From: a virus
Strand: one strand, 5' to 3'
Length of the DNA: 64,000 bases
Virus record (IMG/VR): IMGVR_UViG_3300028840_006907
Location: 256,001 to 320,000 of that record
Part shown: positions 1 through 64,000 of the stretch, in pieces
How positions within the stretch are numbered: the stretch's first letter is position 1
Layout: every line of letters begins with the position of its first letter
Made by a program: the position numbers and the translations under genes
Notes under the pieces: model-generated
Told to the model about the DNA's origin: nothing
Seen by the model: the letters and a program-made list of their open reading frames with translations, nothing else
Database searches by the model: none

Positions 1-2
1 TA

Positions 3-656
3 AGATATTATGGAGGATTATTTTTCGAATCATCGAGTAGTATGTATTTATCTTCCGTATCATCATTTACTCCTCCTGCAAATTGTTCTGTCTCTTTTTG
101 GCTCTTTCATAGTAATGATGGTGGCACTCCTAGAATAGTTAGCCATAGTGATAATTGGGAAATATGGATAAATGCAAGTAATCAAATATCTAATGATATG
201 AATTGGGGTACTTCTTTGGTATCTAGTGCTACTATTAATACTAATACACGATATTATATAGTATGTACAAGAGCTTCTGACAATACTTTACAAATATATG
301 TAAATGGCCAATTTGATAATTCTAGTAGTGGTGGAACAGGTTCACCAGGATCGGCCACGTTTTATGTAGGTGTTAAACAAACATTATTACAATATTTTGA
401 TGGTTATATAGAAGATTTAAGAATTTATAATAGAGTCCTTTCAGCAAATGAAATAGCCACTATTTATGGCTGTAAAGGAACAGATTCCATTACTTATGGC
501 TTAATTCATAAATGGCCTATGCAAGAAAAGGCAATAGATGTGGTTGCTAGTGGAACCGGGTCTATAATAGATTTAGGTCCAAGTAGACTAGATTTGACTC
601 CTAATAATAATCCTACTTATTCTGGAACACAATTGAAATTTAAAAGGTTTGGATAA
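3..656 (+). CDS. fiber-like protein, C-terminal LamG-type jellyroll module (5' partial, gene starts upstream of window)
   Basis: Frame is open from nt 3 with no stop; track ORF 42-656 aligns with the C-terminal ~200 aa of three downstream paralogs (FTPP..CSVSFW, YxVCT, EDLRIYNR, basic C-terminus). Confidence 0.55.
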   Translation, partial: RYYGGLFFESSSSMYLSSVSSFTPPANCSVSFWLFHSNDGGTPRIVSHSDNWEIWINASNQISNDMNWGTSLVSSATINTNTRYYIVCTRASDNTLQIYVNGQFDNSSSGGTGSPGSATFYVGVKQTLLQYFDGYIEDLRIYNRVLSANEIATIYGCKGTDSITYGLIHKWPMQEKAIDVVASGTGSIIDLGPSRLDLTPNNNPTYSGTQLKFKRFG

Positions 657-2878
657 TGGGTAAACAAATTTTTAGTTCAGAGGGTTCCGATACTTTCACT
701 GTACCAAAAGGAGTGACTTCCATTACTGTCAAGGCATGGGGTGCAGGAGCTGGTGGTGGAGGGGGTGGAACGGCTAGTGTTGGTGGAGCCGGAGGTGGTG
801 GAGGTTATGTTCAGGGTGATATATCTGTAACACCTGAAGAAACCCTTAATATTCATGTAGGTGGAAATGGAGGTTTAGGAACTTTTACAGGTACCGCAGC
901 TTCTGGTGGTGGGGGAGGAGGTAAATCTTCAGTTTACAGAAGTACAACTCCTTTATTTGTAGCTGGCTCTGGAGGAGGCGGAGGTGGTGGTGATAATTCA
1001 TCAGGGACTCCGGCGGGAGCCGGAGGTGCTGGTGGAGGAAGTACTGGTGGGTCTGGTGGTTCTTCCGGAGGAGCTAGTGGCGGTAGTGGTGGCACTCAGT
1101 CAATTGGTGGAACACAGGGTTCTGGAGGTCAAAATGCAGGAGTTTTTGGAAAAGCTCGTGCAGAAACCACTTTAAATAATGCCTTAAATTTTGATGGTGA
1201 TCCTGAATATGTTACAATAGGAACAGATTCTGTTTTTAATTTTACTAATTCTTTTACCCTTGAATGTTGGATTAAACCCGATAATGTAACAGGATCTAAA
1301 AGGGTAATAAGTTCAAGATCATCTGATACCAATAATGGAGTTGGATTTGGTATTAACGGTAACAATCCTGCTTTTACAACATATGGTAAACAAGATTTTA
1401 CTTCTACTGGAACCGTTTCAGCAGGAGTTTGGGCTCATATAGCAGTAGTCTTTACTTCAGGTAATAATGCAAGATTTTATATAAATGGAGAGTTTATAAA
1501 TCAGGTAGACGGTACCCAAGCAGCTACAACTTCTGGTATATATATGGTTCTTGGTATGCTTGGTTTTTATGATGATGAACAATATTGGGTAGGTGAACTT
1601 GATGAAATAAGAATGTGGAATGATGAGCGTACTGATAAAGAGATATCTGATTATTATGCTCAAACTCTTACAGGTAGTGAAGCAAACTTAGTCGCTTACT
1701 ATAAATGTAATGAATCATCAGGTACAAATCTTCCCGACGAAACCACAAATAGTAATGATGGCACACTCCAAAATATGGAAGATGCTGATTGGGTTACATC
1801 AAGTTGGTCTCCATTGACAGACGCTGCTGATGCTGGGGCTGGTGGTGACGGTGGAATGGGTACTGGCACTGGGGGTGGTGGCTCTGGTGGCACAACATAT
1901 GGCGGTGATGGTGGAATTGGTGATAGTGGTGGCACCCCTGGATTTTCTGGCGGTGGCGGAGGCGGTGCAGGCTATGGTGGAGGTGGCGGGGGATCATGTT
2001 CGGTTTCTGGCGGAGACGCTGGTGGTGGTGGGGGCGCTGGCTCTAGCTATATTATAGGTACCGCTACGTCAACTACCAATACGCAAGCATCAGGCCAGAA
2101 TCCACCTAATACGGGCGACCCAGACTATACTGGTTCTGTAGGAGTTGGAGGAAATGGGGGTAGTACAAGTACAAATGGGAATAATGGTAATGATGGTTTA
2201 ATAGTTATCAGTTGGGTTGACCCTCCAGCATATATAGGTATGAAATTTGAATCAGATAGTTCACAATTTTTGTCTTCTGTAGCAAATTTTACCGCTCCTT
2301 CTAGTACAACTGTTACATTTTGGTTATCTTCTACTAATCTCACAGGATTAAAAAGAATTATTGGTTGGTCCGATTTTTGGGAAATAAAGACGATTGATAA
2401 TGATATATCTAATGATTTAAATGGAGAGTTAACCACTTATTCTACAACTCCATTAGATCTTAATACTCTTTATCATGTTGCTTGTACATATAATTCCTCT
2501 GATGATGCTGCGAAAGTATATATAGATGGGTCTCTTGATGGTACGGGTTCAAATACTGAAACTCCTTCTGGAACAACACTACAAATAGGTTTTAGACCTG
2601 GTGCACCTGACGGTTATTTTGACGGTTATTTAGGTGATATAAGAATTTATGATAGGGTTTTATCTGATTTTGAAATAGCCACAATTCATGCATGTCGAGG
2701 AACTGATGGAATAGTCCATGGTTTACGTAATAGGTATTTATTAAATGAAAGAGCAATGAATGTTGCTGCTGATGGGACAGGTTCGGTTAAAGATATGGCT
2801 CAGGATCAATTAAACATGACTCCAAATAATAGTCCTGTTTATGAAGGAACAACATTAAAATATAGAAGGATGGGTTGA
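656..2878 (+). CDS. Gly-rich repeat protein with two LamG-type jellyroll segments (fiber/adhesin-like)
   Basis: 740 aa; ATG overlaps upstream stop (TAATG); long poly-Gly tracts; LamG-like motifs LDEIRMWN and GDIRIYDR; C-terminal module shared with neighbours. Confidence 0.7.
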   Translation: MGKQIFSSEGSDTFTVPKGVTSITVKAWGAGAGGGGGGTASVGGAGGGGGYVQGDISVTPEETLNIHVGGNGGLGTFTGTAASGGGGGGKSSVYRSTTPLFVAGSGGGGGGGDNSSGTPAGAGGAGGGSTGGSGGSSGGASGGSGGTQSIGGTQGSGGQNAGVFGKARAETTLNNALNFDGDPEYVTIGTDSVFNFTNSFTLECWIKPDNVTGSKRVISSRSSDTNNGVGFGINGNNPAFTTYGKQDFTSTGTVSAGVWAHIAVVFTSGNNARFYINGEFINQVDGTQAATTSGIYMVLGMLGFYDDEQYWVGELDEIRMWNDERTDKEISDYYAQTLTGSEANLVAYYKCNESSGTNLPDETTNSNDGTLQNMEDADWVTSSWSPLTDAADAGAGGDGGMGTGTGGGGSGGTTYGGDGGIGDSGGTPGFSGGGGGGAGYGGGGGGSCSVSGGDAGGGGGAGSSYIIGTATSTTNTQASGQNPPNTGDPDYTGSVGVGGNGGSTSTNGNNGNDGLIVISWVDPPAYIGMKFESDSSQFLSSVANFTAPSSTTVTFWLSSTNLTGLKRIIGWSDFWEIKTIDNDISNDLNGELTTYSTTPLDLNTLYHVACTYNSSDDAAKVYIDGSLDGTGSNTETPSGTTLQIGFRPGAPDGYFDGYLGDIRIYDRVLSDFEIATIHACRGTDGIVHGLRNRYLLNERAMNVAADGTGSVKDMAQDQLNMTPNNSPVYEGTTLKYRRMG

Positions 2879-2881
2879 TAA

Positions 2882-5173
2882 ATGGGACAGCAATCTTTCA
2901 GTACAGCCGGTTTAACTTCATTTCAAGTTCCTGTTGATATTACATCTATAACGGTAAAGTGTTGGGCTGGTGGAGCTGGTGGAGGAGCCGGGGGGACTTC
3001 TGGTGTTGGAGGAGTGGGTGGCGGTGGTGGCTATGTTCAGGGAGATATAACCGTCACTCCTTCGGAAATACTTAGTATTCATCTTGGGGGTGCTGGGAAT
3101 TCAGGAAGTTTTGGAGGAACTTCTGGTTCTGGAGGTGGTGGTGCTGGTCTATCTAGTGTCTCGCGTGGCTCAACACCTTTATTTGTAGCCGGAGCAGGTG
3201 GGGGAGGCGGTGGTGGAGACAATAGTAATCCGGCTGCTGGTGGAGCTGGTGGGGCAGGAGGTTCCTCTACCGGAGGAACTGGAGGCAGTTCTCTAAATGC
3301 CAATGGAGGAACTGGTGGAAGTCAAGTATCTGGTGGTACTGGTGGTACTGGTGGTATAGTTTCAGGTGCTGCTGGAGGTGCCCCTATTTCTGCAGCAGCT
3401 AATTTTGGTAATTGCCTTGACTTTGATGGAACAGATGAATGGGTCTCTTCAGCTAATTCTTATTCTAATCCTCAGACTTTTACAACTGAGTTATGGTTTA
3501 AAACTACCACTACTTCAGGAGGATTATTAATTGGTTTCGGAAACAGTCAAACAGGAACTTCTACCAGTTATGACAGAAGGATCTGGTTAAGTAATTCCGG
3601 AAATGTCTATTGTGGAGTTTATGCTGGATTAATTTTAGGAGTTCAGACGGTAAATTCTTCTGGTACATATAATGATGGAGAATGGCATCATGTTGCAATG
3701 GTCCATGACTCTGGAGGGTTTGAATTATTTGTTGATGGTATATCACAAGGAACAAATGCAAATCCTTCACAAGATACTTTTACAGGTTACTGGCGACTCG
3801 CAGGAACTACGGTTTGGTCGGGATGGTCTCCTGCTCCTACTAATAATTATTATGTAGGTCAAATTGATGAAGTCAGATTTTGGCAAGAAGCTCGAACAAC
3901 TTGTCAATTAATAAATAATGCAAATAAATATTTAGCTGGAACTGAGACTAATTTAGCTTTTTATTGGAAATTAAATGAATCTTCCGGTTCTACCGCAAAT
4001 GATGAAACTACCAATAATAATGATGGCACACTCCAAAATATGGAAGATGCAGACTGGGTTACTTCTAGTTGGAGTGGTAAGTGGATAGGTATTGGTACTG
4101 GAGGTGATGGTGGAGACGGTAATGATGGAGGGACTACTAGAGGATCAGAGGCTAATGGAGGTATCACTTGTGCTGGATCAGGTGGTACAGCCGATGTCGG
4201 TGCTGCTGGTTATGGTGGCGGTGGTGGCGGTGGCGCTGGTTACGGTGGAGGTGGAGGAGGCTCGGCTTCTCAAGCTTCAAATGCTGGTGGAGGTGGTGGA
4301 GGAGGTGGCTCCAGTTATATAATTGGTTCTGCTACGTCAACTACCAATACGCAAGCTTCGGGACAGAATCCTCCCAACACAAGCGACCCGGACTATACTG
4401 GTTCTGCAGGAGTTGGTGGAAATGGGGGTGCTACAAGTACTGCAGGATCAAATGGTAATAATGGTTTGATTGTTATTAGTTGGACAGAACCTCCGACATA
4501 TGTTGGGATAACATTTGTAGCGAGTAGTTCTCAAAGATTGGCATCAGTAGCAAATTTTACTCCTCCTCAAAATTGCTCCGTATCATGGTGGTTAAAACTA
4601 TCTTCGTTGAATCAGTTTGGGAGGACAGCAAGTCTAAGTGTTAATTGGGAAATAGGTCTATCTGATAATGCAGGTACTCCTACTGCTAATGGTATTATTA
4701 ATGCTATGAATAGTGGTGCTCTTTTGTATTCTTCAACAAGTCTTCAAGCTGATCTTCGTTATCATGTTGTATGTACAGCAACTTCTAGTGCCCGTCAAAT
4801 ATTTTTAAATGGTGTTCTTGATAATAGTGCTGCTTCTGGAGGGACTGCTCCTGCAGCAGGGACTCTTTATGTTGGATGTCAATATGGTGGAACTCTATAT
4901 TTTCTTGATGGGGCTATAGAGGATTTAAGGGTATATAATCGGATAATTACTGCAGAAGAAGTGGCTACAATTTATGCTTGTGAAGGAAGAGACGGTATAA
5001 CATATGGCTTAATACATCGATGGCCTATGAATGAAGGTGCAGCAGGTGTTGTAGCGAGTGGTACTGGTTCTGTAAAAGATGAGGCTACAAATCAATTGAA
5101 TTTAACTGCAACTAATAGTCCAGTTTATTCTGGATCACAATTGAATTATAGACGAAAATATAGGACTCATTAA
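2882..5173 (+). CDS. Gly-rich repeat protein with two LamG-type jellyroll segments (paralog of 656-2878)
   Basis: 763 aa; same architecture; shares identical peptide NDGTLQNMEDADWVTSSWS and near-identical DNA patches with 656-2878. Confidence 0.7.
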   Translation: MGQQSFSTAGLTSFQVPVDITSITVKCWAGGAGGGAGGTSGVGGVGGGGGYVQGDITVTPSEILSIHLGGAGNSGSFGGTSGSGGGGAGLSSVSRGSTPLFVAGAGGGGGGGDNSNPAAGGAGGAGGSSTGGTGGSSLNANGGTGGSQVSGGTGGTGGIVSGAAGGAPISAAANFGNCLDFDGTDEWVSSANSYSNPQTFTTELWFKTTTTSGGLLIGFGNSQTGTSTSYDRRIWLSNSGNVYCGVYAGLILGVQTVNSSGTYNDGEWHHVAMVHDSGGFELFVDGISQGTNANPSQDTFTGYWRLAGTTVWSGWSPAPTNNYYVGQIDEVRFWQEARTTCQLINNANKYLAGTETNLAFYWKLNESSGSTANDETTNNNDGTLQNMEDADWVTSSWSGKWIGIGTGGDGGDGNDGGTTRGSEANGGITCAGSGGTADVGAAGYGGGGGGGAGYGGGGGGSASQASNAGGGGGGGGSSYIIGSATSTTNTQASGQNPPNTSDPDYTGSAGVGGNGGATSTAGSNGNNGLIVISWTEPPTYVGITFVASSSQRLASVANFTPPQNCSVSWWLKLSSLNQFGRTASLSVNWEIGLSDNAGTPTANGIINAMNSGALLYSSTSLQADLRYHVVCTATSSARQIFLNGVLDNSAASGGTAPAAGTLYVGCQYGGTLYFLDGAIEDLRVYNRIITAEEVATIYACEGRDGITYGLIHRWPMNEGAAGVVASGTGSVKDEATNQLNLTATNSPVYSGSQLNYRRKYRTH

Positions 5174-5220
5174 TTATAAAATTTACATATAAGATCTATA
5201 TAACATATAAGGAGGTTCAA

Positions 5221-5736
5221 ATGTATAAAACAGCATTAGTATGTGGAGTCTGGGACAAATTGCATGAAGGGCATAAAAATATAATTAAATATTCTATAGA
5301 AAATTCTGAATTACTGAAAATTTTTGTATTAGAAATTAATATACATGATAGACATGAAGAGCCTTTTATACCTTATGAAGAAAGAAAAAAAACAGTCGAA
5401 AATTATGTCCTTTCTTTAGGGGCAAGAGATAAGGTACAAATAATAGGAAAAAAAGATGCTACGGAAGTTATGGTATTGGATGAATTGAGAACTGTAGATT
5501 GCGCCTTTGCTTGTGCTAAAGATAAAAATCAGCAAATTTTAGAAATGATAAAAATAACTCAAGATAGAGTTGCTAAATTAGAAGGCCCTGATGGACGTAA
5601 GCCATTTGTTATGGAATGGGTAGATCCTGTGAAAAATGATGAAGGAAAAATAATCTCTTCAAGTAAATACAGGAAAAAAAGCCGTTTAGAAAAAGAAAAG
5701 AGAGTAAATTCTTCAGGTGGATATGGTCGATTTTAA
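5221..5736 (+). CDS. HIGH-motif nucleotidyltransferase (cytidylyltransferase-like)
   Basis: AGGAGG RBS upstream; N-terminal GVWDKLHEGH matches the GxFDxxHxGH signature of glycerol-3-P cytidylyltransferase-type enzymes. Confidence 0.5.
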   Translation: MYKTALVCGVWDKLHEGHKNIIKYSIENSELLKIFVLEINIHDRHEEPFIPYEERKKTVENYVLSLGARDKVQIIGKKDATEVMVLDELRTVDCAFACAKDKNQQILEMIKITQDRVAKLEGPDGRKPFVMEWVDPVKNDEGKIISSSKYRKKSRLEKEKRVNSSGGYGRF

Positions 5737-6959
5737 TGGCACAATATAAAGTTCGTACATCTAATGCTAACCAAGGCCAGTATATGAAAAATGCTGGCTC
5801 TCGAACTACTACTGGTCCATTACAATTTGGGAGATCTGGTAAAGGAACAGCAAATGATGTTCGAATAGCTTTAAGATGGCAACCAAATATAGATATGACT
5901 GGTAAATATATGATAGTTACTTCTGCCTATATTCGTGTTACAAGAGAGACTGAAGATACTGGCGCATTTACAGCTACAGTTAGAGTGCATAATGGTTCTG
6001 CTCCTGATTTATCTACAACTGATTTAGCTTGGGGTTATTCTGATATAGGTTATTCTCAATCATGGTCGATAGCAGATTCATGGAGTGCTGATACTGAATT
6101 TACTTCACCTGATATGAAAAGCGCAGTACAAGCTTGGTTTAATAGGAGTGCTCATTCAAGTACGGATTGGATTGGTTTCATTATTGATGATGGTGATTCT
6201 GCTGATGATGAATATAAAGGAGTCTATGATGCTGATCATTCTACTTCAAGTTATCGTCCTGAATTAGAAATAAATTATAAAATATATTCAGGAGGAGATA
6301 ATGGTGGATTATCTTTTACAGCATCGAGTTCTCAGTATTTGGAATCAGTTAGTAATATTACACCTCCTGCAACATCTTCAGTATCTTTTTGGATTTATTT
6401 AACTGAATTGAATCAATTTGGTCGAACTATTAGTCGATTTGCTTATGAAATTGGTCTATCAGATAATGCCGGATCTCCTCCTAATGGGATAGTTAATGCT
6501 ATGACTAGTGGAACTATACTTGTATCAAGTTCTCTTACAGTGAATACCCTTTATCATTGTGTTTGTACGGCCTCATCTACTGCTCGACAGATATATCTTA
6601 ATGGAGTATTGAATACTTCAGGAGGTGGTGGTACGGTATCAACAGCAGGGACTATGTGGATCGGGTCACAAGATGGTGTTGATTTTTTCCTATCTGGTCA
6701 TTTAGAAGATATACGAATTTATAATCGTATCCTTACATTAGCTGAAGTTCAAACTATTTATGCTTGCCAAGGCTCAGATAGTATTACTTATGGATTAATT
6801 CATAGATGGCTTATGAATGAGGGTCCGATAAGTTCGGTAGCAAGTGGTACTGGACTAGTAAAAGATTATGGGATAAATCAAGTAAATATGACTCCATTTA
6901 ATAGTCCAGTTTTTTTAGGAACTCAAATGAAAAATAGGAATAAGTATAGGACCCATTAG
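5736..6959 (+). CDS. fiber-like protein, unique N-terminal domain plus shared C-terminal LamG-type module
   Basis: 407 aa; ATG overlaps upstream stop; C-terminal ~200 aa paralogous to 3-656 and to C-termini of 656-2878 and 2882-5173 (EDIRIYNR, ...KYRTH end). Confidence 0.65.
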   Translation: MAQYKVRTSNANQGQYMKNAGSRTTTGPLQFGRSGKGTANDVRIALRWQPNIDMTGKYMIVTSAYIRVTRETEDTGAFTATVRVHNGSAPDLSTTDLAWGYSDIGYSQSWSIADSWSADTEFTSPDMKSAVQAWFNRSAHSSTDWIGFIIDDGDSADDEYKGVYDADHSTSSYRPELEINYKIYSGGDNGGLSFTASSSQYLESVSNITPPATSSVSFWIYLTELNQFGRTISRFAYEIGLSDNAGSPPNGIVNAMTSGTILVSSSLTVNTLYHCVCTASSTARQIYLNGVLNTSGGGGTVSTAGTMWIGSQDGVDFFLSGHLEDIRIYNRILTLAEVQTIYACQGSDSITYGLIHRWLMNEGPISSVASGTGLVKDYGINQVNMTPFNSPVFLGTQMKNRNKYRTH

Positions 6960-7048
6960 GTTGTAATAATGTATAAATATTTCATTAATAATATTACAGG
7001 AATATGTCGATTTTAAAAAGATTTGGATAAAAATAAGGAGATTTTAAA

Positions 7049-8779
7049 ATGGCAGATGTATTAAATAGAACAACGAAAGAACAGAGGTTCAGTGTTCATA
7101 CTCCCGATTATTCAGTAGTAGACTGGATAATAAATCCAGATCTATCCGGAGTGATTGGAGTCCCAGTAAAATATTGGAAAATAGATGGTGATGTTGTTTC
7201 AGAGATGAATCAATCTGAAAAAGATGCGGTTGATAGTGCTCTATTGCCTGGTATAAAAACAGCTAAAAAAGCTTCTTTAAGAACAGAGGGTGACCAATTA
7301 ATAGAAAATCAAGGCTATTCAGCAGGTAAACAAAGATCATTAATTTCTCAGCATTCTAAAAGTACTAAAATGAAACCCAAAAGAGAAAAGTATGTTAGAG
7401 ATTTTATGGATTGGATTGAGCAAGTAGATGAAGAAGTCGTATTAAAACAAGATTTGGTAGATGATCAGACTTCAGAAGCAGGAGTAAATTCTGTTATTTT
7501 AGATTCTGCAGGTCTTATTGCTGCTGATCCTGGTGTTACCATTTCAGGTACTCTTGATACTACAGATAGTTCTAGCTTAGATAATTATCTTGATACAAAT
7601 GCTGAAGTGACTGATCCATTAACCGGTATTGTAGGTCCGTGGGATCAAATGCAGATATTAAATCATCGACGTGAAATATATAATGACTCATCAAATCCAA
7701 TTTATTGGCCTGATAATACTGCCATTTTAGGTTCGGGAGGTTATTTAGAAGATCATGCCAATCGGATTAATAATCTTGAAGTGATTCATGGAAAGTTAGG
7801 TTGGCATAATCAATTAATAACTCAAGCGACTTATACTCGACCTAAAGATCTGCTCATTTATTATGGGTGGTTAAACTCTTATAATTCAGGAATTCTTTCT
7901 TGGAACAATGAGAGCGTGGCTCAGCATATGGCGAGATATAGTCTTCTTGTTTTTGGAGACGGTATTCAGGATCCTGGCCATGGAGATTATGCCAATACTC
8001 AAGTTATTGTTCCACGTGTAAAGGCTTTAAGTTGTTATTCTGAAATTTATGGCTATGTAACTGTTGATCAAACTTTTAGTGATTTTACTTCAAAAGTTGA
8101 TCAATGGGATACCTTACAAGTAGATGGAATATTTTTAGATGAAGCGGGTTATGATCATGGTCGGACTCGGGATGAATTTAATCAGAGAGTAGATTATGTC
8201 CATGGCAAAACTTATGCTAATAAATGTTTTGCTAATGCTTGGAATACAGATCATATTTTAGGAATAACCAATGATCCTAGTTATCCTGATTCTACATATA
8301 ATGACTCTTGTGCTGAATCTAATTTAACTTTAAACGATTGGATTCTTCTTGAAAGTTTTCCTGTCAATACTACAGCATATGCAGCAAATGATGGGTATGA
8401 ATCTATCAGTGATTGGGCCACAAGAGGAGTAAAAGCGAAAGATTTAAGAGCTACATATGGTGTAAATTTTGCCAGTGTTAGTATGATTTCCAATGACCAT
8501 ACAGATAATACTGCTTTATCTAACTTTGCCTTTACTTCTTCGATGATGTTTTCATTAGAAGGTCATGGAACCTCAGATACCAATTATGCTGCTAGTTCTG
8601 CTAGGGTTAATTATTTTCCTCGTCCAGATATCACACAAATGGGAGTTGTTTATAGCTTAAATTGTTCTGTCCAAATTGATGCGAATGATTCGTCAGTCTA
8701 TCATAGATATACACCGAATGCTAAAATGTCGTTAGATTTTTCTGATGGTGCTCATACAAGTACTATAGCAAAATTTTAA
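7049..8779 (+). CDS. putative TIM-barrel glycoside hydrolase (GH114/spherulin-4-like), long form
   Basis: 576 aa; C-terminal ~300 aa paralogous to 9276-10208 (LLIYYGWLN, LVFGDGIQDP, VDGIFLDEAGYD); family assignment is by motif resemblance only. Confidence 0.5.
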   Translation: MADVLNRTTKEQRFSVHTPDYSVVDWIINPDLSGVIGVPVKYWKIDGDVVSEMNQSEKDAVDSALLPGIKTAKKASLRTEGDQLIENQGYSAGKQRSLISQHSKSTKMKPKREKYVRDFMDWIEQVDEEVVLKQDLVDDQTSEAGVNSVILDSAGLIAADPGVTISGTLDTTDSSSLDNYLDTNAEVTDPLTGIVGPWDQMQILNHRREIYNDSSNPIYWPDNTAILGSGGYLEDHANRINNLEVIHGKLGWHNQLITQATYTRPKDLLIYYGWLNSYNSGILSWNNESVAQHMARYSLLVFGDGIQDPGHGDYANTQVIVPRVKALSCYSEIYGYVTVDQTFSDFTSKVDQWDTLQVDGIFLDEAGYDHGRTRDEFNQRVDYVHGKTYANKCFANAWNTDHILGITNDPSYPDSTYNDSCAESNLTLNDWILLESFPVNTTAYAANDGYESISDWATRGVKAKDLRATYGVNFASVSMISNDHTDNTALSNFAFTSSMMFSLEGHGTSDTNYAASSARVNYFPRPDITQMGVVYSLNCSVQIDANDSSVYHRYTPNAKMSLDFSDGAHTSTIAKF

Positions 8780-8788
8780 GAGGATTTT

Positions 8789-9262
8789 ATGGATGTTTTA
8801 TTTGATGTTTATGATTCTGTTGGGGGTGTAGATGTTGATAGTGCTGTAACAGTATTATTTGATACTTCGAGATATATATGTAATAATGTGTCTTTATTAT
8901 CAGGAGAAATTAATATCTTACCTAATTCTCATAGTATAATTCCTCCAGACAATGATATCTTATTACTTATGGCAAAAGTTACAATAGATGCTGTTAGTGG
9001 GAATAATCAAACTCAAGCAAAGATATGGCTCGAAGTTGACACAGGTTCAGGTTATGTAGTGGTACCTGGAACTGATAGTTATTCTTATAGTATTTCAAAT
9101 AGTGTGGGTCATGGTACTGCTATTATAAATACCACATATCAAATTAGTAAATTAAATAAGATTATTTGTAAATTTAGAGTTAGAGCAGAAAAATCAGTGG
9201 GGAATAATTCTTTAAGTACACTAGCTCAAGCTAGTAATTTCATAGGTTTAATTAACGAATGA
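8789..9262 (+). CDS. hypothetical protein
   Basis: 157-aa ORF with RBS-like AAGAGGA upstream, located between the two glycosidase-like paralogs. Confidence 0.55.
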   Translation: MDVLFDVYDSVGGVDVDSAVTVLFDTSRYICNNVSLLSGEINILPNSHSIIPPDNDILLLMAKVTIDAVSGNNQTQAKIWLEVDTGSGYVVVPGTDSYSYSISNSVGHGTAIINTTYQISKLNKIICKFRVRAEKSVGNNSLSTLAQASNFIGLINE

Positions 9263-9275
9263 GGGAGGATTATTT

Positions 9276-10208
9276 ATGAGACCAAAGAACCTGTTAATTT
9301 ATTATGGGTGGCTTAACGCTTATAATAGCGCAGAAAATCAATGGCAAAATGAGAACGTGGCGATTGACCTTTGTAAATATAATGTACTCGTTTTTGGAGA
9401 TGGGATTCAGGATCCAAGTCACGGGGATTTTGCAAATACTCAAGCAATACTCGCTCGAATCAGGGAATTAAACCCAGCTTCATTGATTTTCGGTTATGTG
9501 ACTGTAAACCAATCTATAACAGATTTTACTACAAAAGTAGTATTATGGAATGATCTTGAAGTTGACGGCATCTTTATGGATGAAGCAGGCTATGATTATG
9601 GGAAAAATCGTGCTGAGTTAAATAGTCGTATTGATGTTGTCCATAGTCAAGAGACAGCAAATACATGCTTTTTAAATGCTTGGAATATTGATCATATTCT
9701 TGGTATAGAAGAAGATTCAAATTTTCCTAATGCCACTTTTAATCCAGGTTTAGTAGATTCTAATGCTTATGAAGATGATTGGTATTTATTAGAAAGTTTT
9801 GCCGTTAATACTTCAGCTTATGGTACAAATGATGGGTATGCTAATGGAAGTGAATGGGTTGTTCGTGGAAATAAAGCTATAGAAAAACGAAAAGAATATG
9901 GTATAAAGTTAGCCTCAACTGGAATTATTAATGATGATAATCCTGAAGGTCAGAGTTTATTTGATTTTTGTTATAGGTCTGCATTGGCTTTTAGTTTAAA
10001 TGCCAATGGTACTTCGGATGCTTTTTATGGAGCTAGTTCTGCAGCTACTAAATATTGGGATCGTCCTAAACCTTATCATTTCACCAAAGAGGAAGAATTT
10101 TCTGTAGTGGAAGATCAGAAGACAGCTAATGCTTATATTAGATTTTTTCCATTCATGAAAGTAACTCTTAATTTCGGAACCAATAGTTCATCTATATTAA
10201 GATGGTAA
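9276..10208 (+). CDS. putative TIM-barrel glycoside hydrolase (GH114/spherulin-4-like), short form
   Basis: 310 aa; GGGAGG RBS; paralog of 7049-8779 C-terminal region. Confidence 0.5.
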   Translation: MRPKNLLIYYGWLNAYNSAENQWQNENVAIDLCKYNVLVFGDGIQDPSHGDFANTQAILARIRELNPASLIFGYVTVNQSITDFTTKVVLWNDLEVDGIFMDEAGYDYGKNRAELNSRIDVVHSQETANTCFLNAWNIDHILGIEEDSNFPNATFNPGLVDSNAYEDDWYLLESFAVNTSAYGTNDGYANGSEWVVRGNKAIEKRKEYGIKLASTGIINDDNPEGQSLFDFCYRSALAFSLNANGTSDAFYGASSAATKYWDRPKPYHFTKEEEFSVVEDQKTANAYIRFFPFMKVTLNFGTNSSSILRW

Positions 10209-10209
10209 G

Positions 10210-10226
10210 TTAATAATCTTTTGATA
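10210..10226 (+). promoter_or_regulatory. conserved 17-nt motif TTAATAATCTTTTGATA (copy 1)
   Basis: Starts 2 nt after the stop of 9276-10208; near-identical copies at 14813, 15260, 19013, 27282, 58149. Confidence 0.5.
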
Positions 10227-10284
10227 CGAAAGCTATATATAGATAGTAATAAAATCCAAATAACAAATACAGATAGGAGATAGT

Positions 10285-10464
10285 ATGAATCAGGTTGATA
10301 TTGAAAGAGAACGTCTTGCTTTTGATGAAAAAGTAGCACTTGCTGAATTAGAGGAAGCGAAAGCAAATCAGAGAGTGAAAGAAATTAAATATCAAAAAGC
10401 TCGTTTTTGTTTAGAAATTTTCGTAGCGAATGCTCGGGAAGAAACTCAAAAAACACAAGGATAG
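10285..10464 (+). CDS. small hypothetical protein (59 aa, predicted helical)
   Basis: ATG preceded by AGGAGA; below the ORF-track size cut-off; fills the gap between motif copy 1 and the next gene. Confidence 0.4.
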   Translation: MNQVDIERERLAFDEKVALAELEEAKANQRVKEIKYQKARFCLEIFVANAREETQKTQG

Positions 10465-10470
10465 AATTTT

Positions 10471-10782
10471 ATGCCAGGAGAATTAAAAGATCCTGAACAA
10501 TCTATACCTTTTCACTATGACCCTAAATATGATCAAGTCCCTGGTGCTAATCAGCCAGGGGCTAGAAATACTGATGGGTATATAGAATCTATTATTATGG
10601 AGAATTTAGGGATAAGAGTCAGTCCTGAGAAGATGGAAATGATCATAGAAAAATTGGACGACAAAGGATTCTTTCATAGAAATCCGGGTAGTCAGGAGTT
10701 CAGGGATGAAGTGGTCAAACTAACTAAACGCTTTGTAATGGCGGGAAGGGTCGCTAGAAAATGCCTGATTTTAATAAATTGA
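10471..10782 (+). CDS. hypothetical protein
   Basis: 103-aa ORF directly upstream of the portal region. Confidence 0.5.
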   Translation: MPGELKDPEQSIPFHYDPKYDQVPGANQPGARNTDGYIESIIMENLGIRVSPEKMEMIIEKLDDKGFFHRNPGSQEFRDEVVKLTKRFVMAGRVARKCLILIN

Positions 10783-11141
10783 TAACTGAAATTGATGATG
10801 ATAGTAAAGACATAAAGATAAAATTAGGAAATTTATTTGAAAAATATGAAAATCTTTATCGGGAAGGGAATAGACAGTTTAGAACAGAGAGAATAGCTTC
10901 TGCTGGGTCAATGGATGGTCTGGAAGAATTTCGTCGTTTGATGCTTATTGTAAAAAGAAATAAGGATGTAGTGGCCTCGCTAATGCGGGGTATAGCTAAT
11001 TTTAGGTCTATTTCAAATTTTAAGTTTGTAGAAGAGGAAGTAGAAATTTCAAAACCGAAACCAAAGAAAACAAAGAAAGCTACTCCTGAAAAAGTGATCA
11101 TACCTATACCAATAGTAGCGGAGGAATTTAATGGCGAATAA
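10761..11141 (+). CDS. hypothetical protein
   Basis: 126-aa ORF overlapping the previous by 22 nt; K/E-rich C-terminus. Confidence 0.5.
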   Translation: MPDFNKLITEIDDDSKDIKIKLGNLFEKYENLYREGNRQFRTERIASAGSMDGLEEFRRLMLIVKRNKDVVASLMRGIANFRSISNFKFVEEEVEISKPKPKKTKKATPEKVIIPIPIVAEEFNGE

Positions 11142-14100
11142 ACGAATAAGAGTTGTAACAGCGCAAGATAATGTACCGAAACGGGCAACTCGAAGAAAAG
11201 TAGTCAGCAGGGATACTAATCCTAAGGTGACAAATCTTACAGATAATGAAAAAAGAGCCAGACGGATTGCTACAACAACATCTATGGGATTCGGTCTTCG
11301 TTCTGCAAGTGATATTGTAAATAGCAGTGAAGCAAACTTTTACTCCCCCCAATTAAGTACTGATTTTCTTGAGAAGCCACAGAATCTACGTGAACGTAGA
11401 GCCTTTTATAGATTCTTTTATAATACGAATGAAATTATCGGACAATCTATTGATATTCATTCCACATTACCTCTTTCGAAATTGCGTCTCGTTCCTCCAA
11501 AAGGGAGAAATAAACATCAGAACAATTACGTTTTTAAGTTTTTCCAAAAGATGTGTGATGAAATGAAGCTCTTTAAAACACTTATTGAGATAACTCATGA
11601 ATACTTTCTTTTTGGTAATTGCTTGGCTAAGTATGCCGAGGTAAAGACTCCCTTTGGGTATAAGGAAGCGAAAGAGATAGAAGTAGGTGACTTCTTATTG
11701 ACAGATAAAGGGCGCTATAGGAAAGTCTTGAAGAAATGTGTAAGACCTTCTGAAAATGTTCTCAAAGTTAAATGTTGGAAAGATTTTAGGGAATTACCTG
11801 TTTCTGAAGAACATCCTATAGAAATATTAAAAGATGATGGCTTTGTTTTTGCCCAAGCTGAGGAATTGTCCTTAAACGACTATATCCGAGTTACTTGGCC
11901 TACTGAAATATCTGATAAAGAATATGTTCCTTTTGAATTTACAGATAAATATACAAAAGTGGAAAATGGCTATGAGTTAAAATTTGAAGTACTGCGTACC
12001 AGAAATCCTCATGCTTTCCGTGCTCGAAAAGAATTATTATCATGGCTAAGTTCTTTATCTAAACCAGTAATAAGGACAAGAAAACAGTTGTCCGAAGATT
12101 TTGATGTTCCTCTTTCCACATTGAATAATGTGATTTATAAACTTGGGAAAGAACTTGATGTAAAATTTCATGAAAGAATAGGTGCTTCAGGTTTTCAAAA
12201 AGGTTCTCAAGTAAAATGGTTTCCTATTGAGGACATAGAAGTCACGGATTCCTATAGTATTCATAAAACCCTATTTTTAGATGCTATTGATGGAATTGAT
12301 ATCAATAATGATTTTGCGTATCTTGCAGGATATTGGTTGGGAGATGGCACTTTGGCTCGTGATTCGCAAAGAGGGACATGGGGTCGTGGTTTGTGGCAAA
12401 TTTCAGTAGACCAGGAATTTGAAGGTTTAAATCGGATACGAAGTATTTTACATAATTTTTTTGGTTCTGGTAATGTGATAGAATGGAATTCGGGTAATCT
12501 ACTTTATTTAAAAGTTATCTCAAATCCTGCTTTTTTAGAATGGTGGGCTGAAAATTTTGGTGAAACTTCTTTCGGTAGAAATTATAAAAGAATTCCTGAA
12601 TGGTTTATAAAACTTCCTATGGAAAAACTTCAAAATTTTCTGGCAGGTTTGATAGATTCAGATGGTTGTATTAGTGTGAGTGGTGAAAATCAGAAATGTA
12701 TAACGAATATCTCAATGGCGTCTCGAAATATAATGGATTCTGTAAGAGACATAACTTTAAAATGTGGTGTTGTAGTGAATTACAACGAAGGAACTGAAAG
12801 AGAAGTTACTTTACCACAGGGAGACAAATGTTTCTCAAAAAAAATGTATACTGTAACAGCCTCAGATGAAGAATCCTGTAAAATTTTAACTCAATATGCC
12901 ACAAAAAGTATACCTGTAGATGCCCAATTCTCAGAAATGGGAAGATATTGGATAAGAACTGATTCAGGTTTAGCCTTCAAAATTAAGTCTATAAAAACAG
13001 AAGAATATAATGATTTAGTATACAATTTTGAAGTAGAAGAAGACCATACCTATCAAGTAGCTGGTTTTAGTACTCATAATTGCTTTATTTTTGCTGAAGA
13101 AGATGATTGGAAGGAAGGTATAACTACCGAAAACATAGGACAGAAAAAAGAAGAGGCCAAACAACGTTCCCAGCTCCTTAAAGATAAATTTGATATTAAG
13201 GATAAGAATCCTCTTTATAAAGGATGGAAAAAGCTTCTTATACTTCCTCCTGACCAGGTTAGGGTTCGTAAACTTCCTCTTACTGATGAGGTAGCAATTG
13301 AATATATGCCTGATCCGGAAACTCGAAAATTTCTGACTTCTGATATACCAATTGATCCTACAGATCCTACAAGAAGGTTAGACTATTCTATTTCTAATGA
13401 ATTGCGGGAAAAAGTACGTCAAAGTGGGGTTATACCTTTGGATACCGATCCTTATACAGGTTCACATGTTTTTCATCTGGCAAGAAAGAAATCACAATAT
13501 GAGCCTCTTGGTGTATCTATCGTTGAGCGTTGCATAAATACTCTTGTTTTAATGGATAAATTGAGACAGGCTCAGACATCGATTGCATCGCGTCACATGA
13601 CTCCTATGCGTGTTGTATGGGCTGAGGACTTAAATTCGGATGATGTCGATAATTTACGTGAGCAGGTTGATCTTGCTTTAGTAGATCCTGATTTCAGTAT
13701 TATTGCCAATTATGAAATTCACTGGGAAGAAATGGGATCGAATGGCCGTTTATTAGATGTAGAAGCGGAAATGGAAAGCTCATTAAATAGATTATTTGCC
13801 GGATTAGGTGTGACTCGGGAAATGTTAACTGGTGAAGGTACTTATACAGGGAGTAGAGTTTCATTAGAAATAATGAATACTATGTATCTTCTTTTCCGTG
13901 AAGTGCTCCAGGATTATATAGAAAATACATTGTTTAAGCCTATAGCTAAAAAGAAGGGTTTTATAGAATATGATGAATATGGTAATGAGACACTTCTTTA
14001 TCCGAAAATCAGTTTTACCCGATTGGCTATTAGAGATAATGAGCAATATTTTGACGCAGCCTTTCAGTTATATCAGAAGGGTTCAATTTCCATCGATCTT

Positions 14101-14484
14101 ATTTTGGATATTCTTAATATTGATCCTGATGCGACCAGGGAAAAGATTGAACAAGATCTGTTTACTGTTAATGATAGTCTTTTCAATGAAATGATGAGAA
14201 ACCTTTATACAAATGTGGCTGCCCCACTTGTAGAGGAAACTAATGTTACTGAGAAATTGGCTAAATATCTTCATTTAGAAAAGACTGAAAAACCTGAGGC
14301 CACAGAAGGTGAATCTCGATTTAGTTCTGTTAATGGAAAGGATTACAGGAAAAAGCTTTCAAAAGTCATGAAATACTTTATTGATAATCCTGAAAAATTA
14401 AATTCCATTTTTGCAAAGAATGGACAGTTAAAACCTAAACAAGCGAGAAATAATCAATGCGTTGTCGCTCAATCCCGGAATTAA
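11131..14484 (+). CDS. portal protein interrupted by an intein
   Basis: 1117 aa; GGAGG RBS; exteins (aa 1-163 and 651-1117) total ~630 aa and carry a portal-like LFAGLGVTREMLTGEG motif; sits upstream of scaffold-like and capsid-like genes. Confidence 0.6.
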   Translation: MANKRIRVVTAQDNVPKRATRRKVVSRDTNPKVTNLTDNEKRARRIATTTSMGFGLRSASDIVNSSEANFYSPQLSTDFLEKPQNLRERRAFYRFFYNTNEIIGQSIDIHSTLPLSKLRLVPPKGRNKHQNNYVFKFFQKMCDEMKLFKTLIEITHEYFLFGNCLAKYAEVKTPFGYKEAKEIEVGDFLLTDKGRYRKVLKKCVRPSENVLKVKCWKDFRELPVSEEHPIEILKDDGFVFAQAEELSLNDYIRVTWPTEISDKEYVPFEFTDKYTKVENGYELKFEVLRTRNPHAFRARKELLSWLSSLSKPVIRTRKQLSEDFDVPLSTLNNVIYKLGKELDVKFHERIGASGFQKGSQVKWFPIEDIEVTDSYSIHKTLFLDAIDGIDINNDFAYLAGYWLGDGTLARDSQRGTWGRGLWQISVDQEFEGLNRIRSILHNFFGSGNVIEWNSGNLLYLKVISNPAFLEWWAENFGETSFGRNYKRIPEWFIKLPMEKLQNFLAGLIDSDGCISVSGENQKCITNISMASRNIMDSVRDITLKCGVVVNYNEGTEREVTLPQGDKCFSKKMYTVTASDEESCKILTQYATKSIPVDAQFSEMGRYWIRTDSGLAFKIKSIKTEEYNDLVYNFEVEEDHTYQVAGFSTHNCFIFAEEDDWKEGITTENIGQKKEEAKQRSQLLKDKFDIKDKNPLYKGWKKLLILPPDQVRVRKLPLTDEVAIEYMPDPETRKFLTSDIPIDPTDPTRRLDYSISNELREKVRQSGVIPLDTDPYTGSHVFHLARKKSQYEPLGVSIVERCINTLVLMDKLRQAQTSIASRHMTPMRVVWAEDLNSDDVDNLREQVDLALVDPDFSIIANYEIHWEEMGSNGRLLDVEAEMESSLNRLFAGLGVTREMLTGEGTYTGSRVSLEIMNTMYLLFREVLQDYIENTLFKPIAKKKGFIEYDEYGNETLLYPKISFTRLAIRDNEQYFDAAFQLYQKGSISIDLILDILNIDPDATREKIEQDLFTVNDSLFNEMMRNLYTNVAAPLVEETNVTEKLAKYLHLEKTEKPEATEGESRFSSVNGKDYRKKLSKVMKYFIDNPEKLNSIFAKNGQLKPKQARNNQCVVAQSRN
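11620..13080 (+). mobile_element. intein with LAGLIDADG homing-endonuclease domain (in-frame within portal gene)
   Basis: Begins with Cys after FGN, ends ...STHN followed by Cys; two LAGLIDADG motifs (LAGYWLGDGTL, LAGLIDSDGCI); 487 codons. Confidence 0.75.
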
Positions 14485-14816
14485 TCCGTTTAATTGCTAA
14501 AGAGATGGATAATGAGGGTGAGGTTGTTAAGAAGTTTAAGGCCAAACCAAAAAATAAACCTCCTCGTCGAAAGCCTTCTATTCAGAATGAAAGTAGTAAA
14601 TCTGATTATATGAAGAATTATATGGAAGAGTATCGGGGAGATGGTAAGGATTATCAAAAGAAGCCTGAATTGATAAAAGAACTTCGAAAGAAGCAAAGAG
14701 AACGTTTAAAGGGTAAAAAATTGCTAAAAGCTTCTGGTAATGTTGGCATAGGATCTAATACTCCTGTACGTGAATTATATATAACAGAGTCTTCTGATAT
14801 TCTATTTATAGATTAA
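14457..14816 (+). CDS. hypothetical basic protein
   Basis: 119-aa K/R-rich ORF overlapping portal 3' end; true start may be an internal ATG. Confidence 0.45.
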   Translation: MRCRSIPELIRLIAKEMDNEGEVVKKFKAKPKNKPPRRKPSIQNESSKSDYMKNYMEEYRGDGKDYQKKPELIKELRKKQRERLKGKKLLKASGNVGIGSNTPVRELYITESSDILFID

Positions 14817-14829
14817 TAATCTTTTGATA
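14813..14829 (+). promoter_or_regulatory. conserved 17-nt motif TTAATAATCTTTTGATA (copy 2)
   Basis: Overlaps stop codon of 14457-14816; 41 nt upstream of ATG at 14871. Confidence 0.5.
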
Positions 14830-14870
14830 TTTATTTGATTCTTCCAAGTTTAGAGAGAAGGAATAAAGGT

Positions 14871-15257
14871 ATGTCGAAGAAAAAAGGTTTAGGACAACAT
14901 GTTGAGAAATCTCTTACTGTGATGGATGATCTAGCAAAGGGTTTAAAAGATTTTGCTCATATGCCTTTGAAAAAAGGTTTAGTTTCAAACGATACCTATG
15001 ACGATGATATAGGGAAATTAATTAATAGTGCTAAGGAAGAGGCTTTTGCCCTTATTAATAAAATCGATGATTTAAAGCATAAAGTAAAGGGTATGAAGAA
15101 AAAGCACAATAGCCGTTTTGCTAGAAATGTTGTAGCTCGTTTTCTTGAGTCTAAGACTGAGATGGAAGAGTGGGTAAAAACGGTTAAAGAAGAAAAAGTT
15201 AGTGAAGATCCTGAAAAATGGGTAAAAACAGTCAAAGAGAAAAAGGTTCAGAAATAA
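14871..15257 (+). CDS. hypothetical protein
   Basis: Start chosen at ATG with AGAAGGA RBS (track start 14835); C-terminal short repeat EEWVKTVKEEKV/EKWVKTVKEKKV. Confidence 0.5.
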   Translation: MSKKKGLGQHVEKSLTVMDDLAKGLKDFAHMPLKKGLVSNDTYDDDIGKLINSAKEEAFALINKIDDLKHKVKGMKKKHNSRFARNVVARFLESKTEMEEWVKTVKEEKVSEDPEKWVKTVKEKKVQK

Positions 15258-15259
15258 GA

Positions 15260-15276
15260 TTAATAATCTTCTAATA
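15260..15276 (+). promoter_or_regulatory. conserved 17-nt motif, variant TTAATAATCTTCTAATA (copy 3)
   Basis: Starts 3 nt after the stop at 15257; 41 nt upstream of ATG 15318. Confidence 0.45.
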
Positions 15277-15317
15277 ATGCTTTAAAAGGCAACAATAATA
15301 AATAAAGGTATTTAGCG

Positions 15318-15887
15318 ATGAATATTATTTTATTAGTCCCCAAAGTGGTACAAAATTATATAGGTCAATTTCCAGAAGTTAGACATAATGCATATAATTA
15401 TTTCAATTATGATAACAGAATCATAGATGAAAGAGTTAATCGTCATGATCAAAAGCCCCCTTATAAAGGGCCAGATGATTTTTCTAATCCGGATTATGAC
15501 GCTTTGATTACATATGCTAAAACTATAATAAATCCTATTCTAGCTAAATATAGTATGAAAGTGGCTCATGAGGATGCTCTTCATACAGCAATTCGTGATT
15601 TCAATAACGGTTTATTCGATGGTAAAGTTAATGCCTCTAAATTTGAAGTATTGTTGAAAGGGATGGCTTTACCTGCAGTGCCAATGCAACCTCCTTGTCC
15701 GTGTGGGGTTATGGCCAAGAAAGAAGATAAAAAAGAAAAACCTACTGAAATTAAACCTCATGTTTTAAAACAGTTAGGTTTAAGTCCTAAAGATATTCCA
15801 ATGAGACAAGTTGTTAAAAAAGTGGTGCAAAGAGGTAAGGCACCCCTTGTTGTTCGTGAAAAAGGTAAGCATATAATTAAGAAATAA
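15318..15887 (+). CDS. hypothetical protein
   Basis: 189-aa ORF with ATG start. Confidence 0.55.
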   Translation: MNIILLVPKVVQNYIGQFPEVRHNAYNYFNYDNRIIDERVNRHDQKPPYKGPDDFSNPDYDALITYAKTIINPILAKYSMKVAHEDALHTAIRDFNNGLFDGKVNASKFEVLLKGMALPAVPMQPPCPCGVMAKKEDKKEKPTEIKPHVLKQLGLSPKDIPMRQVVKKVVQRGKAPLVVREKGKHIIKK

Positions 15888-15917
15888 ATTTACAAAAAAA
15901 TACTAAGGAGGATTGTA

Positions 15918-16250
15918 ATGGCTCTTAAGAATGCGAAAGAATATACTGAAAGATTAGACAAAATCGCTGATAAAATTGAAAAGATTTCTCCAGAACTTGC
16001 TCTCTGCATAGATAAAATCTCAGATGTTATTGAGGGCAAAAAAGATGCTTCTACTCTTAAGTTTGATCCAGATGAAGCAAAATACATGGCTAATCGTTTT
16101 AACTTTGATGTACGTCAACGTGAAGCTGATGAACCTTACATGGATAATTTCAACAAGAGTGATTTCGAACAAGTAATGGATGAAAAGAAAAATCCAGAGC
16201 CAATCCGTACTGCAAGCGTTCCTTATCAAAAAGTACAAGAAGAAAAATAA
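15918..16250 (+). CDS. hypothetical protein
   Basis: 110 aa; strong RBS TAAGGAGG. Confidence 0.6.
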   Translation: MALKNAKEYTERLDKIADKIEKISPELALCIDKISDVIEGKKDASTLKFDPDEAKYMANRFNFDVRQREADEPYMDNFNKSDFEQVMDEKKNPEPIRTASVPYQKVQEEK

Positions 16251-16283
16251 TTTTTGTTCTCTTTTGATTTAAGGAGGTAATTA

Positions 16284-16820
16284 ATGCCTGCATTATATCC
16301 ATCAGCGGTGGCACCTGAGGCTTTTAAACCAGGTGAATGCGTTAGAAGGTTTGTAACGGAATGGAATGTTACTCCCTATTTGGGTGTTGTGTCACATATT
16401 GTTCCGGCAACTAGTAAAGTATGGGTTCAATGGCCTTTTGGGTCTCAACCTGAAGATCCTGAATTTCTTGTTAAAGTAAATCCTGATGTTGCAGGAATGC
16501 CTACAGCTTTTATTGATCGAGGTTATAACTCTTATGAGAAGACTTTGTCGGAAAAGGCTTATGGAGCTATTCCTAAAAGAATAATACCTAGTCGTGACTG
16601 TGTTAAACCTATAGTTGTTACTGCTCGGGATAAAATGGCCATACGTATTGCTCATACATTTGCTACTCGGACGATAGGGAGTCTTGTTGATGACATTGAA
16701 GGTTGTTTAAAAGATGGTATGACAGATGTACAGACCTATAATAAAATCTTTAATAAATATGGGACTATATGTTCTGATTATATCATAAAATCTTCAATTA
16801 AAAAGATTTATCAATCGTAA
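16284..16820 (+). CDS. hypothetical protein
   Basis: 178 aa; RBS AAGGAGG. Confidence 0.6.
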   Translation: MPALYPSAVAPEAFKPGECVRRFVTEWNVTPYLGVVSHIVPATSKVWVQWPFGSQPEDPEFLVKVNPDVAGMPTAFIDRGYNSYEKTLSEKAYGAIPKRIIPSRDCVKPIVVTARDKMAIRIAHTFATRTIGSLVDDIEGCLKDGMTDVQTYNKIFNKYGTICSDYIIKSSIKKIYQS

Positions 16821-16830
16821 GGAGATATCA

Positions 16831-17127
16831 ATGATACATAAATGGACTACTAAGTTCGGGCCAGTAGTTTTAATTACTCCCGAATCAGAAGGTAGAAGGA
16901 GACCTACAGTAGGAATTTTTTCAAAAGGTTATGAGGGTTACGCTGTAGGTAATAAAGCAAATGTGCTTAAGACTCTTATAGAGACTAAAGCTCATTTTAC
17001 TCAGGAGAAAGATGAAAAACCCGATGTTTCAGATAAAGTAAAAAGCCCTATTAAAAAGTTTTCATTTGCAAATGTGATTCGTGTTTATGCGAAAAAATTA
17101 GAGGAGAAGAATAATGTTTCTTCATAA
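16831..17127 (+). CDS. hypothetical protein
   Basis: 98 aa; RBS AAGGAGA. Confidence 0.5.
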   Translation: MIHKWTTKFGPVVLITPESEGRRRPTVGIFSKGYEGYAVGNKANVLKTLIETKAHFTQEKDEKPDVSDKVKSPIKKFSFANVIRVYAKKLEEKNNVSS

Positions 17128-17416
17128 ATATAAGGATGAATCAGGGACTTTTTATGGTTTGACGGGTTCGAGTAATTCTAATAATGTGAAGCTATTAGCA
17201 GATTCTGTAGGAAAGAATGTTATCCCGGCTGACCGGGTTAAGAATGCTCTTGCCCTTATAGAAGCTGCCTTTAGGGAGAAGCCTGAGGAAAAGAAACCAG
17301 AACCTGAGAAAAAGAAACCCGAGAAAGAAGAGAAGTCTGAAAAAAAGGAAAAAACAGCTATTTCGGATGTAATCCGTAAATACGGGCTGACGCTAAATTC
17401 ACTAGATAAGGAATAA
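17114..17416 (+). CDS. hypothetical protein (K/E-rich)
   Basis: 100 aa; RBS GGAGAAG; overlaps previous gene by 14 nt. Confidence 0.5.
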   Translation: MFLHKYKDESGTFYGLTGSSNSNNVKLLADSVGKNVIPADRVKNALALIEAAFREKPEEKKPEPEKKKPEKEEKSEKKEKTAISDVIRKYGLTLNSLDKE

Positions 17417-17420
17417 TTAT

Positions 17421-18989
17421 ATGGCAATGCTAAAATACGGCTCGGCTGTTATAATCGATTCTGAAGTAAGCACTGATCAGTGGTCTAAGAGTGTTTGTTG
17501 CGGTAATAAAGGTAAACATTCTTGTGGTGAAGGTAAATGCCGGGTCAAGATTGCTAAAAATGTATTTGCTAAATATACTCCTGAGAAATACTTATTGAGC
17601 CATTGTACGATTATAGCTGCAGTTGATACTGAATTAGCTAATCCTTCTGATCCTAAAAGTGATTATTATATCCATCCTAATTTTTCCAAATATGTAAATA
17701 ATAATGGTGATGCATGGTCAAAGCAGATGCTTGCTTCATGTTACCGTTCTTTTATAGGTTCCCATAATTACTTGGAACATGTACAAATACCCGAACTCAG
17801 TAAGGGGAGGGTAATTGATGCTATTCTGAGAGAAGTCCCTATAGGACGAGATAAACAGGGTAAAGAGTTAACAACCTATTATGTTGATATTCTTGTTGCT
17901 ACTGAGAGAAAGCATAAACAGTTAATAGCTGATATTCAATCAAAGAAGCTTAATTCTCTTAGTATGGGATGTAAAATAGCTTATAGCATATGTACTAAAT
18001 GTGGTAAAAAGGCAGTAGATGAAACAGAGGCTTGTCAGCATATTCGTTTTGAAAAGAACAATATGTTTTATGATAATAATGGTGTTCAACGTAAGGTAGC
18101 TGAATTGTGTGGCCATTATTCTGAGCCTGAGAGTGTTACTTTCATCGATGCTTCATGGGTAAAAAATCCTGCATTTACTGGTGCTGTAATTCGAAATATC
18201 GTTAATCCACCAGAAAACATCTTGGCTAAAATTGAGGAAGCTAGTAAAAAAGAAAGTTATCTGATTCAAGAAGATGATTTTCTTAAGGCTGCTCATAAAA
18301 TAGCCCAGGATCCTCCAGCAGAAGAAGAACCTCCTGCAGAGGAAGAGACTGCTCCTGATACTGAGGCACCAGAAGCTCCTCCTGAAGAAGCTACTCCAGC
18401 CGATGAAGGTGGTGCTGTTGAAGAGCCTCCTGCCGAGTTACCTGAGGTAGATCAGAATAATGTCAAGACTTGGAAAAATGAGGTAAAGAAAAAGGTCCTT
18501 CAAGAATTGGGTGATGAATTAGTTGAAGAGATGACAAAAGAAGATGATATGGGACCTCGTGAATTAGAAACTTTGGATGATAGTTTAATTCAACCAACCG
18601 CATCTCAAGCATTAAAGCGTATGTGGGTATTAAAGGAAGGTTGGAATAAATTCCTGAAGGAAACGACAAATGGTTTAAGTAAAGATAATCATGATCGGTT
18701 AAAATTCGGTGCTTTCATAATGTTGAATAGCAATGATCCTAAAGTTTTATCTCATTATGGTTATAACCGTAGGGATTTTTTAGCAGTGATGTCTTACATA
18801 GATCAATTTTTTAAGAATCGTTTACCAGTAAGAGTGAAGAAAGCAGTAGCTAAGCTCAATGGTACGAAGGATTTATCATTAAAAGATACTGTACATTCTT
18901 TACAAAAGCTTTCGGGAAAAAGGCTTGCTGAAAAAGAAATTAAGAAGTCTTTAGTGTGGTTAAAATTAATGGATTTGTACAAAGAATAA
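17421..18989 (+). CDS. hypothetical head-module protein with Cys clusters and acidic Pro/Glu-rich segment
   Basis: 522 aa; CCGNKGKHSCGEGKC and CTKCGK...C motifs; low-complexity PPAEEEPPAEEE segment; lies between portal and scaffold-like gene (no protease motifs recognised). Confidence 0.6.
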   Translation: MAMLKYGSAVIIDSEVSTDQWSKSVCCGNKGKHSCGEGKCRVKIAKNVFAKYTPEKYLLSHCTIIAAVDTELANPSDPKSDYYIHPNFSKYVNNNGDAWSKQMLASCYRSFIGSHNYLEHVQIPELSKGRVIDAILREVPIGRDKQGKELTTYYVDILVATERKHKQLIADIQSKKLNSLSMGCKIAYSICTKCGKKAVDETEACQHIRFEKNNMFYDNNGVQRKVAELCGHYSEPESVTFIDASWVKNPAFTGAVIRNIVNPPENILAKIEEASKKESYLIQEDDFLKAAHKIAQDPPAEEEPPAEEETAPDTEAPEAPPEEATPADEGGAVEEPPAELPEVDQNNVKTWKNEVKKKVLQELGDELVEEMTKEDDMGPRELETLDDSLIQPTASQALKRMWVLKEGWNKFLKETTNGLSKDNHDRLKFGAFIMLNSNDPKVLSHYGYNRRDFLAVMSYIDQFFKNRLPVRVKKAVAKLNGTKDLSLKDTVHSLQKLSGKRLAEKEIKKSLVWLKLMDLYKE

Positions 18990-19012
18990 GTGAAAAAAAG
19001 TTAAGTACAATA

Positions 19013-19029
19013 GTTTCAATTATTAATAA
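19013..19029 (+). promoter_or_regulatory. conserved 17-nt motif, variant TTAATAATCTTTTAATA (copy 4)
   Basis: Intergenic, 72 nt upstream of ATG 19102. Confidence 0.45.
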
Positions 19030-19101
19030 TCTTTTAATATTGGTATGATGGACAACAAAAAAGATTAAAAATAAAAGATAAATATTCATAGGAGGTTAAA
19101 C

Positions 19102-19935
19102 ATGGCGAGAGAAAGATTGAGCTGGGATAAGAAGAAGGAAGCCGAACAAAAGAAACAGGCTGATCCTTACACAATGAATCAAGATCATACTAATCCACCA
19201 GCTTCGAAATACGATATTGGTGGTCCTTCTGAATTTGCAGAAGATCCAGATATGAAAACTCCATGGAAAAATGAGGGTCGTGTTGAGACTGGTCATCCTG
19301 CTCCAGCTCGTGAAGCAGTTAAAGCTGCTCGTCAGTTGGAAGACAAAGCTCTCAAATGCATTACCATTGCTCAGAGAATACTTCCAGGAGCCTCTGATAA
19401 CATTATCGAAGATCAAGCGACTGATTTTATGCATTTACCTGACAAATGCATCCTCGCTACTCTTCAACGTCAAGCTGAATTAGCAGAAAAGCTTGCTAAA
19501 GATGATGAGAAGGACGAGGAAAAAATGGAAGAAGAAAAGGAAGCTAAAGAAGAAAAAGTAGTTGAAGAAAAGCCTGCTGAAAAAGAAGCAGCTAAAGAAA
19601 AAGAAGAACCGGAAGAAGAGGAAGAAAAGGAAGCTAAAGAAGAAAAAGTAGCTGAAGAAAAGCCTGCTGAAAAAGAAGCAGCTAAAGAAAAAGAAGAGCC
19701 GGAAGAAGAAGAGGAAGAAAAGGAAGCTAAAGAAGAGCCAAAAAAAGAAGCTACCGCAGAAATGGATATTGAATTAGGTGGTGATAATAGTGTGGATCTT
19801 CTCGATTCAGTATTTGCTGCTGAAGAAAAACAAGGTGCAAAAAAACTTAGTGGGATAGTGAAACAGGCTTCATCAGAAGGTGAATTGGGTAGTCTCTGGA
19901 CTTCTCCACCTGATGTGTCTGAAGCTTTCAAATAA
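19102..19935 (+). CDS. scaffolding-like acidic repeat protein
   Basis: 277 aa; RBS GGAGG; extremely E/K-rich with tandem repeat EEKEAKEEKV(V/A)EEKPAEKEAAKEKEEPEEEEE; immediately upstream of capsid candidates. Confidence 0.55.
   Translation: MARERLSWDKKKEAEQKKQADPYTMNQDHTNPPASKYDIGGPSEFAEDPDMKTPWKNEGRVETGHPAPAREAVKAARQLEDKALKCITIAQRILPGASDNIIEDQATDFMHLPDKCILATLQRQAELAEKLAKDDEKDEEKMEEEKEAKEEKVVEEKPAEKEAAKEKEEPEEEEEKEAKEEKVAEEKPAEKEAAKEKEEPEEEEEEKEAKEEPKKEATAEMDIELGGDNSVDLLDSVFAAEEKQGAKKLSGIVKQASSEGELGSLWTSPPDVSEAFK
19531..19737 (+). repeat. in-frame tandem repeat (period ~90-93 nt, ~2.3 copies) inside scaffold-like gene
   Basis: Near-identical units at 19531-19620 and 19621-19713 plus a partial third copy. 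Confidence 0.8.
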
Positions 19936-19985
19936 AGAAGATATTCGCAATTAACAGAATTTACTAACTTAGGAGGTTAAGATTT

Positions 19986-20549
19986 ATGGCTAGTTCAAAT
20001 CTCCCGCTCCCTAATGCGCATTGTAATGTTCTGTATCGTCAGACTTTCAATACTTACGGTACAATCGTTGCTGCTGGATTAACTCAGAATAACCGCGTAG
20101 GGAACGCACAGAAAGCGAACAATACTCGCCTGAATGCAAATACCAATTTAGGTATTCTCGCAGGTAGTGTTGTTGCTGTAGCTGGAAGTGGTACAATTGG
20201 GCCGTGCGCCGGTGACGCTTCTGCAAATGACCTTGCAGTAGGTATTGCAGTAAATGATGCTGTCGGTAACGCCTATGAGTCAAGTTCCGCTGTAGCATCG
20301 AACAGAGTAGTTTATGCCCATGGAACCGGTACAGTCTTTAATACCGATATCTATGAGACAAAAGCAACGGACGGCACCGCTGCTGTTACCTATACTGCAG
20401 GTGACAGATTGTATTCATCCCAGAATGGGTTGCTTACAAATTCAAGTGGTATGGCCTTAGTTCCTAGTGCCTATCATACTATGATTGGCATTGTTTTAGA
20501 AGTTCCAACTGCTTCTAATCCATATATGACCGTTCAAATGAGAATATAA
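19986..20549 (+). CDS. hypothetical head protein (A/G/T/S/N-rich; possible decoration protein)
   Basis: 187 aa; RBS AGGAGG; position between scaffold-like and capsid genes; function not established. Confidence 0.5.
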   Translation: MASSNLPLPNAHCNVLYRQTFNTYGTIVAAGLTQNNRVGNAQKANNTRLNANTNLGILAGSVVAVAGSGTIGPCAGDASANDLAVGIAVNDAVGNAYESSSAVASNRVVYAHGTGTVFNTDIYETKATDGTAAVTYTAGDRLYSSQNGLLTNSSGMALVPSAYHTMIGIVLEVPTASNPYMTVQMRI

Positions 20550-20564
20550 GGGAGGTGAGTCTCA

Positions 20565-21437
20565 ATGGCTGAAATTAGCAATCAAGTAAAACAAGAAATT
20601 ATTGCTGAGTATATTAAAACTGCCGGTGGACGTGCGAAACTCGCTGCGTCAATGACTCAGCCTTTACGTCTTAGGAGAGACTACACCAGTGTAGGTCGTA
20701 AGACTTTCTTGGTAGAACAGCTCCCTGACGGTGCATTACCAATTTATGACAAAGATCCTAATGTCACAGCATATGTGATTGGTGAAGAAGGTGCCAACAT
20801 TTTGGCTATCACCAAACCTCGCCGTGTCATTTTTCCTTTGTTTGAAATTGCATCCAATCCGGAAATTCCGTTAACTCAAATCAAAGAACGTCGTTTCGAT
20901 CTCATCGAACGTGCTCAAGACCTTGCTAAATCAGAAATTCAGGCTGAAGAAGACACACGTGTTTTTGAAGTTCTGGATGCTGTAGCAACAAATGGTTTTG
21001 ATAACATCGGTGCAACGAATGCAGATATCCCTGCAACTGCTCCTCTTACACCTTCAGACCTCGCTGATGCTTTTGCACTAGTAGAGCGCCATGATCTGCG
21101 TGTAGCAAGAGTATTTGCCAATGCACTGGATTACAGTGACATTCGTAAGTGGGGACGTGATGTTCTTGATATCGAGAGTCAGGCAACATTACTTAAAACT
21201 GGTCTTATGGCAACCGTTTGGGGAGCCCAGATCATAGTTTCAAGAAAAGTTCCTGTAGGATACATCTATGTATGTGCAGAACCTGAATTCTTTGGCCGGA
21301 TACCTGTCCGTACAGAGCTTACAGTTCTCTCTGCTGATGATCCACGTAACCGTACAATCGGATTTTCATGTTTTGAAAATCTTGGTATTGGTTGCCACAA
21401 TCCTCTCGGCTTGGATCGTGTCGTACTTTCTCGATAA
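20565..21437 (+). CDS. major capsid protein candidate (HK97 fold)
   Basis: 290 aa; RBS GGGAGG; followed by a strong terminator; head-module context; resemblance to HK97-fold/encapsulin-type shell proteins is by eye only. Confidence 0.55.
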   Translation: MAEISNQVKQEIIAEYIKTAGGRAKLAASMTQPLRLRRDYTSVGRKTFLVEQLPDGALPIYDKDPNVTAYVIGEEGANILAITKPRRVIFPLFEIASNPEIPLTQIKERRFDLIERAQDLAKSEIQAEEDTRVFEVLDAVATNGFDNIGATNADIPATAPLTPSDLADAFALVERHDLRVARVFANALDYSDIRKWGRDVLDIESQATLLKTGLMATVWGAQIIVSRKVPVGYIYVCAEPEFFGRIPVRTELTVLSADDPRNRTIGFSCFENLGIGCHNPLGLDRVVLSR

Positions 21438-21460
21438 GAATTGATACTTATTGATAAAAA

Positions 21461-21507
21461 GGGCTATTAGAGGGACAGTCCCCACTAATGGCCCTTTCTT
21501 TTTTTAT
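21461..21507 (+). terminator. rho-independent terminator after capsid gene
   Basis: ~14-bp GC-containing stem (GGGCTATTAGAGGG / CCCACTAATGGCCC) followed by TTTCTTTTTTT. Confidence 0.75.
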
Positions 21508-21526
21508 GAATTAAAGGGAGTAAAAA

Positions 21527-21892
21527 ATGAAAAGTCTATCATCGTTTTTAAAAAAGATAGCTTATCGTATAGCTACTGAATTCCCTGATACTTCAGAATT
21601 ACGCGAGAATGAACCTGATTGGTCTGAGCTAAATAAAGAGTCTCTTCCATGGCAGGCATTTGCTAATTATAAGTCCATGGATAAAGAGAAAAAATCTACC
21701 TGGAAATATCCTCATCATTTTATAGCTGGAGGTAAAAAAGAGGATGGGATTTTTACATCAGGTACGATGTATCTTCATAAAGGTGGTTTAAACGCTGCCT
21801 GGGCTGCTGCTCAAGGTGCTCGGTCAGGAAAAAAAGCTACTCCAGAAATTATCACTCATTTAGAAAGACATCGTAAAGCTATAAAAGAATAA
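21527..21892 (+). CDS. hypothetical protein
   Basis: 121 aa; RBS AAGGGAG. Confidence 0.55.
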   Translation: MKSLSSFLKKIAYRIATEFPDTSELRENEPDWSELNKESLPWQAFANYKSMDKEKKSTWKYPHHFIAGGKKEDGIFTSGTMYLHKGGLNAAWAAAQGARSGKKATPEIITHLERHRKAIKE

Positions 21893-22028
21893 GCTAAAAA
21901 AATTTGTAATTATTCTTCATTTAAAACGTTTTGATTTAAAAGAAGTTATCATATTTTATGGTAACTTTTTTTCATTTGTTTAAAAAATTTTGCTGTTCGT
22001 TTCCCTTCTAAACCTTGTATTAATATGT

Positions 22029-23063
22029 ATGGGAAAGAAATGCAAAGATAAGCACTGTTTTAATGATGCTGAAATAAAAGGTTATTGTGTAAGGCATTAT
22101 TTTAGCCTACCTAGATGTGAGTATCCTGGGTGTCCGAATATTACTCTTGTTAAAAACGGCCTCTGTAAAAAACACTCTGAATTAGATCCAAAAGACATAC
22201 CTAATTATAAACCGAAAAGAAGACAGGAATCGGTTAAAAGGGAAATTAAGTTTCCTAAAAATTGGAATCATTTTTCTTTGGAACAGAAAAAAATCCTTCT
22301 TAATAAGGAAACGAAGTCTAAATTAATAATATATATCTTAAAAAAGGATCAAAGTTTTGATGTAAAGAATGCTTGTAAAAGGAGGCTTCTGGAATTAGGG
22401 TGTGAAATACCAAAAGATTTAACGTATAAATGTAAAGTCCCTGGTTGTGATAATGGTCCAAGTTCGTTAAATCATTATACTAGTGGATTTTGCCAAACTC
22501 ATTATCAGCAATATCTAAAAGGAATAATAGATAAAGACGGTAAATCAATCAGGGATTTGGTAGATGTAGGGAAACACAATGCTAATATATCTCCTGAAAG
22601 GGCTATATTATCTAAATATAATACTTTAATTAAAGGCATACACCATATCAGGAAAGAATTGCGAAATCTGAGAGATATGTCCTTTGACATGGATTATAAA
22701 TTTAATTTCTTTCCGCAATTAGGGTTTGTTGAAGACAGTTTAAAATTTATTTATAGTCCCCATTTTATTCTGAAGAATACATCGTTTTTGAAAAACACTA
22801 CATTAAAGGAGATCTTGGGAGAGAAAGAAGAACACGCACAGGTGATGTTGAAATTAGATGGCAATGAATATAAGGGGGAATTGATTCAGGGAGATGAATC
22901 AAAAATATTCATTACTGATAAAATAGATAAGAAAGGTTCAGTAGTTCTTTTTTTGAGAGGTATAGAAGATTTTACAGAATATCCTTTTGAATGCAAAGCT
23001 TATGATAAGGAAACTAACATAGTACAGAATATACGAATAGAGGAAATTCGTGAAGATAAGTAG
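22029..23063 (+). CDS. Cys/His-rich repeat zinc-finger protein (putative DNA-binding)
   Basis: Start set at first ATG (track start is TTG at 21990); three copies of Cx3-4(G)Cx7-12GxCxxH(Y): CFNDAEIKGYCVRHY, CEYPGCPNITLVKNGLCKKHS, CKVPGCDNGPSSLNHYTSGFCQTHY. Confidence 0.55.
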   Translation: MGKKCKDKHCFNDAEIKGYCVRHYFSLPRCEYPGCPNITLVKNGLCKKHSELDPKDIPNYKPKRRQESVKREIKFPKNWNHFSLEQKKILLNKETKSKLIIYILKKDQSFDVKNACKRRLLELGCEIPKDLTYKCKVPGCDNGPSSLNHYTSGFCQTHYQQYLKGIIDKDGKSIRDLVDVGKHNANISPERAILSKYNTLIKGIHHIRKELRNLRDMSFDMDYKFNFFPQLGFVEDSLKFIYSPHFILKNTSFLKNTTLKEILGEKEEHAQVMLKLDGNEYKGELIQGDESKIFITDKIDKKGSVVLFLRGIEDFTEYPFECKAYDKETNIVQNIRIEEIREDK

Positions 23064-23068
23064 GTTTT

Positions 23069-23245
23069 ATGATTATAACGACTCTTTCTTGTGCCATTAT
23101 TTTAATCGCAATATTTTTATTGATATTGTCTTTATTATCTGATTGTGAGCCTTTTGGGATAAGTCGAGATCTAATAGTCACTCTTTTTCAGATATTAAAT
23201 GCTATTTTAGCTGGAGCTATAATCATTTATCATAATTGGGGTTAA
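23069..23245 (+). CDS. small hydrophobic protein (58 aa, two predicted TM segments)
   Basis: ATG ORF below track cut-off; hydrophobic ILIAIFLLILSLL and ILNAILAGAIIIY; weak support. Confidence 0.3.
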   Translation: MIITTLSCAIILIAIFLLILSLLSDCEPFGISRDLIVTLFQILNAILAGAIIIYHNWG

Positions 23246-23249
23246 TTTA

Positions 23250-23459
23250 TTACCACTTATTGTAATTTCTGCCATATGAATTATTTCTATGGTTTTGATT
23301 GCTTCCATTCCTATCATCTTTTTCGGCTTTTCTTTTTTTCCTACAATCTGGACATCTTACTGGATCGCTGAAACCTTTTTGATTAAAGAAATCCTGTTCA
23401 CCGGCTGTGAAAGTAAAATTATTACCACAATCTCTGCAAGCTATCTGTCTGTCAGACAT
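23250..23459 (-). CDS. zinc-ribbon protein (zf-trcl-like)
   Basis: 69 aa; RBS AAGGAGAAAAT; CRDCGNNFTFTAGEQDFF...RCPDCRKKR four-Cys ribbon; last gene of the minus-strand cassette. Confidence 0.55.
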   Translation of the reverse strand: MSDRQIACRDCGNNFTFTAGEQDFFNQKGFSDPVRCPDCRKKRKAEKDDRNGSNQNHRNNSYGRNYNKW

Positions 23460-23473
23460 ATTTTCTCCTTTGG

Positions 23474-24361
23474 TTATTCCTCTAATTTTTCTACAATCGA
23501 TTTCAATTTATTAATATGTTCTTGTTCTTCTTGTATTTTTTCTTCCCATAGATCAGAATCTTTAAGTGAGGTAATAGTCCGGTCTATAAGATTTACGAGA
23601 ACACTCGGTTCTAATGCATCCAGTTCCCAGCTTTCTTCTCCAAATTTTATAATATATGATTGATATCGGGAATCAGTAGTTTTGGCAGGATTGGGAGGAG
23701 GGCTAAATTCCTCTATTTGATTAAAGTTCAGAGCGATACGTTTTACTTCCATTCCACCCATAAATAATTCTAATCGATCAGTTATGTCCCTAGTCATATC
23801 GATCCCAGATGGATCATGATCGCCTAGATGGATGACAATAGGTATCTGTGATTTACCTTTAAATTTCATTGCATGTCTTCTGAATCTGCGACCTGCTGAC
23901 CACATTTCACTTTGAGAAGTATAACCTCTACATGAAAAATATGGCACATCATGTTGATTACATATCCTGTCTATAACTCCGACAAGAGCATCTTTTTCTA
24001 TCCAGACTTCGGGACGATATATTTGGTTTTCCCATTTATCGATTTCATATTGTTCAATACAAGTTTCGATAATTTGAGCTGGGCTGTCCCAATGAGATAA
24101 CTGTTGTAATTCTCTTGTTCTATCTTCAAGTCTATCCCAATCTACTAATCCAGCAAGTCGAGCATCATTGATAATAGATCCCAATCTTTTATACTCTGAT
24201 TGTTTATTAGCAATAAGATCTCGGGAGACAAACTGGTAGTATAATTGACGAAGAGTAAGTTTAAATCCTTGCCCTCTATATTCTTCGATGATATTATTAG
24301 CTTGATCTATTATAGTTAAGCTAGAACTTGCGAAATTTTTCTTGATATATGCTATTTTCAT
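23474..24361 (-). CDS. Spo11/TopoVI-A-like Toprim protein (minimal stand-alone form)
   Basis: 295 aa; winged-helix LRQLYYQ (Tyr41/42), Toprim IEKDA (Glu122) and HLGDHDPSG (Asp181/183) with Top6A-like spacing; start overlaps upstream stop (ATGA). Confidence 0.55.
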   Translation of the reverse strand: MKIAYIKKNFASSSLTIIDQANNIIEEYRGQGFKLTLRQLYYQFVSRDLIANKQSEYKRLGSIINDARLAGLVDWDRLEDRTRELQQLSHWDSPAQIIETCIEQYEIDKWENQIYRPEVWIEKDALVGVIDRICNQHDVPYFSCRGYTSQSEMWSAGRRFRRHAMKFKGKSQIPIVIHLGDHDPSGIDMTRDITDRLELFMGGMEVKRIALNFNQIEEFSPPPNPAKTTDSRYQSYIIKFGEESWELDALEPSVLVNLIDRTITSLKDSDLWEEKIQEEQEHINKLKSIVEKLEE

Positions 24362-25038
24362 TGGGAGATAATATTTATTGTAGTTGGGTATTGGTTTTTT
24401 ACTATGAATTCTGCTTCTGCTTCATTTAAAGCTTCTACTGAAACAGTTTTATTATGAATGATACTTTTTTTATTATAATAAAATTCAATATTCATTTGAA
24501 ATTTTCGTTTCTTTGGTGGGGTAAAATCCTGTTGTATATCTATAAAAAAATTTTGTGGGCCTAAAATAGAAGGACCTATAAGTTTTTCAGTAGTTTCCTT
24601 TTTTATACTAATTATTTCTTTTGGAGAAAATTGGTCTTTTATTTTTTTAATAGCGTCTTCGATATCTTCAGCAAAAATATTAATTGTTGTTGGGGTTTCG
24701 AATTCTTTTGTTTCTCCTAATATTTTATTCTGATAAAAGAGTATCATTTGAACTTCAAATCGTTGATGAGTTTTATACGGCTTATTAAAGTTTTCGATTA
24801 TTCTTTTTTCAAGTGAAGCATAATCAAATTCAAATGTATTAGGACCATAATCCATTCGGCAATGGTTAGGCCATAGAGGTTGTGATTCTGGAGAATGGTG
24901 TTCAGTATATGGATTGGAGCTTTTTGGTTCACCTTTAAGTTCTGGTCTATAAAAATCTGTCCAGTCTGTCAATTGCCCAGTTTTAATAAGAAGTTTTAAA
25001 TATGCTGGATCTATTCTTTTGTATTTATGATCTTCCAT
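24358..25038 (-). CDS. hypothetical protein (first gene of Toprim cassette)
   Basis: Start set at ATG with AAGGAAAATT RBS (track TTG start at 25086); 226 aa; no recognised motifs. Confidence 0.5.
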   Translation of the reverse strand: MEDHKYKRIDPAYLKLLIKTGQLTDWTDFYRPELKGEPKSSNPYTEHHSPESQPLWPNHCRMDYGPNTFEFDYASLEKRIIENFNKPYKTHQRFEVQMILFYQNKILGETKEFETPTTINIFAEDIEDAIKKIKDQFSPKEIISIKKETTEKLIGPSILGPQNFFIDIQQDFTPPKKRKFQMNIEFYYNKKSIIHNKTVSVEALNEAEAEFIVKNQYPTTINIISQ

Positions 25039-25215
25039 AATTTTCCTTAAAAAAGATGTTTGAATTATAACTAAAATATAATTCAAACATCAACAAATTT
25101 TATGTAGAAATAAATTGTATGGGGAGAATCCCACAATATCTAAGTATACTAAAAAGTTTAGACAAAGACAAAGAAAAAAACTAATTTGAAGAAATAAAAT
25201 ACTATATTAAGTAAG

Positions 25216-25248
25216 AAATATACCAAAATAGCCCAAAATATACCAAAA
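25216..25248 (+). promoter_or_regulatory. two direct repeats AAATATACCAAAA in divergent intergenic region
   Basis: Copies at 25216-25228 and 25236-25248 (20-bp centre-to-centre) between the minus-strand cassette and gene 25374. Confidence 0.4.
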
Positions 25249-25373
25249 GTTTTTGCTTATTTCATCTAAGTCTAATTTTTTGAAGTATTTGGAATAAAAA
25301 TAATATAATTTATGATTTATTATGGTTTTTCTTATTAAGTAGATCGTGTATCTAATTTTGAAAGGAGTTGCCT

Positions 25374-26087
25374 ATGGCAGAAGAACAAAAGAGCTATAAA
25401 GATGTTTATCCTGAGATTGACCCTCTCATTAAAGCAGATCCTCTCCTTAATTGGGGAAGATTTAAAAAAGAGCATCCTGATTTATCTAATAAAATTACAA
25501 GATGGTCTTATCTTCGTCGAAGAAGCATAATTTTAGGTTACGGGGGTTATGGGAGTAAGATGAAAAATAAGAAAAAGAGTAAGAAAGGTGCCCGTAGAAT
25601 GAAAAAGAAAGAAACTCCAAAGAAAGTTAAAGTAGTAAAGACTATCCAGAATTTAAAAGGTGTTACTGATGAGCAGATTGTCAAGTATGTTAGTGATACT
25701 CTTCCAACCTCGAAAAATAAAAGGGAATATGTCAAATTGGGTAAAATATTAGTAAAAAACCCAGGTATATCATATCCAGATTTAAAGAAAAAGAAGTTTG
25801 TAACAATGAGCAATCCGACTTATTACATATTCAGAAAAAACTTTATTAATCATTTCAGTGCTAATGGTAAAGTAGAGCCGGAAGTAGTTGAGACGAAACC
25901 TAAGAAAAAGAATGGCTATAAAAGAAAAGGGACTATTTATAGATCTATACTTATCGATAAAGAAGCTAGTGATGTTGAGGTAGCTCAAGCGAAAAAAATT
26001 ATTGGAGCAATGAGAGAAGAAGAAAAAATGAATTATGAAGTAGAAGAATTAAAAACTGGTTATGAAATCAGAAAGTTTACTAAATAA
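25374..26087 (+). CDS. lysine-rich basic protein (possible nucleic-acid binding)
   Basis: Start at ATG with AAAGGAG RBS (track TTG start at 25368); K-rich tract KMKNKKKSKKGARRMKKKETPKKVK. Confidence 0.55.
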   Translation: MAEEQKSYKDVYPEIDPLIKADPLLNWGRFKKEHPDLSNKITRWSYLRRRSIILGYGGYGSKMKNKKKSKKGARRMKKKETPKKVKVVKTIQNLKGVTDEQIVKYVSDTLPTSKNKREYVKLGKILVKNPGISYPDLKKKKFVTMSNPTYYIFRKNFINHFSANGKVEPEVVETKPKKKNGYKRKGTIYRSILIDKEASDVEVAQAKKIIGAMREEEKMNYEVEELKTGYEIRKFTK

Positions 26088-26103
26088 TTAAGGAGGTTAA
26101 TGT

Positions 26104-26490
26104 ATGACTAGAGGCTCACTTAAGAAAAAGTTGTCGGGAGAAAAATCTTGGCTTATTATTAATGATGGCTCAGATGGGGTGAAGGTGGTAAAGGAGTTTG
26201 GTATACAGAAACGGAAAGTAATTGAGTTTTCTTTAGTTTGTGTTTCAGAGGGTATTTATATCAAACATCCTCACTATGAGTTCCGATCTACTGTATCTCA
26301 TTATTGCTCTACTCAGAAGGACATAAGATTGAGTCTAAATAAGACATTTCTTTCGTCAATTATAAAAACCCTAAGAAAGATAGGTTTGTGGGAAGCCATT
26401 GTAAACAAGGACTTTTTACAAGTCAATCGAGATAACTCAAAATCAAATAAAGGTGTCGTGAAAAGGGAATTAAGACGATTATTGGGGTAG
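26104..26490 (+). CDS. hypothetical protein
   Basis: 128 aa; RBS TAAGGAGG. Confidence 0.55.
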   Translation: MTRGSLKKKLSGEKSWLIINDGSDGVKVVKEFGIQKRKVIEFSLVCVSEGIYIKHPHYEFRSTVSHYCSTQKDIRLSLNKTFLSSIIKTLRKIGLWEAIVNKDFLQVNRDNSKSNKGVVKRELRRLLG

Positions 26491-26494
26491 TTTA

Positions 26495-27253
26495 GTGAAG
26501 AGGAAAGAATCAACAAAGACTTCAGAGTTTCTAGAAAATCTTTTGAAAAAGATGGCTTCTAGGAGACTCATTCGAATTCGTACAGAAAATAATAAATCCT
26601 TGAAGATTTCCTATAAAGGGTGCAGTGATCTTTTTAGTTCAAAATGGAATATAAAAATATACAATTCAGGGACAGTTGTATGTACTGATTTAGTACCTTT
26701 AAGAAAGTATGCTGTTGGGAAATTTAAGCTTCCTGATCCGTCTTTAAAATTGATAAAATGCGACGACAGCGGCTGGGGGTTTCCCTTATGCGGAATTTTG
26801 ATAGGTCTTGAATTTAATAGAAAAATATATGTGGGTGAAATAGGTGTTGAGTATTTTAAGTCACCTTCATTTGAAAAGAAAGAGTATTTGAAAAAATATT
26901 CTGATGAGGGTATTAAAATACTTAATAAAAAAATAGGTGCTAATCCTAAAACCCATAGAATTGAAATATGTACTGGATATGTAAATGGAACTCTTCGAGA
27001 TGATTTAAGAGAATTAGGATATGATGTACGAACAGTCGAAATAACGGGTCTACTCCAGAATAAGCTAGAGATATATTATAAAATGTACATAAAGAAGAAG
27101 ACTGGAGTAGATCTCGCCTATGACCCTAAAGAAGTAACAAAAAAACAGCTAGTTTTTGAATACCACAAGGCCCTGGAATGGGGTCAGAAGTATGCACCTC
27201 ATTTATTGAAATCTGGATGGCAGTCCATGAAAGATAAAGGTATTACTGGATAA
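26495..27253 (+). CDS. hypothetical protein (weak RNase H-like fold suggestion)
   Basis: 252 aa, GTG start; DDSGWGFPLCG resembles the first-strand motif of RNase H-fold nucleases; speculative. Confidence 0.4.
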   Translation: MKRKESTKTSEFLENLLKKMASRRLIRIRTENNKSLKISYKGCSDLFSSKWNIKIYNSGTVVCTDLVPLRKYAVGKFKLPDPSLKLIKCDDSGWGFPLCGILIGLEFNRKIYVGEIGVEYFKSPSFEKKEYLKKYSDEGIKILNKKIGANPKTHRIEICTGYVNGTLRDDLRELGYDVRTVEITGLLQNKLEIYYKMYIKKKTGVDLAYDPKEVTKKQLVFEYHKALEWGQKYAPHLLKSGWQSMKDKGITG

Positions 27254-27281
27254 TACCACCCACCTAAAATATTTCCAAAAA

Positions 27282-27298
27282 TTAATAATTTATTGATA
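27282..27298 (+). promoter_or_regulatory. conserved 17-nt motif, variant TTAATAATTTATTGATA (copy 5)
   Basis: 34 nt upstream of ATG 27333. Confidence 0.4.
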
Positions 27299-27332
27299 TT
27301 TTCTTTTCTGGAAAAAGCAGAAAGGAAAATAT

Positions 27333-27764
27333 ATGCGTGTATTAATATCTGATGTAATTCGAAAGACTGCTATAGATTTTAGTGTGTTACGAAAAATTCC
27401 CGGTTTTCTTAAAAATCCTATAGAAGCTGCTAAAAAATATATTGTAGATCTTATTTTAGAAGATCCTGAAAAGAATTTAATGCCTGTTTTAAATTTTAAA
27501 CCTGGTGCAAGTGCCAAAACTGCTCTTGTACCTTATCCAAAAGGAACACCCAGACCTAAAAAGAAAAAGAAGATTATGGATACAAAGACAATCCTAGGTC
27601 TTACTGCAGTAGTAGCTTTGACGTTTTTGCTTCAAATATTTGGTCCAGGATTTGTAAAGGATATTGAAAAAGATGTCCAATCTAAAATAAATGATAAAAA
27701 AATTATCCAAACTATAAAGACTAATTATGCTGAGACACAAAAAGCAATAGAAGGAGAATTCTAA
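27333..27764 (+). CDS. membrane-anchored hypothetical protein
   Basis: 143 aa; RBS AAAGGAAAA; one hydrophobic helix ILGLTAVVALTFLLQIFG. Confidence 0.55.
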   Translation: MRVLISDVIRKTAIDFSVLRKIPGFLKNPIEAAKKYIVDLILEDPEKNLMPVLNFKPGASAKTALVPYPKGTPRPKKKKKIMDTKTILGLTAVVALTFLLQIFGPGFVKDIEKDVQSKINDKKIIQTIKTNYAETQKAIEGEF

Positions 27765-27808
27765 TTCCCGCCTTTCTTATGGTTAAGTGTTTTCTAGTAA
27801 GGGAGTGA

Positions 27809-28537
27809 GTGTATGCACTCCCTTCGAAATGGATCTCAAAAATTATGAAAATTACGATAGCTTCCTGTATAAGAAAAACTGCACTGCAATCAAAAGCTGA
27901 TCACTGGGCTTCTAAGATCAGAGACAATTATGATATGACCTGTGAGTTTGGTCCAAAAGTCTATGATGGTCATTTAATCCTTAGAGAAGTATACAATATA
28001 TTAAAACCGGTTCCACCAGCCCTTATAAAAGATTGTGGTATTAAGAAGCTCCTGATTCGGGGAGACATGGGTCCGAATAAACCGTATTATCCGAATCACG
28101 GATATTTTGTAGGTGATCAAGTAGCATTAAATGCTGATATTTTCCACCATCCTGATTTACCCGATGATTTTTTTGATCATCGTGGGTATTTTCTAACTCG
28201 TCCTCAACAGACACTTTTACATGAAGTTTCTCATGCATTCGATTTTCATAACGGTGAATTATCTAGAAAAGAAAATTGGTTAAAATTGTCTGGATGGAGT
28301 GATAGTTTTAGACCCGGTCTTAAACGTCTCATTATTAGTGAGCCTGGTACTCCTCAAATAGTTGGAGATATGTATTATGATCCTAAAGCTGAAGGATTTA
28401 CAAGATTTTATGCTCGTAGAAATAGTGAAGAAGATTGGGCTGATTCTAGTGCCTTTTATATAGGTGGGCTTAAGAATAAAGTGCCTATAAAAAAACATAC
28501 CTATTTTGATAATATTTATAAAAAATATTATCCCTAA
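27809..28537 (+). CDS. putative zinc metallopeptidase (HExxH)
   Basis: 242 aa; GTG start after GGGAG; single HEVSH motif in TLLHEVSHAFDFH; family not assignable by eye. Confidence 0.4.
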   Translation: MYALPSKWISKIMKITIASCIRKTALQSKADHWASKIRDNYDMTCEFGPKVYDGHLILREVYNILKPVPPALIKDCGIKKLLIRGDMGPNKPYYPNHGYFVGDQVALNADIFHHPDLPDDFFDHRGYFLTRPQQTLLHEVSHAFDFHNGELSRKENWLKLSGWSDSFRPGLKRLIISEPGTPQIVGDMYYDPKAEGFTRFYARRNSEEDWADSSAFYIGGLKNKVPIKKHTYFDNIYKKYYP

Positions 28538-28607
28538 CTTTTTAAACTATTATTTTAAATCAGAGATTATAGTATATTTCTAAGATTATACCATAAGATA
28601 TTAAGTA

Positions 28608-29783
28608 ATGATTCCAGAAAATAATTCTCTATTAGATTTGACAGGTGAAAAATTTGGAGACTGGAAAGTTATTTCTCGTGCTTCAAATATTAAAGGCCAT
28701 ACCAGATGGCTTTGTGTCTGTAATTGTGGTAAAAAAGTTCCTGTTTATACCTCAAGTTTAAGGTCAGGAAAATCAACTAGTTGTGGGCATAAGAAAAGAA
28801 ATTTCATAGATTTATCAGGTAAAAGATTTGGTAAGTTATATGTAATTGGTGAGACAACAAAAAACCCTTATACCTATGCCTTAAGATATCGTTCCAAAAA
28901 TAAAGGAAAATGTTGGGAATGTTTATGTGATTGTGGAAATAAATGTATTGTAACTTCTAGGAATTTGTTATCGGGTAATACTAAAAGTTGTGGTTGTTTA
29001 GGGATTTTTTCTGATCCCACTAAAGGTTCTAAAAAGGCTCTTTTTAGAAAATATAAAAGAAGTGCAAAAATAAGAGACCATTCTTTTAATATATCTTTTG
29101 ATCAATTTTTAGTTATGATAGATCAAGAGTGCTTTTATTGTGGAAAAAGTCCTTCTCAAACTTTTAAAGGTAATAGAGAAGATTTTCTTTATAATGGTAT
29201 TGATAGATTAGAGAGTAATAGAGGTTATGAAATAGGTAACATAGTTACTTGTTGTAAAGAATGTAATTATTTAAAATGGACAAAAAGTATTAACGATTTT
29301 TTAATATGGCTAAAAATGTGTTATAATCATTTAAATCTTGAGTTCACTGACTCCCTTTTAACTATCCAAATAAATTCAAATGAAGTGGATATTCAAAATA
29401 ATGAAAAATATAATCTAAGAAAAGATGATCCTTGTTATTACTCTAAGAATACGTTTTATAATGTTTATAAAAATGTTTGTGGTAAGAAAAGAGGGTTAAT
29501 TTTTGAATTGAGTTTTGAGGAATTCTTTTCTATTAGTCAAAGGAAATGTTTTTATTGTGGTATAGAACCTAATAAGCTCTTTAAAAAGGGTTCAAGTAAA
29601 GGATTCTTTTATAATGGTCTTGATAGGATAAATAATGACATGGGTTATATCAAAGATAATATTGTTACTTGTTGTTCAATTTGCAATGAATCTAAGATGA
29701 ATTTAGATCAAAAAATTTTTATTAATAGAATCAAAAAATGCTATGGATATTTAAAGAAATATTATTTAAAAAAATTTTTTTGA
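28608..29783 (+). CDS. tandem HNH-like (His-Me finger/zinc-ribbon) endonuclease-like protein
   Basis: 391 aa; N-terminal CxC..C zinc knuckles; two repeats of CFYCG...YNG(I/L)DR(L/I)..N.GY...NIVTCC..CN..K (HNH-like, His replaced by Arg in DR). Confidence 0.5.
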   Translation: MIPENNSLLDLTGEKFGDWKVISRASNIKGHTRWLCVCNCGKKVPVYTSSLRSGKSTSCGHKKRNFIDLSGKRFGKLYVIGETTKNPYTYALRYRSKNKGKCWECLCDCGNKCIVTSRNLLSGNTKSCGCLGIFSDPTKGSKKALFRKYKRSAKIRDHSFNISFDQFLVMIDQECFYCGKSPSQTFKGNREDFLYNGIDRLESNRGYEIGNIVTCCKECNYLKWTKSINDFLIWLKMCYNHLNLEFTDSLLTIQINSNEVDIQNNEKYNLRKDDPCYYSKNTFYNVYKNVCGKKRGLIFELSFEEFFSISQRKCFYCGIEPNKLFKKGSSKGFFYNGLDRINNDMGYIKDNIVTCCSICNESKMNLDQKIFINRIKKCYGYLKKYYLKKFF

Positions 29784-29865
29784 ATTTTTTGCTTAATACT
29801 TACCCTCCTTCGTGTCGTATAATAGATAGGGTTGATCCAATTTCAACATTTAGTTTAGGAATTTT

Positions 29866-31947
29866 ATGAAACCAACAATTTCTCTTGTAATGGTAGTCTA
29901 TAATGTCAGTAAGACACTTGATAGATGTCTTAAAGGTTTTAGTCAGTGTTCGGATGAAATAGTAGTTGTTATAGATAATAAAACAACGGATAATAGTGAA
30001 GAAATTGCTCGAAAATATACCGATAAAATTTATCATTTCGATTGGATAGATGACTTTTCTGCCGCGAGAAATTTCTCTTTTGATAAGTGCACATGTGATT
30101 TTATCCACTGGTGCGATGGTGATGATTACATTCTTCCTGAAGATATAAAAATGATAAATGATCTAGATCTTACTGATTGGGATATGGTTGTTATGGATTA
30201 TGTCTATGCTCAGGATGAGTTTGGAAATGATAAATCGGTTGTCCCCAGAGAGAGAATTATAAGAAGATCTCTGGGATTGAAATGGGAGGGTGAAATACAT
30301 GAGTGTATTTTACTTCAAGGAAGAGTAAAACATACCCATATCCGAACTTATCATGATAAACAGCATGGGACTTCTGAACGTAATCTTGCCATATTAGAAA
30401 GAATTACTGAGAAAAATCCTAGTTCAAGAAATCTCTATTATCTCGGTAAAGAATATTATGATATGGGTAGAATTGATGAGGCAATTAATTATCTTTTGAA
30501 ATTTCTTGATTGTCCTGATGCCTTTTGGGAAAATGCTTATCAGGCTCATTGTAAATTGGCTATGGCTTATTTACAGAAAAAAGATGAGACTAGATTTAAA
30601 AAGCATATTTTTGAATCGATTAAGATGGAAGACCGTCAGGCAGAACCTATATATTTTCTCGCTTTATATTATATGAATAAAGGTCAATGGGATAGAGCTA
30701 TTCAGTGGTTTGAAGTATGTGCTCATATGGAGCATCCTGCAGATCTTCTAGGTGCTCATTTACCAGAATATTATACATGGTTACCTAATTTAAATCTTTG
30801 TGTTTGTTATAATGCTATTGGTGAAATTGAGAAAGCATACGAATGTAATGAAAAAGTTTTGAAATACCGTTCAAAAGATCCTCGTGCTGTCAGTAATAGA
30901 GAAATTCTTAAAAATGCTTTAAACTCAAAAAAGAAGAAAGAAGATGGTCAAGGTAAAAAACTGAATCTCGGTTGTGGTGGTAAACCTGTAGAGGGTTTTG
31001 TCAGTGTTGATATATTTAAAAGTCCCAAAATTGATGAAGTTTTTGATATGGGTGATATTCCGTATAAAGATAATACTATAGGAGCTATTTATAGTGAGCA
31101 TGCTTTAGAACATGTTTCTTTTGAACGAGTAGAAGAAGTTCTTAAAGAATGGTTTCGAGTTTTACAACCAGGGGGAGAACTTTTCCTTTATATGCCTGAT
31201 TTTGAAAATTGTTGTAAAAGTTATATAAATGCTCCGATTGACCATCCTCATTTTATGAATACTAAAGCTTGGTTTAAATATACTGTCTATGGAATTCAAA
31301 AGAGTCAGGGCGGGGAACCAGATGAAGCCCAGTTCCATCTTAGTGGCTTTTCAAAAGAGGAGATAAAAATAGTATTAGAACGGAATGGTTTTGTTATTGA
31401 TAAAGTAGAAAATTATGGTGGGGAAGGTCAGAAGCCTGATTATGGAACTCCTTCTATGGAAATCCATGCCCGAAAGCCTGAAGTAAAAAAGGAAATAATA
31501 CCTGTCAAGAAAGAGTCTGTGAAAGTGGTAGAGAAACCGAAACCTGTGAAAAAGGATTCGGGTATAAAGGTAGCCTGGATCGGGACTGAGAATTGGGTAG
31601 CTGCTCAGACAAGAATCAGAATATTAAATGTGCATCAATGGTTAAATGACCATGGTATAGAATCGGTGGTAACAAATAACTGCAAGGATGTAATCACGCA
31701 AGATTTTGATGTAGCCATTGTCGGAAAGAGATTTGATGAAGAAATTTATAATGGTGTCAAGGAATTGAAGAAGTCCAATAAAATAGTCTATTGCGATTTA
31801 TGTGAGGATGTTGTTAATTGGGCCTGGGTAAATGAGATAATGGTTGAATGTGATAAAGTTATCTGTTGTTCTAATACTCTTGCTGAGAGGGTGAAGCCAG
31901 TGAATCCTAATGTTGTAGTTATTGAAGATGCCTACGAGATGGTATAA
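29866..31947 (+). CDS. multidomain glycosyltransferase (GT2) / TPR-like / class I methyltransferase fusion
   Basis: 693 aa; N-terminal GT-A motifs (SLVMVVYN, DxD in WCDGDD); central SAM-methyltransferase motifs (LNLGCGGKP, LQPGGELFLYMPD). Confidence 0.65.
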   Translation: MKPTISLVMVVYNVSKTLDRCLKGFSQCSDEIVVVIDNKTTDNSEEIARKYTDKIYHFDWIDDFSAARNFSFDKCTCDFIHWCDGDDYILPEDIKMINDLDLTDWDMVVMDYVYAQDEFGNDKSVVPRERIIRRSLGLKWEGEIHECILLQGRVKHTHIRTYHDKQHGTSERNLAILERITEKNPSSRNLYYLGKEYYDMGRIDEAINYLLKFLDCPDAFWENAYQAHCKLAMAYLQKKDETRFKKHIFESIKMEDRQAEPIYFLALYYMNKGQWDRAIQWFEVCAHMEHPADLLGAHLPEYYTWLPNLNLCVCYNAIGEIEKAYECNEKVLKYRSKDPRAVSNREILKNALNSKKKKEDGQGKKLNLGCGGKPVEGFVSVDIFKSPKIDEVFDMGDIPYKDNTIGAIYSEHALEHVSFERVEEVLKEWFRVLQPGGELFLYMPDFENCCKSYINAPIDHPHFMNTKAWFKYTVYGIQKSQGGEPDEAQFHLSGFSKEEIKIVLERNGFVIDKVENYGGEGQKPDYGTPSMEIHARKPEVKKEIIPVKKESVKVVEKPKPVKKDSGIKVAWIGTENWVAAQTRIRILNVHQWLNDHGIESVVTNNCKDVITQDFDVAIVGKRFDEEIYNGVKELKKSNKIVYCDLCEDVVNWAWVNEIMVECDKVICCSNTLAERVKPVNPNVVVIEDAYEMV

Positions 31948-31956
31948 GGAGTACAA

Positions 31957-32706
31957 ATGGAAGTTAGGAAATTTGAAAATGTCCGAGAACTAATAGATAG
32001 TATGAATTCGGTCGGAAAAAGAATTTGGATTGGGGCTGATGATCCTAAAAATTTGACCTTAAGAGTAGTAGACGAAAATTTAGACTATGCTTTTGAGATA
32101 GGTATGTCTGATATGAAAGATACAGCACATTTATTAAATGCTCAAGAAATCGAAGTTTTCCGAAATAGCAAAGACCACTGGAGATTGGTGAAGGATGTCA
32201 AGATCACTGAGCATCAGAAATATCTAATTAGTCATTCTTATTTCAATGGTATGGCGGATTATTTGAGTAGAATTTACAGTCAAGAGTCGTACTTTAGTGA
32301 TTTACGGTTGAATGGTGAGATCAAGATATTAAAAGAAGGCGAATTACCTTTATACGATATTAATCCAGAAAAAGAAACCTATTGTTTTGGTGAGGATGGT
32401 GAAGAGTTAATAAAGGTTGGATTTAAAAACAGAGTATATGTCCCTCTTTTTGAGATAGCCCAATGTCCTTTAAAAAAGTATAACTCTGTATGGGATGTAA
32501 AGGTAGACGATTTTATTACCAATAATGATTTATTGGAATATGAGAACGATTTTTATGAAAGAATCGTAAAGGAGATAGGGACAAAAGTTAAGATAATTAT
32601 CCCTATAAGAACTCCTATAACTGTTTTACCAGTGACTAACTGGGTTAAAGGTGAATTTGGTTTTTCATCTTTTATTATTCTTGGGATCGGAGTATTTAAA
32701 CAGTGA
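31957..32706 (+). CDS. hypothetical protein
   Basis: 249 aa; RBS TAAGGAG. Confidence 0.55.
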   Translation: MEVRKFENVRELIDSMNSVGKRIWIGADDPKNLTLRVVDENLDYAFEIGMSDMKDTAHLLNAQEIEVFRNSKDHWRLVKDVKITEHQKYLISHSYFNGMADYLSRIYSQESYFSDLRLNGEIKILKEGELPLYDINPEKETYCFGEDGEELIKVGFKNRVYVPLFEIAQCPLKKYNSVWDVKVDDFITNNDLLEYENDFYERIVKEIGTKVKIIIPIRTPITVLPVTNWVKGEFGFSSFIILGIGVFKQ

Positions 32707-33434
32707 TTGATATTTTTATGACCACATGGTTTCGAGAAGAGTTCACACGTAAGTCTATTGAATTGATTCATGAAAGGACTAAACCTGGCACTTTCCAACT
32801 TCATATTTTTGATAATAACAGTGGCCCGAAGATGCGCGAGTATTTAATAGGGCTTTTAAAAAATAAGAAAATAGCATCATTACATCTTGATTCTCGGAAT
32901 ACCGGATGTCTTTATAATAAAGGTATTTTTCATATGATGGTGGAGGATTTTTGTAAATATTATATATGTACAGATAATGATGTCTATCCGCCTAAACTCT
33001 CTCCTGATTGGCTATCCCAGATGATTAAAATTATGGATGCTCATCCTGAACTAGCCTTTCTTGTCCCTCAGATACCCCCTCAGTGGCTTCAGGAACCTGA
33101 TCTTGCTAATTTAAAGGATGATATCGTTTATTGTAAAGCTGTTGGAAACACTTTTAAATTAGTTCGTAGAAAAGCGTTTCCTATATCAGAATTCCGTCCT
33201 GTACTAGGAGCATATGGTGATGATGCTCAGGTATGTGAACAGGTAAAATTACGAAATTATAAAGTAGCGTTTTGTCGGAATATTTTTTGTTATCATGCAG
33301 GACAATGTGAAAATTGGGGTTATAAAAAAGAAGAGATAGATTTGGATCCTCGTAAAGATGGTTACGGTAAACCGTTTAGCTATAAATTAATGAATGAAGA
33401 AACCTATGAACCTTTTCCGGAGAACAAAATATGA
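32703..33434 (+). CDS. putative glycosyltransferase (GT-A fold)
   Basis: 243 aa; GTG start overlapping upstream stop; GT2-like FDNNSG and TDNDV motifs. Confidence 0.45.
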   Translation: MIDIFMTTWFREEFTRKSIELIHERTKPGTFQLHIFDNNSGPKMREYLIGLLKNKKIASLHLDSRNTGCLYNKGIFHMMVEDFCKYYICTDNDVYPPKLSPDWLSQMIKIMDAHPELAFLVPQIPPQWLQEPDLANLKDDIVYCKAVGNTFKLVRRKAFPISEFRPVLGAYGDDAQVCEQVKLRNYKVAFCRNIFCYHAGQCENWGYKKEEIDLDPRKDGYGKPFSYKLMNEETYEPFPENKI

Positions 33435-33778
33435 AAAAGGCCACAGTAATAAGTCTGAGTGTAATAGTAGCTATTCTGGCAATAATTATTATAGTTACAA
33501 TAACTCATAACAGTGGAATAAATCTTACCAATCTTCATGTATCTGAAGATAAAAAAATTGAAGTAAATGAATGGGAACCTATAAAAACAGCCGGTGAAGA
33601 TGAACTAGTAAAAGTAGTTTGGGATCAGAAATATGGAGCTACGAAGACTGAGAATTGTAAAGTTGTATTTGAGAATAAGAAAAAGAAATTGTATAAATTA
33701 ATTGCCCCTGGTCTGGAAGTAGTAATAGAGCGTTCAAATATAAATGATATCTCATTTGAGATTATTAAAAAACAATAG
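33431..33778 (+). CDS. membrane-anchored hypothetical protein
   Basis: 115 aa; N-terminal hydrophobic anchor VISLSVIVAILAIIIIV; ATGA overlap with upstream gene. Confidence 0.55.
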   Translation: MKKATVISLSVIVAILAIIIIVTITHNSGINLTNLHVSEDKKIEVNEWEPIKTAGEDELVKVVWDQKYGATKTENCKVVFENKKKKLYKLIAPGLEVVIERSNINDISFEIIKKQ

Positions 33779-33844
33779 TGGTTCGAATAGATAGACCTAT
33801 ATATGGCACTATTCATTTAACTTTGATGTGTAAAGGAGATTGAA

Positions 33845-34657
33845 ATGAGTGAGTATATTCCTCAAATTTGTATTAGTGCTAGTGATCCTGTTAATTCGGT
33901 AAAAAGTCTACAGGGAAGTATTATAGGTATTCTATTTGAAAAAAAGGGTAAAGAAATTAAAAGTTCTATTTATGATAGACTCAAATCAATAGATAATAAA
34001 ATCAAAGAATATGAATCAGTATGTGGTAAGACTGAATCATTTGTGGAAGAGAAAGAGAAAGAACTAAAATCTTTAAAGGAATTTCATCAAACAAAAGAAG
34101 ACGAAAAAAAGGCTCTATTATTGCCTATTAAAAAGGAAATTGAAGAAAAAATAAAAAGAGCCAATGATATTACTTATGAATTTGATCTTAGTGTGTTTAA
34201 TGCAACAAAAGAGAAAGCGATTGAATTTGAAAAAGGTTTTGATGATATTAAAAATAAATTTGATGAGATAGATAATTTACTTATAAAAGATAGAGCTGTT
34301 ATTAAAGGTGCCAGAGGTATTCAGGGTTCAACAGGTCTTATGGGAGAAACGGGGATTCAGGGAGAACCTGTTCACGGTATAGGTTATGGAAGTGATGGTA
34401 ATATAGGAATAGGTACTGATAACCCTGATTCTATTCTTCATATGGGGACTGATCCAGGAGATAAAGCATATAGTAGATTAAATACACTTAATAATCTTTT
34501 AAAAAAATATATCAATAAACTGGAATCATTAAAAGAAGGTATTAATAGATTGAAAGAAGAAAAGAGACGTCTTCAATTAACCTATGATAATATTGATGAA
34601 TCCAGGGATTACAAATTAGATCTTAATATGTTGTCTGCTTTCGGTTTCGAAAAATAA
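33845..34657 (+). CDS. coiled-coil protein with short collagen-like (G-X-Y)7 segment
   Basis: 270 aa; RBS AAAGGAGA; GARGIQGSTGLMGETGIQGEP flanked by heptad-like K/E-rich sequence. Confidence 0.55.
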   Translation: MSEYIPQICISASDPVNSVKSLQGSIIGILFEKKGKEIKSSIYDRLKSIDNKIKEYESVCGKTESFVEEKEKELKSLKEFHQTKEDEKKALLLPIKKEIEEKIKRANDITYEFDLSVFNATKEKAIEFEKGFDDIKNKFDEIDNLLIKDRAVIKGARGIQGSTGLMGETGIQGEPVHGIGYGSDGNIGIGTDNPDSILHMGTDPGDKAYSRLNTLNNLLKKYINKLESLKEGINRLKEEKRRLQLTYDNIDESRDYKLDLNMLSAFGFEK

Positions 34658-34670
34658 CTGGAGGAATGTT

Positions 34671-35144
34671 ATGAAAATTGTAAAAGCAATGAAAAAAATT
34701 GCCCGGTTGAAAGGGGAAGTACGCGAATTAAAGAAACGCATGAGCCGTTGTTTAAATACCCTAGAAGATAATGAAGATTTTGTTGAATCCTATAAGGATT
34801 TAGAGAAAGAATTACTTCATAAAATTACGATGATTATAAATTTGAAAAGTATTATTATGAAAGCAAATATTGATAATAATATGTTTTCTGTTATTGTGAA
34901 TTTGGGTGAACTTAAGAGTTATATGGAATATTTAAAAGAACTTGAACCTAAATCGGGTTTTAATAGTTTAAATGATTATTCAGATAAAAATGCTGAATTT
35001 AAATCACAATTGACTATAAAAGAAAAGAATGATAAAATTTCTGAATGTCAAAAAGCTATTAATGATTTGACAGATCTATTGGACGATTTTAATGCTACAA
35101 CTAATGTAGAATTTACAGAAATAGATTTAAAATTATTTGAATAA
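34671..35144 (+). CDS. hypothetical coiled-coil protein
   Basis: 157 aa; RBS GGAGGAA. Confidence 0.55.
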   Translation: MKIVKAMKKIARLKGEVRELKKRMSRCLNTLEDNEDFVESYKDLEKELLHKITMIINLKSIIMKANIDNNMFSVIVNLGELKSYMEYLKELEPKSGFNSLNDYSDKNAEFKSQLTIKEKNDKISECQKAINDLTDLLDDFNATTNVEFTEIDLKLFE

Positions 35145-35149
35145 ATAAA

Positions 35150-35340
35150 AAGTGTAGTTGTCCGATGAATAGGTTATAATTTAGTTCAGTTCCGATTGAG
35201 CTTTTTTATAATTTATAAAAAATACATGGTATAAAGATATTGATATTTTCTTAATAATCGTCTTAGGTTTTACAAGTTTTTAGTTTTCAGTTGAGTCGAA
35301 TATCATTGTTCTTTTTTAGTTTTAGTTGACAACTACACTT
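35150..35340. repeat. 13-bp perfect inverted repeat pair flanking a 165-bp AT-rich segment
   Basis: AAGTGTAGTTGTC at 35150-35162 and its reverse complement GACAACTACACTT at 35328-35340. Confidence 0.7.
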
Positions 35341-35361
35341 CCTTTATTAGATAGGAATAAT

Positions 35362-35652
35362 ATGGGTAAACTTCATAAAGAACTTTTTAAAGGATTAAAA
35401 TGGGTCCTTATTGCTATACTTATTATAGCGTTTATGGTGGGAGCCTGGGTAGGGTTGGCATGGTCAATAGGTTGGTTTGTAAATAGATTTTTTGATTTAC
35501 AAAATTTCAGCCCTGAGAGTTACATTTCATTCGGATCTATTATGCTGGTCTTTAATCTAATATTACAAATAATAACTGTAATTATCACCGTATGGGCTCT
35601 TCTTGCCTGGGGAAAATCCCGAGGAATGAATAATTTAAAGGGGGTCAAGTGA
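35362..35652 (+). CDS. small membrane protein (two TM helices)
   Basis: Start at ATG (track TTG start at 35326); hydrophobic LIAILIIAFMVGAWVGLAW and LVFNLILQIITVIITVWALLAW. Confidence 0.5.
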   Translation: MGKLHKELFKGLKWVLIAILIIAFMVGAWVGLAWSIGWFVNRFFDLQNFSPESYISFGSIMLVFNLILQIITVIITVWALLAWGKSRGMNNLKGVK

Positions 35653-36134
35653 ATCGTACAATAGAGATTGATGCTGAATTTTTTGAGCACCTTTTAAATT
35701 GTATGGCAAATCAGAAGTATATCGGATCCCAATTACCTGAAAAAGCTGCCGAGAAACAAAAGATTATTGATGAGGCATGGCGAAAAGGTATGGATATATT
35801 AAATCCTATCGTTAAAACGAAAGATAAAGCAGAGGATGCTTTAAAAAAATTCAATAAGAAACTTCATAAAGATCTCCCCCTTATTACAAAAAAGATAAAA
35901 GATGTAATGGATGACAATAAATATCCAAAGGATTATGTCACTGAATATGCTATGAAGTGGACTTCTGTAAGACAAGATTGTGAGATGTATTGTCTTATAG
36001 CAGAATCGGTAGATAAAGAAGAATTCGAAAAGTTATGTGAAGACAGAAGTTATACCCGGAATATGAGAGATTATATCATAGAGGTTTTAAAACATGTAGG
36101 GTTAGGAGATAATCTTGAACTGGGACATGAATAG
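35649..36134 (+). CDS. hypothetical protein
   Basis: 161 aa; GTG start after AAGGGGG, overlapping upstream stop. Confidence 0.5.
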   Translation: MNRTIEIDAEFFEHLLNCMANQKYIGSQLPEKAAEKQKIIDEAWRKGMDILNPIVKTKDKAEDALKKFNKKLHKDLPLITKKIKDVMDDNKYPKDYVTEYAMKWTSVRQDCEMYCLIAESVDKEEFEKLCEDRSYTRNMRDYIIEVLKHVGLGDNLELGHE

Positions 36135-36315
36135 GTTTGAAAGATGGTTTTTAAAACGGCTTTGTAGAAAGATAGTGACACAGGGTGATCATAAGAGGCG
36201 TATTATTGAACATTATAAAATATTAATGGAAGCTGCAAAAGAAGAATTTACAGAAGAAAATAAGTATGGTCTTGATAGTTTCATGCAAGAATGTTTTGAA
36301 AAAGCACTTAAATAG
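36127..36315 (+). CDS. small hypothetical protein
   Basis: 62 aa from ATG (track TTG start at 36115); overlaps upstream gene end. Confidence 0.35.
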   Translation: MNRFERWFLKRLCRKIVTQGDHKRRIIEHYKILMEAAKEEFTEENKYGLDSFMQECFEKALK

Positions 36316-36335
36316 TAAAGGAAGATAATTGAAAT

Positions 36336-39320
36336 ATGGCAGAGCAATTAAAAGTTGGATGGGTCGGATATGGGGGTAATAGTTGGATGGCTGAGGATCT
36401 TCGGCCAGTTATAGAAAAGCTAGGAATGACTTTATTCACGATTCATGAACATGATAACGCAGATATTAAATGGGAAAAGGATAACTGGTTCAATCATTTA
36501 AAAAAAGCTGATATAGTTATAGCTCCAGCTAATTATAAAAAACAACCTGCAAAGAGTGCAAATCGATTAATACAATCAATGTCAATGGGTAAACCTGTCA
36601 TATGTTCTCCTTTACCTGCATATTTAGATGTGGCTAAAAAACATCCTGGTTCATTTCTTCTAGCTGATGTCCCGGAAGAATGGGAGGAATGTTTAAAATT
36701 GCTTAGAGATAATCCTTCTTTTCGTAAACAGATGAGTGAGAAGGCTCTAGAAGCTGTTGAAGATTTTTCGATAAATGTCATAGGAAATAAGTGGCTAGAA
36801 TTATTAGAGAAAGATGTACCAATAAAAAAAGATACTGAATCGAATAAAGTTCTTATTACAGATATAATCATACCTACATATAAAAATCTTCGTGGCTTGA
36901 AGTTATGTATTGAGAGTATTCTGGAGTGTACGTTAGTGCCGTACAATATTATAATTGTAAATAATGGAACTGATGAGGAATTGCATAACTATTGTTCTCA
37001 ATTGGTAAATGTAACTTACATAAAAAAAGACAGACTTAATTTTGCCCAAGCCATGAATGTCGGGATTAAAGCAGGTGATTCTGATTTAGTCGTTCTATTA
37101 AATGATGATGTTATTGTCAGTAAAGGATGGCTTATGAATTTGAAATATGCCTGTACTGAAGATGTGGGTGCAGTAGGACCTTTAAGTAATTGTGATAAAT
37201 CCTGGCTCCATAATCATGATATCAATATTGGTGGAGTAGAATTACTGCCTGGTTCAAATACTTTTGAACAAATTGAGCCTATTATTTCTCAGATATATAA
37301 TTATGAATCTCCTTTTTTAGAAGAACCTGAACGAAAATGGGTTGCATTTTATGCTACTTTAATTCCTCGGTCAGTAATAGAAGAAGTAGGTTTTTTAGAT
37401 GAGTCCTTTACAAATTCGGGAGAGGATGTTGATTATTGTAACAGGATTATGAAGTTAGGGTATAAAATAAAACAGACCTATAAAAGTTTTGTATTTCATT
37501 TCGGAGCTGTAAGTAGGAAATTACTGGAGCAGGAAGATAAGGGCACTTATCAGAAAGCTGATGAGGAGACTCAAGAATATTTAAAGATCAAGTATTCAAA
37601 ACCAACAGTAATAATCTATTCCGGTGCCAGTTGGGAGAGATGGAGTTATAAGTCTCTTGAACAGGGGGGTATTGGTGGTAGTGAAGTTTGGCAGATAAAT
37701 GTTTGTCGTGAGTTAAATAAATTGGGTTATAGAGTAATCAGTTTTAATGATTCCCCGGAAAAGGAAATGTGGGAAGATGGGATTCAATATCTTCATTATG
37801 GAGAATTTTCGAAATGGTGTGATGGTAACTATGCCGATTACGCAATTATAAGTAGAACAACCGATCCTTTACATCATCCTTTAAGAGCTGGAAAAATATT
37901 TATAATGGTTCACGATGTCTGGTTACTTTCTGCTAGAGATCAATTATTCCTTGATAAAGTAGATAAATTTTGTGTACTTAGTAAATGGCATTGGGATTTT
38001 TTTAAAGGTCACCATGGAATCCAAGATGAATCAAAATTGGCGTTGACTTCTAATGGGATAGATTTTAATCGTTATGATAACAAAAATATTGAAAGACATC
38101 CTTATAAAATGTTTTACAGTTCTTCCCCGGATCGAGGTCTTGATACACTCCTTTACCTATTTCCCTTTATTAAGGAAAAAATTCCAGAACTTGAACTCCA
38201 TATTTATTATGGATTTAACAATTGGGAAAAGGCAGTGAAGATGAGAAAAAACCAGATTGAGATAGATAGAATGAATAAAATAAAAAAGGATATGGAACAA
38301 CCTGGGGTATTTTATCATGGCCGAGTTGGTCAGAAGGAGCTAGCTGAAGCGCAATTAGAATGTTCTCTTTGGGCCTATCCGACGGATTTTGAAGAAGTTT
38401 TTTGCATCACTGCTATTGAGGCTCAAAGAGCCAGAATCCCTGTATTAGCAACGAATTACGCTGCTTTACAGACAACAGTAGGTGACTCAGGAATTCTAAT
38501 AGGAAATGGCATGAAAGGAGAATCTTATACACGAGATTATCGATTAAAATTTGTAGATGAGTGTATAAAAGTTTTAACAGATAAAGAATATAGAGAACAC
38601 TGGATTGAGAAAGGTTTAAAAAATACGGAGAAATATTCTTGGGAACAAGTGGCTAAAAATTGGAAGAAATTGTTTGAAAAAAGTGATCAAAAAGTAGAAG
38701 CAAAAATTATAGATGAAAAAGAATACAAGAAAGATCGAGTGCTAGTTCATGAAATGAAAATAAGTTCTAATTATATGCCAGATCCTCACAGCCATTTAAA
38801 TAATGAGAGAGATCGTTTTCATTATTATAAAACACTTAATGCTTTCGTTTCATCAAATTCATGTAGTGCATTGGATGTGGGTTGTTTTGATGGGTGGATT
38901 GATTTTCTTCTTATAGAACAAGGATTTAAATTAACTGGAGTTGAGTTGATGGAACCTCTTGTTCAAGCTGCTCGAAAATATGCAGAAGTTAAACAACTTG
39001 ATTATACAATTTATCAGGGTTTTTTTGAAGAGATTGAGATAGACCAGAAATTTGATTTAGTGATATGTTTGGAGACTTTGGAACATATTGATTTAAAACT
39101 TGTCCCTGAGTATATACAAAAAATGAAAAGTCTTGCTACAAAGGGTCTTTTCATATCACTCCCGGATCAGAAACATGAAGATAATACCCAGCATTTATGG
39201 ACACCTACTGAAAATTTAATAAGAAAAATGTGGGGTAATAAAAAGAATTTTTCATTGGAATACCATACTTATCAGGATTCAAATTTACCCGCTAATTGGT
39301 TAATTTATTTCGAAGTGTAG
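36336..39320 (+). CDS. giant multidomain glycosyltransferase (GT2 + GT4-like) / methyltransferase fusion
   Basis: 994 aa; GT-A segment (ITDIIIPTYKN...IIIVNNG), GT-B/GT4-like segment (EVFCITAIEAQRARIPVLAT), C-terminal class I methyltransferase motifs (ALDVGCFDGW, LETLEHI). Confidence 0.65.
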   Translation: MAEQLKVGWVGYGGNSWMAEDLRPVIEKLGMTLFTIHEHDNADIKWEKDNWFNHLKKADIVIAPANYKKQPAKSANRLIQSMSMGKPVICSPLPAYLDVAKKHPGSFLLADVPEEWEECLKLLRDNPSFRKQMSEKALEAVEDFSINVIGNKWLELLEKDVPIKKDTESNKVLITDIIIPTYKNLRGLKLCIESILECTLVPYNIIIVNNGTDEELHNYCSQLVNVTYIKKDRLNFAQAMNVGIKAGDSDLVVLLNDDVIVSKGWLMNLKYACTEDVGAVGPLSNCDKSWLHNHDINIGGVELLPGSNTFEQIEPIISQIYNYESPFLEEPERKWVAFYATLIPRSVIEEVGFLDESFTNSGEDVDYCNRIMKLGYKIKQTYKSFVFHFGAVSRKLLEQEDKGTYQKADEETQEYLKIKYSKPTVIIYSGASWERWSYKSLEQGGIGGSEVWQINVCRELNKLGYRVISFNDSPEKEMWEDGIQYLHYGEFSKWCDGNYADYAIISRTTDPLHHPLRAGKIFIMVHDVWLLSARDQLFLDKVDKFCVLSKWHWDFFKGHHGIQDESKLALTSNGIDFNRYDNKNIERHPYKMFYSSSPDRGLDTLLYLFPFIKEKIPELELHIYYGFNNWEKAVKMRKNQIEIDRMNKIKKDMEQPGVFYHGRVGQKELAEAQLECSLWAYPTDFEEVFCITAIEAQRARIPVLATNYAALQTTVGDSGILIGNGMKGESYTRDYRLKFVDECIKVLTDKEYREHWIEKGLKNTEKYSWEQVAKNWKKLFEKSDQKVEAKIIDEKEYKKDRVLVHEMKISSNYMPDPHSHLNNERDRFHYYKTLNAFVSSNSCSALDVGCFDGWIDFLLIEQGFKLTGVELMEPLVQAARKYAEVKQLDYTIYQGFFEEIEIDQKFDLVICLETLEHIDLKLVPEYIQKMKSLATKGLFISLPDQKHEDNTQHLWTPTENLIRKMWGNKKNFSLEYHTYQDSNLPANWLIYFEV

Positions 39321-39322
39321 TT

Positions 39323-39610
39323 ATGAATAGGTATGACATTATTTTGGGTAACAATAGTCGGTTAGCGATGATGGAAAAATGGTCCCCTAAAGATTATAGA
39401 CAGGAATATTTAGGGGAATTCGTAAAACCAACATGTTCAGTTTCTGATGGTCATAATAATTATTGCCCATCAAAACCAGAACATTTTTTTGAGTATCATG
39501 GTAAAGAAGTGGGTTTATGTAAAGACTGCTATTTACATTATTTAAATGGACATTTTGATAAAAGATTTCAGAAAAAGAATTATGGTTATACCATCTATCA
39601 AATCGATTAA
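39323..39610 (+). CDS. small Cys-containing hypothetical protein
   Basis: Start at ATG (track TTG start at 39296); 95 aa; CSVSDGHNNYC...CKDC. Confidence 0.4.
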   Translation: MNRYDIILGNNSRLAMMEKWSPKDYRQEYLGEFVKPTCSVSDGHNNYCPSKPEHFFEYHGKEVGLCKDCYLHYLNGHFDKRFQKKNYGYTIYQID

Positions 39611-39611
39611 A

Positions 39612-40247
39612 ATGAAAAAAGGGCTATTTTTTACTTTTGAAGGTATTGATGGTTGTGGCAAAAGTACTCAATTAAGATTATCTACAGAATATCTTAAAAC
39701 TAAAAATATCCCTCATATAGTGACCCGAGAACCGGGAGGTACACCACTAGCAGAGAAAGTCAGAGAAATAATATTATCCCCACAGAATGATATTAAAGAT
39801 CGAGCTGAAGTTTTATTATACCTTGCTTCTAGAGCACAACATGTGGAAGAAAAGATAATCCCGGCAATGGAGCAAGGTAAAATTGTGCTTTGTGATCGTT
39901 TTCAGGAAGCTACATTTGCTTATCAAGGATTTGGTCGTGGTTTTTTAAGAGAGACTTTAGAAGTTTTAAATAATTTCTCTACTGATGGGTTGCAGCCAAC
40001 AAGGACCTTTATTTTTGATGTGAGTCTTAAATGTGCTAGTGAGAGATTAAAGAAGACCGGTAAAGCTCCGGATCGGCTTGAGCAAAATTCTCTTGAATTT
40101 TTTAGTAAAGTACGACAGGGTTTTTTTTCTCTAGCTGAAATTCATTCTGATCGAATACATCTTATTAATAGTGAGAAACCTATAGATGAAATTTTTGAAA
40201 TTGTTAAAAAAGATATAAACAAATATATAGATTATGGAAGCATATAA
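39612..40247 (+). CDS. tmk: thymidylate kinase
   Basis: Start set at MKKGLFFTFEGIDGCGKST (P-loop) rather than upstream track start; VTREPGGT motif present. Confidence 0.8.
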   Translation: MKKGLFFTFEGIDGCGKSTQLRLSTEYLKTKNIPHIVTREPGGTPLAEKVREIILSPQNDIKDRAEVLLYLASRAQHVEEKIIPAMEQGKIVLCDRFQEATFAYQGFGRGFLRETLEVLNNFSTDGLQPTRTFIFDVSLKCASERLKKTGKAPDRLEQNSLEFFSKVRQGFFSLAEIHSDRIHLINSEKPIDEIFEIVKKDINKYIDYGSI

Positions 40248-40401
40248 ACTTTGTCCTCGATGTGGGGAATTGGTACCATTCAATACATATTTTGGTGGGT
40301 ATTTTTGTAAGTGTGGTTGGAAAGATGATACTTTTGATAAAGAGCGTATTGCTGCTATGAGAAAATGGAAACTACCAAAATCTTCAGATGGAATTATTTA
40401 A
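40234..40401 (+). CDS. small zinc-ribbon protein (55 aa)
   Basis: ATG ORF below track cut-off; CPRCGELV...CKCGW; overlaps tmk 3' end by 14 nt. Confidence 0.3.
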   Translation: MEAYKLCPRCGELVPFNTYFGGYFCKCGWKDDTFDKERIAAMRKWKLPKSSDGII

Positions 40402-40681
40402 GTTCATACCATTCTGGCATTGCTTCTTTTTTTGAAAGTTTTCGTTGTACCTTTATAGATGTTTTAGGTTCATTTTTAACATATACTTTGTTATATCCCA
40501 GGGATTCCTGGGGATTTAATTCCATATCATTTGTTATTTCAAAAGAGATACCAGAAAAATCACTCTCTATTCTAACTCTTCTTTTATTATTCTCCTTCGA
40601 TTTTTTAACTGCTCTAAGAAGTTCTCTTAATGTTTTTTCGGTAAGATGTATCGTACTTTTATCGATATTTATATGAGGCAT
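40394..40681 (-). CDS. hypothetical basic protein
   Basis: Start at ATG (track TTG start at 40693); protein-like K/E-rich composition, preferred over the F/L-rich + strand ORF 40365-40676. Confidence 0.45.
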   Translation of the reverse strand: MPHINIDKSTIHLTEKTLRELLRAVKKSKENNKRRVRIESDFSGISFEITNDMELNPQESLGYNKVYVKNEPKTSIKVQRKLSKKEAMPEWYELK

Positions 40682-40930
40682 ATTCCCACCCAATAAATTT
40701 TATAGCCGATCAAAAATTAAAGATAATATAATGCATTTCTAAATTTCAAATTTCCTTTAATTCAAAGGGTATTTCAGTGTCTCTTTGTGGCTCTTCAGTT
40801 TAATAATCATTTAATATTAGCTTCTAATTAGGTAGAGTTATACAAGAAATATTTATGAATAAATTCGATTATCTATTAATAGTTAACCGTTTTAAAAGCA
40901 TAGAAAATCTTAGGAATAAAAAGAGGCTGT

Positions 40931-42280
40931 ATGGAACAAAAATTATCGGTTATAGGATTAGGTAAATTGGGCTGTACAATGATGGTATGTTTTGCTCATA
41001 AAGGATGGGAAGTTATAGGGGTTGATGTTAATGAATTAACTATTGAAACTATTCTACGAGGTCGGAGTCCTATCGATGAACCTTTTGTAGAAGAGATGAT
41101 AAGTGATAATGCAGAAAGGATAAGAGTAACATCTGATTGTGAAAATGCTGTTTTAAATAGTGATGTAAGTTTTGTAATAGTTCCTACTCCCAGTAAGGAA
41201 GATGGGTCTTTTTCGACAGAATATGTTGAAAATGCTACAATGGAAGTTGCGAAAGCTTTGACAAAAAAGAACTCTTATCATTTAATTGTAATTACTTCTA
41301 CTGTTCTTCCTGGAGACAGTCTTCGAATTTCTTATGAGATTGCTCGGGAGTCAGGGAAAGAACTAGGAAAGGATTTCGGTGTTGTTTATAATCCTGATTT
41401 CATAGCACTCGGTAAAATTGTCAGCGATTTTTTAAACCCTGACATGATCCTTATCGGTGAGTACGATGAGAAGTCAGGAGATATCATTCAAGACATACAC
41501 CTGAAACTTATAGATAGTAATCCTACTTTTCATAGGATGAATTTCTTTAATGCTGAACTGGCGAAAATTTCTCTTAATGCCTACTGTACTTTGAAAATTA
41601 CTTTTGCGAACATAATCGCGGAGATATGTGAGAATTTACCTGGCGGTGATTCTAATAAAGTCTTAAGTGCTGTAGGAGCTGATAGTCGGGTGGGTCAAAA
41701 ATATCTCAAAGGTGGTTTGGGGTACAGCGGACCATGTTTTCCGCGTGATAATCGAGCCCTCGCCCATTCTGCAAGGTTCTTTGGCACTACAAATTATTTC
41801 TGTGAGATGACAGATGCAATAAACAACTATCATAAAACAGAAAGAATATGCAATCTTTTATTGGGGTACATGGAAGAAAAGAACACAAAAGAATTAGCTA
41901 TACTTGGTTTATCCTATAAGGAAGATACTCCTGTGATTGAAGAATCTGTATCTATTTCAGTTATAAAAACTCTTTGGGAAAAAGGAATGAATATAAAAGT
42001 TTTTGATCCGGTTGCTATGGAAAATGCAAAAAGAGAATTAGAAGGTTATGATAATATTTATTATGCCTCTTCTGAATATGATTGTATAGATGGTACTTCC
42101 GTTTGTTTTATAGCTACTCCTTGGAAACAGTTCTTTAGTTTGAATCATCAAGAAGTAATAAAAAGAATGAAAAAGAGTTCTATTATTCTTGACTCATGGG
42201 GAGTATTACCTTATGACAGAGCAACTAATAGAGGCAAAAAAGTAGAGGTAAAACAACTAGGGAAAAATTATCAATCGTAA
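40931..42280 (+). CDS. UDP-sugar 6-dehydrogenase family protein (UDP-glucose/UDP-ManNAc dehydrogenase-like)
   Basis: 449 aa; N-terminal Rossmann GLGKLG; catalytic-Cys region GGLGYSGPCFPRD. Confidence 0.75.
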   Translation: MEQKLSVIGLGKLGCTMMVCFAHKGWEVIGVDVNELTIETILRGRSPIDEPFVEEMISDNAERIRVTSDCENAVLNSDVSFVIVPTPSKEDGSFSTEYVENATMEVAKALTKKNSYHLIVITSTVLPGDSLRISYEIARESGKELGKDFGVVYNPDFIALGKIVSDFLNPDMILIGEYDEKSGDIIQDIHLKLIDSNPTFHRMNFFNAELAKISLNAYCTLKITFANIIAEICENLPGGDSNKVLSAVGADSRVGQKYLKGGLGYSGPCFPRDNRALAHSARFFGTTNYFCEMTDAINNYHKTERICNLLLGYMEEKNTKELAILGLSYKEDTPVIEESVSISVIKTLWEKGMNIKVFDPVAMENAKRELEGYDNIYYASSEYDCIDGTSVCFIATPWKQFFSLNHQEVIKRMKKSSIILDSWGVLPYDRATNRGKKVEVKQLGKNYQS

Positions 42281-42342
42281 AAATTAGATATAAGAAGTCT
42301 CATTGAGACTATTCAATAAAATAATAAATAGGAATAAAAAAG

Positions 42343-43146
42343 ATGCCGAGATTAAGCTTTATTGTCACTGGACGAAATGACAATTATGACCAAAATTTTA
42401 ATGAACGTTTAACCATCGCTTTAAGAAGAAATATAAAATCCCTTCCAGACGCTGAATTCATTTTTGTAGAATGGAATCCTTATTTAGACCGCCCATTAAC
42501 ATGTTCAAAATTAAAAAGGACTTTTGGAGATCGAGTTAAATATTATGTAGTTCATCCTAAATATCATAAATATTATTGTAACATTGATGGTTTTCTTGAA
42601 TACCCTCCAAAAAATATCGGAATACGTAAGGCTACAGGTGAATTTATTATTTGTACAAATTCAGATGTAATTTTTTGTCCAGATCTAGTTCATTGTATGA
42701 ATATGCATTTGGAAAAAAATGTCCTTTATCGTGCTACTCGAATTGATATCCGACCAGATTATCTTAATGTAAGTTTCCCCCTTCATCCAAAATTTAAGCT
42801 TGAAACAAATCAAGGTCCTATGAATGCAGCGGGTGATTTTCTTTTAATGCATCGGGATCTATGGTATAAAACTACTGGTTATTGCGAGGAATACCCGTGG
42901 CAGAGATTACATAAAGATGCTCAGATAGTTTATTTGCTTTCTAATAAAAGAGGGTATGAAGTTCGAAACATAGGATCTATGACACATTGGAGACATCCTA
43001 GCTCCTGGTCTAATGGAAAATGTCGAGCTAGAGTAGGTGATGTGAATTGGGATTTTCAAAAATGTAATTACAAAATGAATAAAAAAACATGGGGTCTCAC
43101 GTTTACAGATGAGGTCGAAAAAGACGGCATAATTTGGCTAATTTAA
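42343..43146 (+). CDS. putative glycosyltransferase (GT-A fold)
   Basis: 267 aa; GT2-like NIGIRKATGEFIICTNSDVIF. Confidence 0.4.
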   Translation: MPRLSFIVTGRNDNYDQNFNERLTIALRRNIKSLPDAEFIFVEWNPYLDRPLTCSKLKRTFGDRVKYYVVHPKYHKYYCNIDGFLEYPPKNIGIRKATGEFIICTNSDVIFCPDLVHCMNMHLEKNVLYRATRIDIRPDYLNVSFPLHPKFKLETNQGPMNAAGDFLLMHRDLWYKTTGYCEEYPWQRLHKDAQIVYLLSNKRGYEVRNIGSMTHWRHPSSWSNGKCRARVGDVNWDFQKCNYKMNKKTWGLTFTDEVEKDGIIWLI

Positions 43147-43176
43147 ATTTACATATAGATATTGAAAGGAGATTGT

Positions 43177-44151
43177 ATGAAACGTATATTGGTTACTGGA
43201 GCAGGCGGTTTTATTGGAGGCCATTTAGTCACTCGATTGAAAGAGGAGGGCTATTGGGTTCGTGGAGTTGATATTAAAGAGCATGAATATAAGAAGACTG
43301 ATGCAGATGAATTTTATCTTAAAGATTTGAGAATAATGCAAAATTGTCTTACTTCATGCGCTGATATTGATGAATGTTATACATTAGCTGCTGACATGGG
43401 TGGTGCAGGATTTGTTTTTACTGGTGAGAATGATGCTGATATCATGCATAATTCTGCGAAGATAAATTTAAATATGGCTGAAGCTTGCCGAATACAAGGA
43501 GTAAAGAAGATATTTTATTCCTCTTCAGCGTGCATGTATCCTGCTCATAATCAAACCGATCCGGATAATCCTTTACTTTCTGAGGATTCTGCTTATCCTG
43601 CAGCTCCCGATAGTGAATACGGGTGGGAAAAACTTTTCTCAGAACATCTTTATTTAGCTTATAACAAAAATTATGGACTGGATGTTCGTGTGGCAAGATT
43701 TCATAATATTTTTGGAGTTTTGGGAACATGGCAAGGTGGAAGAGAAAAAGCTCCTGCTGCATTGAATCGTAAAGTAGCTATGGCTAAAGATGGTGATGTA
43801 ATCGAAGTGTGGGGACCTGGTACTCAAACACGTTCTTTCCTTTATATAGAGGAATGTATTGAAGCAGTACGTCGTTTCATGGAATCAGATTTTTTAGGCC
43901 CTGTAAATATAGGTTCTGAAGAAATGATTTCAATAAACGATCTTGCGAAAATGGCCATAGATATTAGTGGTAAAAAACTTACTATCAAAAATGTGGAAGG
44001 TCCTGTAGGAGTTATGGGCCGTAATTCAGATAATAATTTATATGAAGAAAAGGTTGGATGGAGACCTTCAAAACCTTTACATTATGGTATGGAAAAGACT
44101 TATGCTTGGATAAGTGATCAAATTAAACAAATTTATCCCTTTAGAAAATAG
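43177..44151 (+). CDS. NAD-dependent nucleotide-sugar epimerase/dehydratase (SDR family)
   Basis: Start at ATG with AAAGGAG RBS (track TTG start at 43162); VTGAGGFIGGHL; YGWEK (YxxxK). Confidence 0.75.
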   Translation: MKRILVTGAGGFIGGHLVTRLKEEGYWVRGVDIKEHEYKKTDADEFYLKDLRIMQNCLTSCADIDECYTLAADMGGAGFVFTGENDADIMHNSAKINLNMAEACRIQGVKKIFYSSSACMYPAHNQTDPDNPLLSEDSAYPAAPDSEYGWEKLFSEHLYLAYNKNYGLDVRVARFHNIFGVLGTWQGGREKAPAALNRKVAMAKDGDVIEVWGPGTQTRSFLYIEECIEAVRRFMESDFLGPVNIGSEEMISINDLAKMAIDISGKKLTIKNVEGPVGVMGRNSDNNLYEEKVGWRPSKPLHYGMEKTYAWISDQIKQIYPFRK

Positions 44152-44154
44152 CTT

Positions 44155-44856
44155 ATGGAATTAATAACAAAAGCAGTTATAATGGCTGGTGGAGAGGGTA
44201 CTCGGTTAAGACCTTATACAGAAATGACTCCTAAAGCAATGTTAGAGGTTAACGGTATTCCTCTCTTACGTTTAATGATAGAGAGACTTCATAGTTTTGG
44301 TATAACTCATTTCTATTTAAGTGTAAATTATCTCTCGAAAGTAATCTGTGATTATTTCGGTGATGGATCTAAATTTGGGATTAATATCACTTATATAAAA
44401 GAACCTTATTCGATGGGGACCGCAGGTTCAATTAGTATGGTTGATATTGAAGAACCTTTTTTGGTTATAAATGGAGATGTTTATACCAGTCTTGATTTTA
44501 GAGATCTCTTTGTAGAATTTAGAAGATCTAAATCAGATCTATTAATATGTTGTAGGGAGCAATTATTAAAAACAGATTATGGTGTTATTGTAAAAGAAGA
44601 TGACAGGATAACTTCCTGGGTTGAAAAACCTGAGTTTACTCATTACATAAGTTGTGGTATCTATGTATTCAAACCAGAGATTGTAAAATATATACCTAAA
44701 GAACATTTTTTTAATATGAATCATTTAGCTGAAGCGGTTATTGAAAAGAATAAAAAAGCTGGATTTTATTTAATGGATGATCTAGATATCTGGATTGATA
44801 TAGGAACTATTGAAGAATATAATAAGGTCAAGGAATTGTTAACAGTAAAAAAATAA
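44155..44856 (+). CDS. sugar-phosphate nucleotidyltransferase
   Basis: 233 aa; AVIMAGGEGTRLRPYT motif. Confidence 0.75.
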   Translation: MELITKAVIMAGGEGTRLRPYTEMTPKAMLEVNGIPLLRLMIERLHSFGITHFYLSVNYLSKVICDYFGDGSKFGINITYIKEPYSMGTAGSISMVDIEEPFLVINGDVYTSLDFRDLFVEFRRSKSDLLICCREQLLKTDYGVIVKEDDRITSWVEKPEFTHYISCGIYVFKPEIVKYIPKEHFFNMNHLAEAVIEKNKKAGFYLMDDLDIWIDIGTIEEYNKVKELLTVKK

Positions 44857-44865
44857 GAGGATAAA

Positions 44866-45759
44866 GTGAGAGTTGTATTTATTGGTTGCGTCAATTTCAG
44901 TAAAGCAATGTTGGAATATGCTTTAGAAATAGAGTGCCTTGAAATAGTGGGTATCGTGACAAAATCAGAATCCAATTTTAATACAGATTTCTGTTCTTTG
45001 GCCCCTTTAGCCCAGGAACATAATATTTCTTATCTTTTATACGATCAATTAAAATCGGAAAGTGGACTCAATAGTTGGGTTGAATTAAAATTTCCTGATG
45101 TGATCTTTTGTTTTGGTTGGTCCCATTTATTAAAAGCTGAACTTATAGAAATTCCTAAAATAGGAGTCATAGGACATCATCCTACAATGCTTCCTAAGAA
45201 TAGAGGGCGACATCCAGTAATATGGGCGTTAGCTTTAGGATTGGAGTATACTGCTTCAACTTTTTTCTTTATAGATCCTGGGGTGGATTCTGGGGATATT
45301 CTAGATCAAATCCCTGTAAATATAAATTTTGATGATGATGCTAGTATTCTCTATCAGAAGATCACAGTGACTGCAGGAAAGCAATTAAAAACATTTTCTC
45401 CTCTTTTGGAGAAAGGAGAATATATAGTTGTTAAACAAGATATGAGTAAAGCTACATGGTGGAGAAAAAGGTCAAAAGCTGATGGATATATTGATTGGCG
45501 TATGAGTTGTTTTTCCATTCATAATTTAGTCCGGGCTTTGACTTGTCCTTATGTAGGGGCTCATTGTGAATTTAACAATAGGGATATAAAGATCTGGAAA
45601 GTTAGAATAATGTATAAAGGATTAGATGATATTGAACCAGGTAAAATAATCGATTTAAATAGAAATAAAAATGAAATCTATATAAAGTGCGGGGATGGAG
45701 TTATGTGTATCTATGATCATGAATTTGATCCTCTGCCTGAGATCGGAACTTATTTATGA
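44866..45759 (+). CDS. sugar N-formyltransferase (formyl_trans_N family)
   Basis: 297 aa; GTG start after AGAGGA; HPTMLPKNRGRHP matches HxSLLPxxRG; C-terminal domain as in Fmt-like enzymes. Confidence 0.65.
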   Translation: MRVVFIGCVNFSKAMLEYALEIECLEIVGIVTKSESNFNTDFCSLAPLAQEHNISYLLYDQLKSESGLNSWVELKFPDVIFCFGWSHLLKAELIEIPKIGVIGHHPTMLPKNRGRHPVIWALALGLEYTASTFFFIDPGVDSGDILDQIPVNINFDDDASILYQKITVTAGKQLKTFSPLLEKGEYIVVKQDMSKATWWRKRSKADGYIDWRMSCFSIHNLVRALTCPYVGAHCEFNNRDIKIWKVRIMYKGLDDIEPGKIIDLNRNKNEIYIKCGDGVMCIYDHEFDPLPEIGTYL

Positions 45760-46415
45760 AAATTATTGCCATTGCACCTCATCCTGATGATGAGACTCTG
45801 GGATGTGGTGGTACACTCTTGAAGCATCGGGATGCCTCAGATGATATTTATTTGGTTCTTGTTACTACAGCAGGTTCTGAATACAGTGAAGAGCATATCA
45901 ATAATAAATACAAAGAAATAGATAATGCCAACGAGATTTTTGAATTTAAGACTATCTTCGATTTGGGTTTCCCTGTTACTCATATTGGTTCTATAGATAT
46001 ATCAGAAATAATTGGTAAACTAATGGACACATTTAAATTAGTGGGTCCCGATATTATTTATGTTCCTTTCCCGTATGATATTCATACTGATCATCAAGTT
46101 GTTTTTGATGCGGTTTCTTCGTGTACAAAATGGTTCAGAATACCTACTTTGAAAAGAATACTAGCCTATGAAACTATATCTGAAACAGATTTTATTATTA
46201 GACCCGGTCCTTCTTTTATCCCTAATGTTTTTGTCAATATTGAAGATCACATTGATAAAAAGATAGAGGCTATGAAATGCTATGCTAGTGAAATTGCTAT
46301 GCCTCCTTTTCCTCGTAGTGAGGAGAATATCAGAGCCCTGGCAACATTAAGAGGTTCAACATCTGGTTTCAAAGCTGCGGAAGCTTTCATGTTGTTAAAG
46401 GAGATAGATGAATGA
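45756..46415 (+). CDS. PIG-L/LmbE family deacetylase
   Basis: 219 aa; AIAPHPDDETLGCGGT motif; ATGA overlap with upstream gene. Confidence 0.7.
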   Translation: MKIIAIAPHPDDETLGCGGTLLKHRDASDDIYLVLVTTAGSEYSEEHINNKYKEIDNANEIFEFKTIFDLGFPVTHIGSIDISEIIGKLMDTFKLVGPDIIYVPFPYDIHTDHQVVFDAVSSCTKWFRIPTLKRILAYETISETDFIIRPGPSFIPNVFVNIEDHIDKKIEAMKCYASEIAMPPFPRSEENIRALATLRGSTSGFKAAEAFMLLKEIDE

Positions 46416-47380
46416 GTAAAAAAGTTTTAGTTACTGGTGCAGGAGGATTTATAGGATCTCATTTAGTAAAACGGCTCATGGAATATGGGTATGATGTTAC
46501 AGCACTGGTAAAATATAATGCAAATGGTTCTTGGGGCTGGTTAGACACATTTCATCGTTCTGTAATCAAAGATATTAGAGTAGAGTTGGGTGATGTTCGG
46601 GATCCGGAACAAATGATGAGATATAAAAACATGGATATTATTTTCCATTTAGCTGCTTTGATAGGTATCCCTTATTCCTATGTAGCTCCTCGTTCATATG
46701 TCGATACCAATATAAACGGTACTTTAAACATGCTTCAGGTTTGTCGGGAAAATGGAGCTACTTATATTCATACATCAACTTCTGAGGTATATGGTACAGC
46801 CCTTTATGAACCTATTGATGAAAAACATCCTATCCAAACACAGAGTCCATATTCAGCTACAAAAAGTGCTGGAGATAGTTTAGCAAAGAGTTATTATCTT
46901 TCCTTCGATTTGCCCGTTATTATAGTAAGACCATTCAATACTTTTGGAACACGTCAATCTTTAAGAGCTGTTATTCCCACTATTATCAGTCAGGCATGTA
47001 AAGATGATGTTATAAAACTTGGAGATCCAAGTACCATGAGAGATTTCATTTTTGTGGATGATACTGTAGAAGGCTTTATAAAGGCCGCTGAGAGGGGAAA
47101 ATCTGGAGAGACTTATAATATAGGTTATGGCAAAAAAAGGTCAATAAGAAGTATTGTGGATGACGTAGGCAATATATTAGGTAAAGTTTTAAAAATTGAA
47201 TCGGAACCAGAGAGAATGCGACCTCCGAAGAGTGAGGTAAGAGTTCTTGTTTGTAATAATGAAAAAGCAAAAAAAGAATTGGGATGGGATATTAAATGGC
47301 CTTTTAAAAAAGGGTTGGAATATTTGATCTACGATTGGCAACGAGAAAACAAAGAAAGTAAAGATTTTTATCATGTCTAG
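46412..47380 (+). CDS. NAD-dependent nucleotide-sugar epimerase/dehydratase (SDR family)
   Basis: 322 aa; VTGAGGFIGSHL; YSATK (YxxxK). Confidence 0.75.
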   Translation: MSKKVLVTGAGGFIGSHLVKRLMEYGYDVTALVKYNANGSWGWLDTFHRSVIKDIRVELGDVRDPEQMMRYKNMDIIFHLAALIGIPYSYVAPRSYVDTNINGTLNMLQVCRENGATYIHTSTSEVYGTALYEPIDEKHPIQTQSPYSATKSAGDSLAKSYYLSFDLPVIIVRPFNTFGTRQSLRAVIPTIISQACKDDVIKLGDPSTMRDFIFVDDTVEGFIKAAERGKSGETYNIGYGKKRSIRSIVDDVGNILGKVLKIESEPERMRPPKSEVRVLVCNNEKAKKELGWDIKWPFKKGLEYLIYDWQRENKESKDFYHV

Positions 47381-48449
47381 TATATTTTTACACATACCTC
47401 ATATAGGGGAAGAGGAAAAGGCAGAAGTAAATAAGGCTCTTAATACTGGAGAATTGACCTGTGGAAATTATTTAAATCAATTTGAAAAAGAATTAAGTGA
47501 AAGGATAAATTCTCCTGTTGTTTTATGCTCTTCTGGAACAGCAGCTTTGCAATTAGGTCTACATGCTATGGGTATAGGTCCAGGAGATGAAGTAATTGTT
47601 CCTAATATGTCTTTTGTTTCGACTATAAATTCTGTTTTATATATGGGTGCTACCCCAGTTTTGTGCGATGTAGGTGATCCTGAATACGAGCTTTCCATTG
47701 ATCCTGAAGAAATAATCGATCTCATAACTCCTCGAACTAAAGCTATAATGGTATCTCATCTTTGTGGGGGATACGGTGACATTGAAAAGATATTAGATAT
47801 AGCTAGTGCGTATAAAGTTGATGTCATTGAAGATGCTGCTCAGGCAGTAGGTTGTACTATGAATGGCAAAGCTTTGGGAACATTTGGAAAGTTTGGTGTC
47901 TATTCATTTAATGGGAATAAAATTATCACCACAGGTGGTGGAGGCACTCTTTTAACTTCAGATCGTGGAATGAGTCAGAGAGTACGAAATCTTCTTAATC
48001 AAGCGAAAGACATTTTAAATCCTTTTTCTCATATAGAGATGGGGTATAATTATAGAATCAGTAATATCCATGCTGCGATAGGTTGTGCTCAATTAAAAAA
48101 ATTAGACTCTTTTATTGATAAGAAAAAATTTATTCATGAGACCTATAAAAAGAAGTTAGACATAATAACTTATAAGGAAAAATCCAATTATTGGTTGAAT
48201 GTTTATAAAGTAAAAAAATTTAATCCTTATGAAGCTGTTTGGAATCTGGATTACAAAAGCATAGAGACTCGTCCTATTTATACCCCTTTTCATATGATGG
48301 ATTTTCTTAAAAAATATGGTGAGGATGAATACCCGGTTTCAGAGAAATTATATAACAGTCTTTTTTGTTTGCCATCTTATTTATCTCTTGATGAAGAGAT
48401 AATCGATAAAGTAGTGGATGAAATAAATAATTTGGAGAATAGTGAATGA
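47373..48449 (+). CDS. DegT/DnrJ/EryC1-type PLP-dependent sugar aminotransferase
   Basis: 358 aa; conserved layout with PLP-lysine region YSFNGNKIITTGGGG. Confidence 0.75.
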   Translation: MSSIFLHIPHIGEEEKAEVNKALNTGELTCGNYLNQFEKELSERINSPVVLCSSGTAALQLGLHAMGIGPGDEVIVPNMSFVSTINSVLYMGATPVLCDVGDPEYELSIDPEEIIDLITPRTKAIMVSHLCGGYGDIEKILDIASAYKVDVIEDAAQAVGCTMNGKALGTFGKFGVYSFNGNKIITTGGGGTLLTSDRGMSQRVRNLLNQAKDILNPFSHIEMGYNYRISNIHAAIGCAQLKKLDSFIDKKKFIHETYKKKLDIITYKEKSNYWLNVYKVKKFNPYEAVWNLDYKSIETRPIYTPFHMMDFLKKYGEDEYPVSEKLYNSLFCLPSYLSLDEEIIDKVVDEINNLENSE

Positions 48450-49141
48450 AAAAACATATCCTTTTGATGTTTAATATGGGAAATAGTGGTGGGAAGTATT
48501 TCGAAGATATTTGTAATACTCACGAAGATGTTCAGATATGGCAAGAAGCAAATCACCTTTTAAAAGTAGATCATCTTGAGACACCAGTTCAGTTCGACAG
48601 GGTATATGCTTTTTTCATGAAACAGTATGAAGAAAATAAGAAAAAAACCATCGGATTAATAAAAGCTTTTGATCATCGGTTAATAGGATTGGCTGAAAGA
48701 ACTGGTGGGTCTATCATGCAGATGTTCAGACATCCTGTAGGTGTGGTGGGTTTTAAGACAGGCCATAAAATGGCTGAGTGTGAACAGAGAGGTTTGTTTG
48801 ACAAACTAGACACACCTGAAAAGATTTTTGAAGCTCATGTGGATTTTTATGCCTCAATATATAATTCCTATACGAAGAATGCTCATAAGTGGCCTGTTGT
48901 TAAATTAGAGGATTTAAAAAAGTCTTTACGGGAAAGAACTCCGTATTTTGAAGATGTAATGAAAAAAGCGCTGAAAGTTGACTGGCAACCGAAACATACA
49001 AAAAAAGTTATTAATATGGGAGGGCTTGAAGAGAATAGAGATCATTTTGATATTTGGAAATCATGGGAAGATTGGAAGAAAGATATTTTTCTGAAGTATT
49101 TCCAGGAAATAATGAAATTGTATATGTATGAATGGGAATGA
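48446..49141 (+). CDS. sulfotransferase-like protein (paralog of 52367-53158)
   Basis: 231 aa; MFNMGNSGGKYF and RHPVG motifs; shared C-terminal W..W.W.KK..F.KYF signature with 52367-53158. Confidence 0.4.
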   Translation: MKKHILLMFNMGNSGGKYFEDICNTHEDVQIWQEANHLLKVDHLETPVQFDRVYAFFMKQYEENKKKTIGLIKAFDHRLIGLAERTGGSIMQMFRHPVGVVGFKTGHKMAECEQRGLFDKLDTPEKIFEAHVDFYASIYNSYTKNAHKWPVVKLEDLKKSLRERTPYFEDVMKKALKVDWQPKHTKKVINMGGLEENRDHFDIWKSWEDWKKDIFLKYFQEIMKLYMYEWE

Positions 49142-49155
49142 TAGGAGGACGAAGT

Positions 49156-50151
49156 ATGAAAAATTTGGAAATCATAGCTGAGTTCGGAACTAATCATGTC
49201 GATCCTAATGGTAAAGTTCTTGAAAATATTGAGGATTTGATACATACACTAGCAGACAAAGGAGCGACTGCAGTTAAATTTCAGCTTTTTAAAGCTGATA
49301 ATTTAGTAGAAAAGAATACTGAAGTACATGGCCTTATAAAAAATTTGGAAATTGCTCTTGAAGAGCATGTCAGATTAAAAAAGATCTGCGAAGAAATAGG
49401 TTTGCGGTATCTTTGCACTCCTTTTTGCGTTGAGTCTTTGGATGCTCTTCTTAGTATAGGAGTAAAGGAAATAAAAATAGCCAGTTGTGATTGTGGTAAT
49501 TTACAATTGATGTCAGATATTGTACAACGTCATAACAAAATTCATCGAGTTATAATGGCTACAGGTATGTCAACATTGAATGAAATTGGTGTTTCCATTG
49601 ACATCCTTATTGATGGAGGATTTAATATTGATCTTTTACATTGTACAAGTGTTTACCCTACACCGATATACCGAGCTTCTCTAGACATGATAAGAGTCTT
49701 AAAAAAGAAGTGGGGTTTATTTAATATAGGATATTCGGATCATACATTGGGGACTGAAGTGGTGGGTATAGCCCGAGCTATGGGTTGTACCATTTTTGAA
49801 AAGCATGTAACTCCTGATAGAACAATGCCCGGTTTTGATCATGCTTATTCTTTTCCTATTGATGAATTTGATAAATATGTCGATGCTATCAAGAATGTCG
49901 ATCAGATAATAGGAGAAGAAAGAAAATACGTAGATAAAAAAGAAGCAGTATCTCGTGATGCCATGAAAAGAGGCATATGGTTTAAAAAAGAAGTGTTTAA
50001 AGGGCAGAAAATAACCAGAGATGATATCATTGTACGAAGACCGTTGAAAGGGGCCGTTAACCAGACTTACTATTTTTCTGTTCTTGGTAAAAAAGTAAAG
50101 AAGAATTTTAATGAGGATGATCCCGTTTTAACGGAGAATTTATATGAGTAA
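49156..50151 (+). CDS. nonulosonic acid synthase (NeuB/PseI/LegI family)
   Basis: Start at ATG with AGGAGG RBS (track start 49132); IIAEFGTNH motif near N-terminus; length ~331 aa typical of NeuB. Confidence 0.7.
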   Translation: MKNLEIIAEFGTNHVDPNGKVLENIEDLIHTLADKGATAVKFQLFKADNLVEKNTEVHGLIKNLEIALEEHVRLKKICEEIGLRYLCTPFCVESLDALLSIGVKEIKIASCDCGNLQLMSDIVQRHNKIHRVIMATGMSTLNEIGVSIDILIDGGFNIDLLHCTSVYPTPIYRASLDMIRVLKKKWGLFNIGYSDHTLGTEVVGIARAMGCTIFEKHVTPDRTMPGFDHAYSFPIDEFDKYVDAIKNVDQIIGEERKYVDKKEAVSRDAMKRGIWFKKEVFKGQKITRDDIIVRRPLKGAVNQTYYFSVLGKKVKKNFNEDDPVLTENLYE

Positions 50152-51052
50152 AATAGGAATTCGATGTGATTGTGGACCGGTAATGGGCATGGGTCATATA
50201 TCTAGGCAGAAACTTATTTATGAAGAACTCATGAAATTGGACCACGAAGTTTCTTTTTTTGTAAAAAGAGAACGGAACATAGTTAAATCAATGGGACTTC
50301 CACTTTCAAATAAGATTTTAATGGATACAATGGATACTTTGATAATTGATTTAGTGGAAGGTTTTGAGGATTATGATTTTCCTCGAACTAAAATAGTTTT
50401 TTATGATGGTCCGGAAATGATACATTGTGATGCTGATATCATTTTTGCTTTAAATTATAAACAACAGAAATCCTGGTATAGAGGAACGGGTTATTATGTT
50501 GGGCTAGATTATATCCCGATGGATCCCAGCATTTCTAAAATAGAGAAAGAATTTGGTAATTTAGAAAAAATATTAATTATGACAAGTGGAATCGATCCTT
50601 GGGATATGCCAGGACAAATAGTTAGAGTTATTAAGGATCTGGGTTATGACATCACAGTTAAATTATCTAATGCTTATCCAAAAGATTGGATCAGTAAACT
50701 TGAGAAACATGCTGAGATAATTTTAAATGTGGATAGTGTTGCTTCATTATATGAAGAATATGATTTAATGATATGTACTGCAGGAAATGTGTTGTTCGAG
50801 GCTGCTGTAGCTGGTTTACCCTGTATAAGTTTTTCGACGGGTAAAGTTCAGGAGGGCCATGGGGCGTTTATGAGTGACAAAGGTTTTTCAGTTCATCTTG
50901 GAGGCTTTTGGAATAATACTGCTGAAGTTGGTTATTTGTCTGATGCTATAAAATTTTTAGCTGATAGATCGGATAGAGAACAAAGATCTGAGATAGGTCG
51001 TTCTATTTGTGATGGTAAAGGATTAGAAAGGATAATAAATATTATAGGGTAA
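50144..51052 (+). CDS. PseG-like UDP-sugar hydrolase / GT-B family protein
   Basis: 302 aa; IRCDCGPVMGMGHISR resembles the PseG R.D...G.GH..R signature; GT28-like C-terminal segment. Confidence 0.5.
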   Translation: MSKIGIRCDCGPVMGMGHISRQKLIYEELMKLDHEVSFFVKRERNIVKSMGLPLSNKILMDTMDTLIIDLVEGFEDYDFPRTKIVFYDGPEMIHCDADIIFALNYKQQKSWYRGTGYYVGLDYIPMDPSISKIEKEFGNLEKILIMTSGIDPWDMPGQIVRVIKDLGYDITVKLSNAYPKDWISKLEKHAEIILNVDSVASLYEEYDLMICTAGNVLFEAAVAGLPCISFSTGKVQEGHGAFMSDKGFSVHLGGFWNNTAEVGYLSDAIKFLADRSDREQRSEIGRSICDGKGLERIINIIG

Positions 51053-51055
51053 AAT

Positions 51056-51718
51056 ATGAAAACTATCGCATTTACATTGCCAGTAAGAAAGAACAGTCAA
51101 AGAGTAAAAAATAAAATGTTAAGACCTTTTGCAGGGAGAAGTTTATTTGAGATCTATTTGGATAAAATCGAATGTTTCAAACATTTGGTTTATGTTGTTG
51201 CCTATGAAGAAGAATTTATTAACATAGCTAAAAAAAGGGGATTTAAATATCTTCATAGAAGTGAAGAGTCTGCTAATGGGGAAACTTCTCCAGTTATCCA
51301 TAGTTATTTAAATGAGATGAAAGAAGATTTCATTTTTATGGCAACTGCGTGTTGTCCTTTGATGAAGACAGAGACTTTGAAAAATATCATGGTAGAGCTA
51401 TGTTCAAAACTCCATGATCCTAATTATCACGGTTTAATAACTGTAAAAAGATGTGGTAATGCTATTTGGAATTCAGAGAAGAAAGTAATGAATGATGATG
51501 TTCGAACTTTCAATACTAAGTTAAGAAAACCTTTTTACATCGAGACTAGTTCCGTTTTTGTTTTTAGACGTGAAAGATTTCTTAAACTAGGTGCATATTG
51601 GGATTTTGGTGATAAAGATCCCGATCTTTATGAAATTAATTCAATTGAAGCTACTGATATTGATACAATGGATGATTTCGAAGTAGCTGAAATACTTTAC
51701 AAAAGAAGGTTGTCATGA
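51056..51718 (+). CDS. CMP-nonulosonic acid synthetase-like cytidylyltransferase
   Basis: 220 aa; N-terminal PVRKNSQRVKNK as in acylneuraminate cytidylyltransferases. Confidence 0.55.
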   Translation: MKTIAFTLPVRKNSQRVKNKMLRPFAGRSLFEIYLDKIECFKHLVYVVAYEEEFINIAKKRGFKYLHRSEESANGETSPVIHSYLNEMKEDFIFMATACCPLMKTETLKNIMVELCSKLHDPNYHGLITVKRCGNAIWNSEKKVMNDDVRTFNTKLRKPFYIETSSVFVFRRERFLKLGAYWDFGDKDPDLYEINSIEATDIDTMDDFEVAEILYKRRLS

Positions 51719-52374
51719 AAAATTATGGCTATGCTGATATGAGTGAAAAAGAAAAATTATCTAAAGAACAAGTATTAGAATTTTGGAAAAATCCTATAAA
51801 CGATAATACTAATAAAAATGAGAACAATGATCCTGAGCATTATTTGAGTGGGGAAAAACGTAGCCGATATCTCGTTGAATTAATTAAAAGGCATTTACAT
51901 AAAGAAGCAAAAATATTAGAGATTGGTTGTAATGTCGGGAGGAATTTGCATTATCTATATGAAACAGGTTATAACAATTTAAATGGGATAGAAATTAATG
52001 ATAATGCTGTTCAAGTGATGCATAAAAATTATCCCGAATTATATGGAAGTGTAGGAATTTATAATTGTCCGGTTGAATCTATTATTACATCTTTTTCCGA
52101 TGAAGCCTATGACTTGGTCTTTACAATGGCTGTTTTAGAGCACATTCATTATGAGAGTGATTTCATTTTCTCTGAGATAGCTCGGGTAGCCAAAAGATGT
52201 ATAATTACAATTGAAGATGAAAAAACTACCTGGAGTAACAGACATTTTCCTCGTAATTATAAGGAGGTGTTTGAGAAGATCGGGAATTGGGTACAGATTT
52301 ATGATATGAATTGTGGTGGGATTAATATACTTGATGATCGATTTTGGGTAAGGGTATTTAAAAAGAATGTCTAA
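51715..52374 (+). CDS. class I SAM-dependent methyltransferase
   Basis: 219 aa; motif I ILEIGCNVGRN. Confidence 0.65.
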   Translation: MKNYGYADMSEKEKLSKEQVLEFWKNPINDNTNKNENNDPEHYLSGEKRSRYLVELIKRHLHKEAKILEIGCNVGRNLHYLYETGYNNLNGIEINDNAVQVMHKNYPELYGSVGIYNCPVESIITSFSDEAYDLVFTMAVLEHIHYESDFIFSEIARVAKRCIITIEDEKTTWSNRHFPRNYKEVFEKIGNWVQIYDMNCGGINILDDRFWVRVFKKNV

Positions 52375-53158
52375 ACGAATAGTGTTAGTCAGAAATATGG
52401 GAAACAGTGGCGGTGCCTGGTTAATGAAGGTATTTAATATGCATGAAAACATATTAATGTTTCAGGAATTAAACCAGATACTGAGGTTAAGATATGATTA
52501 TTCGGATATAAATAAGAAGAATCTAAATTACCCTCATGTTGACTATGATGTAAAAATAGCTCAACGGAGTCGTGATCTTAAAGGATTTTTATTTAATAGT
52601 AGAACTCAGTGTCATATAGCAACTAGTTTTCTTTTATATCAATATGATATTAGAAAAGAAGATGCGATTGGGTTAATAAAATGTTTTGATCATGAATCTA
52701 TAAGAGAATGTAGAGTAAAATGTCCTTCTGTTAAAGTTGTACAAGTTTTAAGAAATCCTATTGGTATAATAGATTTTTATATGAGTCAGGAAAATTTAAG
52801 GCAAATAGCCCATCATGATCCATATGAAATATCTTTTAAAAAACATGTGGATTTCTTTCATAATAAATTTATAGATTTTTGGGAAAATAATGAAAAAAAA
52901 GGTGAGAAAATTATACGACTAGAAGATTTGAATATATCATTGAAAGATGGAAATCCTTTCTTAAAAGACACTATGGAAGATTTATTTGAAGTTAATTTCT
53001 CAAATGAATTTATTGAAAAAATCAAACAAAATTTAGGTTATGGGAATGAAGGTAACCAGAATAAAGAGATATGGCAAAACTGGGAAGGATGGAAAAAAGA
53101 ATATTTCAAGAAATATTTCGAAAATCTAATGATGAATCTTGGCTATGAATTGAGGTGA
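52367..53158 (+). CDS. sulfotransferase-like protein
   Basis: 263 aa; VRNMGNSGGAWL (5'-PSB-like) and LRNPIGIIDFYMS (3'-PB-like); paralog of 48446-49141. Confidence 0.4.
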   Translation: MSKRIVLVRNMGNSGGAWLMKVFNMHENILMFQELNQILRLRYDYSDINKKNLNYPHVDYDVKIAQRSRDLKGFLFNSRTQCHIATSFLLYQYDIRKEDAIGLIKCFDHESIRECRVKCPSVKVVQVLRNPIGIIDFYMSQENLRQIAHHDPYEISFKKHVDFFHNKFIDFWENNEKKGEKIIRLEDLNISLKDGNPFLKDTMEDLFEVNFSNEFIEKIKQNLGYGNEGNQNKEIWQNWEGWKKEYFKKYFENLMMNLGYELR

Positions 53159-53161
53159 TAA

Positions 53162-53737
53162 ATGAATTTATTTGAATCTGCGTACTATACTGAAGAGGAT
53201 CTGAGAAAAGGCGGTTTTAAAAGTGTCGGTAAAAATGTTCAGATTGATAAAAGTTGCACGATAATAGGCTTAGATAAAATCACTCTAGGAGATAATGTTC
53301 GAATCGATGGTTACTGTTGTATTATTGCCACAAAAGAGGAAGTGATTTTCGGTTCTTATATTCATATAGGTTCGTTTTGTCATCTCTGTGGAACTGCAGG
53401 TCTTATAATGAAAGATTTTTCAGGTTTGTCACAAGGAGTTCGAATTTACTCCTCTTCTGATGATTATTCAGGAAAGTTTTTAACTAATCCAACTGTTCCC
53501 GATAAATACACAGGTATAATAAGAGAACCAGTTATTATAGGTAAACATGTTATAATCGGGGCTAATACTGTTATTCTTCCAGGAGTTGTTATAGGTGATG
53601 GGTCAGCTATTGGTGCCATGTCCCTTGTAACAAAAGACGTAGATAAAAATAGTGTCTATGCAGGTTGTCCAGCGAAATTTATAAAAACACGTTCAAAAAG
53701 AATATTTGATTTAGAGAAGAGGTTATTAAATGAATAA
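53162..53737 (+). CDS. hexapeptide-repeat (LbH) sugar acetyltransferase
   Basis: 191 aa; repeated [LIV]-G-x-x-x-x hexapeptides (VIIGKHVIIGANTVILPGVVIGDGSAIG). Confidence 0.7.
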   Translation: MNLFESAYYTEEDLRKGGFKSVGKNVQIDKSCTIIGLDKITLGDNVRIDGYCCIIATKEEVIFGSYIHIGSFCHLCGTAGLIMKDFSGLSQGVRIYSSSDDYSGKFLTNPTVPDKYTGIIREPVIIGKHVIIGANTVILPGVVIGDGSAIGAMSLVTKDVDKNSVYAGCPAKFIKTRSKRIFDLEKRLLNE

Positions 53738-54443
53738 ATCAATTTTCATATGTTCAGGAGGTCGATGTGGTACACATTGGGTTCGGCCTATTCTTGCTCA
53801 GCTTTTAGATTTACAAACTGGGTTTGATTGGAAAGGATATAATCCAAATAAAATTCCCTTTAAAACAGAACCTGGAGCTATTTGGAAAATAAAGATGGTA
53901 GAAAAGAGAGAGCCAGGAGGAAGGATTTATTCAGGGCATATGCCAATTACAGAACTTCTACCTATTATCAGTTTAGTAAATATAATAATTCTTATAAGAG
54001 ATCCTAGAGATATGTGTGTTTCGGCTGCATATTATACTCCAGAAAGAAGAGTATTAACTCAAGAAGAATTTGAATCTAAATTTAATAATTTATTAATACA
54101 AGGAAGCCCGAATCCTGATTTTCATGAATCTTATATAGAAAGTAAGAATAAAATACCTCATTTTTTATTAAAATATGAAGATATGATTCATGATGATTAT
54201 GGCTCAATAGTTAAATTTTTAAATAATTCAGGTTATAAATTTGAAGAAGAAAAATTAAAATATGTACTTGATAAAAACTCATTCAAGAATTTATCAGGTG
54301 GACGAGAAGCCGGTGAGGAGGATAATACCGCTTTTTATAGAAAAGGTATTGTGGGTGATTGGGTAAATTATCTCTCTAATGGTTTACTTGAACAATATAC
54401 CGATAGGCATAAAACTTTGTTGGAAGAATGGGGGTATATGTAA
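53730..54443 (+). CDS. sulfotransferase
   Basis: 237 aa; CSGGRCGTHW (5'-PSB-like) and LIRDPRDMCVSAAYY (3'-PB RDPxD..VS.Y). Confidence 0.55.
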   Translation: MNKSIFICSGGRCGTHWVRPILAQLLDLQTGFDWKGYNPNKIPFKTEPGAIWKIKMVEKREPGGRIYSGHMPITELLPIISLVNIIILIRDPRDMCVSAAYYTPERRVLTQEEFESKFNNLLIQGSPNPDFHESYIESKNKIPHFLLKYEDMIHDDYGSIVKFLNNSGYKFEEEKLKYVLDKNSFKNLSGGREAGEEDNTAFYRKGIVGDWVNYLSNGLLEQYTDRHKTLLEEWGYM

Positions 54444-54444
54444 T

Positions 54445-55116
54445 ATGGAAGATTATTTTGAACAAATGGTAACAGTTTTTAAAAAGTACTTTAAAGAGTA
54501 TTATCGTAATGTATTCACAAATCAATCAGTGGAAACCTGTACAGGTATTTATAATCTTTGTAAAAAAGAAAATCCAGATCAAGTAGTGGAAATGGGAACC
54601 AATCATGGGGCTTCTACTCTTTCTATAGTAAAAGCACTGACTGATTTAGGGAAAGATTTGTCTATTATTACTTCAATTGATTTAGACCACGAGAAATGGA
54701 AGGCAACATTTAATATACAAAAAGAATTGATTAAAAAGTATGATTTAAATTTAGGAAAAGTAAAATTAATAACTCAAGATTTTAATTCAGTAGATCCTGT
54801 AGAAATAATTGACCCTGAAAAGAAAGTATTTATTTTTTATGATATGCATGATCATCGAGGCCCATGGTCACAGAGACTACTTGATTTATGGGTACCTTTA
54901 GTTAAGAATGGTGTCTTCTCTATTCATGATGTAACTCCTGTAAGTGAATCCTTTGAAATAGTTCAGGATAAAATTTCCCCTCGAACAAAGATACAGTATA
55001 AGAGTGGGCAGTATTTTGCAGGTTTCAATGAATGTTTTCGAATAATAAAATGGGCAAATACAAATAACATAAATATAGAGATATTTCCAGGAGGAGTATA
55101 TTTCAGAAATGGCTAA
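54445..55116 (+). CDS. class I SAM-dependent methyltransferase-like protein
   Basis: Start at ATG just after upstream stop (track start 54379); VVEMGTNHGASTLSI motif. Confidence 0.5.
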   Translation: MEDYFEQMVTVFKKYFKEYYRNVFTNQSVETCTGIYNLCKKENPDQVVEMGTNHGASTLSIVKALTDLGKDLSIITSIDLDHEKWKATFNIQKELIKKYDLNLGKVKLITQDFNSVDPVEIIDPEKKVFIFYDMHDHRGPWSQRLLDLWVPLVKNGVFSIHDVTPVSESFEIVQDKISPRTKIQYKSGQYFAGFNECFRIIKWANTNNINIEIFPGGVYFRNG

Positions 55117-55795
55117 CATTTTTATTGGAAAAAATATGTCAAATATAAAAAATATTCCTGGTTTAAATAAAATAACAAAGATACATGATGTGGCTGATTA
55201 TGTGAGATTAGCTGATTTTGTCTATAAAACAATTTCCCATTCTATGGATAGTGGGATTGATTTAGATTATTCTGTTAATCAATTGTATTGGCAATTTGTG
55301 AATAAAAAGAGATTTGGATGGTGCTATATGCATGCTCTGTATTATCATCTTATAGTACAAGAATATGGTCGTGAATCTTTTGTTTATGATTATGGCTTAC
55401 CAGCGCCACAATTAACTCATAGTGTTGTTGTAGTAACTTTACGTGATGATAAGTATTTAATTGATCCTTATTTTAATCGTTATTATGTAACAGAAAAAGG
55501 GAATCCGTATACATTTCCTGACTTATTGGCTATGATAAAAACTGATCCAACAAAAATTTATAGTAAATATGGACCTGGTTTGAAAGAAGTTAAACAGGGA
55601 GATAAATATATAGAAACTTCTCCTGAACAATTTGAAAAAGGAGTATTGGAATCGTGGCGAGTAAATCAGAATTATGATAAAATAATGATGGAAAAATTTA
55701 ATAGCACAAATGCATTATTATTAATGCATTGTAAAGTACAAAAAGCTAAAGTATGTAAAAAAATAGATGGGACAAAGTATTTTGACTTTTTCTAA
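55109..55795 (+). CDS. hypothetical protein
   Basis: 228-aa ORF inside glycan island. Confidence 0.5.
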   Translation: MANIFIGKNMSNIKNIPGLNKITKIHDVADYVRLADFVYKTISHSMDSGIDLDYSVNQLYWQFVNKKRFGWCYMHALYYHLIVQEYGRESFVYDYGLPAPQLTHSVVVVTLRDDKYLIDPYFNRYYVTEKGNPYTFPDLLAMIKTDPTKIYSKYGPGLKEVKQGDKYIETSPEQFEKGVLESWRVNQNYDKIMMEKFNSTNALLLMHCKVQKAKVCKKIDGTKYFDFF

Positions 55796-56570
55796 TGTTA
55801 TATCCTTTATCAGTGCATTTAAAAAGTTTAAACCTCCTTATGGTATGATACAGCATTCTGCTATGTATTCATGGAATGCTAATAATATTGAAGTATTTGT
55901 TCCAGATAATGAGGTTGGAGTTAAAGATGCTTGTCAGAGTTATCCTAATATTAAATTAATCCCCGATGTTAAACGGGCTCGGGAAATGGGCTTTTCAAAT
56001 CAGTCTCCTATGGTAAAAGATCTGATTGCAAAAGCTCTACCTTTAATCAATACTCCGATGGTAGCTTTAATTAATTCAGACATTATAATTCAACCTGATT
56101 TTATAGAAAGAATAGAAAAAATACTGAAAGAATACGGTTTTGATATTTATATGGTGGGAACTCGATTTGATATTAAATTGGATATTCATATAAGTTCGGA
56201 AGAGACATATAAACAGGTATTGAGTTCAGAACGAAAAAGTTATGATGGCAGTACTTCTTCAGATATATTTATAGCTTCTAAATTTACCTGGAGGAAGATA
56301 GTTCATGAAATGCCTGATTTTATTCTAGGTCGGTATGGGTGGGATAATTGGTTACATATGATTGCAGAACTTAAAGGATATCGTAAATTTAATTGTACAG
56401 ATGCTTTGACTATTCTTCATTGTGAGCATGATCATAAGCATATAGTTCTTCAGGAAAAGGCTGAAAAACAAAGTGCTCCAAGTTCACAGCATAATTTAAA
56501 GTTATGGAATGAAGTAAAAAATGTTTATGGGACGACCAGGATAAATGCATGGCCAAAAATTGAAATATAA
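55767..56570 (+). CDS. hypothetical protein (possible glycosyltransferase)
   Basis: 267-aa ORF; weak GT-like ALINSDIIIQPDF; overlaps previous gene. Confidence 0.45.
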   Translation: MGQSILTFSNVISFISAFKKFKPPYGMIQHSAMYSWNANNIEVFVPDNEVGVKDACQSYPNIKLIPDVKRAREMGFSNQSPMVKDLIAKALPLINTPMVALINSDIIIQPDFIERIEKILKEYGFDIYMVGTRFDIKLDIHISSEETYKQVLSSERKSYDGSTSSDIFIASKFTWRKIVHEMPDFILGRYGWDNWLHMIAELKGYRKFNCTDALTILHCEHDHKHIVLQEKAEKQSAPSSQHNLKLWNEVKNVYGTTRINAWPKIEI

Positions 56571-56571
56571 T

Positions 56572-56610
56572 AGGGGTAAAGAAGTTTCTCTACCCCTACA
56601 TGCACATTTT
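56572..56610 (+). terminator. candidate terminator hairpin
   Basis: 7-bp stem AGGGGTA/TACCCCT with 12-nt loop, T-run shortly downstream; weak. Confidence 0.3.
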
Positions 56611-56661
56611 AACCACAATCCCATCTTATGGCTAAAAATATAATAAAAGGATGATACAAGA

Positions 56662-57480
56662 ATGAACCTTCTTCAGAGAGTAAAAAAATATTGGGATGAT
56701 AGACCCTGTAATATACGCCATTCAAAGGAACCCGTTGGAACCAGAAATTATTTCAATGAGGTTGAATATAAAAAATATAAAGTTGAACCGCATATATCAG
56801 GTTTCGCTGATTTTAATAAATGGAAGGATAAAAAGGTCCTTGAGATAGGCTGTGGGCTGGGCACTGAGACTATAAATTTTGCTAGAGCTGGTGCTAGGGT
56901 TGTCGCTGTGGATATGTCTGAGAAATCTTTGGAGCTGGCTAAGAAACGAGCGGAAGTTTTTGGCTTGTCCGATAAGATTACATTTTATCAGGGAAATGCT
57001 GAAGAACTTGATAAATTTATCCCAGCTCAGAAATTTGATCTTATCTGGTCTTTTGGTGTTATTCATCATACCCCGAATCCTGAGAACGTTATTGAATGTA
57101 TCAAGAAGTACCTGTCTCCAAGCAGTGAATTACGAATGATGGTTTATAATAAATTTAGTTGGAAAGTATTCTGGATCCTTTTTAAGTACGGGAAGTTTAA
57201 GTTTTGGGATATTGATAAATTCATAGCTCAAAATTCAGAAGCTCAGACCGGGTGCCCAATCACCTACACTTATACAAATAAATCAGTTCAAAAATTACTA
57301 AAAGGGTTTGTAATCGATAATATTAAAATTGAGCATATTTTTCCTTATAAAATTCGTGAATATAAGGAGAATAAATTCAAATTTATCTGGTATTTTAGAT
57401 ACCTGCCCAAATGGTTTTTTCATTGGTTAGAAAAGAGAATCGGTTGGCATATGTGCATAATCGCCAGATGGAGAATTTAG
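56662..57480 (+). CDS. class I SAM-dependent methyltransferase
   Basis: 272 aa; motif I VLEIGCGLGTET, VVAVDMS. Confidence 0.7.
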   Translation: MNLLQRVKKYWDDRPCNIRHSKEPVGTRNYFNEVEYKKYKVEPHISGFADFNKWKDKKVLEIGCGLGTETINFARAGARVVAVDMSEKSLELAKKRAEVFGLSDKITFYQGNAEELDKFIPAQKFDLIWSFGVIHHTPNPENVIECIKKYLSPSSELRMMVYNKFSWKVFWILFKYGKFKFWDIDKFIAQNSEAQTGCPITYTYTNKSVQKLLKGFVIDNIKIEHIFPYKIREYKENKFKFIWYFRYLPKWFFHWLEKRIGWHMCIIARWRI

Positions 57481-57601
57481 GGGTGGCCAGCCCCGCGTAG
57501 GCGGGGAAAAGGGATACGATAAGAAAAAATCTGCTCTGTGGAACAGCCCCACGAAAGTGGGGAATAATGCCACCCATTTTAAAAGATAGTATTGGGTGGT
57601 C
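57481..57601 (+). other. GC-rich multi-hairpin element between convergent genes
   Basis: Hairpins CCCCGC-GTAG-GCGGGG (57491-57506) and CCCCAC-GAAA-GTGGGG (57547-57562); GGGTGGC (57481-87) and GGGTGG (57594-99) both complementary to GCCACCC (57569-75). Confidence 0.5.
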
Positions 57602-57631
57602 TTTTAAATCAACTCTAAATTTTCCAGGAGT

Positions 57632-58096
57632 TTACAACCAGTCATCTTCTTTTCGGATAGATATTTTAGATAAAGTATCATTGTTAAGAAAAAGAGTTAC
57701 AATATAACGAACCCATTGATCATCATAATACCCAAATTCTTGTATTTCACTATTATCTGGAAATGAATCTACTATAACACTAGGTCCATAAACTTTCAGG
57801 ATTTTTCTTTTTGACATTCCAATCTTTAAATTTTGAAATTTACCTTCTTTAATTTCGATGTTATATAATCGGTGAGCAAAGATGTAACAAACCATATTCG
57901 GATAGTGCATATAAAGATCACTTTTAATAGTATCAATTTTTATAGGTTCTCCGAATTTTTCTATAACATCTTTAACAGTAAGGTCTTTTCGAAGATCGAA
58001 ATCAGGTCCGAATGGGAAGACACCGCAACTGTCGATTGAACGACTGAAGCATAAACTTACAAAAAGTATGATTGATATTAAAGTTTTCATATTCAC
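57632..58096 (-). CDS. secreted hypothetical protein (signal peptide)
   Basis: 154 aa; RBS GAGAGGAG; N-terminal MNMKTLISIILFVSLCFS. Confidence 0.6.
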   Translation of the reverse strand: MNMKTLISIILFVSLCFSRSIDSCGVFPFGPDFDLRKDLTVKDVIEKFGEPIKIDTIKSDLYMHYPNMVCYIFAHRLYNIEIKEGKFQNLKIGMSKRKILKVYGPSVIVDSFPDNSEIQEFGYYDDQWVRYIVTLFLNNDTLSKISIRKEDDWL

Positions 58097-58148
58097 TCCT
58101 CTCTATATATTATACCAGTCAAATAGCCATTTTATACCAAAAAAAATT

Positions 58149-58165
58149 GTAATAATCTTTTAATT
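58149..58165 (+). promoter_or_regulatory. conserved 17-nt motif, variant GTAATAATCTTTTAATT (copy 6)
   Basis: 30 nt upstream of ATG 58196. Confidence 0.4.
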
Positions 58166-58195
58166 GCGATGTAACGTAATGAAAAGGGGTAAATT

Positions 58196-58963
58196 ATGAT
58201 AGATGCGAAAAGAGTCGTTTTTTCATACTTAAATTTAAAAGTTGCCAAAGATATGACACCAGAAGAGGCAAAGAAAATAGTGGATAAAATGCCTCCAGGA
58301 AGATTTGATAAAATTAAAAAATTGTTACAGCCTTTTGCTAGATTGTTTAAAAAATCTTTTAATGTAAGAGATGCTGGTGTCCTTGATACTTTAGGAAAAT
58401 TAAGTAGGGCTAAGGGAATTCCTCTTGTTGAATTGTTAGCAGTAGCTTCTATCATGTTTGGTGCTACTGTTCCGTCTTATGCTGACACTGCTAAAGAAAA
58501 AGCTCCAATAGTTCAAGTAAAAGAGAAAAGGCCCATTTCTGAGGTAAGAGCGGATCTAGAAAAAGTTTTTGAATTACCAAAAGGTTTAATGACTCTTGTA
58601 AAAGTTACTCCTCAATTAGCAATAAATTTAAAAGGTATAGATGGATTTGTAGAGACCGTGGGTAAAAATCTCGATAAGAGTATAACTCCTGAAGTTTCAG
58701 TATTGTTAAATCAAGTCCCAGATAATCAATGGCCTGAATTATTGTCTGGTTTAGTAATGCAGAAAATTCAAGAAGATGATAAAGTTGATAAGAAATTTAA
58801 AAAGTTTATTAAACACCATAAAACTAGCCCTCAAAATATGAAAAAAGAGATAGCAAAAGTTGTCTCACAAGAGAAATCTGGCATTCAAAAATTTGTTGAT
58901 AAAGGCATGGCTGAGAAGGGCCTAGCTAAAAAAGCCCATGAAAGAGGCTATTTAATTTCATAA
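58196..58963 (+). CDS. hypothetical protein
   Basis: 255 aa; RBS AAAAGGGG; preceded by motif copy 6; preferred over antisense ORF 58132-58455. Confidence 0.55.
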   Translation: MIDAKRVVFSYLNLKVAKDMTPEEAKKIVDKMPPGRFDKIKKLLQPFARLFKKSFNVRDAGVLDTLGKLSRAKGIPLVELLAVASIMFGATVPSYADTAKEKAPIVQVKEKRPISEVRADLEKVFELPKGLMTLVKVTPQLAINLKGIDGFVETVGKNLDKSITPEVSVLLNQVPDNQWPELLSGLVMQKIQEDDKVDKKFKKFIKHHKTSPQNMKKEIAKVVSQEKSGIQKFVDKGMAEKGLAKKAHERGYLIS

Positions 58964-59496
58964 ATAGCTGTCTTTGTAGTTTTCATACCGAAAAGTTTAA
59001 ATGGATATTTCCCTAAAAACAATTCTATTGCATCTTGGTATACGTATTCTACAGGATTTTGAAGAATTATAATTCCTCCTTTTCTCACTTTTGGAACAGC
59101 CTCTTTGATACAAGAAGATCTTGATCTACCATTTATGAAAATGATATCAAAAGAATGATCAGCAAAGTTATTTATATAATTTACATAGTCTCTAAAATTC
59201 TTATATAAATAAGCCGGTACAGTACTTCCGAAGCTCTCATGGCTGTAAGGAAAGGGTTTAGGGTCATCGATAGGTTCTATTAATTCATAAGTAAAATTTC
59301 CTTTATTAGGTCCTATCTGTTTTTTTAATGTCTCATATGTTTCTCTGTCATGTTCCACTGATACTACAGCTTTAACAGTTCTTCTGAAATAAATAGTAGA
59401 ATCTCCTGATCCATATTCAAAAGTGATCATGTCATATTCAATGAAACTTTTTAACCAGTCTATAGCTTCAGGTTCAATTGGGGGGTAAACTTCCAT
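58948..59496 (-). CDS. class I methyltransferase-fold protein
   Basis: 182 aa; FEYGSGDSTIYF, DIIFINGR, KGGIIIL motifs. Confidence 0.45.
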   Translation of the reverse strand: MEVYPPIEPEAIDWLKSFIEYDMITFEYGSGDSTIYFRRTVKAVVSVEHDRETYETLKKQIGPNKGNFTYELIEPIDDPKPFPYSHESFGSTVPAYLYKNFRDYVNYINNFADHSFDIIFINGRSRSSCIKEAVPKVRKGGIIILQNPVEYVYQDAIELFLGKYPFKLFGMKTTKTAIYEIK

Positions 59497-59856
59497 TTAT
59501 TCTTCCTCTATTCTTTTTAGTCCAATATTTCCAAGTTCTTCATCATTAAGTTTTTCTAATTTTATATGTTCATTCATGATAATTACATAAAATGGAATAT
59601 CAATAGATGATTGAAAGATGTCAATTAAATCTTGTGCTTGTGCCTCGGTAACAGGCATTTTAGGTCTTATAATGACAAGATCATCTTCTTTCAATTGTAA
59701 CTTTTCTAATTGGTAATTTATAACGATGTTTTCTACATATTGTTCAGCTACCTCTTTTGGATTGTGGCTCAAAGTATATCCGCATTTGTCACATTTGCCT
59801 GTATAAAAATCGATAGCTTCATCTCTACATTCAGGGCATTCTATTTTTTTATCCAT
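59497..59856 (-). CDS. zinc-ribbon-containing hypothetical protein
   Basis: 119 aa; CPECRDEAIDFYTGKCDKCG at N-terminus. Confidence 0.5.
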   Translation of the reverse strand: MDKKIECPECRDEAIDFYTGKCDKCGYTLSHNPKEVAEQYVENIVINYQLEKLQLKEDDLVIIRPKMPVTEAQAQDLIDIFQSSIDIPFYVIIMNEHIKLEKLNDEELGNIGLKRIEEE

Positions 59857-59858
59857 TT

Positions 59859-60485
59859 CTAAAATTTCCTTTCTACAGTATCTTTGAATTTAATCATTTT
59901 CCCAGTTCCGGTTCCTATGTGAGGAAAAGGAGTTTCAAATTCATATTTAATGACACATTTTGGCCAAGTCATGGTTGATTTTCCTCTTCTTTGTACTTTT
60001 GTTGTTGTCACACTTCTATTGTTATCTTCTATAATGAATGTGCAAGGTAAATCCCAACCATCTACATAACGAACAGCTTCATAAAAATGTCCTTCATCTT
60101 CAGCTCCATCTCCAATAAAACACCATACTTTATTTTTGCTTTTCTCCATTTTTAAAGATAAGGCTATTCCGGTAGCTATAGAAGCGGTTCCTGCTAGTAT
60201 AGAAGATGACAGGAAATTTAATTTTTTATCGAAGACATGCATTGAATCCCCGTTTAATAATATCTTTTCAAGATCTTTTTCATTTCCTCCTGCTAGTAAA
60301 TAATGGTAGTGGGATCGATGGGTAGAAAGAATATAATCTCCTTCATTAACTTTTTTGAATATTTCAATAATTTGATCTTCATTTCCTCCATTTAAATATA
60401 TCAAATAAGGAAGAAGCCCTTCTTCAAAGAGTTCAATTACTCTCTTTTCAAAAGAGATAAGTTCATTTTTTGTTTTATTAAACAT
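59859..60485 (-). CDS. transketolase-like N-terminal (TPP-binding) subunit
   Basis: 208 aa; GGAG RBS; TPP motif WCFIGDGAEDEG...IIEDNNRSV. Confidence 0.6.
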   Translation of the reverse strand: MFNKTKNELISFEKRVIELFEEGLLPYLIYLNGGNEDQIIEIFKKVNEGDYILSTHRSHYHYLLAGGNEKDLEKILLNGDSMHVFDKKLNFLSSSILAGTASIATGIALSLKMEKSKNKVWCFIGDGAEDEGHFYEAVRYVDGWDLPCTFIIEDNNRSVTTTKVQRRGKSTMTWPKCVIKYEFETPFPHIGTGTGKMIKFKDTVERKF

Positions 60486-61527
60486 AGTTATCTCCGTAAC
60501 ATTCTATTATTTGATGTATTATCTTATTTTTTGCCTCATTAGCACATTGATGTGTACAAGATATGTCAGGTCTAAAATTTTGAAAGAAATTTTCTGTATC
60601 TCGTGAGAACCAGGTTTCACTGAATTTTTTATTTTTAATGGATCCTACCAATCCTTTTGGAGAATAAGCCATATTGTGACAAGTATAGATATTGAGATCA
60701 GCTCCAATTACAGGTACTATTAACGAGAAGAAACATTTTTTGTATTCTCTTTTATTTACCATAGGAGATATATTGTAACTGTCAAAAACATCAATACCTT
60801 CAATTTGACTAGCATATATAGTATCCAATTGTTCTCTTACTTGATATTTAATGGTATTGTGATAGTTATAAAAATCAGGAACCCACACCGGGGAGAATCG
60901 TATATTATCTACACCCATTTTATGTACAAGTTGAAAAGCTTCTATTAAGAATTCACAATTTTCTTTTGTTATGATATAGTTGACCCCGAGATTACAGGAA
61001 CTTTCTTTTTTTGAAAAGTTAAGAACATTTTCTACTATTTGATGAAACATTTTAGGGGATGCTTTTCTCGATTCGATAAAACTTTTTTCATCCCAGTAAT
61101 CGATAGAAACTCTAATCCATTTAGCATGAGTCATAATATCAGCTATGTTTCCACTGAGGAATTGACCATTTGTTAATATGGAAAGATCTATTTTACACTC
61201 AAGAGTTTTTTCAAGTATTTTCTCAATACCTTTATGAATTAATGGCTCTCCTCCACCAGAATAGGTAATAGCTTTAACACCAATGTCTTGAAGATCCTCT
61301 AATATTTCCATCATCTTTTCTGTGGGAATTTCATCCACTCTTTTCATATCGTCATGCATTTTAGAAAAGGAATAGTTGTACACACAGAAGTAACAATTAT
61401 GACAACATCTATTGGTAGGTTTTATTCTGACATAGATAGGAGAAGTTACAACATCATTTCGAAACGATTTCAATTTATCAGGAAACCACACTATTTTATA
61501 GTTGTTGTATTTATTATTCATTGTCAT
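60478..61527 (-). CDS. radical SAM enzyme
   Basis: Start at ATG after GAGG (track TTG start at 61545); CX3CX2C in PTNRCCHNCYFC; lies between the two transketolase-like halves. Confidence 0.7.
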   Translation of the reverse strand: MTMNNKYNNYKIVWFPDKLKSFRNDVVTSPIYVRIKPTNRCCHNCYFCVYNYSFSKMHDDMKRVDEIPTEKMMEILEDLQDIGVKAITYSGGGEPLIHKGIEKILEKTLECKIDLSILTNGQFLSGNIADIMTHAKWIRVSIDYWDEKSFIESRKASPKMFHQIVENVLNFSKKESSCNLGVNYIITKENCEFLIEAFQLVHKMGVDNIRFSPVWVPDFYNYHNTIKYQVREQLDTIYASQIEGIDVFDSYNISPMVNKREYKKCFFSLIVPVIGADLNIYTCHNMAYSPKGLVGSIKNKKFSETWFSRDTENFFQNFRPDISCTHQCANEAKNKIIHQIIECYGDNYV

Positions 61528-62038
61528 AGAAACCTCGTGTTTCAATTAGCATCATAGAGGTTTCCCATTTTGCTGCCTCTTTATAATGGTATAAAATTTC
61601 TTCTGAGTTATTTAATCTGATAACAGGAAAATCTACCATTTTCGATACAGCTTCAGTATGGTCCTGGACATGAGTTATGCAACTATATAAAGGTTTTTCT
61701 TTTTTCCCAATGACAACTCTTATAATCACTTTAGGATCGTAATCACCGTTTGACATAACTTTTATTTTGTCTAAATGATTTACTATTGAATCTAGTGCAT
61801 TTAAAACAAAATCAAATCGTTCAAAATAAACAATTGGTTTGTATCCTCTGATGCTCATTCCTATGGCCATTCCTGCCATTAAGTTCTCGGCTACAGGTGT
61901 TTCGATTAATTGAGATTCCGGAACATCAATTAAGGTATTAGCTGCTCTAGTGTATTTTGTATTATATCCTATAAATACTGTTTTTTCTTGTTTAGCCAAT
62001 TCATTCATCGAGTATTTAAGAGCATCTATATATCGCAT
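61514..62038 (-). CDS. transketolase-like C-terminal (pyrimidine-binding) subunit
   Basis: 174 aa; ETPVAENLMAGMAIGMSIRGYKPIVYFERFDF. Confidence 0.6.
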   Translation of the reverse strand: MRYIDALKYSMNELAKQEKTVFIGYNTKYTRAANTLIDVPESQLIETPVAENLMAGMAIGMSIRGYKPIVYFERFDFVLNALDSIVNHLDKIKVMSNGDYDPKVIIRVVIGKKEKPLYSCITHVQDHTEAVSKMVDFPVIRLNNSEEILYHYKEAAKWETSMMLIETRGFYDNE

Positions 62039-62656
62039 CTATTTAACCTTTTCTTTTGGTGTAATAATCAGATAACCTTGGTCTCGGTAATCTTTTGTGA
62101 CATCGTGTGTCTCTTTAAACATTTCAACAATGTAATTAGTACCATTTAAACCGTATTTAGGTCTGAAGTATCTGTAACGTGCTATTAAATTACCTGTTTC
62201 AAATGGCCCATCTTCATGATGATTTAGATCATCAATAATCATGACGTCTTTACCTTTTCGATATTTTTTTATCATTTCGAGTTCTAAGTTTAAAGGAAAT
62301 TTCAATCTTTTTGGAAGATCTTCATCATAGTGATGTCCATCTATCTGAAAGTCAGCTCCGGGAAAATGAGCATCTAAAAAGAAAAGAACTACATCAGTTT
62401 CTTTAACTTCATTTTTAAATAGTGATTCGAGTCCTACTGGAGATTCACAATTCAAAAAATTAATTCGTGGGTCTACAATATTTTTTGAGGTTTCATTGAA
62501 AAGTTTTTCGATAATTTCAATAGAGTGTATTTTTTCAAAAGGAAATCCTAATGCATATGTTACTCCTTCTCCTTTTCCCGTACCTGTCTCTATCATAATA
62601 TTGCATCCGTAATCTCTGATATACTCATCAAGTTTATGCTTGTTTAGAGTTCCCAT
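62039..62656 (-). CDS. class I methyltransferase-fold protein
   Basis: 205 aa; glycine-rich motif I-like IETGTGKGEGV. Confidence 0.45.
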   Translation of the reverse strand: MGTLNKHKLDEYIRDYGCNIMIETGTGKGEGVTYALGFPFEKIHSIEIIEKLFNETSKNIVDPRINFLNCESPVGLESLFKNEVKETDVVLFFLDAHFPGADFQIDGHHYDEDLPKRLKFPLNLELEMIKKYRKGKDVMIIDDLNHHEDGPFETGNLIARYRYFRPKYGLNGTNYIVEMFKETHDVTKDYRDQGYLIITPKEKVK

Positions 62657-63513
62657 TATATTTCCCTTTGGTTAAAGTTTGGTGTATAAAATTGTTGAAT
62701 CGCTTTATAATCATGTGGTAAAAAGTATTTCTTTATCCATGTATATGTAGGCATTCTATTGTAGATATTTTGATCATGAGTTTTTATGAATAATTTATGA
62801 GGAGGAAGTACTTTACAACATAAAATAGCACAGAAAGAATCGCACCCAACATAATAACCTGCGTATTTTGACAGGGCTATTATTGAAGTTAAAGGAATGT
62901 CTTTTGGGGCTATGAAATGATTTAAAGTAGGTGCAACAGGTGTGTCTGAAATAATGAGAACCTTTAAGCCAGTCTTTATTGACAGGTTATTTATAAATTC
63001 CCAATCATCATTATTGATAACCGCTATATCACTTCGTGGTCTTGAAGAGGTTGGATAGTGCATTAAGATATATTTAAAAGGTTCTATTTTTAATCCATTC
63101 CAATCAATATCATCAACACTAGCGCTCATTAAAAATGATGACCCTTGAAAAGTTCTATTGGTATCCATTATCATTGGTACCATGTCTACGGGACGTACAT
63201 CATCTTCAGGTTTTATATTAAGTAATTCTTTTCCTATTGTGTAATCAGGTTCGATGTCAGATCTAAAATGCCAGAAGGTATCTTTTATCGGGCTAGATTG
63301 AAAGGTCCTTCTCATATTTTTTCTACCTACTTCTTCATCTATGAAGTGATGCTTTTTTACTCTGTAATAGATATTATGATCAATTATAGGAGCTATGCAT
63401 TTCCCAAATCTGCATGGCCAGTATATTTCAGTTATAGATTCTCTTTCTTTTTGAGTCATTAAAGCATCGATACACATCATATCTCCGATGCCGACAGAGA
63501 AGTAAATTTTCAT
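62656..63513 (-). CDS. hypothetical protein
   Basis: 285 aa; GGAG RBS; start overlaps upstream gene. Confidence 0.55.
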   Translation of the reverse strand: MKIYFSVGIGDMMCIDALMTQKERESITEIYWPCRFGKCIAPIIDHNIYYRVKKHHFIDEEVGRKNMRRTFQSSPIKDTFWHFRSDIEPDYTIGKELLNIKPEDDVRPVDMVPMIMDTNRTFQGSSFLMSASVDDIDWNGLKIEPFKYILMHYPTSSRPRSDIAVINNDDWEFINNLSIKTGLKVLIISDTPVAPTLNHFIAPKDIPLTSIIALSKYAGYYVGCDSFCAILCCKVLPPHKLFIKTHDQNIYNRMPTYTWIKKYFLPHDYKAIQQFYTPNFNQREI

Positions 63514-64000
63514 TATTTTTCTCCAAAAATCATAAATGAGTGAAATAGGTCCCTTTCGGAAGCATAAATATTTTTATAGCCTTTGTTTTTCATGTAATCT
63601 TGGATAATTTTAGGTGTAAAGATATGCCTATGTTTTCTATTGTTCCATGGCCTCCAATATTCTTGTTCATAATGAGGAAGGTATAAGAACAATATCCCTC
63701 CTTCTTTTAAAATTTCATACCAATAATCCATGGCATCTATCCAGTTTTCGATATGTTCTAAGCAATGACTTGAGAAGACATAATCGACATCTTTCTTTGG
63801 TAAATTTAAAGCATGATACCCATCATCGAAGATTAGGTCAATAGGAATAGCTCCAGGTAAAGCCCAGGATCCTTTTCTGCATCCTATGTCATAACCTGTA
63901 CCTTTACATAATTGTTGGGCATAAGGTATAGCGAATTTGGCTGCATAACCTTCTGCTTGAAAATGGGGGTAAAATTTATTATTGAATTCTATTAATTCCA
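63513..64000 (-). CDS. class I SAM-dependent methyltransferase (5' partial, runs off window end)
   Basis: Minus-strand frame open to nt 63998 with no stop; motifs YDIGCRKG and DYVFSSHCLEH; track ORF 63513-63731 is its C-terminal part. Confidence 0.5.
   Translation of the reverse strand, partial: ELIEFNNKFYPHFQAEGYAAKFAIPYAQQLCKGTGYDIGCRKGSWALPGAIPIDLIFDDGYHALNLPKKDVDYVFSSHCLEHIENWIDAMDYWYEILKEGGILFLYLPHYEQEYWRPWNNRKHRHIFTPKIIQDYMKNKGYKNIYASERDLFHSFMIFGEK

Follow-up and report, generated by a model that had tools for sequence, protein, structure and literature searches.

A nonulosonic acid gene cassette within a glycosylation island of a huge tailed phage

The carrier phage and its virion module

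The window, a 64-kb stretch of DNA, derives from a contig of 388,651 bp, and the locus lies more than 120 kb away from both contig ends. All genes described here are on the plus strand. The virion module includes a 1117-aa portal protein (11131–14484; phrog_16240, 105.8 bits), a head maturation protease-like protein (17421–18989; phrog_18299, 48.4 bits), and the major capsid protein (20565–21437; phrog_2522, 181.8 bits). The portal-like part of the first corresponds to about residues 700–1000, and the protein is 50% identical across 369 aa to that of LR745208.1, an uncultured phage of 485 kb; the capsid protein is 76.6% identical to its LR745208.1 counterpart and 39.9% identical to that of Bacillus phage G. 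The NeuB of the window is also found on a second contig of 469,617 bp, and neither GC content nor GC skew changes between the structural genes and the glycan cluster. The carrier is a huge tailed phage, with contigs of ~389–470 kb and Bacillus phage G as a distant relation. The capsid, portal, and protease genes on a huge-phage contig rule out a cellular chromosome as the source, and the cluster is carried by a virus, as had been proposed.

Immediately upstream of the capsid gene is a gene (19986–20549) coding for a 187-aa Ser/Thr/Asn/Ala/Gly-rich protein with no match in a family search. Its previously noted Ser/Thr/Asn richness is evident (28.9%, where the window averages 16.9 ± 4.9%), and it is possibly a decoration protein and, as an acceptor, only a candidate. 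A 40% identical copy is present in LR745208.1, the nearest relative, in which NeuB was looked for and is absent, and the composition is thus not tied to the nonulosonic acid (NulO) pathway.

Layout of the glycosylation island

The glycosylation island spans 28 kb (29866–57480) and consists of a conserved framework into which a swappable NulO cassette (about 44155–54443) is inserted. It contains at least six glycosyltransferase (GT) domains, six methyltransferase domains, and one sulfotransferase. The first GT gene, at the island start, codes for a 693-aa GT2–TPR–methyltransferase fusion (29866–31947; Pfam Glycos_transf_2 63.8 bits, TPR repeats, Methyltransf_11 39 bits; phrog_13126, 120 bits), which joins a TPR protein-binding domain to a glycosyltransferase. 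It is separated from a weak GT2-like 243-aa protein (32703–33434; Glycos_transf_2 20.3 bits, under cutoff) by a truncated paralogue of the major capsid protein (31957–32706), residues 122–196 and 215–246 of which align with capsid residues 50–124 (32% identity, E 1e-10) and 246–277 (47% identity), respectively; capsid-protein-like sequences are found inside the island in two phages. Further along are a 994-aa GT2 + GT1/GT4 + methyltransferase fusion (36336–39320; Pfam) belonging to the conserved framework, 60–66% identical in L091 and L093, loci of related phages, and a thymidylate kinase (39546–40247, JGI start 39582; Thymidylate_kin 145.4 bits).

Preceding the cassette are a nucleotide-sugar 6-dehydrogenase (UDP-Glc dehydrogenase-like; 40931–42280; TIGR03026 334.8 bits, cutoff 189.8) with 56–67% identity in L003, L091, and L093, a GT-A fold glycosyltransferase (42343–43146; AF2 model, pLDDT 91.9), and a GDP-mannose 3,5-epimerase homologue of the SDR family (43162–44151; Pfam Epimerase 139.9 bits) that is about 60% identical to cultured cyanophage genes. 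Foldseek matches the GT-A protein to chondroitin polymerase, heparosan synthase, and SpsA at E about 1e-9, and it has at least 75 relatives (46–85% identity), several of them on contigs of 469–590 kb. The dehydrogenase and this SDR were formerly counted among the NulO-pathway genes, but the SDR matches PDB 2C59 at 353 bits (E 1.5e-104) and is rejected as a NulO enzyme. The three genes form a separate module, which is kept by related phages of 512 kb and 590 kb that lack the NulO genes.

To the right of the cassette the framework tail comprises a Methyltransf_24 methyltransferase (54379–55116, JGI start 54445; 61% identity in L091), a 228-aa protein with a weak arylamine N-acetyltransferase-like match (55109–55795; Acetyltransf_2 22.1 bits, slightly under cutoff; 33–57% identity in L003, L091, and L093), a second GT-A-like protein (55767–56570; 53–58% identity in relatives), and a SAM methyltransferase (56662–57480; Methyltransf_31 82.5 bits; 58–66% identity in relatives), which is the last plus-strand gene of the island. 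The second GT-A-like protein aligns with the family of the first (hhalign probability 87.8%, E 3.3e-6). From 44155 to 56570 adjacent ORFs overlap by 4–29 nt or stand 1–9 nt apart, an operon-like packing that cannot be due to chance. Multi-pass membrane proteins, flippases, polymerases, and phosphoglycosyltransferases are missing from the 28-kb island, and none of its genes was recognised as a member of a CMP-NulO transferase family.

The preliminary description placed the cluster at 40931–51718, directly downstream of the portal and capsid genes. The ORFs listed for it all exist on the plus strand at the positions assigned to them; two others within that range (42343–43146 and 48446–49141) were left out, and the cluster continues unbroken to 57480. 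It does share the strand of the virion genes, but the capsid gene ends at 21437, 19.5 kb short of 40931, and over 20 ORFs lie in between.

The phage contigs L091 (512 kb) and L093 (590 kb) retain the framework, with the large GT, dehydrogenase, GT-A, epimerase, and tail methyltransferases at 53–73% identity, and lack the NulO genes; in L091 a Kdo-8-P synthase (248.9 bits, cutoff 242) and a cytidylyltransferase occupy their place. L003 (a 49-kb contig) has a syntenic cluster at 53–76% amino-acid identity, which may be a sign of selection on the pathway.

The nonulosonic acid cassette and its predicted product

Families were assigned with Pfam and NCBIfam profiles, NCBIfam scores being compared with the model cutoffs, and all ten ORFs named previously match their families. 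The first cassette gene encodes a sugar-1-phosphate nucleotidylyltransferase (44155–44856; NTP_transferase 128.2 bits) with an intact GxGTR motif; among the relatives, this gene is present only in the one that shares NeuB. The enzyme scores highest in NCBIfam on mannose-1-P guanylyltransferase (135.6 bits, under cutoff), and it probably makes a GDP-hexosamine substrate. Next is an ArnA/Fmt-like formyltransferase-family protein (44866–45759; Formyl_trans_N 61.8 bits, Formyl_trans_C 68.8 bits), with matches to the ArnA N-domain (108.8 bits) and the GDP-perosamine N-formyltransferase WbkC (47 bits). Its earlier designation as an N-formyltransferase agrees with these matches at the family level only, and N-formylation of an amino sugar is putative: at the presumed catalytic triad positions, those of ArnA and Fmt, His105 and Asp are kept but Asn is replaced by Gly in both orthologues, and the protein may be inactive or have a different chemistry. 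It is followed by a PIG-L/LmbE-type de-N-acetylase (45756–46415; PIG-L 75.1 bits) with a PHPDDE motif and an HTDH stretch.

The second SDR is a LegB-type NAD-dependent 4,6-dehydratase (46412–47380; TIGR04180 390.4 bits, cutoff 475) with intact SDR GxxGxxG and YxxxK motifs (GAGGFIG and YSATK). It scores 73.9 bits on the Gmd model, and a PseB-type identity is rejected (57.7 bits, cutoff 407.75). The LegC-type PLP aminotransferase (47373–48449; DegT 311.7 bits) scores 303.8 bits on TIGR04181 against 207.4 on PseC; the unnamed sugar aminotransferase 7B0M is its top solved structure (227 bits) and GDP-perosamine synthase the nearest named one (213 bits). An uncharacterised 231-aa protein (48446–49141), with 44 relatives and no family match, is a paralogue (29% identity, E 2e-34) of another uncharacterised protein (52367–53158, JGI start 52397) whose L003 orthologue is 53% identical. 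The NeuB-family synthase (49132–50151; Pfam NeuB 197.7 bits) scores 244.2 bits on the NeuB/LegI model versus 179 on PseI; the reported IIAEFGTNH motif begins at residue 14, and the residues invariant across 30 family members are present, including the conserved His pair. Adjoining it are a PseG/GT28-like GT-B protein, a putative nucleotide-sugar hydrolase (50144–51052; PseG model 63.6 bits, E 2e-17), and a CMP-sugar synthetase (cytidylyltransferase; 51056–51718; CTP_transf_3 39.9 bits; PseF 48.2 bits, under cutoff). The cassette also encodes a SAM methyltransferase (51715–52374; Methyltransf_11 44.7 bits; weak match to the Pse-associated methylase model TIGR03587, 45.4 bits), a hexapeptide-repeat acyltransferase (53162–53737; Hexapep 49.2, WbbJ-like 65.5, NeuD family 48.3 bits), and, at its approximate end, the sulfotransferase (53730–54443; Sulfotransfer_1 81.1 bits), which has a 38% identical counterpart in L003 but none in L091 or L093.

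These families provide the combined activities anticipated for a CMP-activated nine-carbon sugar, here of 5,7-diamino type, namely dehydration and amination, removal of the nucleotide, condensation with PEP, and activation with CMP, together with candidate N-acyl editing. We favor, with a probability of about 0.6, a full set of cytoplasmic enzymes for making a CMP-activated 5,7-diamino-3,5,7,9-tetradeoxy-nonulosonic acid, with the glycan most likely on virion proteins. The nucleotidylyltransferase (44155) would generate a GDP-hexosamine, which the LegB-type enzyme (46412) would 4,6-dehydrate and the LegC-type enzyme (47373) would aminate at C4. N-acyl editing by the PIG-L (45756) and formyltransferase-family (44866) proteins, and possibly the hexapeptide acyltransferase (53162), would precede nucleotide removal by the PseG-like protein (50144), condensation of the free sugar with PEP by NeuB (49132), and formation of the CMP-sugar by the cytidylyltransferase (51056). 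We infer this order and the nucleotide carrier, as well as the formylated nitrogen and the product stereochemistry. The methyltransferase, the sulfotransferase, and the two uncharacterised paralogues of the same operon probably add further modifications to the sugar or to the completed glycan.

No NulO-route enzyme reaches its NCBIfam equivalog cutoff, and the specificities are therefore predictions. The pathway is a hybrid, in that the dehydratase, aminotransferase, and synthase are of legionaminic type and the nucleotide-removing enzyme is PseG/GT28-like; the label of pseudaminic/legionaminic-like needs correcting to this combination, and the cluster matches neither textbook pathway. The Campylobacter jejuni legionaminic pathway comprises PtmE, LegB, LegC, LegH, LegG, LegI, and LegF, and the phage likewise has a nucleotidyltransferase, LegB-, LegC-, and NeuB/LegI-type enzymes, and a cytidylyltransferase in one operon. 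Unlike that pathway it has no clear LegH, with all scores under equivalog cutoffs, and the PseG/GT28-like protein stands in place of a LegG/NeuC hydrolysing 2-epimerase; with no LegG-type 2-epimerase in the cluster, the product cannot be called legionaminic acid. As in the pseudaminic pathway (PseB, C, H, G, I, and F), a small PseG-like GT-B gene adjoins the synthase and cytidylyltransferase genes, and the methyltransferase resembles a Pse-associated methylase; in contrast, the dehydratase is not PseB-type, a GNAT-type PseH is lacking, and the synthase is closer to NeuB/LegI than to PseI. The nearest cellular NeuB is 39% identical, and its clustered neighbours include Epimerase_2, CTP_transf_3, and CBS-NTP_transferase genes, as would fit a locus of legionaminic type.

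A sugar other than a 5,7-diamino NulO is improbable, an example being a route from GDP-mannose through N-formyl-perosamine to a 5-hydroxy-7-formamido Kdn-like acid. Such a route would account for the missing 2-epimerase, since its substrate is already manno-configured, and the guanylyltransferase, perosamine synthase, and WbkC matches of the nucleotidyltransferase (135.6 bits), aminotransferase (213 bits), and formyltransferase (47 bits) agree with it. However, the dehydratase scores 390 bits on LegB against 74 on GDP-mannose 4,6-dehydratase, the aminotransferase reaches 304 bits with LegC, and a PIG-L de-N-acetylase implies an N-acetylated substrate.

Among characterised systems, an archaeal pathway in Halorubrum sp. 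PV6 leads to 5-N-formyl-legionaminic acid (PMC6137143), and the formyltransferase-family gene of the phage cluster parallels HrrPV6_1050. The Halorubrum glycan includes hexuronic acid and sulfate, and the phage island similarly has a sugar dehydrogenase and a sulfotransferase; the virus HRPV-1, in contrast, borrows the host pathway (PMC6137143), whereas the phage encodes its own genes.

Possible targets of the glycan

Lipid-carrier machinery is absent, and cytoplasmic glycosylation of virion proteins, the acceptors that we infer, is therefore the best, if unproven, reading. Most likely, the soluble multi-domain glycosyltransferase–methyltransferase proteins would act in the cytoplasm late in infection, furnishing virion proteins with an acidic, methylated glycan. 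Chloroviruses and mimivirus have their own glycan machinery, and the GT–GT–methyltransferase multi-domain architecture of the phage recalls chlorovirus A064R. As in known cases of virus-encoded virion glycosylation, glycosyltransferases and sugar-nucleotide enzymes lie beside structural genes. Mycobacteriophage capsid and tail-tube glycans are reported by Freeman et al. 2023 (as cited in PMC12619734); unlike these mycobacteriophage, chlorovirus, and mimivirus systems, the phage system is a prediction from genes, and its sugar would be a nonulosonic acid. FlmG, a soluble transferase, adds pseudaminic acid from a CMP-NulO donor to flagellin, a cytoplasmic protein target, via a TPR substrate-binding domain (PMC7591256), and the 693-aa fusion is similarly soluble with a TPR module fused to a GT. 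The likeness is one of architecture: the phage protein has an N-terminal GT2 (GT-A), then TPR and methyltransferase, whereas FlmG has an N-terminal TPR and a C-terminal GT-B.

Alternatively, though we consider it unlikely, the island could remodel a host surface glycan (LPS, capsule, teichoic acid, or S-layer/pilin/flagellin glycan), with phage CMP-NulO and transferases feeding host pathways so as to block superinfection or keep progeny from re-adsorbing to debris. Sugar clusters of lytic cyanomyoviruses are customarily interpreted in this way, as was done both for the 24 'LPS' genes of P-SSM2 (PMC1079782) and for jumbo cyanophage clusters (PMC7824862). In T4-like cyanophage clusters (P-SSM2, PMC1079782; AG-345-L05) the GDP-mannose 3,5-epimerase homologue recurs at about 60% identity, and in AG-345-L05 (Kyanoviridae) NeuB-, LegC-, and LegB-like genes lie within about 5 kb, with the epimerase about 6 kb upstream. 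These NulO proteins are only 29–34% identical and belong to another phage lineage; the 31-kb AG-345-L05 locus has no PseG-like, formyltransferase, PIG-L, or cytidylyltransferase match. The exchange of NulO and Kdo cassettes also resembles serotype variation at bacterial surface-glycan loci. Against remodelling, the 28 kb include no initiating phosphoglycosyltransferase, flippase, polymerase, ligase, oligosaccharyltransferase, or multi-pass membrane protein, the phage has at least six soluble GT domains of its own, and the island adjoins the head genes in the same orientation.

Very unlikely is attachment of the sugars to phage DNA as glycosylated hypermodified bases evading restriction and CRISPR. 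We know of no NulO-modified DNA, and among the genes of the 64-kb window none was seen for base hydroxymethylation, TET/5mYOX-type or other base modification; the presence of a TPR domain, of sugar methyltransferases, and of a sulfotransferase suggests instead a chemistry of proteins or glycans. The thymidylate kinase within the island, and a nucleoside hydrolase and deoxyribosyltransferase-like gene at the same place in L093, nonetheless leave room for a DNA target, and phage glycosyltransferases elsewhere can hypermodify DNA with diverse glycans, according to a preprint (bioRxiv 10.1101/2023.12.21.572611).

We found no phage-encoded nonulosonic acid pathway described in the searchable literature. 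Relatives of the NeuB are present in 468 IMG/VR stretches, a cyanophage among them, and a virus-made glycan pathway of this kind is unusual, yet not unique.

Gene content and viral origin of the nonulosonic acid cassette

The ORFs listed in the preliminary description of this region all lie on the + strand, and each matches its named family in Pfam and NCBIfam profile comparisons. They code for a nucleotide-sugar dehydrogenase (40931–42280; TIGR03026, 334.8 bits, cutoff 189.8), two extended SDRs (43162–44151 and 46412–47380), an NTP_transferase (44155–44856), a formyltransferase-family protein (44866–45759; Formyl_trans_N and Formyl_trans_C, 61.8 and 68.8 bits), a PIG-L protein (45756–46415), a DegT aminotransferase (47373–48449), NeuB (49132–50151; Pfam 197.7 bits, cutoff 22.1), a protein matching the PseG model (50144–51052; 63.6 bits, E 2e-17) and a CTP_transf_3 protein (51056–51718; 39.9 bits, cutoff 22.6). 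The IIAEFGTNH motif reported for NeuB is found at residue 14, and the protein carries the residues invariant among 30 family members, including the conserved His pair. Motifs are also intact in the SDRs (GAGGFIG and YxxxK), PIG-L (PHPDDE) and the NTP-transferase (GEGTR). Consecutive ORFs between 44155 and 56570 either overlap by 4–29 nt or are separated by 1–9 nt, and this tight packing indicates a translationally coupled operon rather than a chance collection. A scan of 39000–58500 for promoter- and terminator-like sites was uninformative (79 promoters versus 94.6 expected, and 11 terminators versus 8.6 expected), and a tRNA scan found none.

The genes of virion structure and assembly in the window include a portal (phrog_16240, 105.8 bits), a head protease, a major capsid protein (MCP, 20565–21437; phrog_2522, 181.8 bits) and several 'virion structural protein' paralogues. 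The MCP is 76.6% identical to that of LR745208.1, a 485-kb uncultured phage that is the nearest deposited relative, 49.5% identical to that of Tunturiibacter phage Tunturi_5 (309 kb) and 39.9% identical to that of Bacillus phage G (498 kb); its phrog_2522 HK97-type capsid protein and its genome size of several hundred kb place the virus among the huge relatives of Bacillus phage G. A NeuB of identical sequence is encoded on JGI contig Ga0180437_10000019 (388,651 bp; locus 124,292–145,311) and also on a 469,617-bp contig, and six relatives of this NeuB share 51–81% identity with it. GC content (0.29–0.41, with positive GC skew) is uniform over the structural and sugar genes. The hallmark proteins, phage capsid relatives, large contigs and uniform GC therefore identify the region as viral, as first proposed, and not as a cellular chromosome with the sugar cluster lying outside a provirus. 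An archaeal virus was considered, as AglM and an archaeal GlmU are among the top models and the Halorubrum glycan is similar in composition, and was rejected on the bacterial-phage capsid relatives and the strong Shine-Dalgarno sites. We conclude that a huge phage very probably encodes a functional nonulosonic acid (NulO) biosynthesis cassette, with a probability of roughly 85%.

Two structural loci have further features. The portal ORF (11131–14484, + strand) encodes 1117 aa, of which the portal-family match covers only about residues 700–1000; faint terminase- and endonuclease-like matches fall in its N-terminal part, and the ORF may be a fusion or hold an inserted element. Three virion structural protein paralogues of 740, 763 and 407 aa (656–6959, + strand) have Ser/Thr/Asn contents of 27–28% and share the C-terminal motif NQ(L/V)N(M/L)T..NSPV(Y/F).G..(L/M), within which there is an N-x-T sequon.

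Pathway type and sugar modification

The dehydratase matches the LegB model TIGR04180 over its full length (390.4 bits, E 4.5e-117, cutoff 475), with PseB and Gmd scoring 57.7 and 73.9, and the aminotransferase scores best of all aminotransferase models with LegC (TIGR04181, 303.8 bits, cutoff 420; PseC 207.4). The synthase scores 244.2 bits with NeuB/LegI (TIGR03569, cutoff 399.65) versus 179 with PseI (cutoff 340.25). None of the three reaches its equivalog cutoff, and from the ranking of models all three are predicted to be legionaminic-type; the pairing of a NeuB/LegI-type synthase with a CMP-sugar synthetase, as in the legionaminic pathway, is present at the family level only. Among named proteins of solved structure, GDP-perosamine synthases are closest to the aminotransferase, and the nucleotidyltransferase scores best with mannose-1-P guanylyltransferase, relationships that would fit a GDP-linked route. 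A GDP-linked synthesis of legionaminic acid in Campylobacter jejuni was reported by Schoenhofen et al. in 2009.

Unlike the legionaminic pathway, the phage cassette has no LegG/NeuC, and a PseG-like GT-B protein is its candidate for the nucleotide-removal step. No hydrolysing 2-epimerase (Pfam Epimerase_2) is present in the island. The gene for the nearest cellular NeuB (39% identity) lies in a cluster with Epimerase_2, CTP_transf_3 and CBS-NTP_transferase genes. Between the synthase and cytidylyltransferase genes of the phage, an ORF codes for a 302-aa GT-B protein with a glycine loop, GMGHISR, containing an invariant His; PseG proteins (TIGR03590) are small GT-B proteins whose N-terminal glycine loop carries a His. 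The cassette differs from the pseudaminic pathway in lacking PseB and PseH and in the lower score of its synthase with PseI than with NeuB/LegI: the dehydratase falls far below the PseB cutoff of 407.75 (Polysacc_synt_2, TIGR03589) with no other candidate in the island, and no island protein has a Pfam GNAT match of the kind expected for the PseH acetyltransferase. The original description as pseudaminic/legionaminic-like thus narrows to three core enzymes predicted to be Leg-type and a putative PseG-type hydrolase without a 2-epimerase, a combination that corresponds to neither textbook route. With no 2-epimerase, the configurations of the hexose handed to NeuB and of the nine-carbon product are not deducible, and our confidence in the exact identity of the sugar is low. 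A recognisable CMP-NulO transferase (sialyltransferase families, Maf/DUF115) gave no Pfam match in any island ORF, with unknowns searched at E <= 10.

The formyltransferase-family protein has its closest relatives in the N-terminal domain of ArnA (108.8 bits) and in Fmt, and retains the catalytic His105 and the Asp of DSGD. At the position that we take, from ArnA and Fmt, to be the Asn of the Asn-His-Asp triad there is Gly, both in the window protein (Gly103) and in its orthologue in L003, a related 49-kb phage contig, where a second paralogue has Asn. The fold of the N10-formyl-THF-dependent sugar N-formyltransferases (ArnA N-domain, WlaRD, PseJ) is therefore present without the complete triad, and N-formylation is plausible, not secure. 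The hexapeptide protein (53162–53737) reaches 48.3 bits with TIGR03570 (the NeuD/PglB/VioB left-handed beta-helix family, to which LegH belongs; cutoff 160.8) and a higher score, 65.5, with the WbbJ O-acetyltransferase model, and one cassette methyltransferase weakly matches a Pse-associated methylase model. Together the PIG-L de-N-acetylase, hexapeptide acyltransferase, methyltransferase and sulfotransferase proteins could reshape acyl groups and add methyl, acetyl or sulfate.

Two further cassette ORFs (48446–49141 and 52367–53158) are paralogues (29% identity, E 2e-34) that belong to no known family; a set of 1.8 billion representative proteins includes only 44 relatives of them. The first, of 231 aa, is not a diverged copy of the second L003 formyltransferase, to which it has no similarity. 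Its GxSGG and RNP motifs suggested a divergent sulfotransferase, a reading that found no support: the hhalign probability is 1.2%, and only 1 of 37 members of its family weakly matches each sulfotransferase Pfam.

Extent and modular organization of the glycosylation island

The limits first given for the cluster, 40931 and 51718, are too narrow, as sugar genes run on both sides. Upstream are a 693-aa GT2-TPR-methyltransferase fusion (29866–31947), a weak GT2 (32703–33434) and a 994-aa GT2 + GT1/GT4 + methyltransferase fusion (36336–39320). Past 51718 the operon continues with a methyltransferase, a protein without a family, the hexapeptide acyltransferase and a Sulfotransfer_1 sulfotransferase (81.1 bits), followed by two methyltransferases, a weak arylamine-acetyltransferase-like protein and one more unannotated protein. 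Two unannotated 267-aa ORFs (42343–43146 and 55767–56570) are predicted glycosyltransferases: the modelled fold of the first (pLDDT 91.9) has a GT-A domain matching chondroitin polymerase, heparosan synthase and SpsA, and the second is its distant relative (hhalign 87.8%, E 3.3e-6). With the upstream fusions, the downstream operon genes and these two ORFs, the island thus spans approximately 29866–57480 and contains no fewer than six GT domains, along with six methyltransferase domains and a single sulfotransferase. Nucleotide-metabolism genes also occur within such islands, namely a thymidylate kinase at 39546–40247 in the window, and an inosine-uridine nucleoside hydrolase and a nucleoside deoxyribosyltransferase-like gene (2051–2971 and 6661–7125) in L093, a related 590-kb phage contig.

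Comparison with related phages separates the island into a framework and a variable cassette. The large multi-domain GT, the dehydrogenase, the GT-A protein and the first SDR are kept in L093 and in L091 (512 kb) at 53–73% identity, as are the tail genes (second GT-A and last methyltransferase); a Methyltransf_24 gene is kept in L091 (61%), and a 228-aa protein has counterparts in L091 (57% identity) and L093 (33%). None of the genes at 44155–54443 is present in L091 or L093, and L091 instead contains a 3-deoxy-8-phosphooctulonate synthase (248.9 bits, cutoff 242) and a cytidylyltransferase, a Kdo-type cassette. In L003 the NulO cassette is complete, with an identical gene order and 53–76% identity. 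The NulO genes thus form a variable cassette of about 10 kb, and the genes first listed do not all belong to one NulO pathway, three of them being framework genes kept where NulO genes are absent. The L091 segment (226–3622; JGI 3300037245) encodes Kdo-8-phosphate synthase, a methyltransferase, the cytidylyltransferase and a DapA/aldolase-like fusion. Here a cassette for an eight-carbon ulosonic acid stands where the NulO cassette would be.

The first SDR is strongly homologous to GDP-mannose 3,5-epimerase (353 bits, E 1.5e-104, PDB 2C59), and for this reason it was rejected as a partner of the dehydrogenase and formyltransferase in an ArnA-like route to Ara4N, the ArnA C-domain reaching only 35 bits. 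Copies about 60% identical are present in many cultured cyanomyoviruses, which accounts for the only megablast matches of the cluster to GenBank phages, 82–88 bp in length and within the epimerase gene. Among 50,697 GenBank phage records the framework GT-A has no match and the large GT is matched only in part and at low identity (up to 33%, covering no more than 36% of its length). At least 75 relatives of the GT-A protein share 46–85% identity with it, several of them on 469–590 kb contigs; L091 and L093 are the two of these contigs that were compared here. LR745208.1 has no NeuB match, and about 67 kb downstream of its capsid gene matches no window protein.

Putative mobile elements and a second gene block accompany these loci. 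The L003 dehydrogenase (1666–3588, 640 aa) has an Intein_splicing match and the L093 epimerase (10827–12770, 647 aa) a LAGLIDADG match, each gene probably being interrupted by an intein. The gene directly upstream of the first glycosyltransferase (28608–29783, + strand) codes for 391 aa with two HNH/endonuclease VII-like domains, possibly a homing endonuclease at the edge of the island. A convergent block on the – strand (58948–63513) codes for a Methyltransf_24-like protein, two proteins without an assigned family, and a split thiamine-diphosphate enzyme (E1_dh part 59859–60485, Transket_pyr part 61514–62038) with a radical SAM protein (60478–61545) between its parts; this block, whose first gene is 48% conserved in L091, may be more sugar-tailoring chemistry.

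NeuB is almost absent from deposited phage genomes, with homologues in 3 of 50,697 records (one of them in fact a Moritella contig, the others a 484-kb uncultured phage and a Kyanoviridae single-virus genome). A profile scan of IMG/VR, whose predictions may include cellular contamination, returned 468 stretches with NeuB relatives, all of 38% identity or less to the window NeuB and many with dehydratase, aminotransferase and cytidylyltransferase genes as neighbours; NulO genes are therefore recurrent in viral data. Two IMG/VR NeuB loci had no megablast match, and we found no description of a phage-encoded CMP-NulO pathway in the literature searched. In a survey of huge phages, the most abundant structural clusters include glycosyltransferases and a fold resembling UDP-glucuronate decarboxylase. 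Virus-encoded glycan biosynthesis is already known, and the notable features here are the hybrid Leg/PseG pathway and the swappable ulosonic-acid cassette, together with the two paralogues without a family and the capsid-like ORFs in the island.

Glycan acceptor and implications

The main alternatives for the glycan target are the virion and the host surface. Remodelling of the host surface is the classical reading of cyanophage sugar clusters (PMC1079782, PMC7824862) and the chief rival to a virion target here. However, the island encodes no protein with multiple transmembrane segments and no flippase, polymerase, phosphoglycosyltransferase or oligosaccharyltransferase; assembly on a lipid carrier is accordingly unlikely, which favours a target in the cytoplasm. 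Glycosylation of DNA by the island would be another outcome, which we rate as a minor alternative.

Several features point circumstantially to virion proteins, namely gene position, a TPR domain and capsid-like ORFs. The island adjoins the head genes and is co-oriented with them, and a TPR domain forms part of one of its glycosyltransferases (29866–31947). The TPR domain of FlmG binds flagellin, allowing a soluble GT to attach pseudaminic acid (PMC7591256), and the phage protein similarly combines a TPR domain and a GT in one polypeptide. A truncated MCP paralogue (31957–32706, + strand; E 1e-10 to capsid protein) lies between two GT genes and retains MCP residues 50–124 and 246–277 without the middle, and L093 has a full-length MCP-like gene (3808–4806, 44% identity) between the large GT and the dehydrogenase. 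The 187-aa protein proposed earlier as an acceptor has a Ser/Thr/Asn content of 28.9% and is also present in LR745208.1, a phage without NeuB. Overall we put the chance that virion proteins are the target at about even.

Nonulosonic acids are used by cells for self-marking, immune evasion and surface charge, and to our knowledge have until now been regarded as products of cells, bound or borrowed by viruses. Virus-made glycans are known in giant viruses and mycobacteriophages, and a phage encoding a whole CMP-NulO route with its own soluble transferases would extend these to sialic-acid-like sugars. The spike of HRPV-1 bears its host's 5-N-formyl-legionaminic acid (PMC6137143), whereas chemistry analogous to that of the Halorubrum sp. 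glycan is encoded here by the phage island itself.

In its most complete form, the proposal is that the virion is coated by a glycan with an undescribed NulO cap, made by a hybrid Leg-type/PseG-type pathway without a 2-epimerase and formylated, methylated and/or sulfated, and that related huge phages swap this cassette for a Kdo-type one; as a whole this is speculative and we consider it unlikely to hold in every part. The compact, co-linear and soluble enzyme set, which includes a putative PseG-type hydrolase in a legionaminic-type context and two paralogous proteins without a family, could be expressed for new NulO chemistry. The conserved framework with its swappable cassette, NulO here and Kdo in a relative, offers a way to probe diversifying selection on phage surface glycans. 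If the proposal is true, virion 'serotypes' would diversify via cassette exchange, like bacterial O-antigen and capsule loci.

Follow-up and report, generated by a model that had tools for sequence, protein, structure and literature searches.

Sulfotransferase-like genes in the nonulosonic-acid glycan island of a huge phage

Does a phage sulfate a glycan of its own making? The question is raised by three sulfotransferase-like genes, here termed ORFs A, B and C, that lie in a 64-kb stretch of viral DNA (the window; positions 256,001 to 320,000 of IMG/VR record IMGVR_UViG_3300028840_006907). To our knowledge, no virus has been shown biochemically to make a sulfated glycan, and we know of no sulfated bacterial nonulosonic acid. 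The explanation that we favor, with reasonable though far from complete confidence, is a phage glycan island in which ORF C encodes a PAPS sulfotransferase and ORFs A and B represent a remodelled sulfotransferase-fold family. With these genes the phage probably adds sulfate to a glycan.

The phage and its glycan island

The DNA source is a huge phage of ~470 kb (contigs of 389–470 kb). Genes for the portal, the protease and virion proteins precede the island in the window, and the same proteins were found on contigs of up to 469,617 bp. A 485-kb uncultured phage (LR745208) has a portal protein with 49% identity to this one. Contamination by host DNA is unlikely, as the island shares one continuous sequence with the portal and protease genes, turns up on several contigs of 389–470 kb and is syntenic in related contigs.

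The island follows the virion module and comprises ~30 kb of tightly packed genes on the + strand. A sugar-1-phosphate nucleotidyltransferase gene (44155–44856) lies in the upstream part of the operon that holds the three ORFs. It is followed by genes for an ArnA/Fmt-like formyltransferase (44866–45759) and a PIG-L family de-N-acetylase (45756–46415), all three being assigned by both Pfam and NCBIfam. A LegB-like NAD-dependent 4,6-dehydratase (46412–47380; Pfam; NCBIfam TIGR04180, 390 bits, cut-off 475) and a LegC-family aminotransferase (47373–48449; Pfam; NCBIfam TIGR04181, 304 bits, cut-off 420) come next. Judged by sequence, these two genes encode the early steps of a diamino-trideoxy-hexose/nonulosonic-acid pathway. 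Beyond ORF A (48446–49141) lie a NeuB-type nonulosonate synthase (49132–50151; Pfam NeuB, 2.8e-58; NeuB_NnaB, 244/400 bits; PseI, 179/340), a PseG-like GT-B nucleotide-sugar hydrolase (50144–51052; NCBIfam PseG, 63.6 bits, cut-off 154) and a CMP-nonulosonate cytidylyltransferase (51056–51718; CTP_transf_3; NCBIfam PseF, 48 bits, cut-off 206). All Leg/Pse-type NCBIfam matches fall below their equivalog cut-offs.

A class I SAM methyltransferase gene (51715–52374; Pfam Methyltransf_11/25/31) immediately precedes ORF B (52367–53158). Between ORFs B and C (53730–54443) is a left-handed beta-helix (hexapeptide) sugar acetyltransferase (53162–53737; Pfam Hexapep, 3e-13; NCBIfam WbbJ-like, 4e-18, and NeuD family, 9e-13). 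Directly after ORF C comes a Methyltransf_24 gene (54445–55116; Pfam E 8e-8), which is CmcI/rhamnosyl O-methyltransferase-like; its start is more likely at 54445 than at 54379, following the gene call in related locus L004. The first-pass annotation had placed ORFs A–C exactly where we found them, all on the + strand.

A nonulosonic-acid pathway is clearly predicted from these assignments, and the Leg/Pse-like operon is syntenic in related loci L001, L002 and L004. The island would build and decorate a glycan, with a hybrid Leg/Pse-like nonulosonic-acid pathway at its center and tailoring enzymes interleaved.

ORF C and its sulfate donor

ORF C (237 aa) had been called a sulfotransferase in the first-pass annotation from two motifs, CSGGRCGTHW and LIRDPRDMCVSAAYY. 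Both were found, and the call was borne out by a full-length match to Pfam Sulfotransfer_1 (81.1 bits, cut-off 22; E 1.1e-22; profile positions 3–254 of 255). In alignment with human SULT2A1 from the PDB (E 3e-11), the 5'-PSB, catalytic His, 3'-PB and RKGxxGDW motif were all paired. The 5'-PSB G-R12-C-G-T15-H-W17 aligned to PKSGTNW, and H70 to the catalytic His. Further key residues are R90...S98 of the 3'-PB, YED (E150) and R204-K205-G206..G209-D210-W211. Across the ORF C clade (10 proteins at E<1e-5), R12, G14, T15, W17, R90, D91, D94 and S98 are invariant, as are R204, K205, G206, G209 and D210. ORF C is thus predicted to be a conventional PAPS-dependent sulfotransferase, the sole safe call among the three genes. 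Searches of 50,697 phage genomes returned no match, either for ORF C by tblastn or for the 48–55 kb region by blastn.

We propose that ORF C would O-sulfate a sugar of the glycan using host-made PAPS, alongside the neighboring acetyl- and methyltransferases. The product may serve in virion decoration or host-surface remodelling. PAPS-synthesis genes, for which a search had been suggested, were not found within the window: six-frame translation gave no APS kinase, ATP sulfurylase or CysD motifs in these 64 kb of a ~470 kb genome, ~400 kb of which lies outside. The only Walker-A kinase in the window is a thymidylate kinase.

ORFs A and B: fold, donor site and competing readings

The paralogy claimed for ORFs A (231 aa) and B (263 aa) held up, with an end-to-end BLASTP alignment (29% identity, E 2e-34) in which ORF B has 35 extra residues following the second strand. 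The motifs first noticed in the pair (NMGNSGG, R(H/N)P.G and a Trp-rich IW..WE.WKK C-terminus) are present. In ORF A these comprise the G12-N13-S-G-G loop, H26, E34, K73, R95-H-P97, K104, K153-L-E155-D and W204/W207/W210; ORF B matches them with G-N-S-G-G-A-W, E, K, R-N-P, R-L-E-D and W..W..W. On these alignments, the motif and homology signals in ORFs A, B and C are not due to chance. ORF A, between the LegC-like aminotransferase and NeuB-like synthase genes, shares stop/start codon overlaps with both, and 8 nt are shared between the start of ORF B and the end of the methyltransferase gene before it. Database gene calls begin ORF B at Met11, giving 253 aa; we favor the start at 52367 because the N-terminal MSKRIVLxRN strand is kept across homologs.

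The family that includes ORFs A and B is rare, has the sulfotransferase fold and is named in no database. Scans against Pfam, NCBIfam and PHROG gave zero matches. No significant PDB match was obtained by phmmer or hmmsearch with A, B or a 22-sequence family profile (best E 0.4). Distant family members reached E 1e-3 at best against Sulfotransfer_3 or Sulfotransfer_1, below threshold, and hhalign gave a probability of only 31%. Members are ~18–30% identical to one another, and each paralog has orthologs in related phages at up to 76% amino-acid identity. Narrower family alignments found no match among viral contigs and GTDB genome contigs, and no cellular host of the family.

In structural comparison, matches to sulfotransferases span ~190 residues and include the C-terminal helical half. 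Both the P-loop-like alpha/beta core and the C-terminal helical lid of the sulfotransferase fold are present. ORFs A and B share this fold, and their cofactor-binding signature is incomplete. Their earlier description as divergent members of the same fold stands for the fold and for the retained Glu, Lys and Arg; it gains no significant profile match, and the PSB Lys/Arg is absent. The first-pass interpretation as a whole survives for ORF C and, for A and B, as far as the fold.

The same comparison bears on whether A and B could be P-loop sugar or nucleotide kinases that form a WbdD-like phospho-methyl capping pair with the methyltransferase. Kinase matches cover only ~140 residues, with Z lower by ~4, and the C-terminal helical half matches sulfotransferases. 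The Walker A motif GxxxxGK[ST] is absent from both ORFs (six-frame regex). K17 of ORF A is unconserved, with Ala at that position in ORF B and mostly Ser after G-G in the family. We rejected kinase identity, which is very improbable given the missing Walker A and the lower, shorter structural matches.

Donor-site residues were mapped solely by sequence and profile alignments, with counts taken among 58 family members. The 5'-PSB keeps its loop shape, G-x-S-G-G-x-W, with Asn13 in both ORFs at the Lys/Arg position. This position varies freely in the family (H in 21, N in 16, R in 7, plus A, C, S and T). The literature treats the Lys/Arg as universal and essential in sulfotransferases, and the Arg78 to Ala mutant of TPST is inactive. 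The 3'-PB Arg is conserved (R95, 56/58) and followed by Pro at +2. Phe103 takes the place of the Ser in both ORFs, at a position unconserved across the family, and position 104 (+9 from R95) is basic, K or R, in 37 of the 58 (K104 in ORF A, Tyr in ORF B). The RKG 3'-phosphate motif aligned to a gap. Known sulfotransferases use a general base, His in SULTs and Glu in TPST and heparan-sulfate sulfotransferases, and a transition-state Lys. E34 (53/58), in an H-P-x6-E context, aligned with the TPST catalytic Glu, and K73 (52/58) fell within one residue of TPST Lys158/159, being off by one in a low-confidence HMMER alignment. E34, K73, R95, [RK]153 and E155 are near-invariant.

This pattern would fit descent from TPST/Sulfotransfer_3-like sulfotransferases. 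The family would have kept the fold, E34 as general base, K73 as transition-state Lys, R95 as 3'-phosphate Arg and a (Y/L)-E-D-L element, and lost the RKG motif along with the 5'-PSB basic residue and the 3'-PB Ser. As the likeliest interpretation, held only tentatively, we see both proteins as further sugar sulfotransferases whose donor pocket has been remodelled and which modify different positions or different sugars. ORF B would cooperate with the product of the methyltransferase gene just before it.

Gene neighborhoods supply further evidence. An ORF B-type gene is fused to a class I methyltransferase in P0033/L005 and adjacent to one in L008 and L010. The order Sulfotransfer_1 then Methyltransf_24 recurs in L001 and L010. 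A canonical Sulfotransfer_1 gene was observed alongside the A/B family in the window, in L001 and L002, and in the distant lineage L010. Since it accompanies the family wherever one was seen, the function of A and B may be one other than sulfation. Every neighborhood of the distant members is a sugar-modification cluster. Those clusters carry no NeuB-type gene within the stretches examined, for which reason we set aside the idea that A and B are nonulosonate transferases that use the CMP-sugar.

In a serious if unlikely competing reading, A and B are active enzymes with a donor other than PAPS. The group that they transfer would be another one, drawn from some other nucleotide-activated compound (APS, which has no 3'-phosphate, or a nucleoside-5'-phospho-X, for instance), or they would take a nucleotide-linked sugar as substrate with the partner methyltransferase. 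The loss of three PAPS-site elements beside five near-invariant residues indicates an active site that is conserved but altered, and free variation at the PSB position is unlike any characterised sulfotransferase. Sulfation is already covered in four of these loci by the canonical enzyme, and coupling or fusion to a methyltransferase is tight. However, we found no earlier example of a sulfotransferase-fold enzyme with a non-PAPS donor, and seven family members still have the canonical Arg. Basic residue 104 could also substitute for the Ser contact, and the G-x-S-G-G loop could retain a 5'-phosphosulfate through its backbone amides.

Loss of the key 5'-PSB basic residue, where Ala inactivates TPSTs, could instead mark A and B as inactive pseudoenzymes. 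They would then be substrate-binding, scaffolding or specificity subunits for the neighboring methyltransferase or ORF C, and the family does always sit beside, or fused to, another enzyme. We consider this improbable: strong retention of the candidate catalytic Glu and Lys and of R95 and E155 at ~18–30% identity is typical of enzymes rather than scaffolds, and two diverged paralogs are kept in one operon, each with orthologs in related phages.

More speculative than the remodelled sulfotransferases that we prefer, and doubtful, is a new enzyme family whose rebuilt donor site makes an unprecedented modification of a bacterial nonulosonic acid. In one version ORF A, in the LegH/PseH slot and downstream of the de-N-acetylase, would N-sulfate an amino sugar instead of acetylating it, by the logic of heparan-sulfate NDST. 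In another, ORF B and its methyltransferase would install a methylated anionic cap from a non-PAPS donor.

Relation to known systems

Provided that ORF C is active, perhaps with A and B, a huge phage directs synthesis of a sulfated, methylated and acylated nonulosonic-acid glycan; sulfated nonulosonic acids in the literature are confined to animal sialic acids. In the A/B family, a residue deemed essential in all sulfotransferases can be lost. Biochemistry of the family would reveal either plasticity of the PAPS site or a new donor, and the family could supply new glycan-tailoring enzymes.

The island resembles Leg/Pse operons (LegB/C/H/G/I/F; PseB/C/H/G/I/F) in combining dehydratase, aminotransferase, synthase, hydrolase and CMP-transferase in one operon. 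It differs in its hybrid make-up (Leg-type early enzymes with a PseG-like hydrolase), in having ORF A in the slot of the LegH/PseH N-acetyltransferase, and in its added formyltransferase, de-N-acetylase, methyltransferases and sulfotransferases. ORF C shares with Sulfotransfer_1 enzymes (SULT2A1; bacterial StaL/Teg) the full-length profile match and the signature elements listed above, but has Arg instead of Lys in the 5'-PSB, is shorter, and is phage-encoded within a glycan operon as part of a tiny clade. Relative to TPST/Sulfotransfer_3 types (TPST1/2, CurM and olefin-synthase ST domains, NodH, Stf9), A and B have Asn for Arg78 (H, N or R in the family), lack a conserved 3'-PB Ser and show no significant sequence match. 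They also differ as soluble proteins of 230–260 aa that are paired with methyltransferases in sugar-modification clusters.

Phage genes of the sulfotransferase family, annotated only by homology, occur in OM43 phages, Synechococcus phages S-SRM01 and S-SCSM1 and Xanthomonas phage FoX4; these are recognisable Sulfotransfer_3 members, and no report places them within a nonulosonic-acid operon. Also comparable are Moumouvirus australiensis (Ma461 sulfotransferase; SAT/APS kinase Ma457) and Cotonvirus, where a rare bacterial-type amino-sugar cluster with a predicted sulfotransferase is also virus-encoded. These giant-virus clusters hold a bacillosamine-like 4,6-dehydratase, aminotransferase and acetyltransferase, and sulfation of the viral glycan has been proposed, not validated. 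These viruses also encode a PAPS-synthesis enzyme, whereas the phage window has none. Here, by contrast, a bacteriophage is concerned, its pathway is predicted to yield a nonulosonic acid, and three sulfotransferase-fold genes are present, two from a new family. The locus strengthens the case that huge phages resemble giant eukaryotic viruses in possessing their own complete glycan factories.

Sulfotransferase-like ORFs of the glycan island

The three sulfotransferase-like genes that the first-pass annotation had placed in the glycan island were recovered there, all on the + strand and with the motifs it had quoted. ORF C (53730–54443, 237 aa), credited there with clear sulfotransferase signatures, matched the whole Pfam Sulfotransfer_1 profile (81 bits, E 1.1e-22), and solved cytosolic sulfotransferases were matched with a best E of 3e-11. 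Alignment with SULT2A1 placed the PAPS-binding 5'-PSB loop at G-R12-C-G-T-H-W, the catalytic His at H70, the 3'-PB motif at R90...S98 and the 3'-phosphate loop at R204-K205-G206..G209-D210-W211. These active-site residues are invariant or nearly so across the clade (10 proteins). No homolog was present in 50,697 deposited phage genomes. Judged from its sequence, ORF C is predicted with high confidence to be a sulfotransferase, and PAPS dependence is a safe call. From gene context, we infer that its acceptor is a sugar of the island's glycan.

ORF A (48446–49141, +, 231 aa) and ORF B (52367–53158, +, 263 aa) align end to end with 29% identity (E 2e-34) and are therefore true paralogs, as had been suggested. 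Neither showed pairwise similarity to ORF C, and by sequence neither matched anything in Pfam, NCBIfam, PHROGs or PDB. The family comprising both is rare, with just 22 close sequences returned by word-indexed searches and 60 when 1.84 billion representatives were searched exhaustively by HMM. Among its distant members, six made subthreshold Pfam contacts to Sulfotransfer_3 and two to Sulfotransfer_1, and five of eight weak PDB profile matches of the family were to TPST1 (a tyrosylprotein sulfotransferase), NodH and the CurM ST. Comparison of the A/B family with the ORF C clade by hhalign gave 216 collinear columns (E 5e-4, probability 31%), pairing GhSGGsW with GRCGTxW, vRNPI with RDPRD and RLEDL with KYEDM, and matching the C-terminal W...GY. 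All of these signals are subthreshold, yet they are consistent with one another, so a sulfotransferase fold and ancestry is very likely for ORFs A and B, with descent very probably from TPST/Sulfotransfer_3-like enzymes.

The catalytic triad of TPST consists of Arg78 (5'-PSB), Glu99 (base) and Lys158. Over 58 aligned A/B-family members, the Glu equivalent (E34 in ORF A) is retained in 53, in the same H-P-x6-E context as in TPST. K73, found in 52/58, lies at most one residue off the TPST Lys, in a region aligned with low confidence. R95, the 3'-PB Arg, is kept in 56/58 and precedes N/H-P, and the [RK]-L-E-D-L element has an invariant E155. Asn stands in place of Arg78 in both ORFs, at a position that varies freely in the family (H in 21, N in 16, R in 7, with A, C, S and T besides). 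Where the 3'-PB motif would have Ser, both ORFs carry Phe, and this site is unconserved even among members with the PSB-loop Arg. The RKG 3'-phosphate motif falls in an alignment gap. A basic residue nine positions after R95 (37/58; K104 in ORF A, Tyr in ORF B) might replace the Ser contact. The family thus keeps the fold together with some of the catalytic machinery, and its PAPS signature is incomplete. Active PAPS-dependent sulfotransfer by ORFs A and B is a tentative prediction, nearly balanced but leaning slightly towards doubt.

Nonulosonic-acid operon and methyltransferase coupling

ORFs A, B and C are embedded in an operon with overlapping stop and start codons along its course. It opens with a sugar-1-P nucleotidyltransferase, an ArnA/Fmt-like formyltransferase, a PIG-L de-N-acetylase, a LegB-like 4,6-dehydratase (390 bits) and a LegC-family aminotransferase (304 bits), followed by ORF A. 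A NeuB-type synthase, a PseG-like hydrolase, a PseF-like cytidylyltransferase, a class I methyltransferase, ORF B, a hexapeptide acetyltransferase, ORF C and a Methyltransf_24 gene come next, and then more transferases. The genes make a nonulosonic-acid pathway clear, though not a particular sugar; every equivalog score falls below its cut-off. The arrangement is kept in related contigs, with A, B and a Sulfotransfer_1 gene in L001, while L002 lacks A and retains the methyltransferase, B and the sulfotransferase. A 228-aa protein encoded at 55109–55795 gave a borderline match to Acetyltransf_2 (arylamine N-acetyltransferase; E 1.5e-4, 22.1 bits, cut-off 22.8), and L002 has a faint hit to this family at the corresponding locus. 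The 228-aa protein may be an atypical acyltransferase belonging to the pathway.

An A/B domain is fused to a class I methyltransferase in protein P0033 of contig L005, and the two are adjoining genes in L010 and in the 389-kb contig L008. ORF B of the window begins before the stop codon of its methyltransferase neighbour. The order in L010 (Sulfotransfer_1, Methyltransf_24, A/B member, class I methyltransferase) mirrors the window's modules, its Sulfotransfer_1 protein being 35% identical to ORF C and its A/B member 27% identical to ORF B. All A/B neighbourhoods inspected were sugar-modification clusters, with UDP-glucose dehydrogenase, epimerases, FkbM and class I methyltransferases, GT61 and cytidylyltransferase, and no NeuB-type gene occurred in the stretches inspected around distant members. 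This makes the A/B family a component of glycan tailoring in general, one that works with a methyltransferase and is not confined to nonulosonic acids. A canonical sulfotransferase constantly accompanies the family; beside it, ORFs A and B may be extra sulfotransferases for other positions, or may perform a different step altogether. Adjoining a distant member, L012 (6664–9992) encodes a GAPDH-like dehydrogenase, an FAA-hydrolase-family protein, a cytidylyltransferase and a D-2-hydroxyacid dehydrogenase, which suggests a pathway to a CMP-activated acidic or glycerate-type substituent.

Source phage and island setting

The window start encodes a portal (11131–14484), a prohead protease (17421–18989) and further virion structural proteins. 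The same proteins turn up on contigs 388,651 and 469,617 bp long, drawn from several public sources, and the nearest portal in the phage collection, at 49% identity, is from the 485-kb uncultured phage LR745208. The window thus belongs to a huge phage. Directly after the protease, in a scaffold-like position, lies an extremely acidic 277-aa protein (19102–19935) with repeated EEKEAKEEK(V/P)AEEKPAEKEAAKEKEEPEEEEE units.

From ~28.6 to 57.5 kb, + strand genes are nearly all glycan-related. At the island start, a 391-aa protein (28608–29783) has Cys-rich N-terminal repeats, with an HNH-like module, FYNG[IL]DR...GY...N[IV]VTCC..CN..K, occurring twice. Two very large multidomain glycan enzymes combine glycosyltransferase and methyltransferase domains: 29866–31947 (693 aa; PHROG beta-1,4-glycosyltransferase) and 36336–39320 (994 aa; glycosyltransferase at ~residues 500–783, methyltransferase C-terminal). 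A 270-aa protein (33845–34657) combines long Lys/Glu-rich segments of coiled-coil-like character with a short collagen-like G-X-Y run (GARGIQGSTGLMGETGIQGEP); it may be a fibre serving as glycosylation target. A thymidylate kinase gene (39546–40247, E 2e-42), set between glycan genes, may have a part in the supply of dTDP-sugars or simply serve nucleotide metabolism. A conserved trio (40931–44151) comprises UDP-glucose dehydrogenase, a ~265-aa protein (42343–43146) with no Pfam or PHROG match, and a GDP-fucose-synthase-like SDR epimerase; it recurs on related and distant huge-phage contigs (L001, 65–3247; L008, 4621–8876). In L008, the dehydrogenase gene (6444–8876, − strand) is interrupted by an intein with Hint, Intein_splicing and LAGLIDADG domains, located between the central and C-terminal dehydrogenase domains. 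A divergent − strand cluster (58948–63513) adjoins the island, with a weak Methyltransf_24 match (58948–59496), a split thiamine-diphosphate enzyme (E1_dh-like, 59859–60485; Transket_pyr-like, 61514–62038) flanking a radical SAM protein (60478–61545), and two proteins without assigned function (62039–63513). It may be a further sugar-branching or alkylation module.

PAPS supply and precedent

The first-pass annotation had also raised PAPS-synthesis genes. APS kinase, ATP sulfurylase and CysD motifs were absent from every frame of the 64-kb window, in which the thymidylate kinase is the sole Walker-A kinase. The sulfotransferase observation is confirmed overall, and its first-pass interpretation is partly supported.

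Sulfotransferase-family genes have been annotated before in phages, with function stated as unclear, and in many giant viruses. The glycosylation clusters of Moumouvirus and Cotonvirus hold a sulfotransferase and SAT/APS kinase, and glycan sulfation has been proposed for them, unvalidated. Virion glycosylation is known in mycobacteriophages. Sulfated nonulosonic acids were found in the literature only as animal sialic acids. New relative to these systems are an unnamed and rare family of sulfotransferase fold whose donor loop is atypical, the coupling of this family to a methyltransferase, and a huge-phage nonulosonic-acid operon containing three sulfotransferase-fold genes.

Follow-up and report, generated by a model that had tools for sequence, protein, structure and literature searches.

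On its minus strand, a short GC-rich element between two convergent genes of a huge phage resembles a miniature type I-E CRISPR array. Two degenerate, type I-E-like repeat units stand on either side of a spacer-like segment of 27 nt, and this layout, as read from the sequence, is the basis for regarding the element as a phage-borne mimic of CRISPR repeats. It may act as a crRNA-like mini-array or as an RNA anti-CRISPR, a candidate interpretation to which we give an even chance of being right. Transcription of the element, processing by Cas6e, loading into Cascade, a target and a matching CRISPR system in the host are steps that we infer.

Genomic setting

The element was studied in a window of 64 kb, the whole stretch of DNA analysed, which is AT-rich phage DNA with a GC content of ∼33%. 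The source contig has a length of 469,617 bp, so the proteins flanking the element belong to a huge phage. Structural genes in the window encode an intein-interrupted portal protein, a prohead protease and a major head protein. A run of glycosyltransferase, methyltransferase and sugar-nucleotide genes extends over ∼32 kb of the plus strand and ends at position 57480. The final gene of this glycan-modification operon encodes a methyltransferase (Table 1), and its TAG stop codon (57478-57480) abuts the element. On the other side lies a minus-strand gene for a protein of 154 aa, the two neighbours thus being convergent. The 154-aa gene is the probable source of read-through transcription into the element. 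In a large protein collection its product had ten homologues, every one of them in related phage contigs, and it matched no entry of PHROG or PADLOC.

Neither cas genes nor known defence genes were found with Pfam or PADLOC in 16 ORFs of the window, including every ORF between 54379 and 63513, and Pfam detected no cas domains in eight further ORFs of the structural and glycan regions. No recognisable acr gene stands beside the element, where the neighbours are the lipoprotein-like gene and sugar-modifying enzymes. A use of TAG as sense codon was considered and set aside: the methyltransferase would gain only 14 codons, and the ORFs of the window are intact under the standard bacterial code.

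Table 1. Features at and around the element (positions in the window)
Feature	Positions	Strand	Sequence	Remarks
Class I SAM methyltransferase	56662..57480	+		Pfam Methyltransf_31/25/11, E 1e-19 to 1e-23
154-aa signal-peptide/lipoprotein-like gene	57632..58096	-		ORF; same strand as the element, upstream neighbour
Hairpin	57491-57506	written on +	CCCCGC-GTAG-GCGGGG	6-bp stem, tetraloop
Hairpin	57547-57562	written on +	CCCCAC-GAAA-GTGGGG	6-bp stem, tetraloop
G-rich motif at the methyltransferase side	57481-57487	written on +	GGGTGGC	complementary to GCCACCC at 57569-57575
Second G-rich copy	57594-57599	written on +	GGGTGG	complementary to GCCACCC at 57569-57575
AT-rich leader-like stretch	57576..57631	-		from the stop of the 154-aa gene to the G-rich motif; holds the second CCACCC (57594-57599)
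G-rich motif 5' of unit 1	57569..57575	-	GGGUGGC	just 5' of unit 1; 5' half of the enclosing helix
Repeat-like unit 1 (psiR1)	57539..57567	-	UUAUU CCCCAC UUUC GUGGGG CUGUUCCA	covariance models R1 and R2
Third hairpin	57531..57546	-	CUGUUC-CACA-GAGCAG, then AUUUUUUCUU	terminator scan and folds; terminator-like
Spacer-like segment (psiS)	57512..57538	-	CAGAGCAGAUUUUUUCUUAUCGUAUCC	27 nt, between the two model matches
Repeat-like unit 2 (psiR2)	57483..57511	-	CUUUU CCCCGC CUAC GCGGGG CUGGCCAC	covariance models R1 and R2
3' half of the enclosing helix	57481..57487	-	GCCACCC	overlaps the tail of unit 2, abuts the methyltransferase stop

Sequence and folding of the element

A preliminary description, made from the DNA letters, had drawn attention to the GC-rich segment behind the methyltransferase stop. 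The stop at 57480, both GC hairpins and the motifs GGGTGGC, GGGTGG and GCCACCC were recovered where it had placed them. The enrichment in GC over the surroundings was also borne out, with values of 0.46-0.52 in 100-nt windows of the element vs 0.22-0.37 in the flanks. The statement that the hairpins are not a simple pair of terminators held on both strands: a 3' U-tract is absent after either GC hairpin, and on the minus strand a U-run lies before the stem. Folding, proposed as a check, showed a 138-nt segment to be more stable than its shuffles, with z = -3.56 for the plus strand and z = -4.22 for the minus strand; across runs, the fold of the window sequence reached about -3.6 to -4.4. In an Rfam scan, proposed likewise, no family reached the gathering level, and the matches with E up to 10 were noise.

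For the hairpin pattern CCCCRCNNNNGYGGGG, the 64 kb contain exactly two occurrences against an expectation of 0.03, and a general scan of the window yielded no other intergenic hairpins of this kind. ARAGORN detected neither a tRNA nor a tmRNA at the element. In the leader-like stretch (57576..57631), no sigma-70-like promoter scored above the threshold of the scan.

Resemblance to type I-E CRISPR repeats

On the minus strand, each unit has 29 nt and consists of a U-rich 5' flank, a CCCCRC/GYGGGG stem, a loop of 4-5 nt and a tail of the form NURNNCC. The preliminary description had not recognised that hairpin and flanks together resemble a type I-E CRISPR repeat. The I-E repeat of E. coli and Salmonella is GAGTTCCCCGCGCCAGCGGGGATAAACCG, a sequence confirmed in published papers, and the stem of unit 2 (CCCCGC/GCGGGG) is identical to that of E. 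coli.

The similarity was quantified with two covariance models, both run with filters off. Model R1 was made from 11 real repeats (alignment A2), namely five published I-E consensus repeats from the supplement of the Racr paper, the repeat of a Pusillimonas array and those of five arrays on IMG/VR contigs. As some of these seeds had been retrieved with the hairpin pattern of the window itself, model R2 (alignment A3) was built from the five published consensus repeats alone and searched against both strands of the window (128 kb). R1 gave only two strong matches in the window, both full-length and on the minus strand: unit 2 (57511..57483) with 28.3 bits (E 1.2e-7) and unit 1 (57567..57539; model positions 1-29) with 20.9 bits (E 5.7e-5). 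The same units were the top two matches of R2, again over the full length, with 19.7 bits for unit 1 (E 3e-5) and 18.7 bits for unit 2 (E 8.2e-5). On the plus strand, the models matched only the bare hairpins, R1 with 15.4 and 11.9 bits and R2 with 14.6 and 12.2 bits. R1 and R2 also matched both units in each of the two related elements described below (L054 and L068), on the equivalent strand, and found nothing in the relatives that lack the element. A 6-bp stem with a loop of 4-5 nt and a full-length alignment to both models were thus obtained for 6/6 units.

The scores are mostly those of a generic GC hairpin, the flanks contributing only ∼5-13 bits. The Rfam family CRISPR-DR28 matched unit 2 on the minus strand only weakly, over the hairpin alone, with 13.2 bits against a gathering score of 35. 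I-E repeats end in a conserved 8-nt tail, the later 5' handle, of the type AU[A/G]NNCCG. Within the tail of the units, U2, R3 and C6 are kept in 6/6 units and C7 in 5/6; these columns are invariant or purine-only positions in the five published I-E repeats (A3). Tail base 1 is C in 4/6 units vs A or G in the eleven real repeats (A2), and G8 is present in 1/6. A weight matrix of the flanks only, derived from the published repeats, ranked all six units among the best 1.4-5.8% of positions in the window (p 0.014-0.058 each), and the antisense flanks gave p = 0.08-0.75 with the same matrix. The signal in the flanks is modest but consistent and directional, and its direction agrees with the independent evidence from wobble pairs on the strand (see below).

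Units 1 and 2 of the window are ∼70% identical to each other. A further likeness to a cellular repeat concerned unit 2 of L068, of which 19 contiguous nt, loop included, are common to the array repeat GTTTTTCCCGCGTTAGCGGGGGTTGAAG of Pusillimonas sp. T2. A genome scan with this 19-mer found only that array and two chance matches. The Pusillimonas array has a period of 61 nt, and because its genome has 54% GC and the tail of its repeat differs from that of L068 unit 2, Pusillimonas sp. T2 is taken as a relative of the mimicked repeat type and not as the host. That type I-E systems are uncommon in low-GC lineages counts against the mimic reading.

Conservation in related phages

Homologues of the flanking proteins with 57-75% identity were retrieved from the large protein collection, and the contigs of ten homologues were compared at the junction. 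An element with the architecture of the window was present in the diverged contigs L054/L055 and L068, which makes three lineages together with the window (Table 2). Seven other kinds of junction are without it (L056, L173, L062, L063, L064, L057 and L061). The genes are separated by 21 nt in L056, 18 nt in L173 and 37 nt in L062, unrelated sequence of 238 nt is found in L063 and of 97 nt in L064-L066 and L169, and small ORFs lie at the junction in L057 and L061. Judged by these sequences, the junction is a variable hotspot and the element an accessory insert that is clearly homologous where present.

Beyond these contigs, no close relatives of the phage were found in IMG/VR, INPHARED (BLAST) or GTDB, and no relatives of the 154-aa protein in IMG/VR or the JGI metagenomes. 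Relatives of the methyltransferase in IMG/VR reach at most 56% identity and are directly followed by another gene. A conserved coding anchor at the C-terminus of the methyltransferase retrieved one short JGI contig, of the L064 type without the element, and matched nothing in IMG/VR or the GTDB genomes. The two-hairpin DNA pattern was found in IMG/VR only in GC-rich contigs, none a relative; some of these contigs hold real I-E or short-period arrays. The pattern of leader plus hairpin gave 100 chance matches in IMG/VR.

Table 2. The three members of the element, written in the sense of the window's minus strand (stem, loop and stem in parentheses)
Member	Layout	Spacer (nt)	Period, hairpin to hairpin (nt)
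Window	GGGUGGC-AUUAUU-(CCCCAC UUUC GUGGGG)-CUGUUCCA-spacer-CUUUU-(CCCCGC CUAC GCGGGG)-CUGGCCAC	27	56
L054	GGGAUGG-UAUUUUC-(CCCUGC CUUA GCGGGG)-AUGACCCU-spacer-AUUUC-(CCCCGU UUUUC ACGGGG)-CUGUUCCU	25	54
L068	GGGGUGG-UAC-(UCCUGC AAUAA GCGGGA)-AUAUUCCG-spacer-AUUUU-(UCCCGC GUUA GCGGGA)-CUGUCCCU	32	62

In the six units of the three members, 36/36 stem cells form standard pairs on the minus strand vs 34/36 on the plus strand, where C·A stands in place of two U·G pairs. Stem pairs 1, 5 and 6 show compensatory changes. The pairs were counted by script; the MAFFT alignment of the six units (A4) had put the gap for loop length at the 5' end. Since the U·G wobbles and the matches of the repeat models both fit the minus strand, the RNA is assigned to that strand. 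The comparison of homologous loci, which the preliminary description had named as a check, thereby showed that L054/L055 and L068 share the architecture of the window, both hairpins having undergone compensatory changes. Its suggestion of a structured RNA is strengthened by these changes; an assignment to the 3' UTR of the methyltransferase did not stand, the strand being minus.

The long-range pairings fared less well. Complementarity of GCCACCC to both G-rich copies is present in the window, TCTTTTAAA follows the copy at 57594-57599, and the enclosing helix of 7 bp belongs to the minimum-energy fold of the window sequence. The alternative to it, described as mutually exclusive, has no counterpart in L054 or L068, both of which lack the second CCACCC copy, and is therefore probably incidental. 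A GGGNUGG motif stands at the same place 5' of unit 1 in these members (GGGAUGG in L054, GGGGUGG in L068), and the enclosing helix can be drawn there on the minus strand only, with 3 G·U among 7 pairs. Its conservation across the members is weakly supported.

Two further candidates were rejected. A hammerhead or other ribozyme was considered on account of the motif CUGAUGA, which lies upstream in L054 only, is not conserved and is accompanied by no Rfam match. A minus-strand ORF of 60 aa (57395-57577), starting at the AUG of AUGGGUGGC, was considered as a small protein; the frame of L068 stops after 22 codons, and the likeness of the peptide to that of L054 arises from different hairpins.

As an alternative, the minus strand may encode a structured RNA that has nothing to do with CRISPR, either non-coding or part of a 3' UTR, in which a multi-branch fold of the enclosing helix and two clamp hairpins stabilises the end of the transcript or binds another protein; this is the reading of the preliminary description, transferred to the minus strand. 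We regard this as unlikely. The stable fold of the window, the enclosing helix that is formally kept in three members with changes on both sides, and the conserved GGGNUGG motif would all be accounted for. However, the whole element of L054 is not more stable than its shuffles (z -0.45 and -1.4), and the structure of lowest energy for L068 lacks the enclosing helix and pairs the G-rich motif with the spacer instead. The G·U content of the helix in both members also has to be weighed, as nearly every C/U-rich tail can pair with a G-rich strand. Moreover, the central 25-32 nt are not conserved, no Rfam family was matched, and the directional flanks of both hairpins, which fit CRISPR repeats, are left unexplained.

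Array-like layout and spacers

In each member the two units are direct repeats, and the sequences between the hairpins are unrelated among the window, L054 and L068. Conserved repeat-like units with unrelated spacers are the pattern of CRISPR and are unusual for structured non-coding RNAs and terminators. The canonical I-E period of 61 nt was seen in the true arrays of L033, L047, L099 and L166. The element itself is not a bona fide CRISPR array, given units of ∼70% identity, three different periods (Table 2) and neighbouring ORFs free of cas genes. Protospacers for the three spacers were found neither in IMG/VR (N allowed at every sixth position) nor in the window (up to 3 mismatches).

Several IMG/VR contigs (L003, L018, L025, L027, L040, L009/L012/L021 and L032) carry heterogeneous I-E-like units with periods of 44-52 nt, mixed CCCCGC/CCCCAC stems and differing loops. 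They are the kind of object that has been published as phage Cracr array.

Termination and mobile insertion as alternatives

A third, weak hairpin of the window (Table 1) draws on the tail of unit 1 and on the first bases of the spacer. Where the minus strand has a G·U pair in it, the plus strand has a C·A mismatch, so that the hairpin is proper only on the minus strand. Together with its U-tract inside the spacer, it could stop transcription before unit 2.

This hairpin has a bearing on the view that the element comprises termination or RNA-protection hairpins at a convergent junction, serving the transcripts of the 32-kb plus-strand operon and of the 154-aa gene. The position between convergent genes suits such a role; the minus-strand third hairpin with AUUUUUUCUU after it fits the pattern of an intrinsic terminator, and UCUUUU comes after the CCACCC/GGGUGG pairing of the plus strand. 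We nevertheless consider the view doubtful. The GC hairpins have no 3' U-tract on either strand, and the third hairpin as well as the GGGTGG copy is absent from L054 and L068. The junctions of L056 and L173 manage with 18-21 nt and no hairpin, and such hairpins are found at no other operon end in the window. The number of terminators predicted in the region (8) does not exceed that of shuffles (5.2 ± 2.6).

A mobile insertion without phage function, small, GC-rich and palindromic (MITE/REP-like or double-hairpin), would match the presence or absence of the element at an otherwise conserved junction and the 6-bp direct repeat GGGTGG of the window (57481-57486 and, 113 nt rightward, 57594-57599), but is highly improbable, as there is one copy in 64 kb without terminal inverted repeats, L054 and L068 lack the direct repeat, the patterns of hairpin pair and leader motif have no copy in IMG/VR, and compensatory changes and wobble asymmetry point to selection on RNA.

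Discussion

If the element is a repeat mimic, its mode of action could be as follows. Transcription of the minus strand would either run on from the 154-aa gene or start at a weak promoter within the AT-rich leader. A Cas6e-type endoribonuclease of the host would bind both hairpins and cut at their 3' bases, which would release a crRNA-like RNA of ∼56 nt with an 8-nt handle CUGUUCCA, the 27-nt spacer and a 21-nt hairpin. Its spacer would be about one Cas7 step (6 nt) below the normal length. The RNA would then load into the host's Cascade, where two options are conceivable: it may act as a decoy that titrates Cas proteins, similar to Racrs, or as a short-spacer guide that binds without cleavage, similar to Cracrs and crlRNAs, for example on a cas promoter.

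Cracr arrays of phages have degenerate repeats and short I-E spacers of 21-24 nt (Liu et al., bioRxiv 10.1101/2024.10.29.618823). Their RNAs load the host's Cascade, repress cas or toxin promoters and compete with crRNAs; they mimic the cellular crlRNAs CreR and CreA, and their criteria include Cas-dependent maturation and a spacer partially complementary to a cas or creT promoter of the host, over 9 or more PAM-proximal bp (bioRxiv 10.1101/2024.10.29.618823). The element shares with them two degenerate units around one spacer-like segment, the location on a phage and the lack of cas genes in the window ORFs scanned. As in Cracrs, the heterogeneous repeats keep their hairpin through compensatory changes, and the spacers of 27 and 25 nt are shorter than canonical ones. 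Unlike in Cracrs, the spacer of L068 has the full length of 32 nt, the likeness to any real repeat is moderate, and a G-rich 5' motif is able to pair with the tail of the last repeat, a feature not described for Cracrs.

Racrs are single repeat mimics of phages that act as decoys; those of type I-E are experimentally validated anti-CRISPRs (Camara-Wilpert et al. 2023, PMC10651486). Racrs lie downstream of a promoter and in many cases beside acr genes, and their similarity to a known repeat is as a rule 90% or more (PMC10651486). Like a Racr, the element would be a phage mimic of a class 1 repeat hairpin and is not associated with cas genes. In contrast to Racrs, it has two units at CRISPR-like spacing, a lower similarity, no promoter above the scan threshold and no recognisable acr neighbour.

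In viral mini-arrays, the repeats are identical to the host's own, and the spacers match related or rival viruses (Medvedeva et al. 2019, PMC6858448; reviewed in PMC11656645). The succession of repeat, spacer and repeat on a virus and, in the proposed reading, the dependence on Cas proteins of the host are common to them and the element, but the two repeats of the latter are not the same, and searches of IMG/VR and the window yielded no protospacer. Because the repeats differ, two of the three spacers are short and protospacers are absent from these two sets, a decoy or regulatory role is favoured over that of an inter-viral mini-array.

With a canonical I-E repeat, the units have in common the length of 29 nt, the stem at positions 6-21, the tetraloop and, in the tail, the bases U2, purine 3, C6 and, in five of six units, C7. 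They differ from it in the 5' flank, which is U-rich instead of GUGUU, in tail base 1, which is C in 4/6 units, and in the terminal G, which most units lack; from a canonical I-E array the element deviates by its period (54-62 vs 61 nt) and by having two units only.

A more far-reaching version of the repeat-mimic reading starts from the G-rich motif. By pairing with the handle of the last repeat, this motif might close the RNA into an exonuclease-resistant decoy that displays two Cas6e-type hairpins, unlike solitary Racrs and linear Cracr arrays; huge AT-rich phages might have evolved it against a host CRISPR type that is uncatalogued for such hosts. Alternatively, the hairpins might be read by a phage-encoded Cas6-like protein elsewhere in the 469-kb genome. 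Both are speculative, and we hold this version to be distinctly unlikely.

Should the mimic reading be wrong, the element would still be a conserved, strand-specific structured RNA without a known family. Should it be right, a huge phage would carry a so far unannotated element that counters or hijacks CRISPR at the level of RNA, and repeat mimicry, which is already known in phages, would reach AT-rich jumbo phages. The three members would then form a compact family with natural compensatory variants that is suited to probe what Cas6e and Cascade need of a repeat, and related phages would have an accessory hotspot, possibly for anti-defence, where the methyltransferase and the lipoprotein-like gene meet.

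Genes in the window

Both adjoining lectin-domain proteins are probably receptor-binding or fibre proteins, and the first shows an additional weak, sub-threshold match to a glycine-rich domain. The portal-like protein has PHROG portal matches at residues 697-1009, while residues of about 200-650 match the Pfam domains Intein_splicing, LAGLIDADG_3 and Hom_end. It is split by an intein bearing a LAGLIDADG homing-endonuclease domain.

The long plus-strand run is a glycan-modification island of a size that is unusual for a phage. The products of its sampled ORFs included glycosyltransferases and SAM methyltransferases, as well as a UDP-glucose/GDP-mannose dehydrogenase. Directly past the run, the minus strand carries two genes, one TPP-dependent E1-like and the other of the radical SAM type. 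In the 91-nt gap 5' of the methyltransferase gene that ends the run, the hairpin GTAGGGGTAGAGAAACTTCTTTACCCCTAT was called on the minus strand; it is located within the plus-strand operon.

Features and their coordinates in the window and in other loci
Feature	Location	Strand	Basis or remark
Two adjoining proteins, about 750 aa each	window 656-2878; 2882-5173	+	Laminin_G_3 / concanavalin-like lectin domains
Portal-like protein with intein	window 11131-14484	+	PHROG portal matches, Pfam intein domains
Unbroken gene run, about 32 kb	window 25368-57480	+
Large fusion protein GT2 + TPR + methyltransferase	window 29866-31947	+	within the run
Large fusion protein GT2 + GT1 + methyltransferase	window 36336-39320	+	within the run
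13-pair hairpin	window 56570-56599	-	terminator scan
Methyltransferase / 154-aa-gene junction in relatives	L057:3472-4323; L061:1408-1646; L063:1757-1994; L064:3317-3413
Further 19-mer copies	L170:1936-1954; L171:4429-4447

I-E-like repeats in other sequences

Short-period arrays (44-52 nt) were present in IMG/VR contigs (loci L003, L018, L025, L027, L040, L009/L012/L021 and L032). Their units are heterogeneous I-E-like repeats in which CCCCGC and CCCCAC stems are mixed and the loops vary, and the arrays resemble the published phage Cracr arrays. IMGVR_UViG_3300021978_000001 (437 kb; loci L025, L033 and L047) holds many I-E-type arrays with repeats varying inside an array.

Outside Pusillimonas, the 19-mer TTTTTCCCGCGTTAGCGGG occurred once in a Chitinophaga genome (L170) and once in a Piscirickettsiaceae MAG (L171), with no surrounding array in either. 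As chance or solitary copies, the two calibrate the frequency of such a 19-mer in 596 Gb.

Variable junction in relatives

Across relatives, the methyltransferase / 154-aa-gene junction is a variable hotspot. It is empty in L056 (21 nt) and L173 (18 nt) and contains two small ORFs of 54 and 83 aa in L057 and one ORF of 73 aa in L061. L062 and L063 have the motif ATAGGGCACGG in common, right 3' of the methyltransferase stop, and L064 carries the similar GAACGGCACAGG. The junction contents in relatives may represent alternative cargo of an accessory or anti-defence kind.
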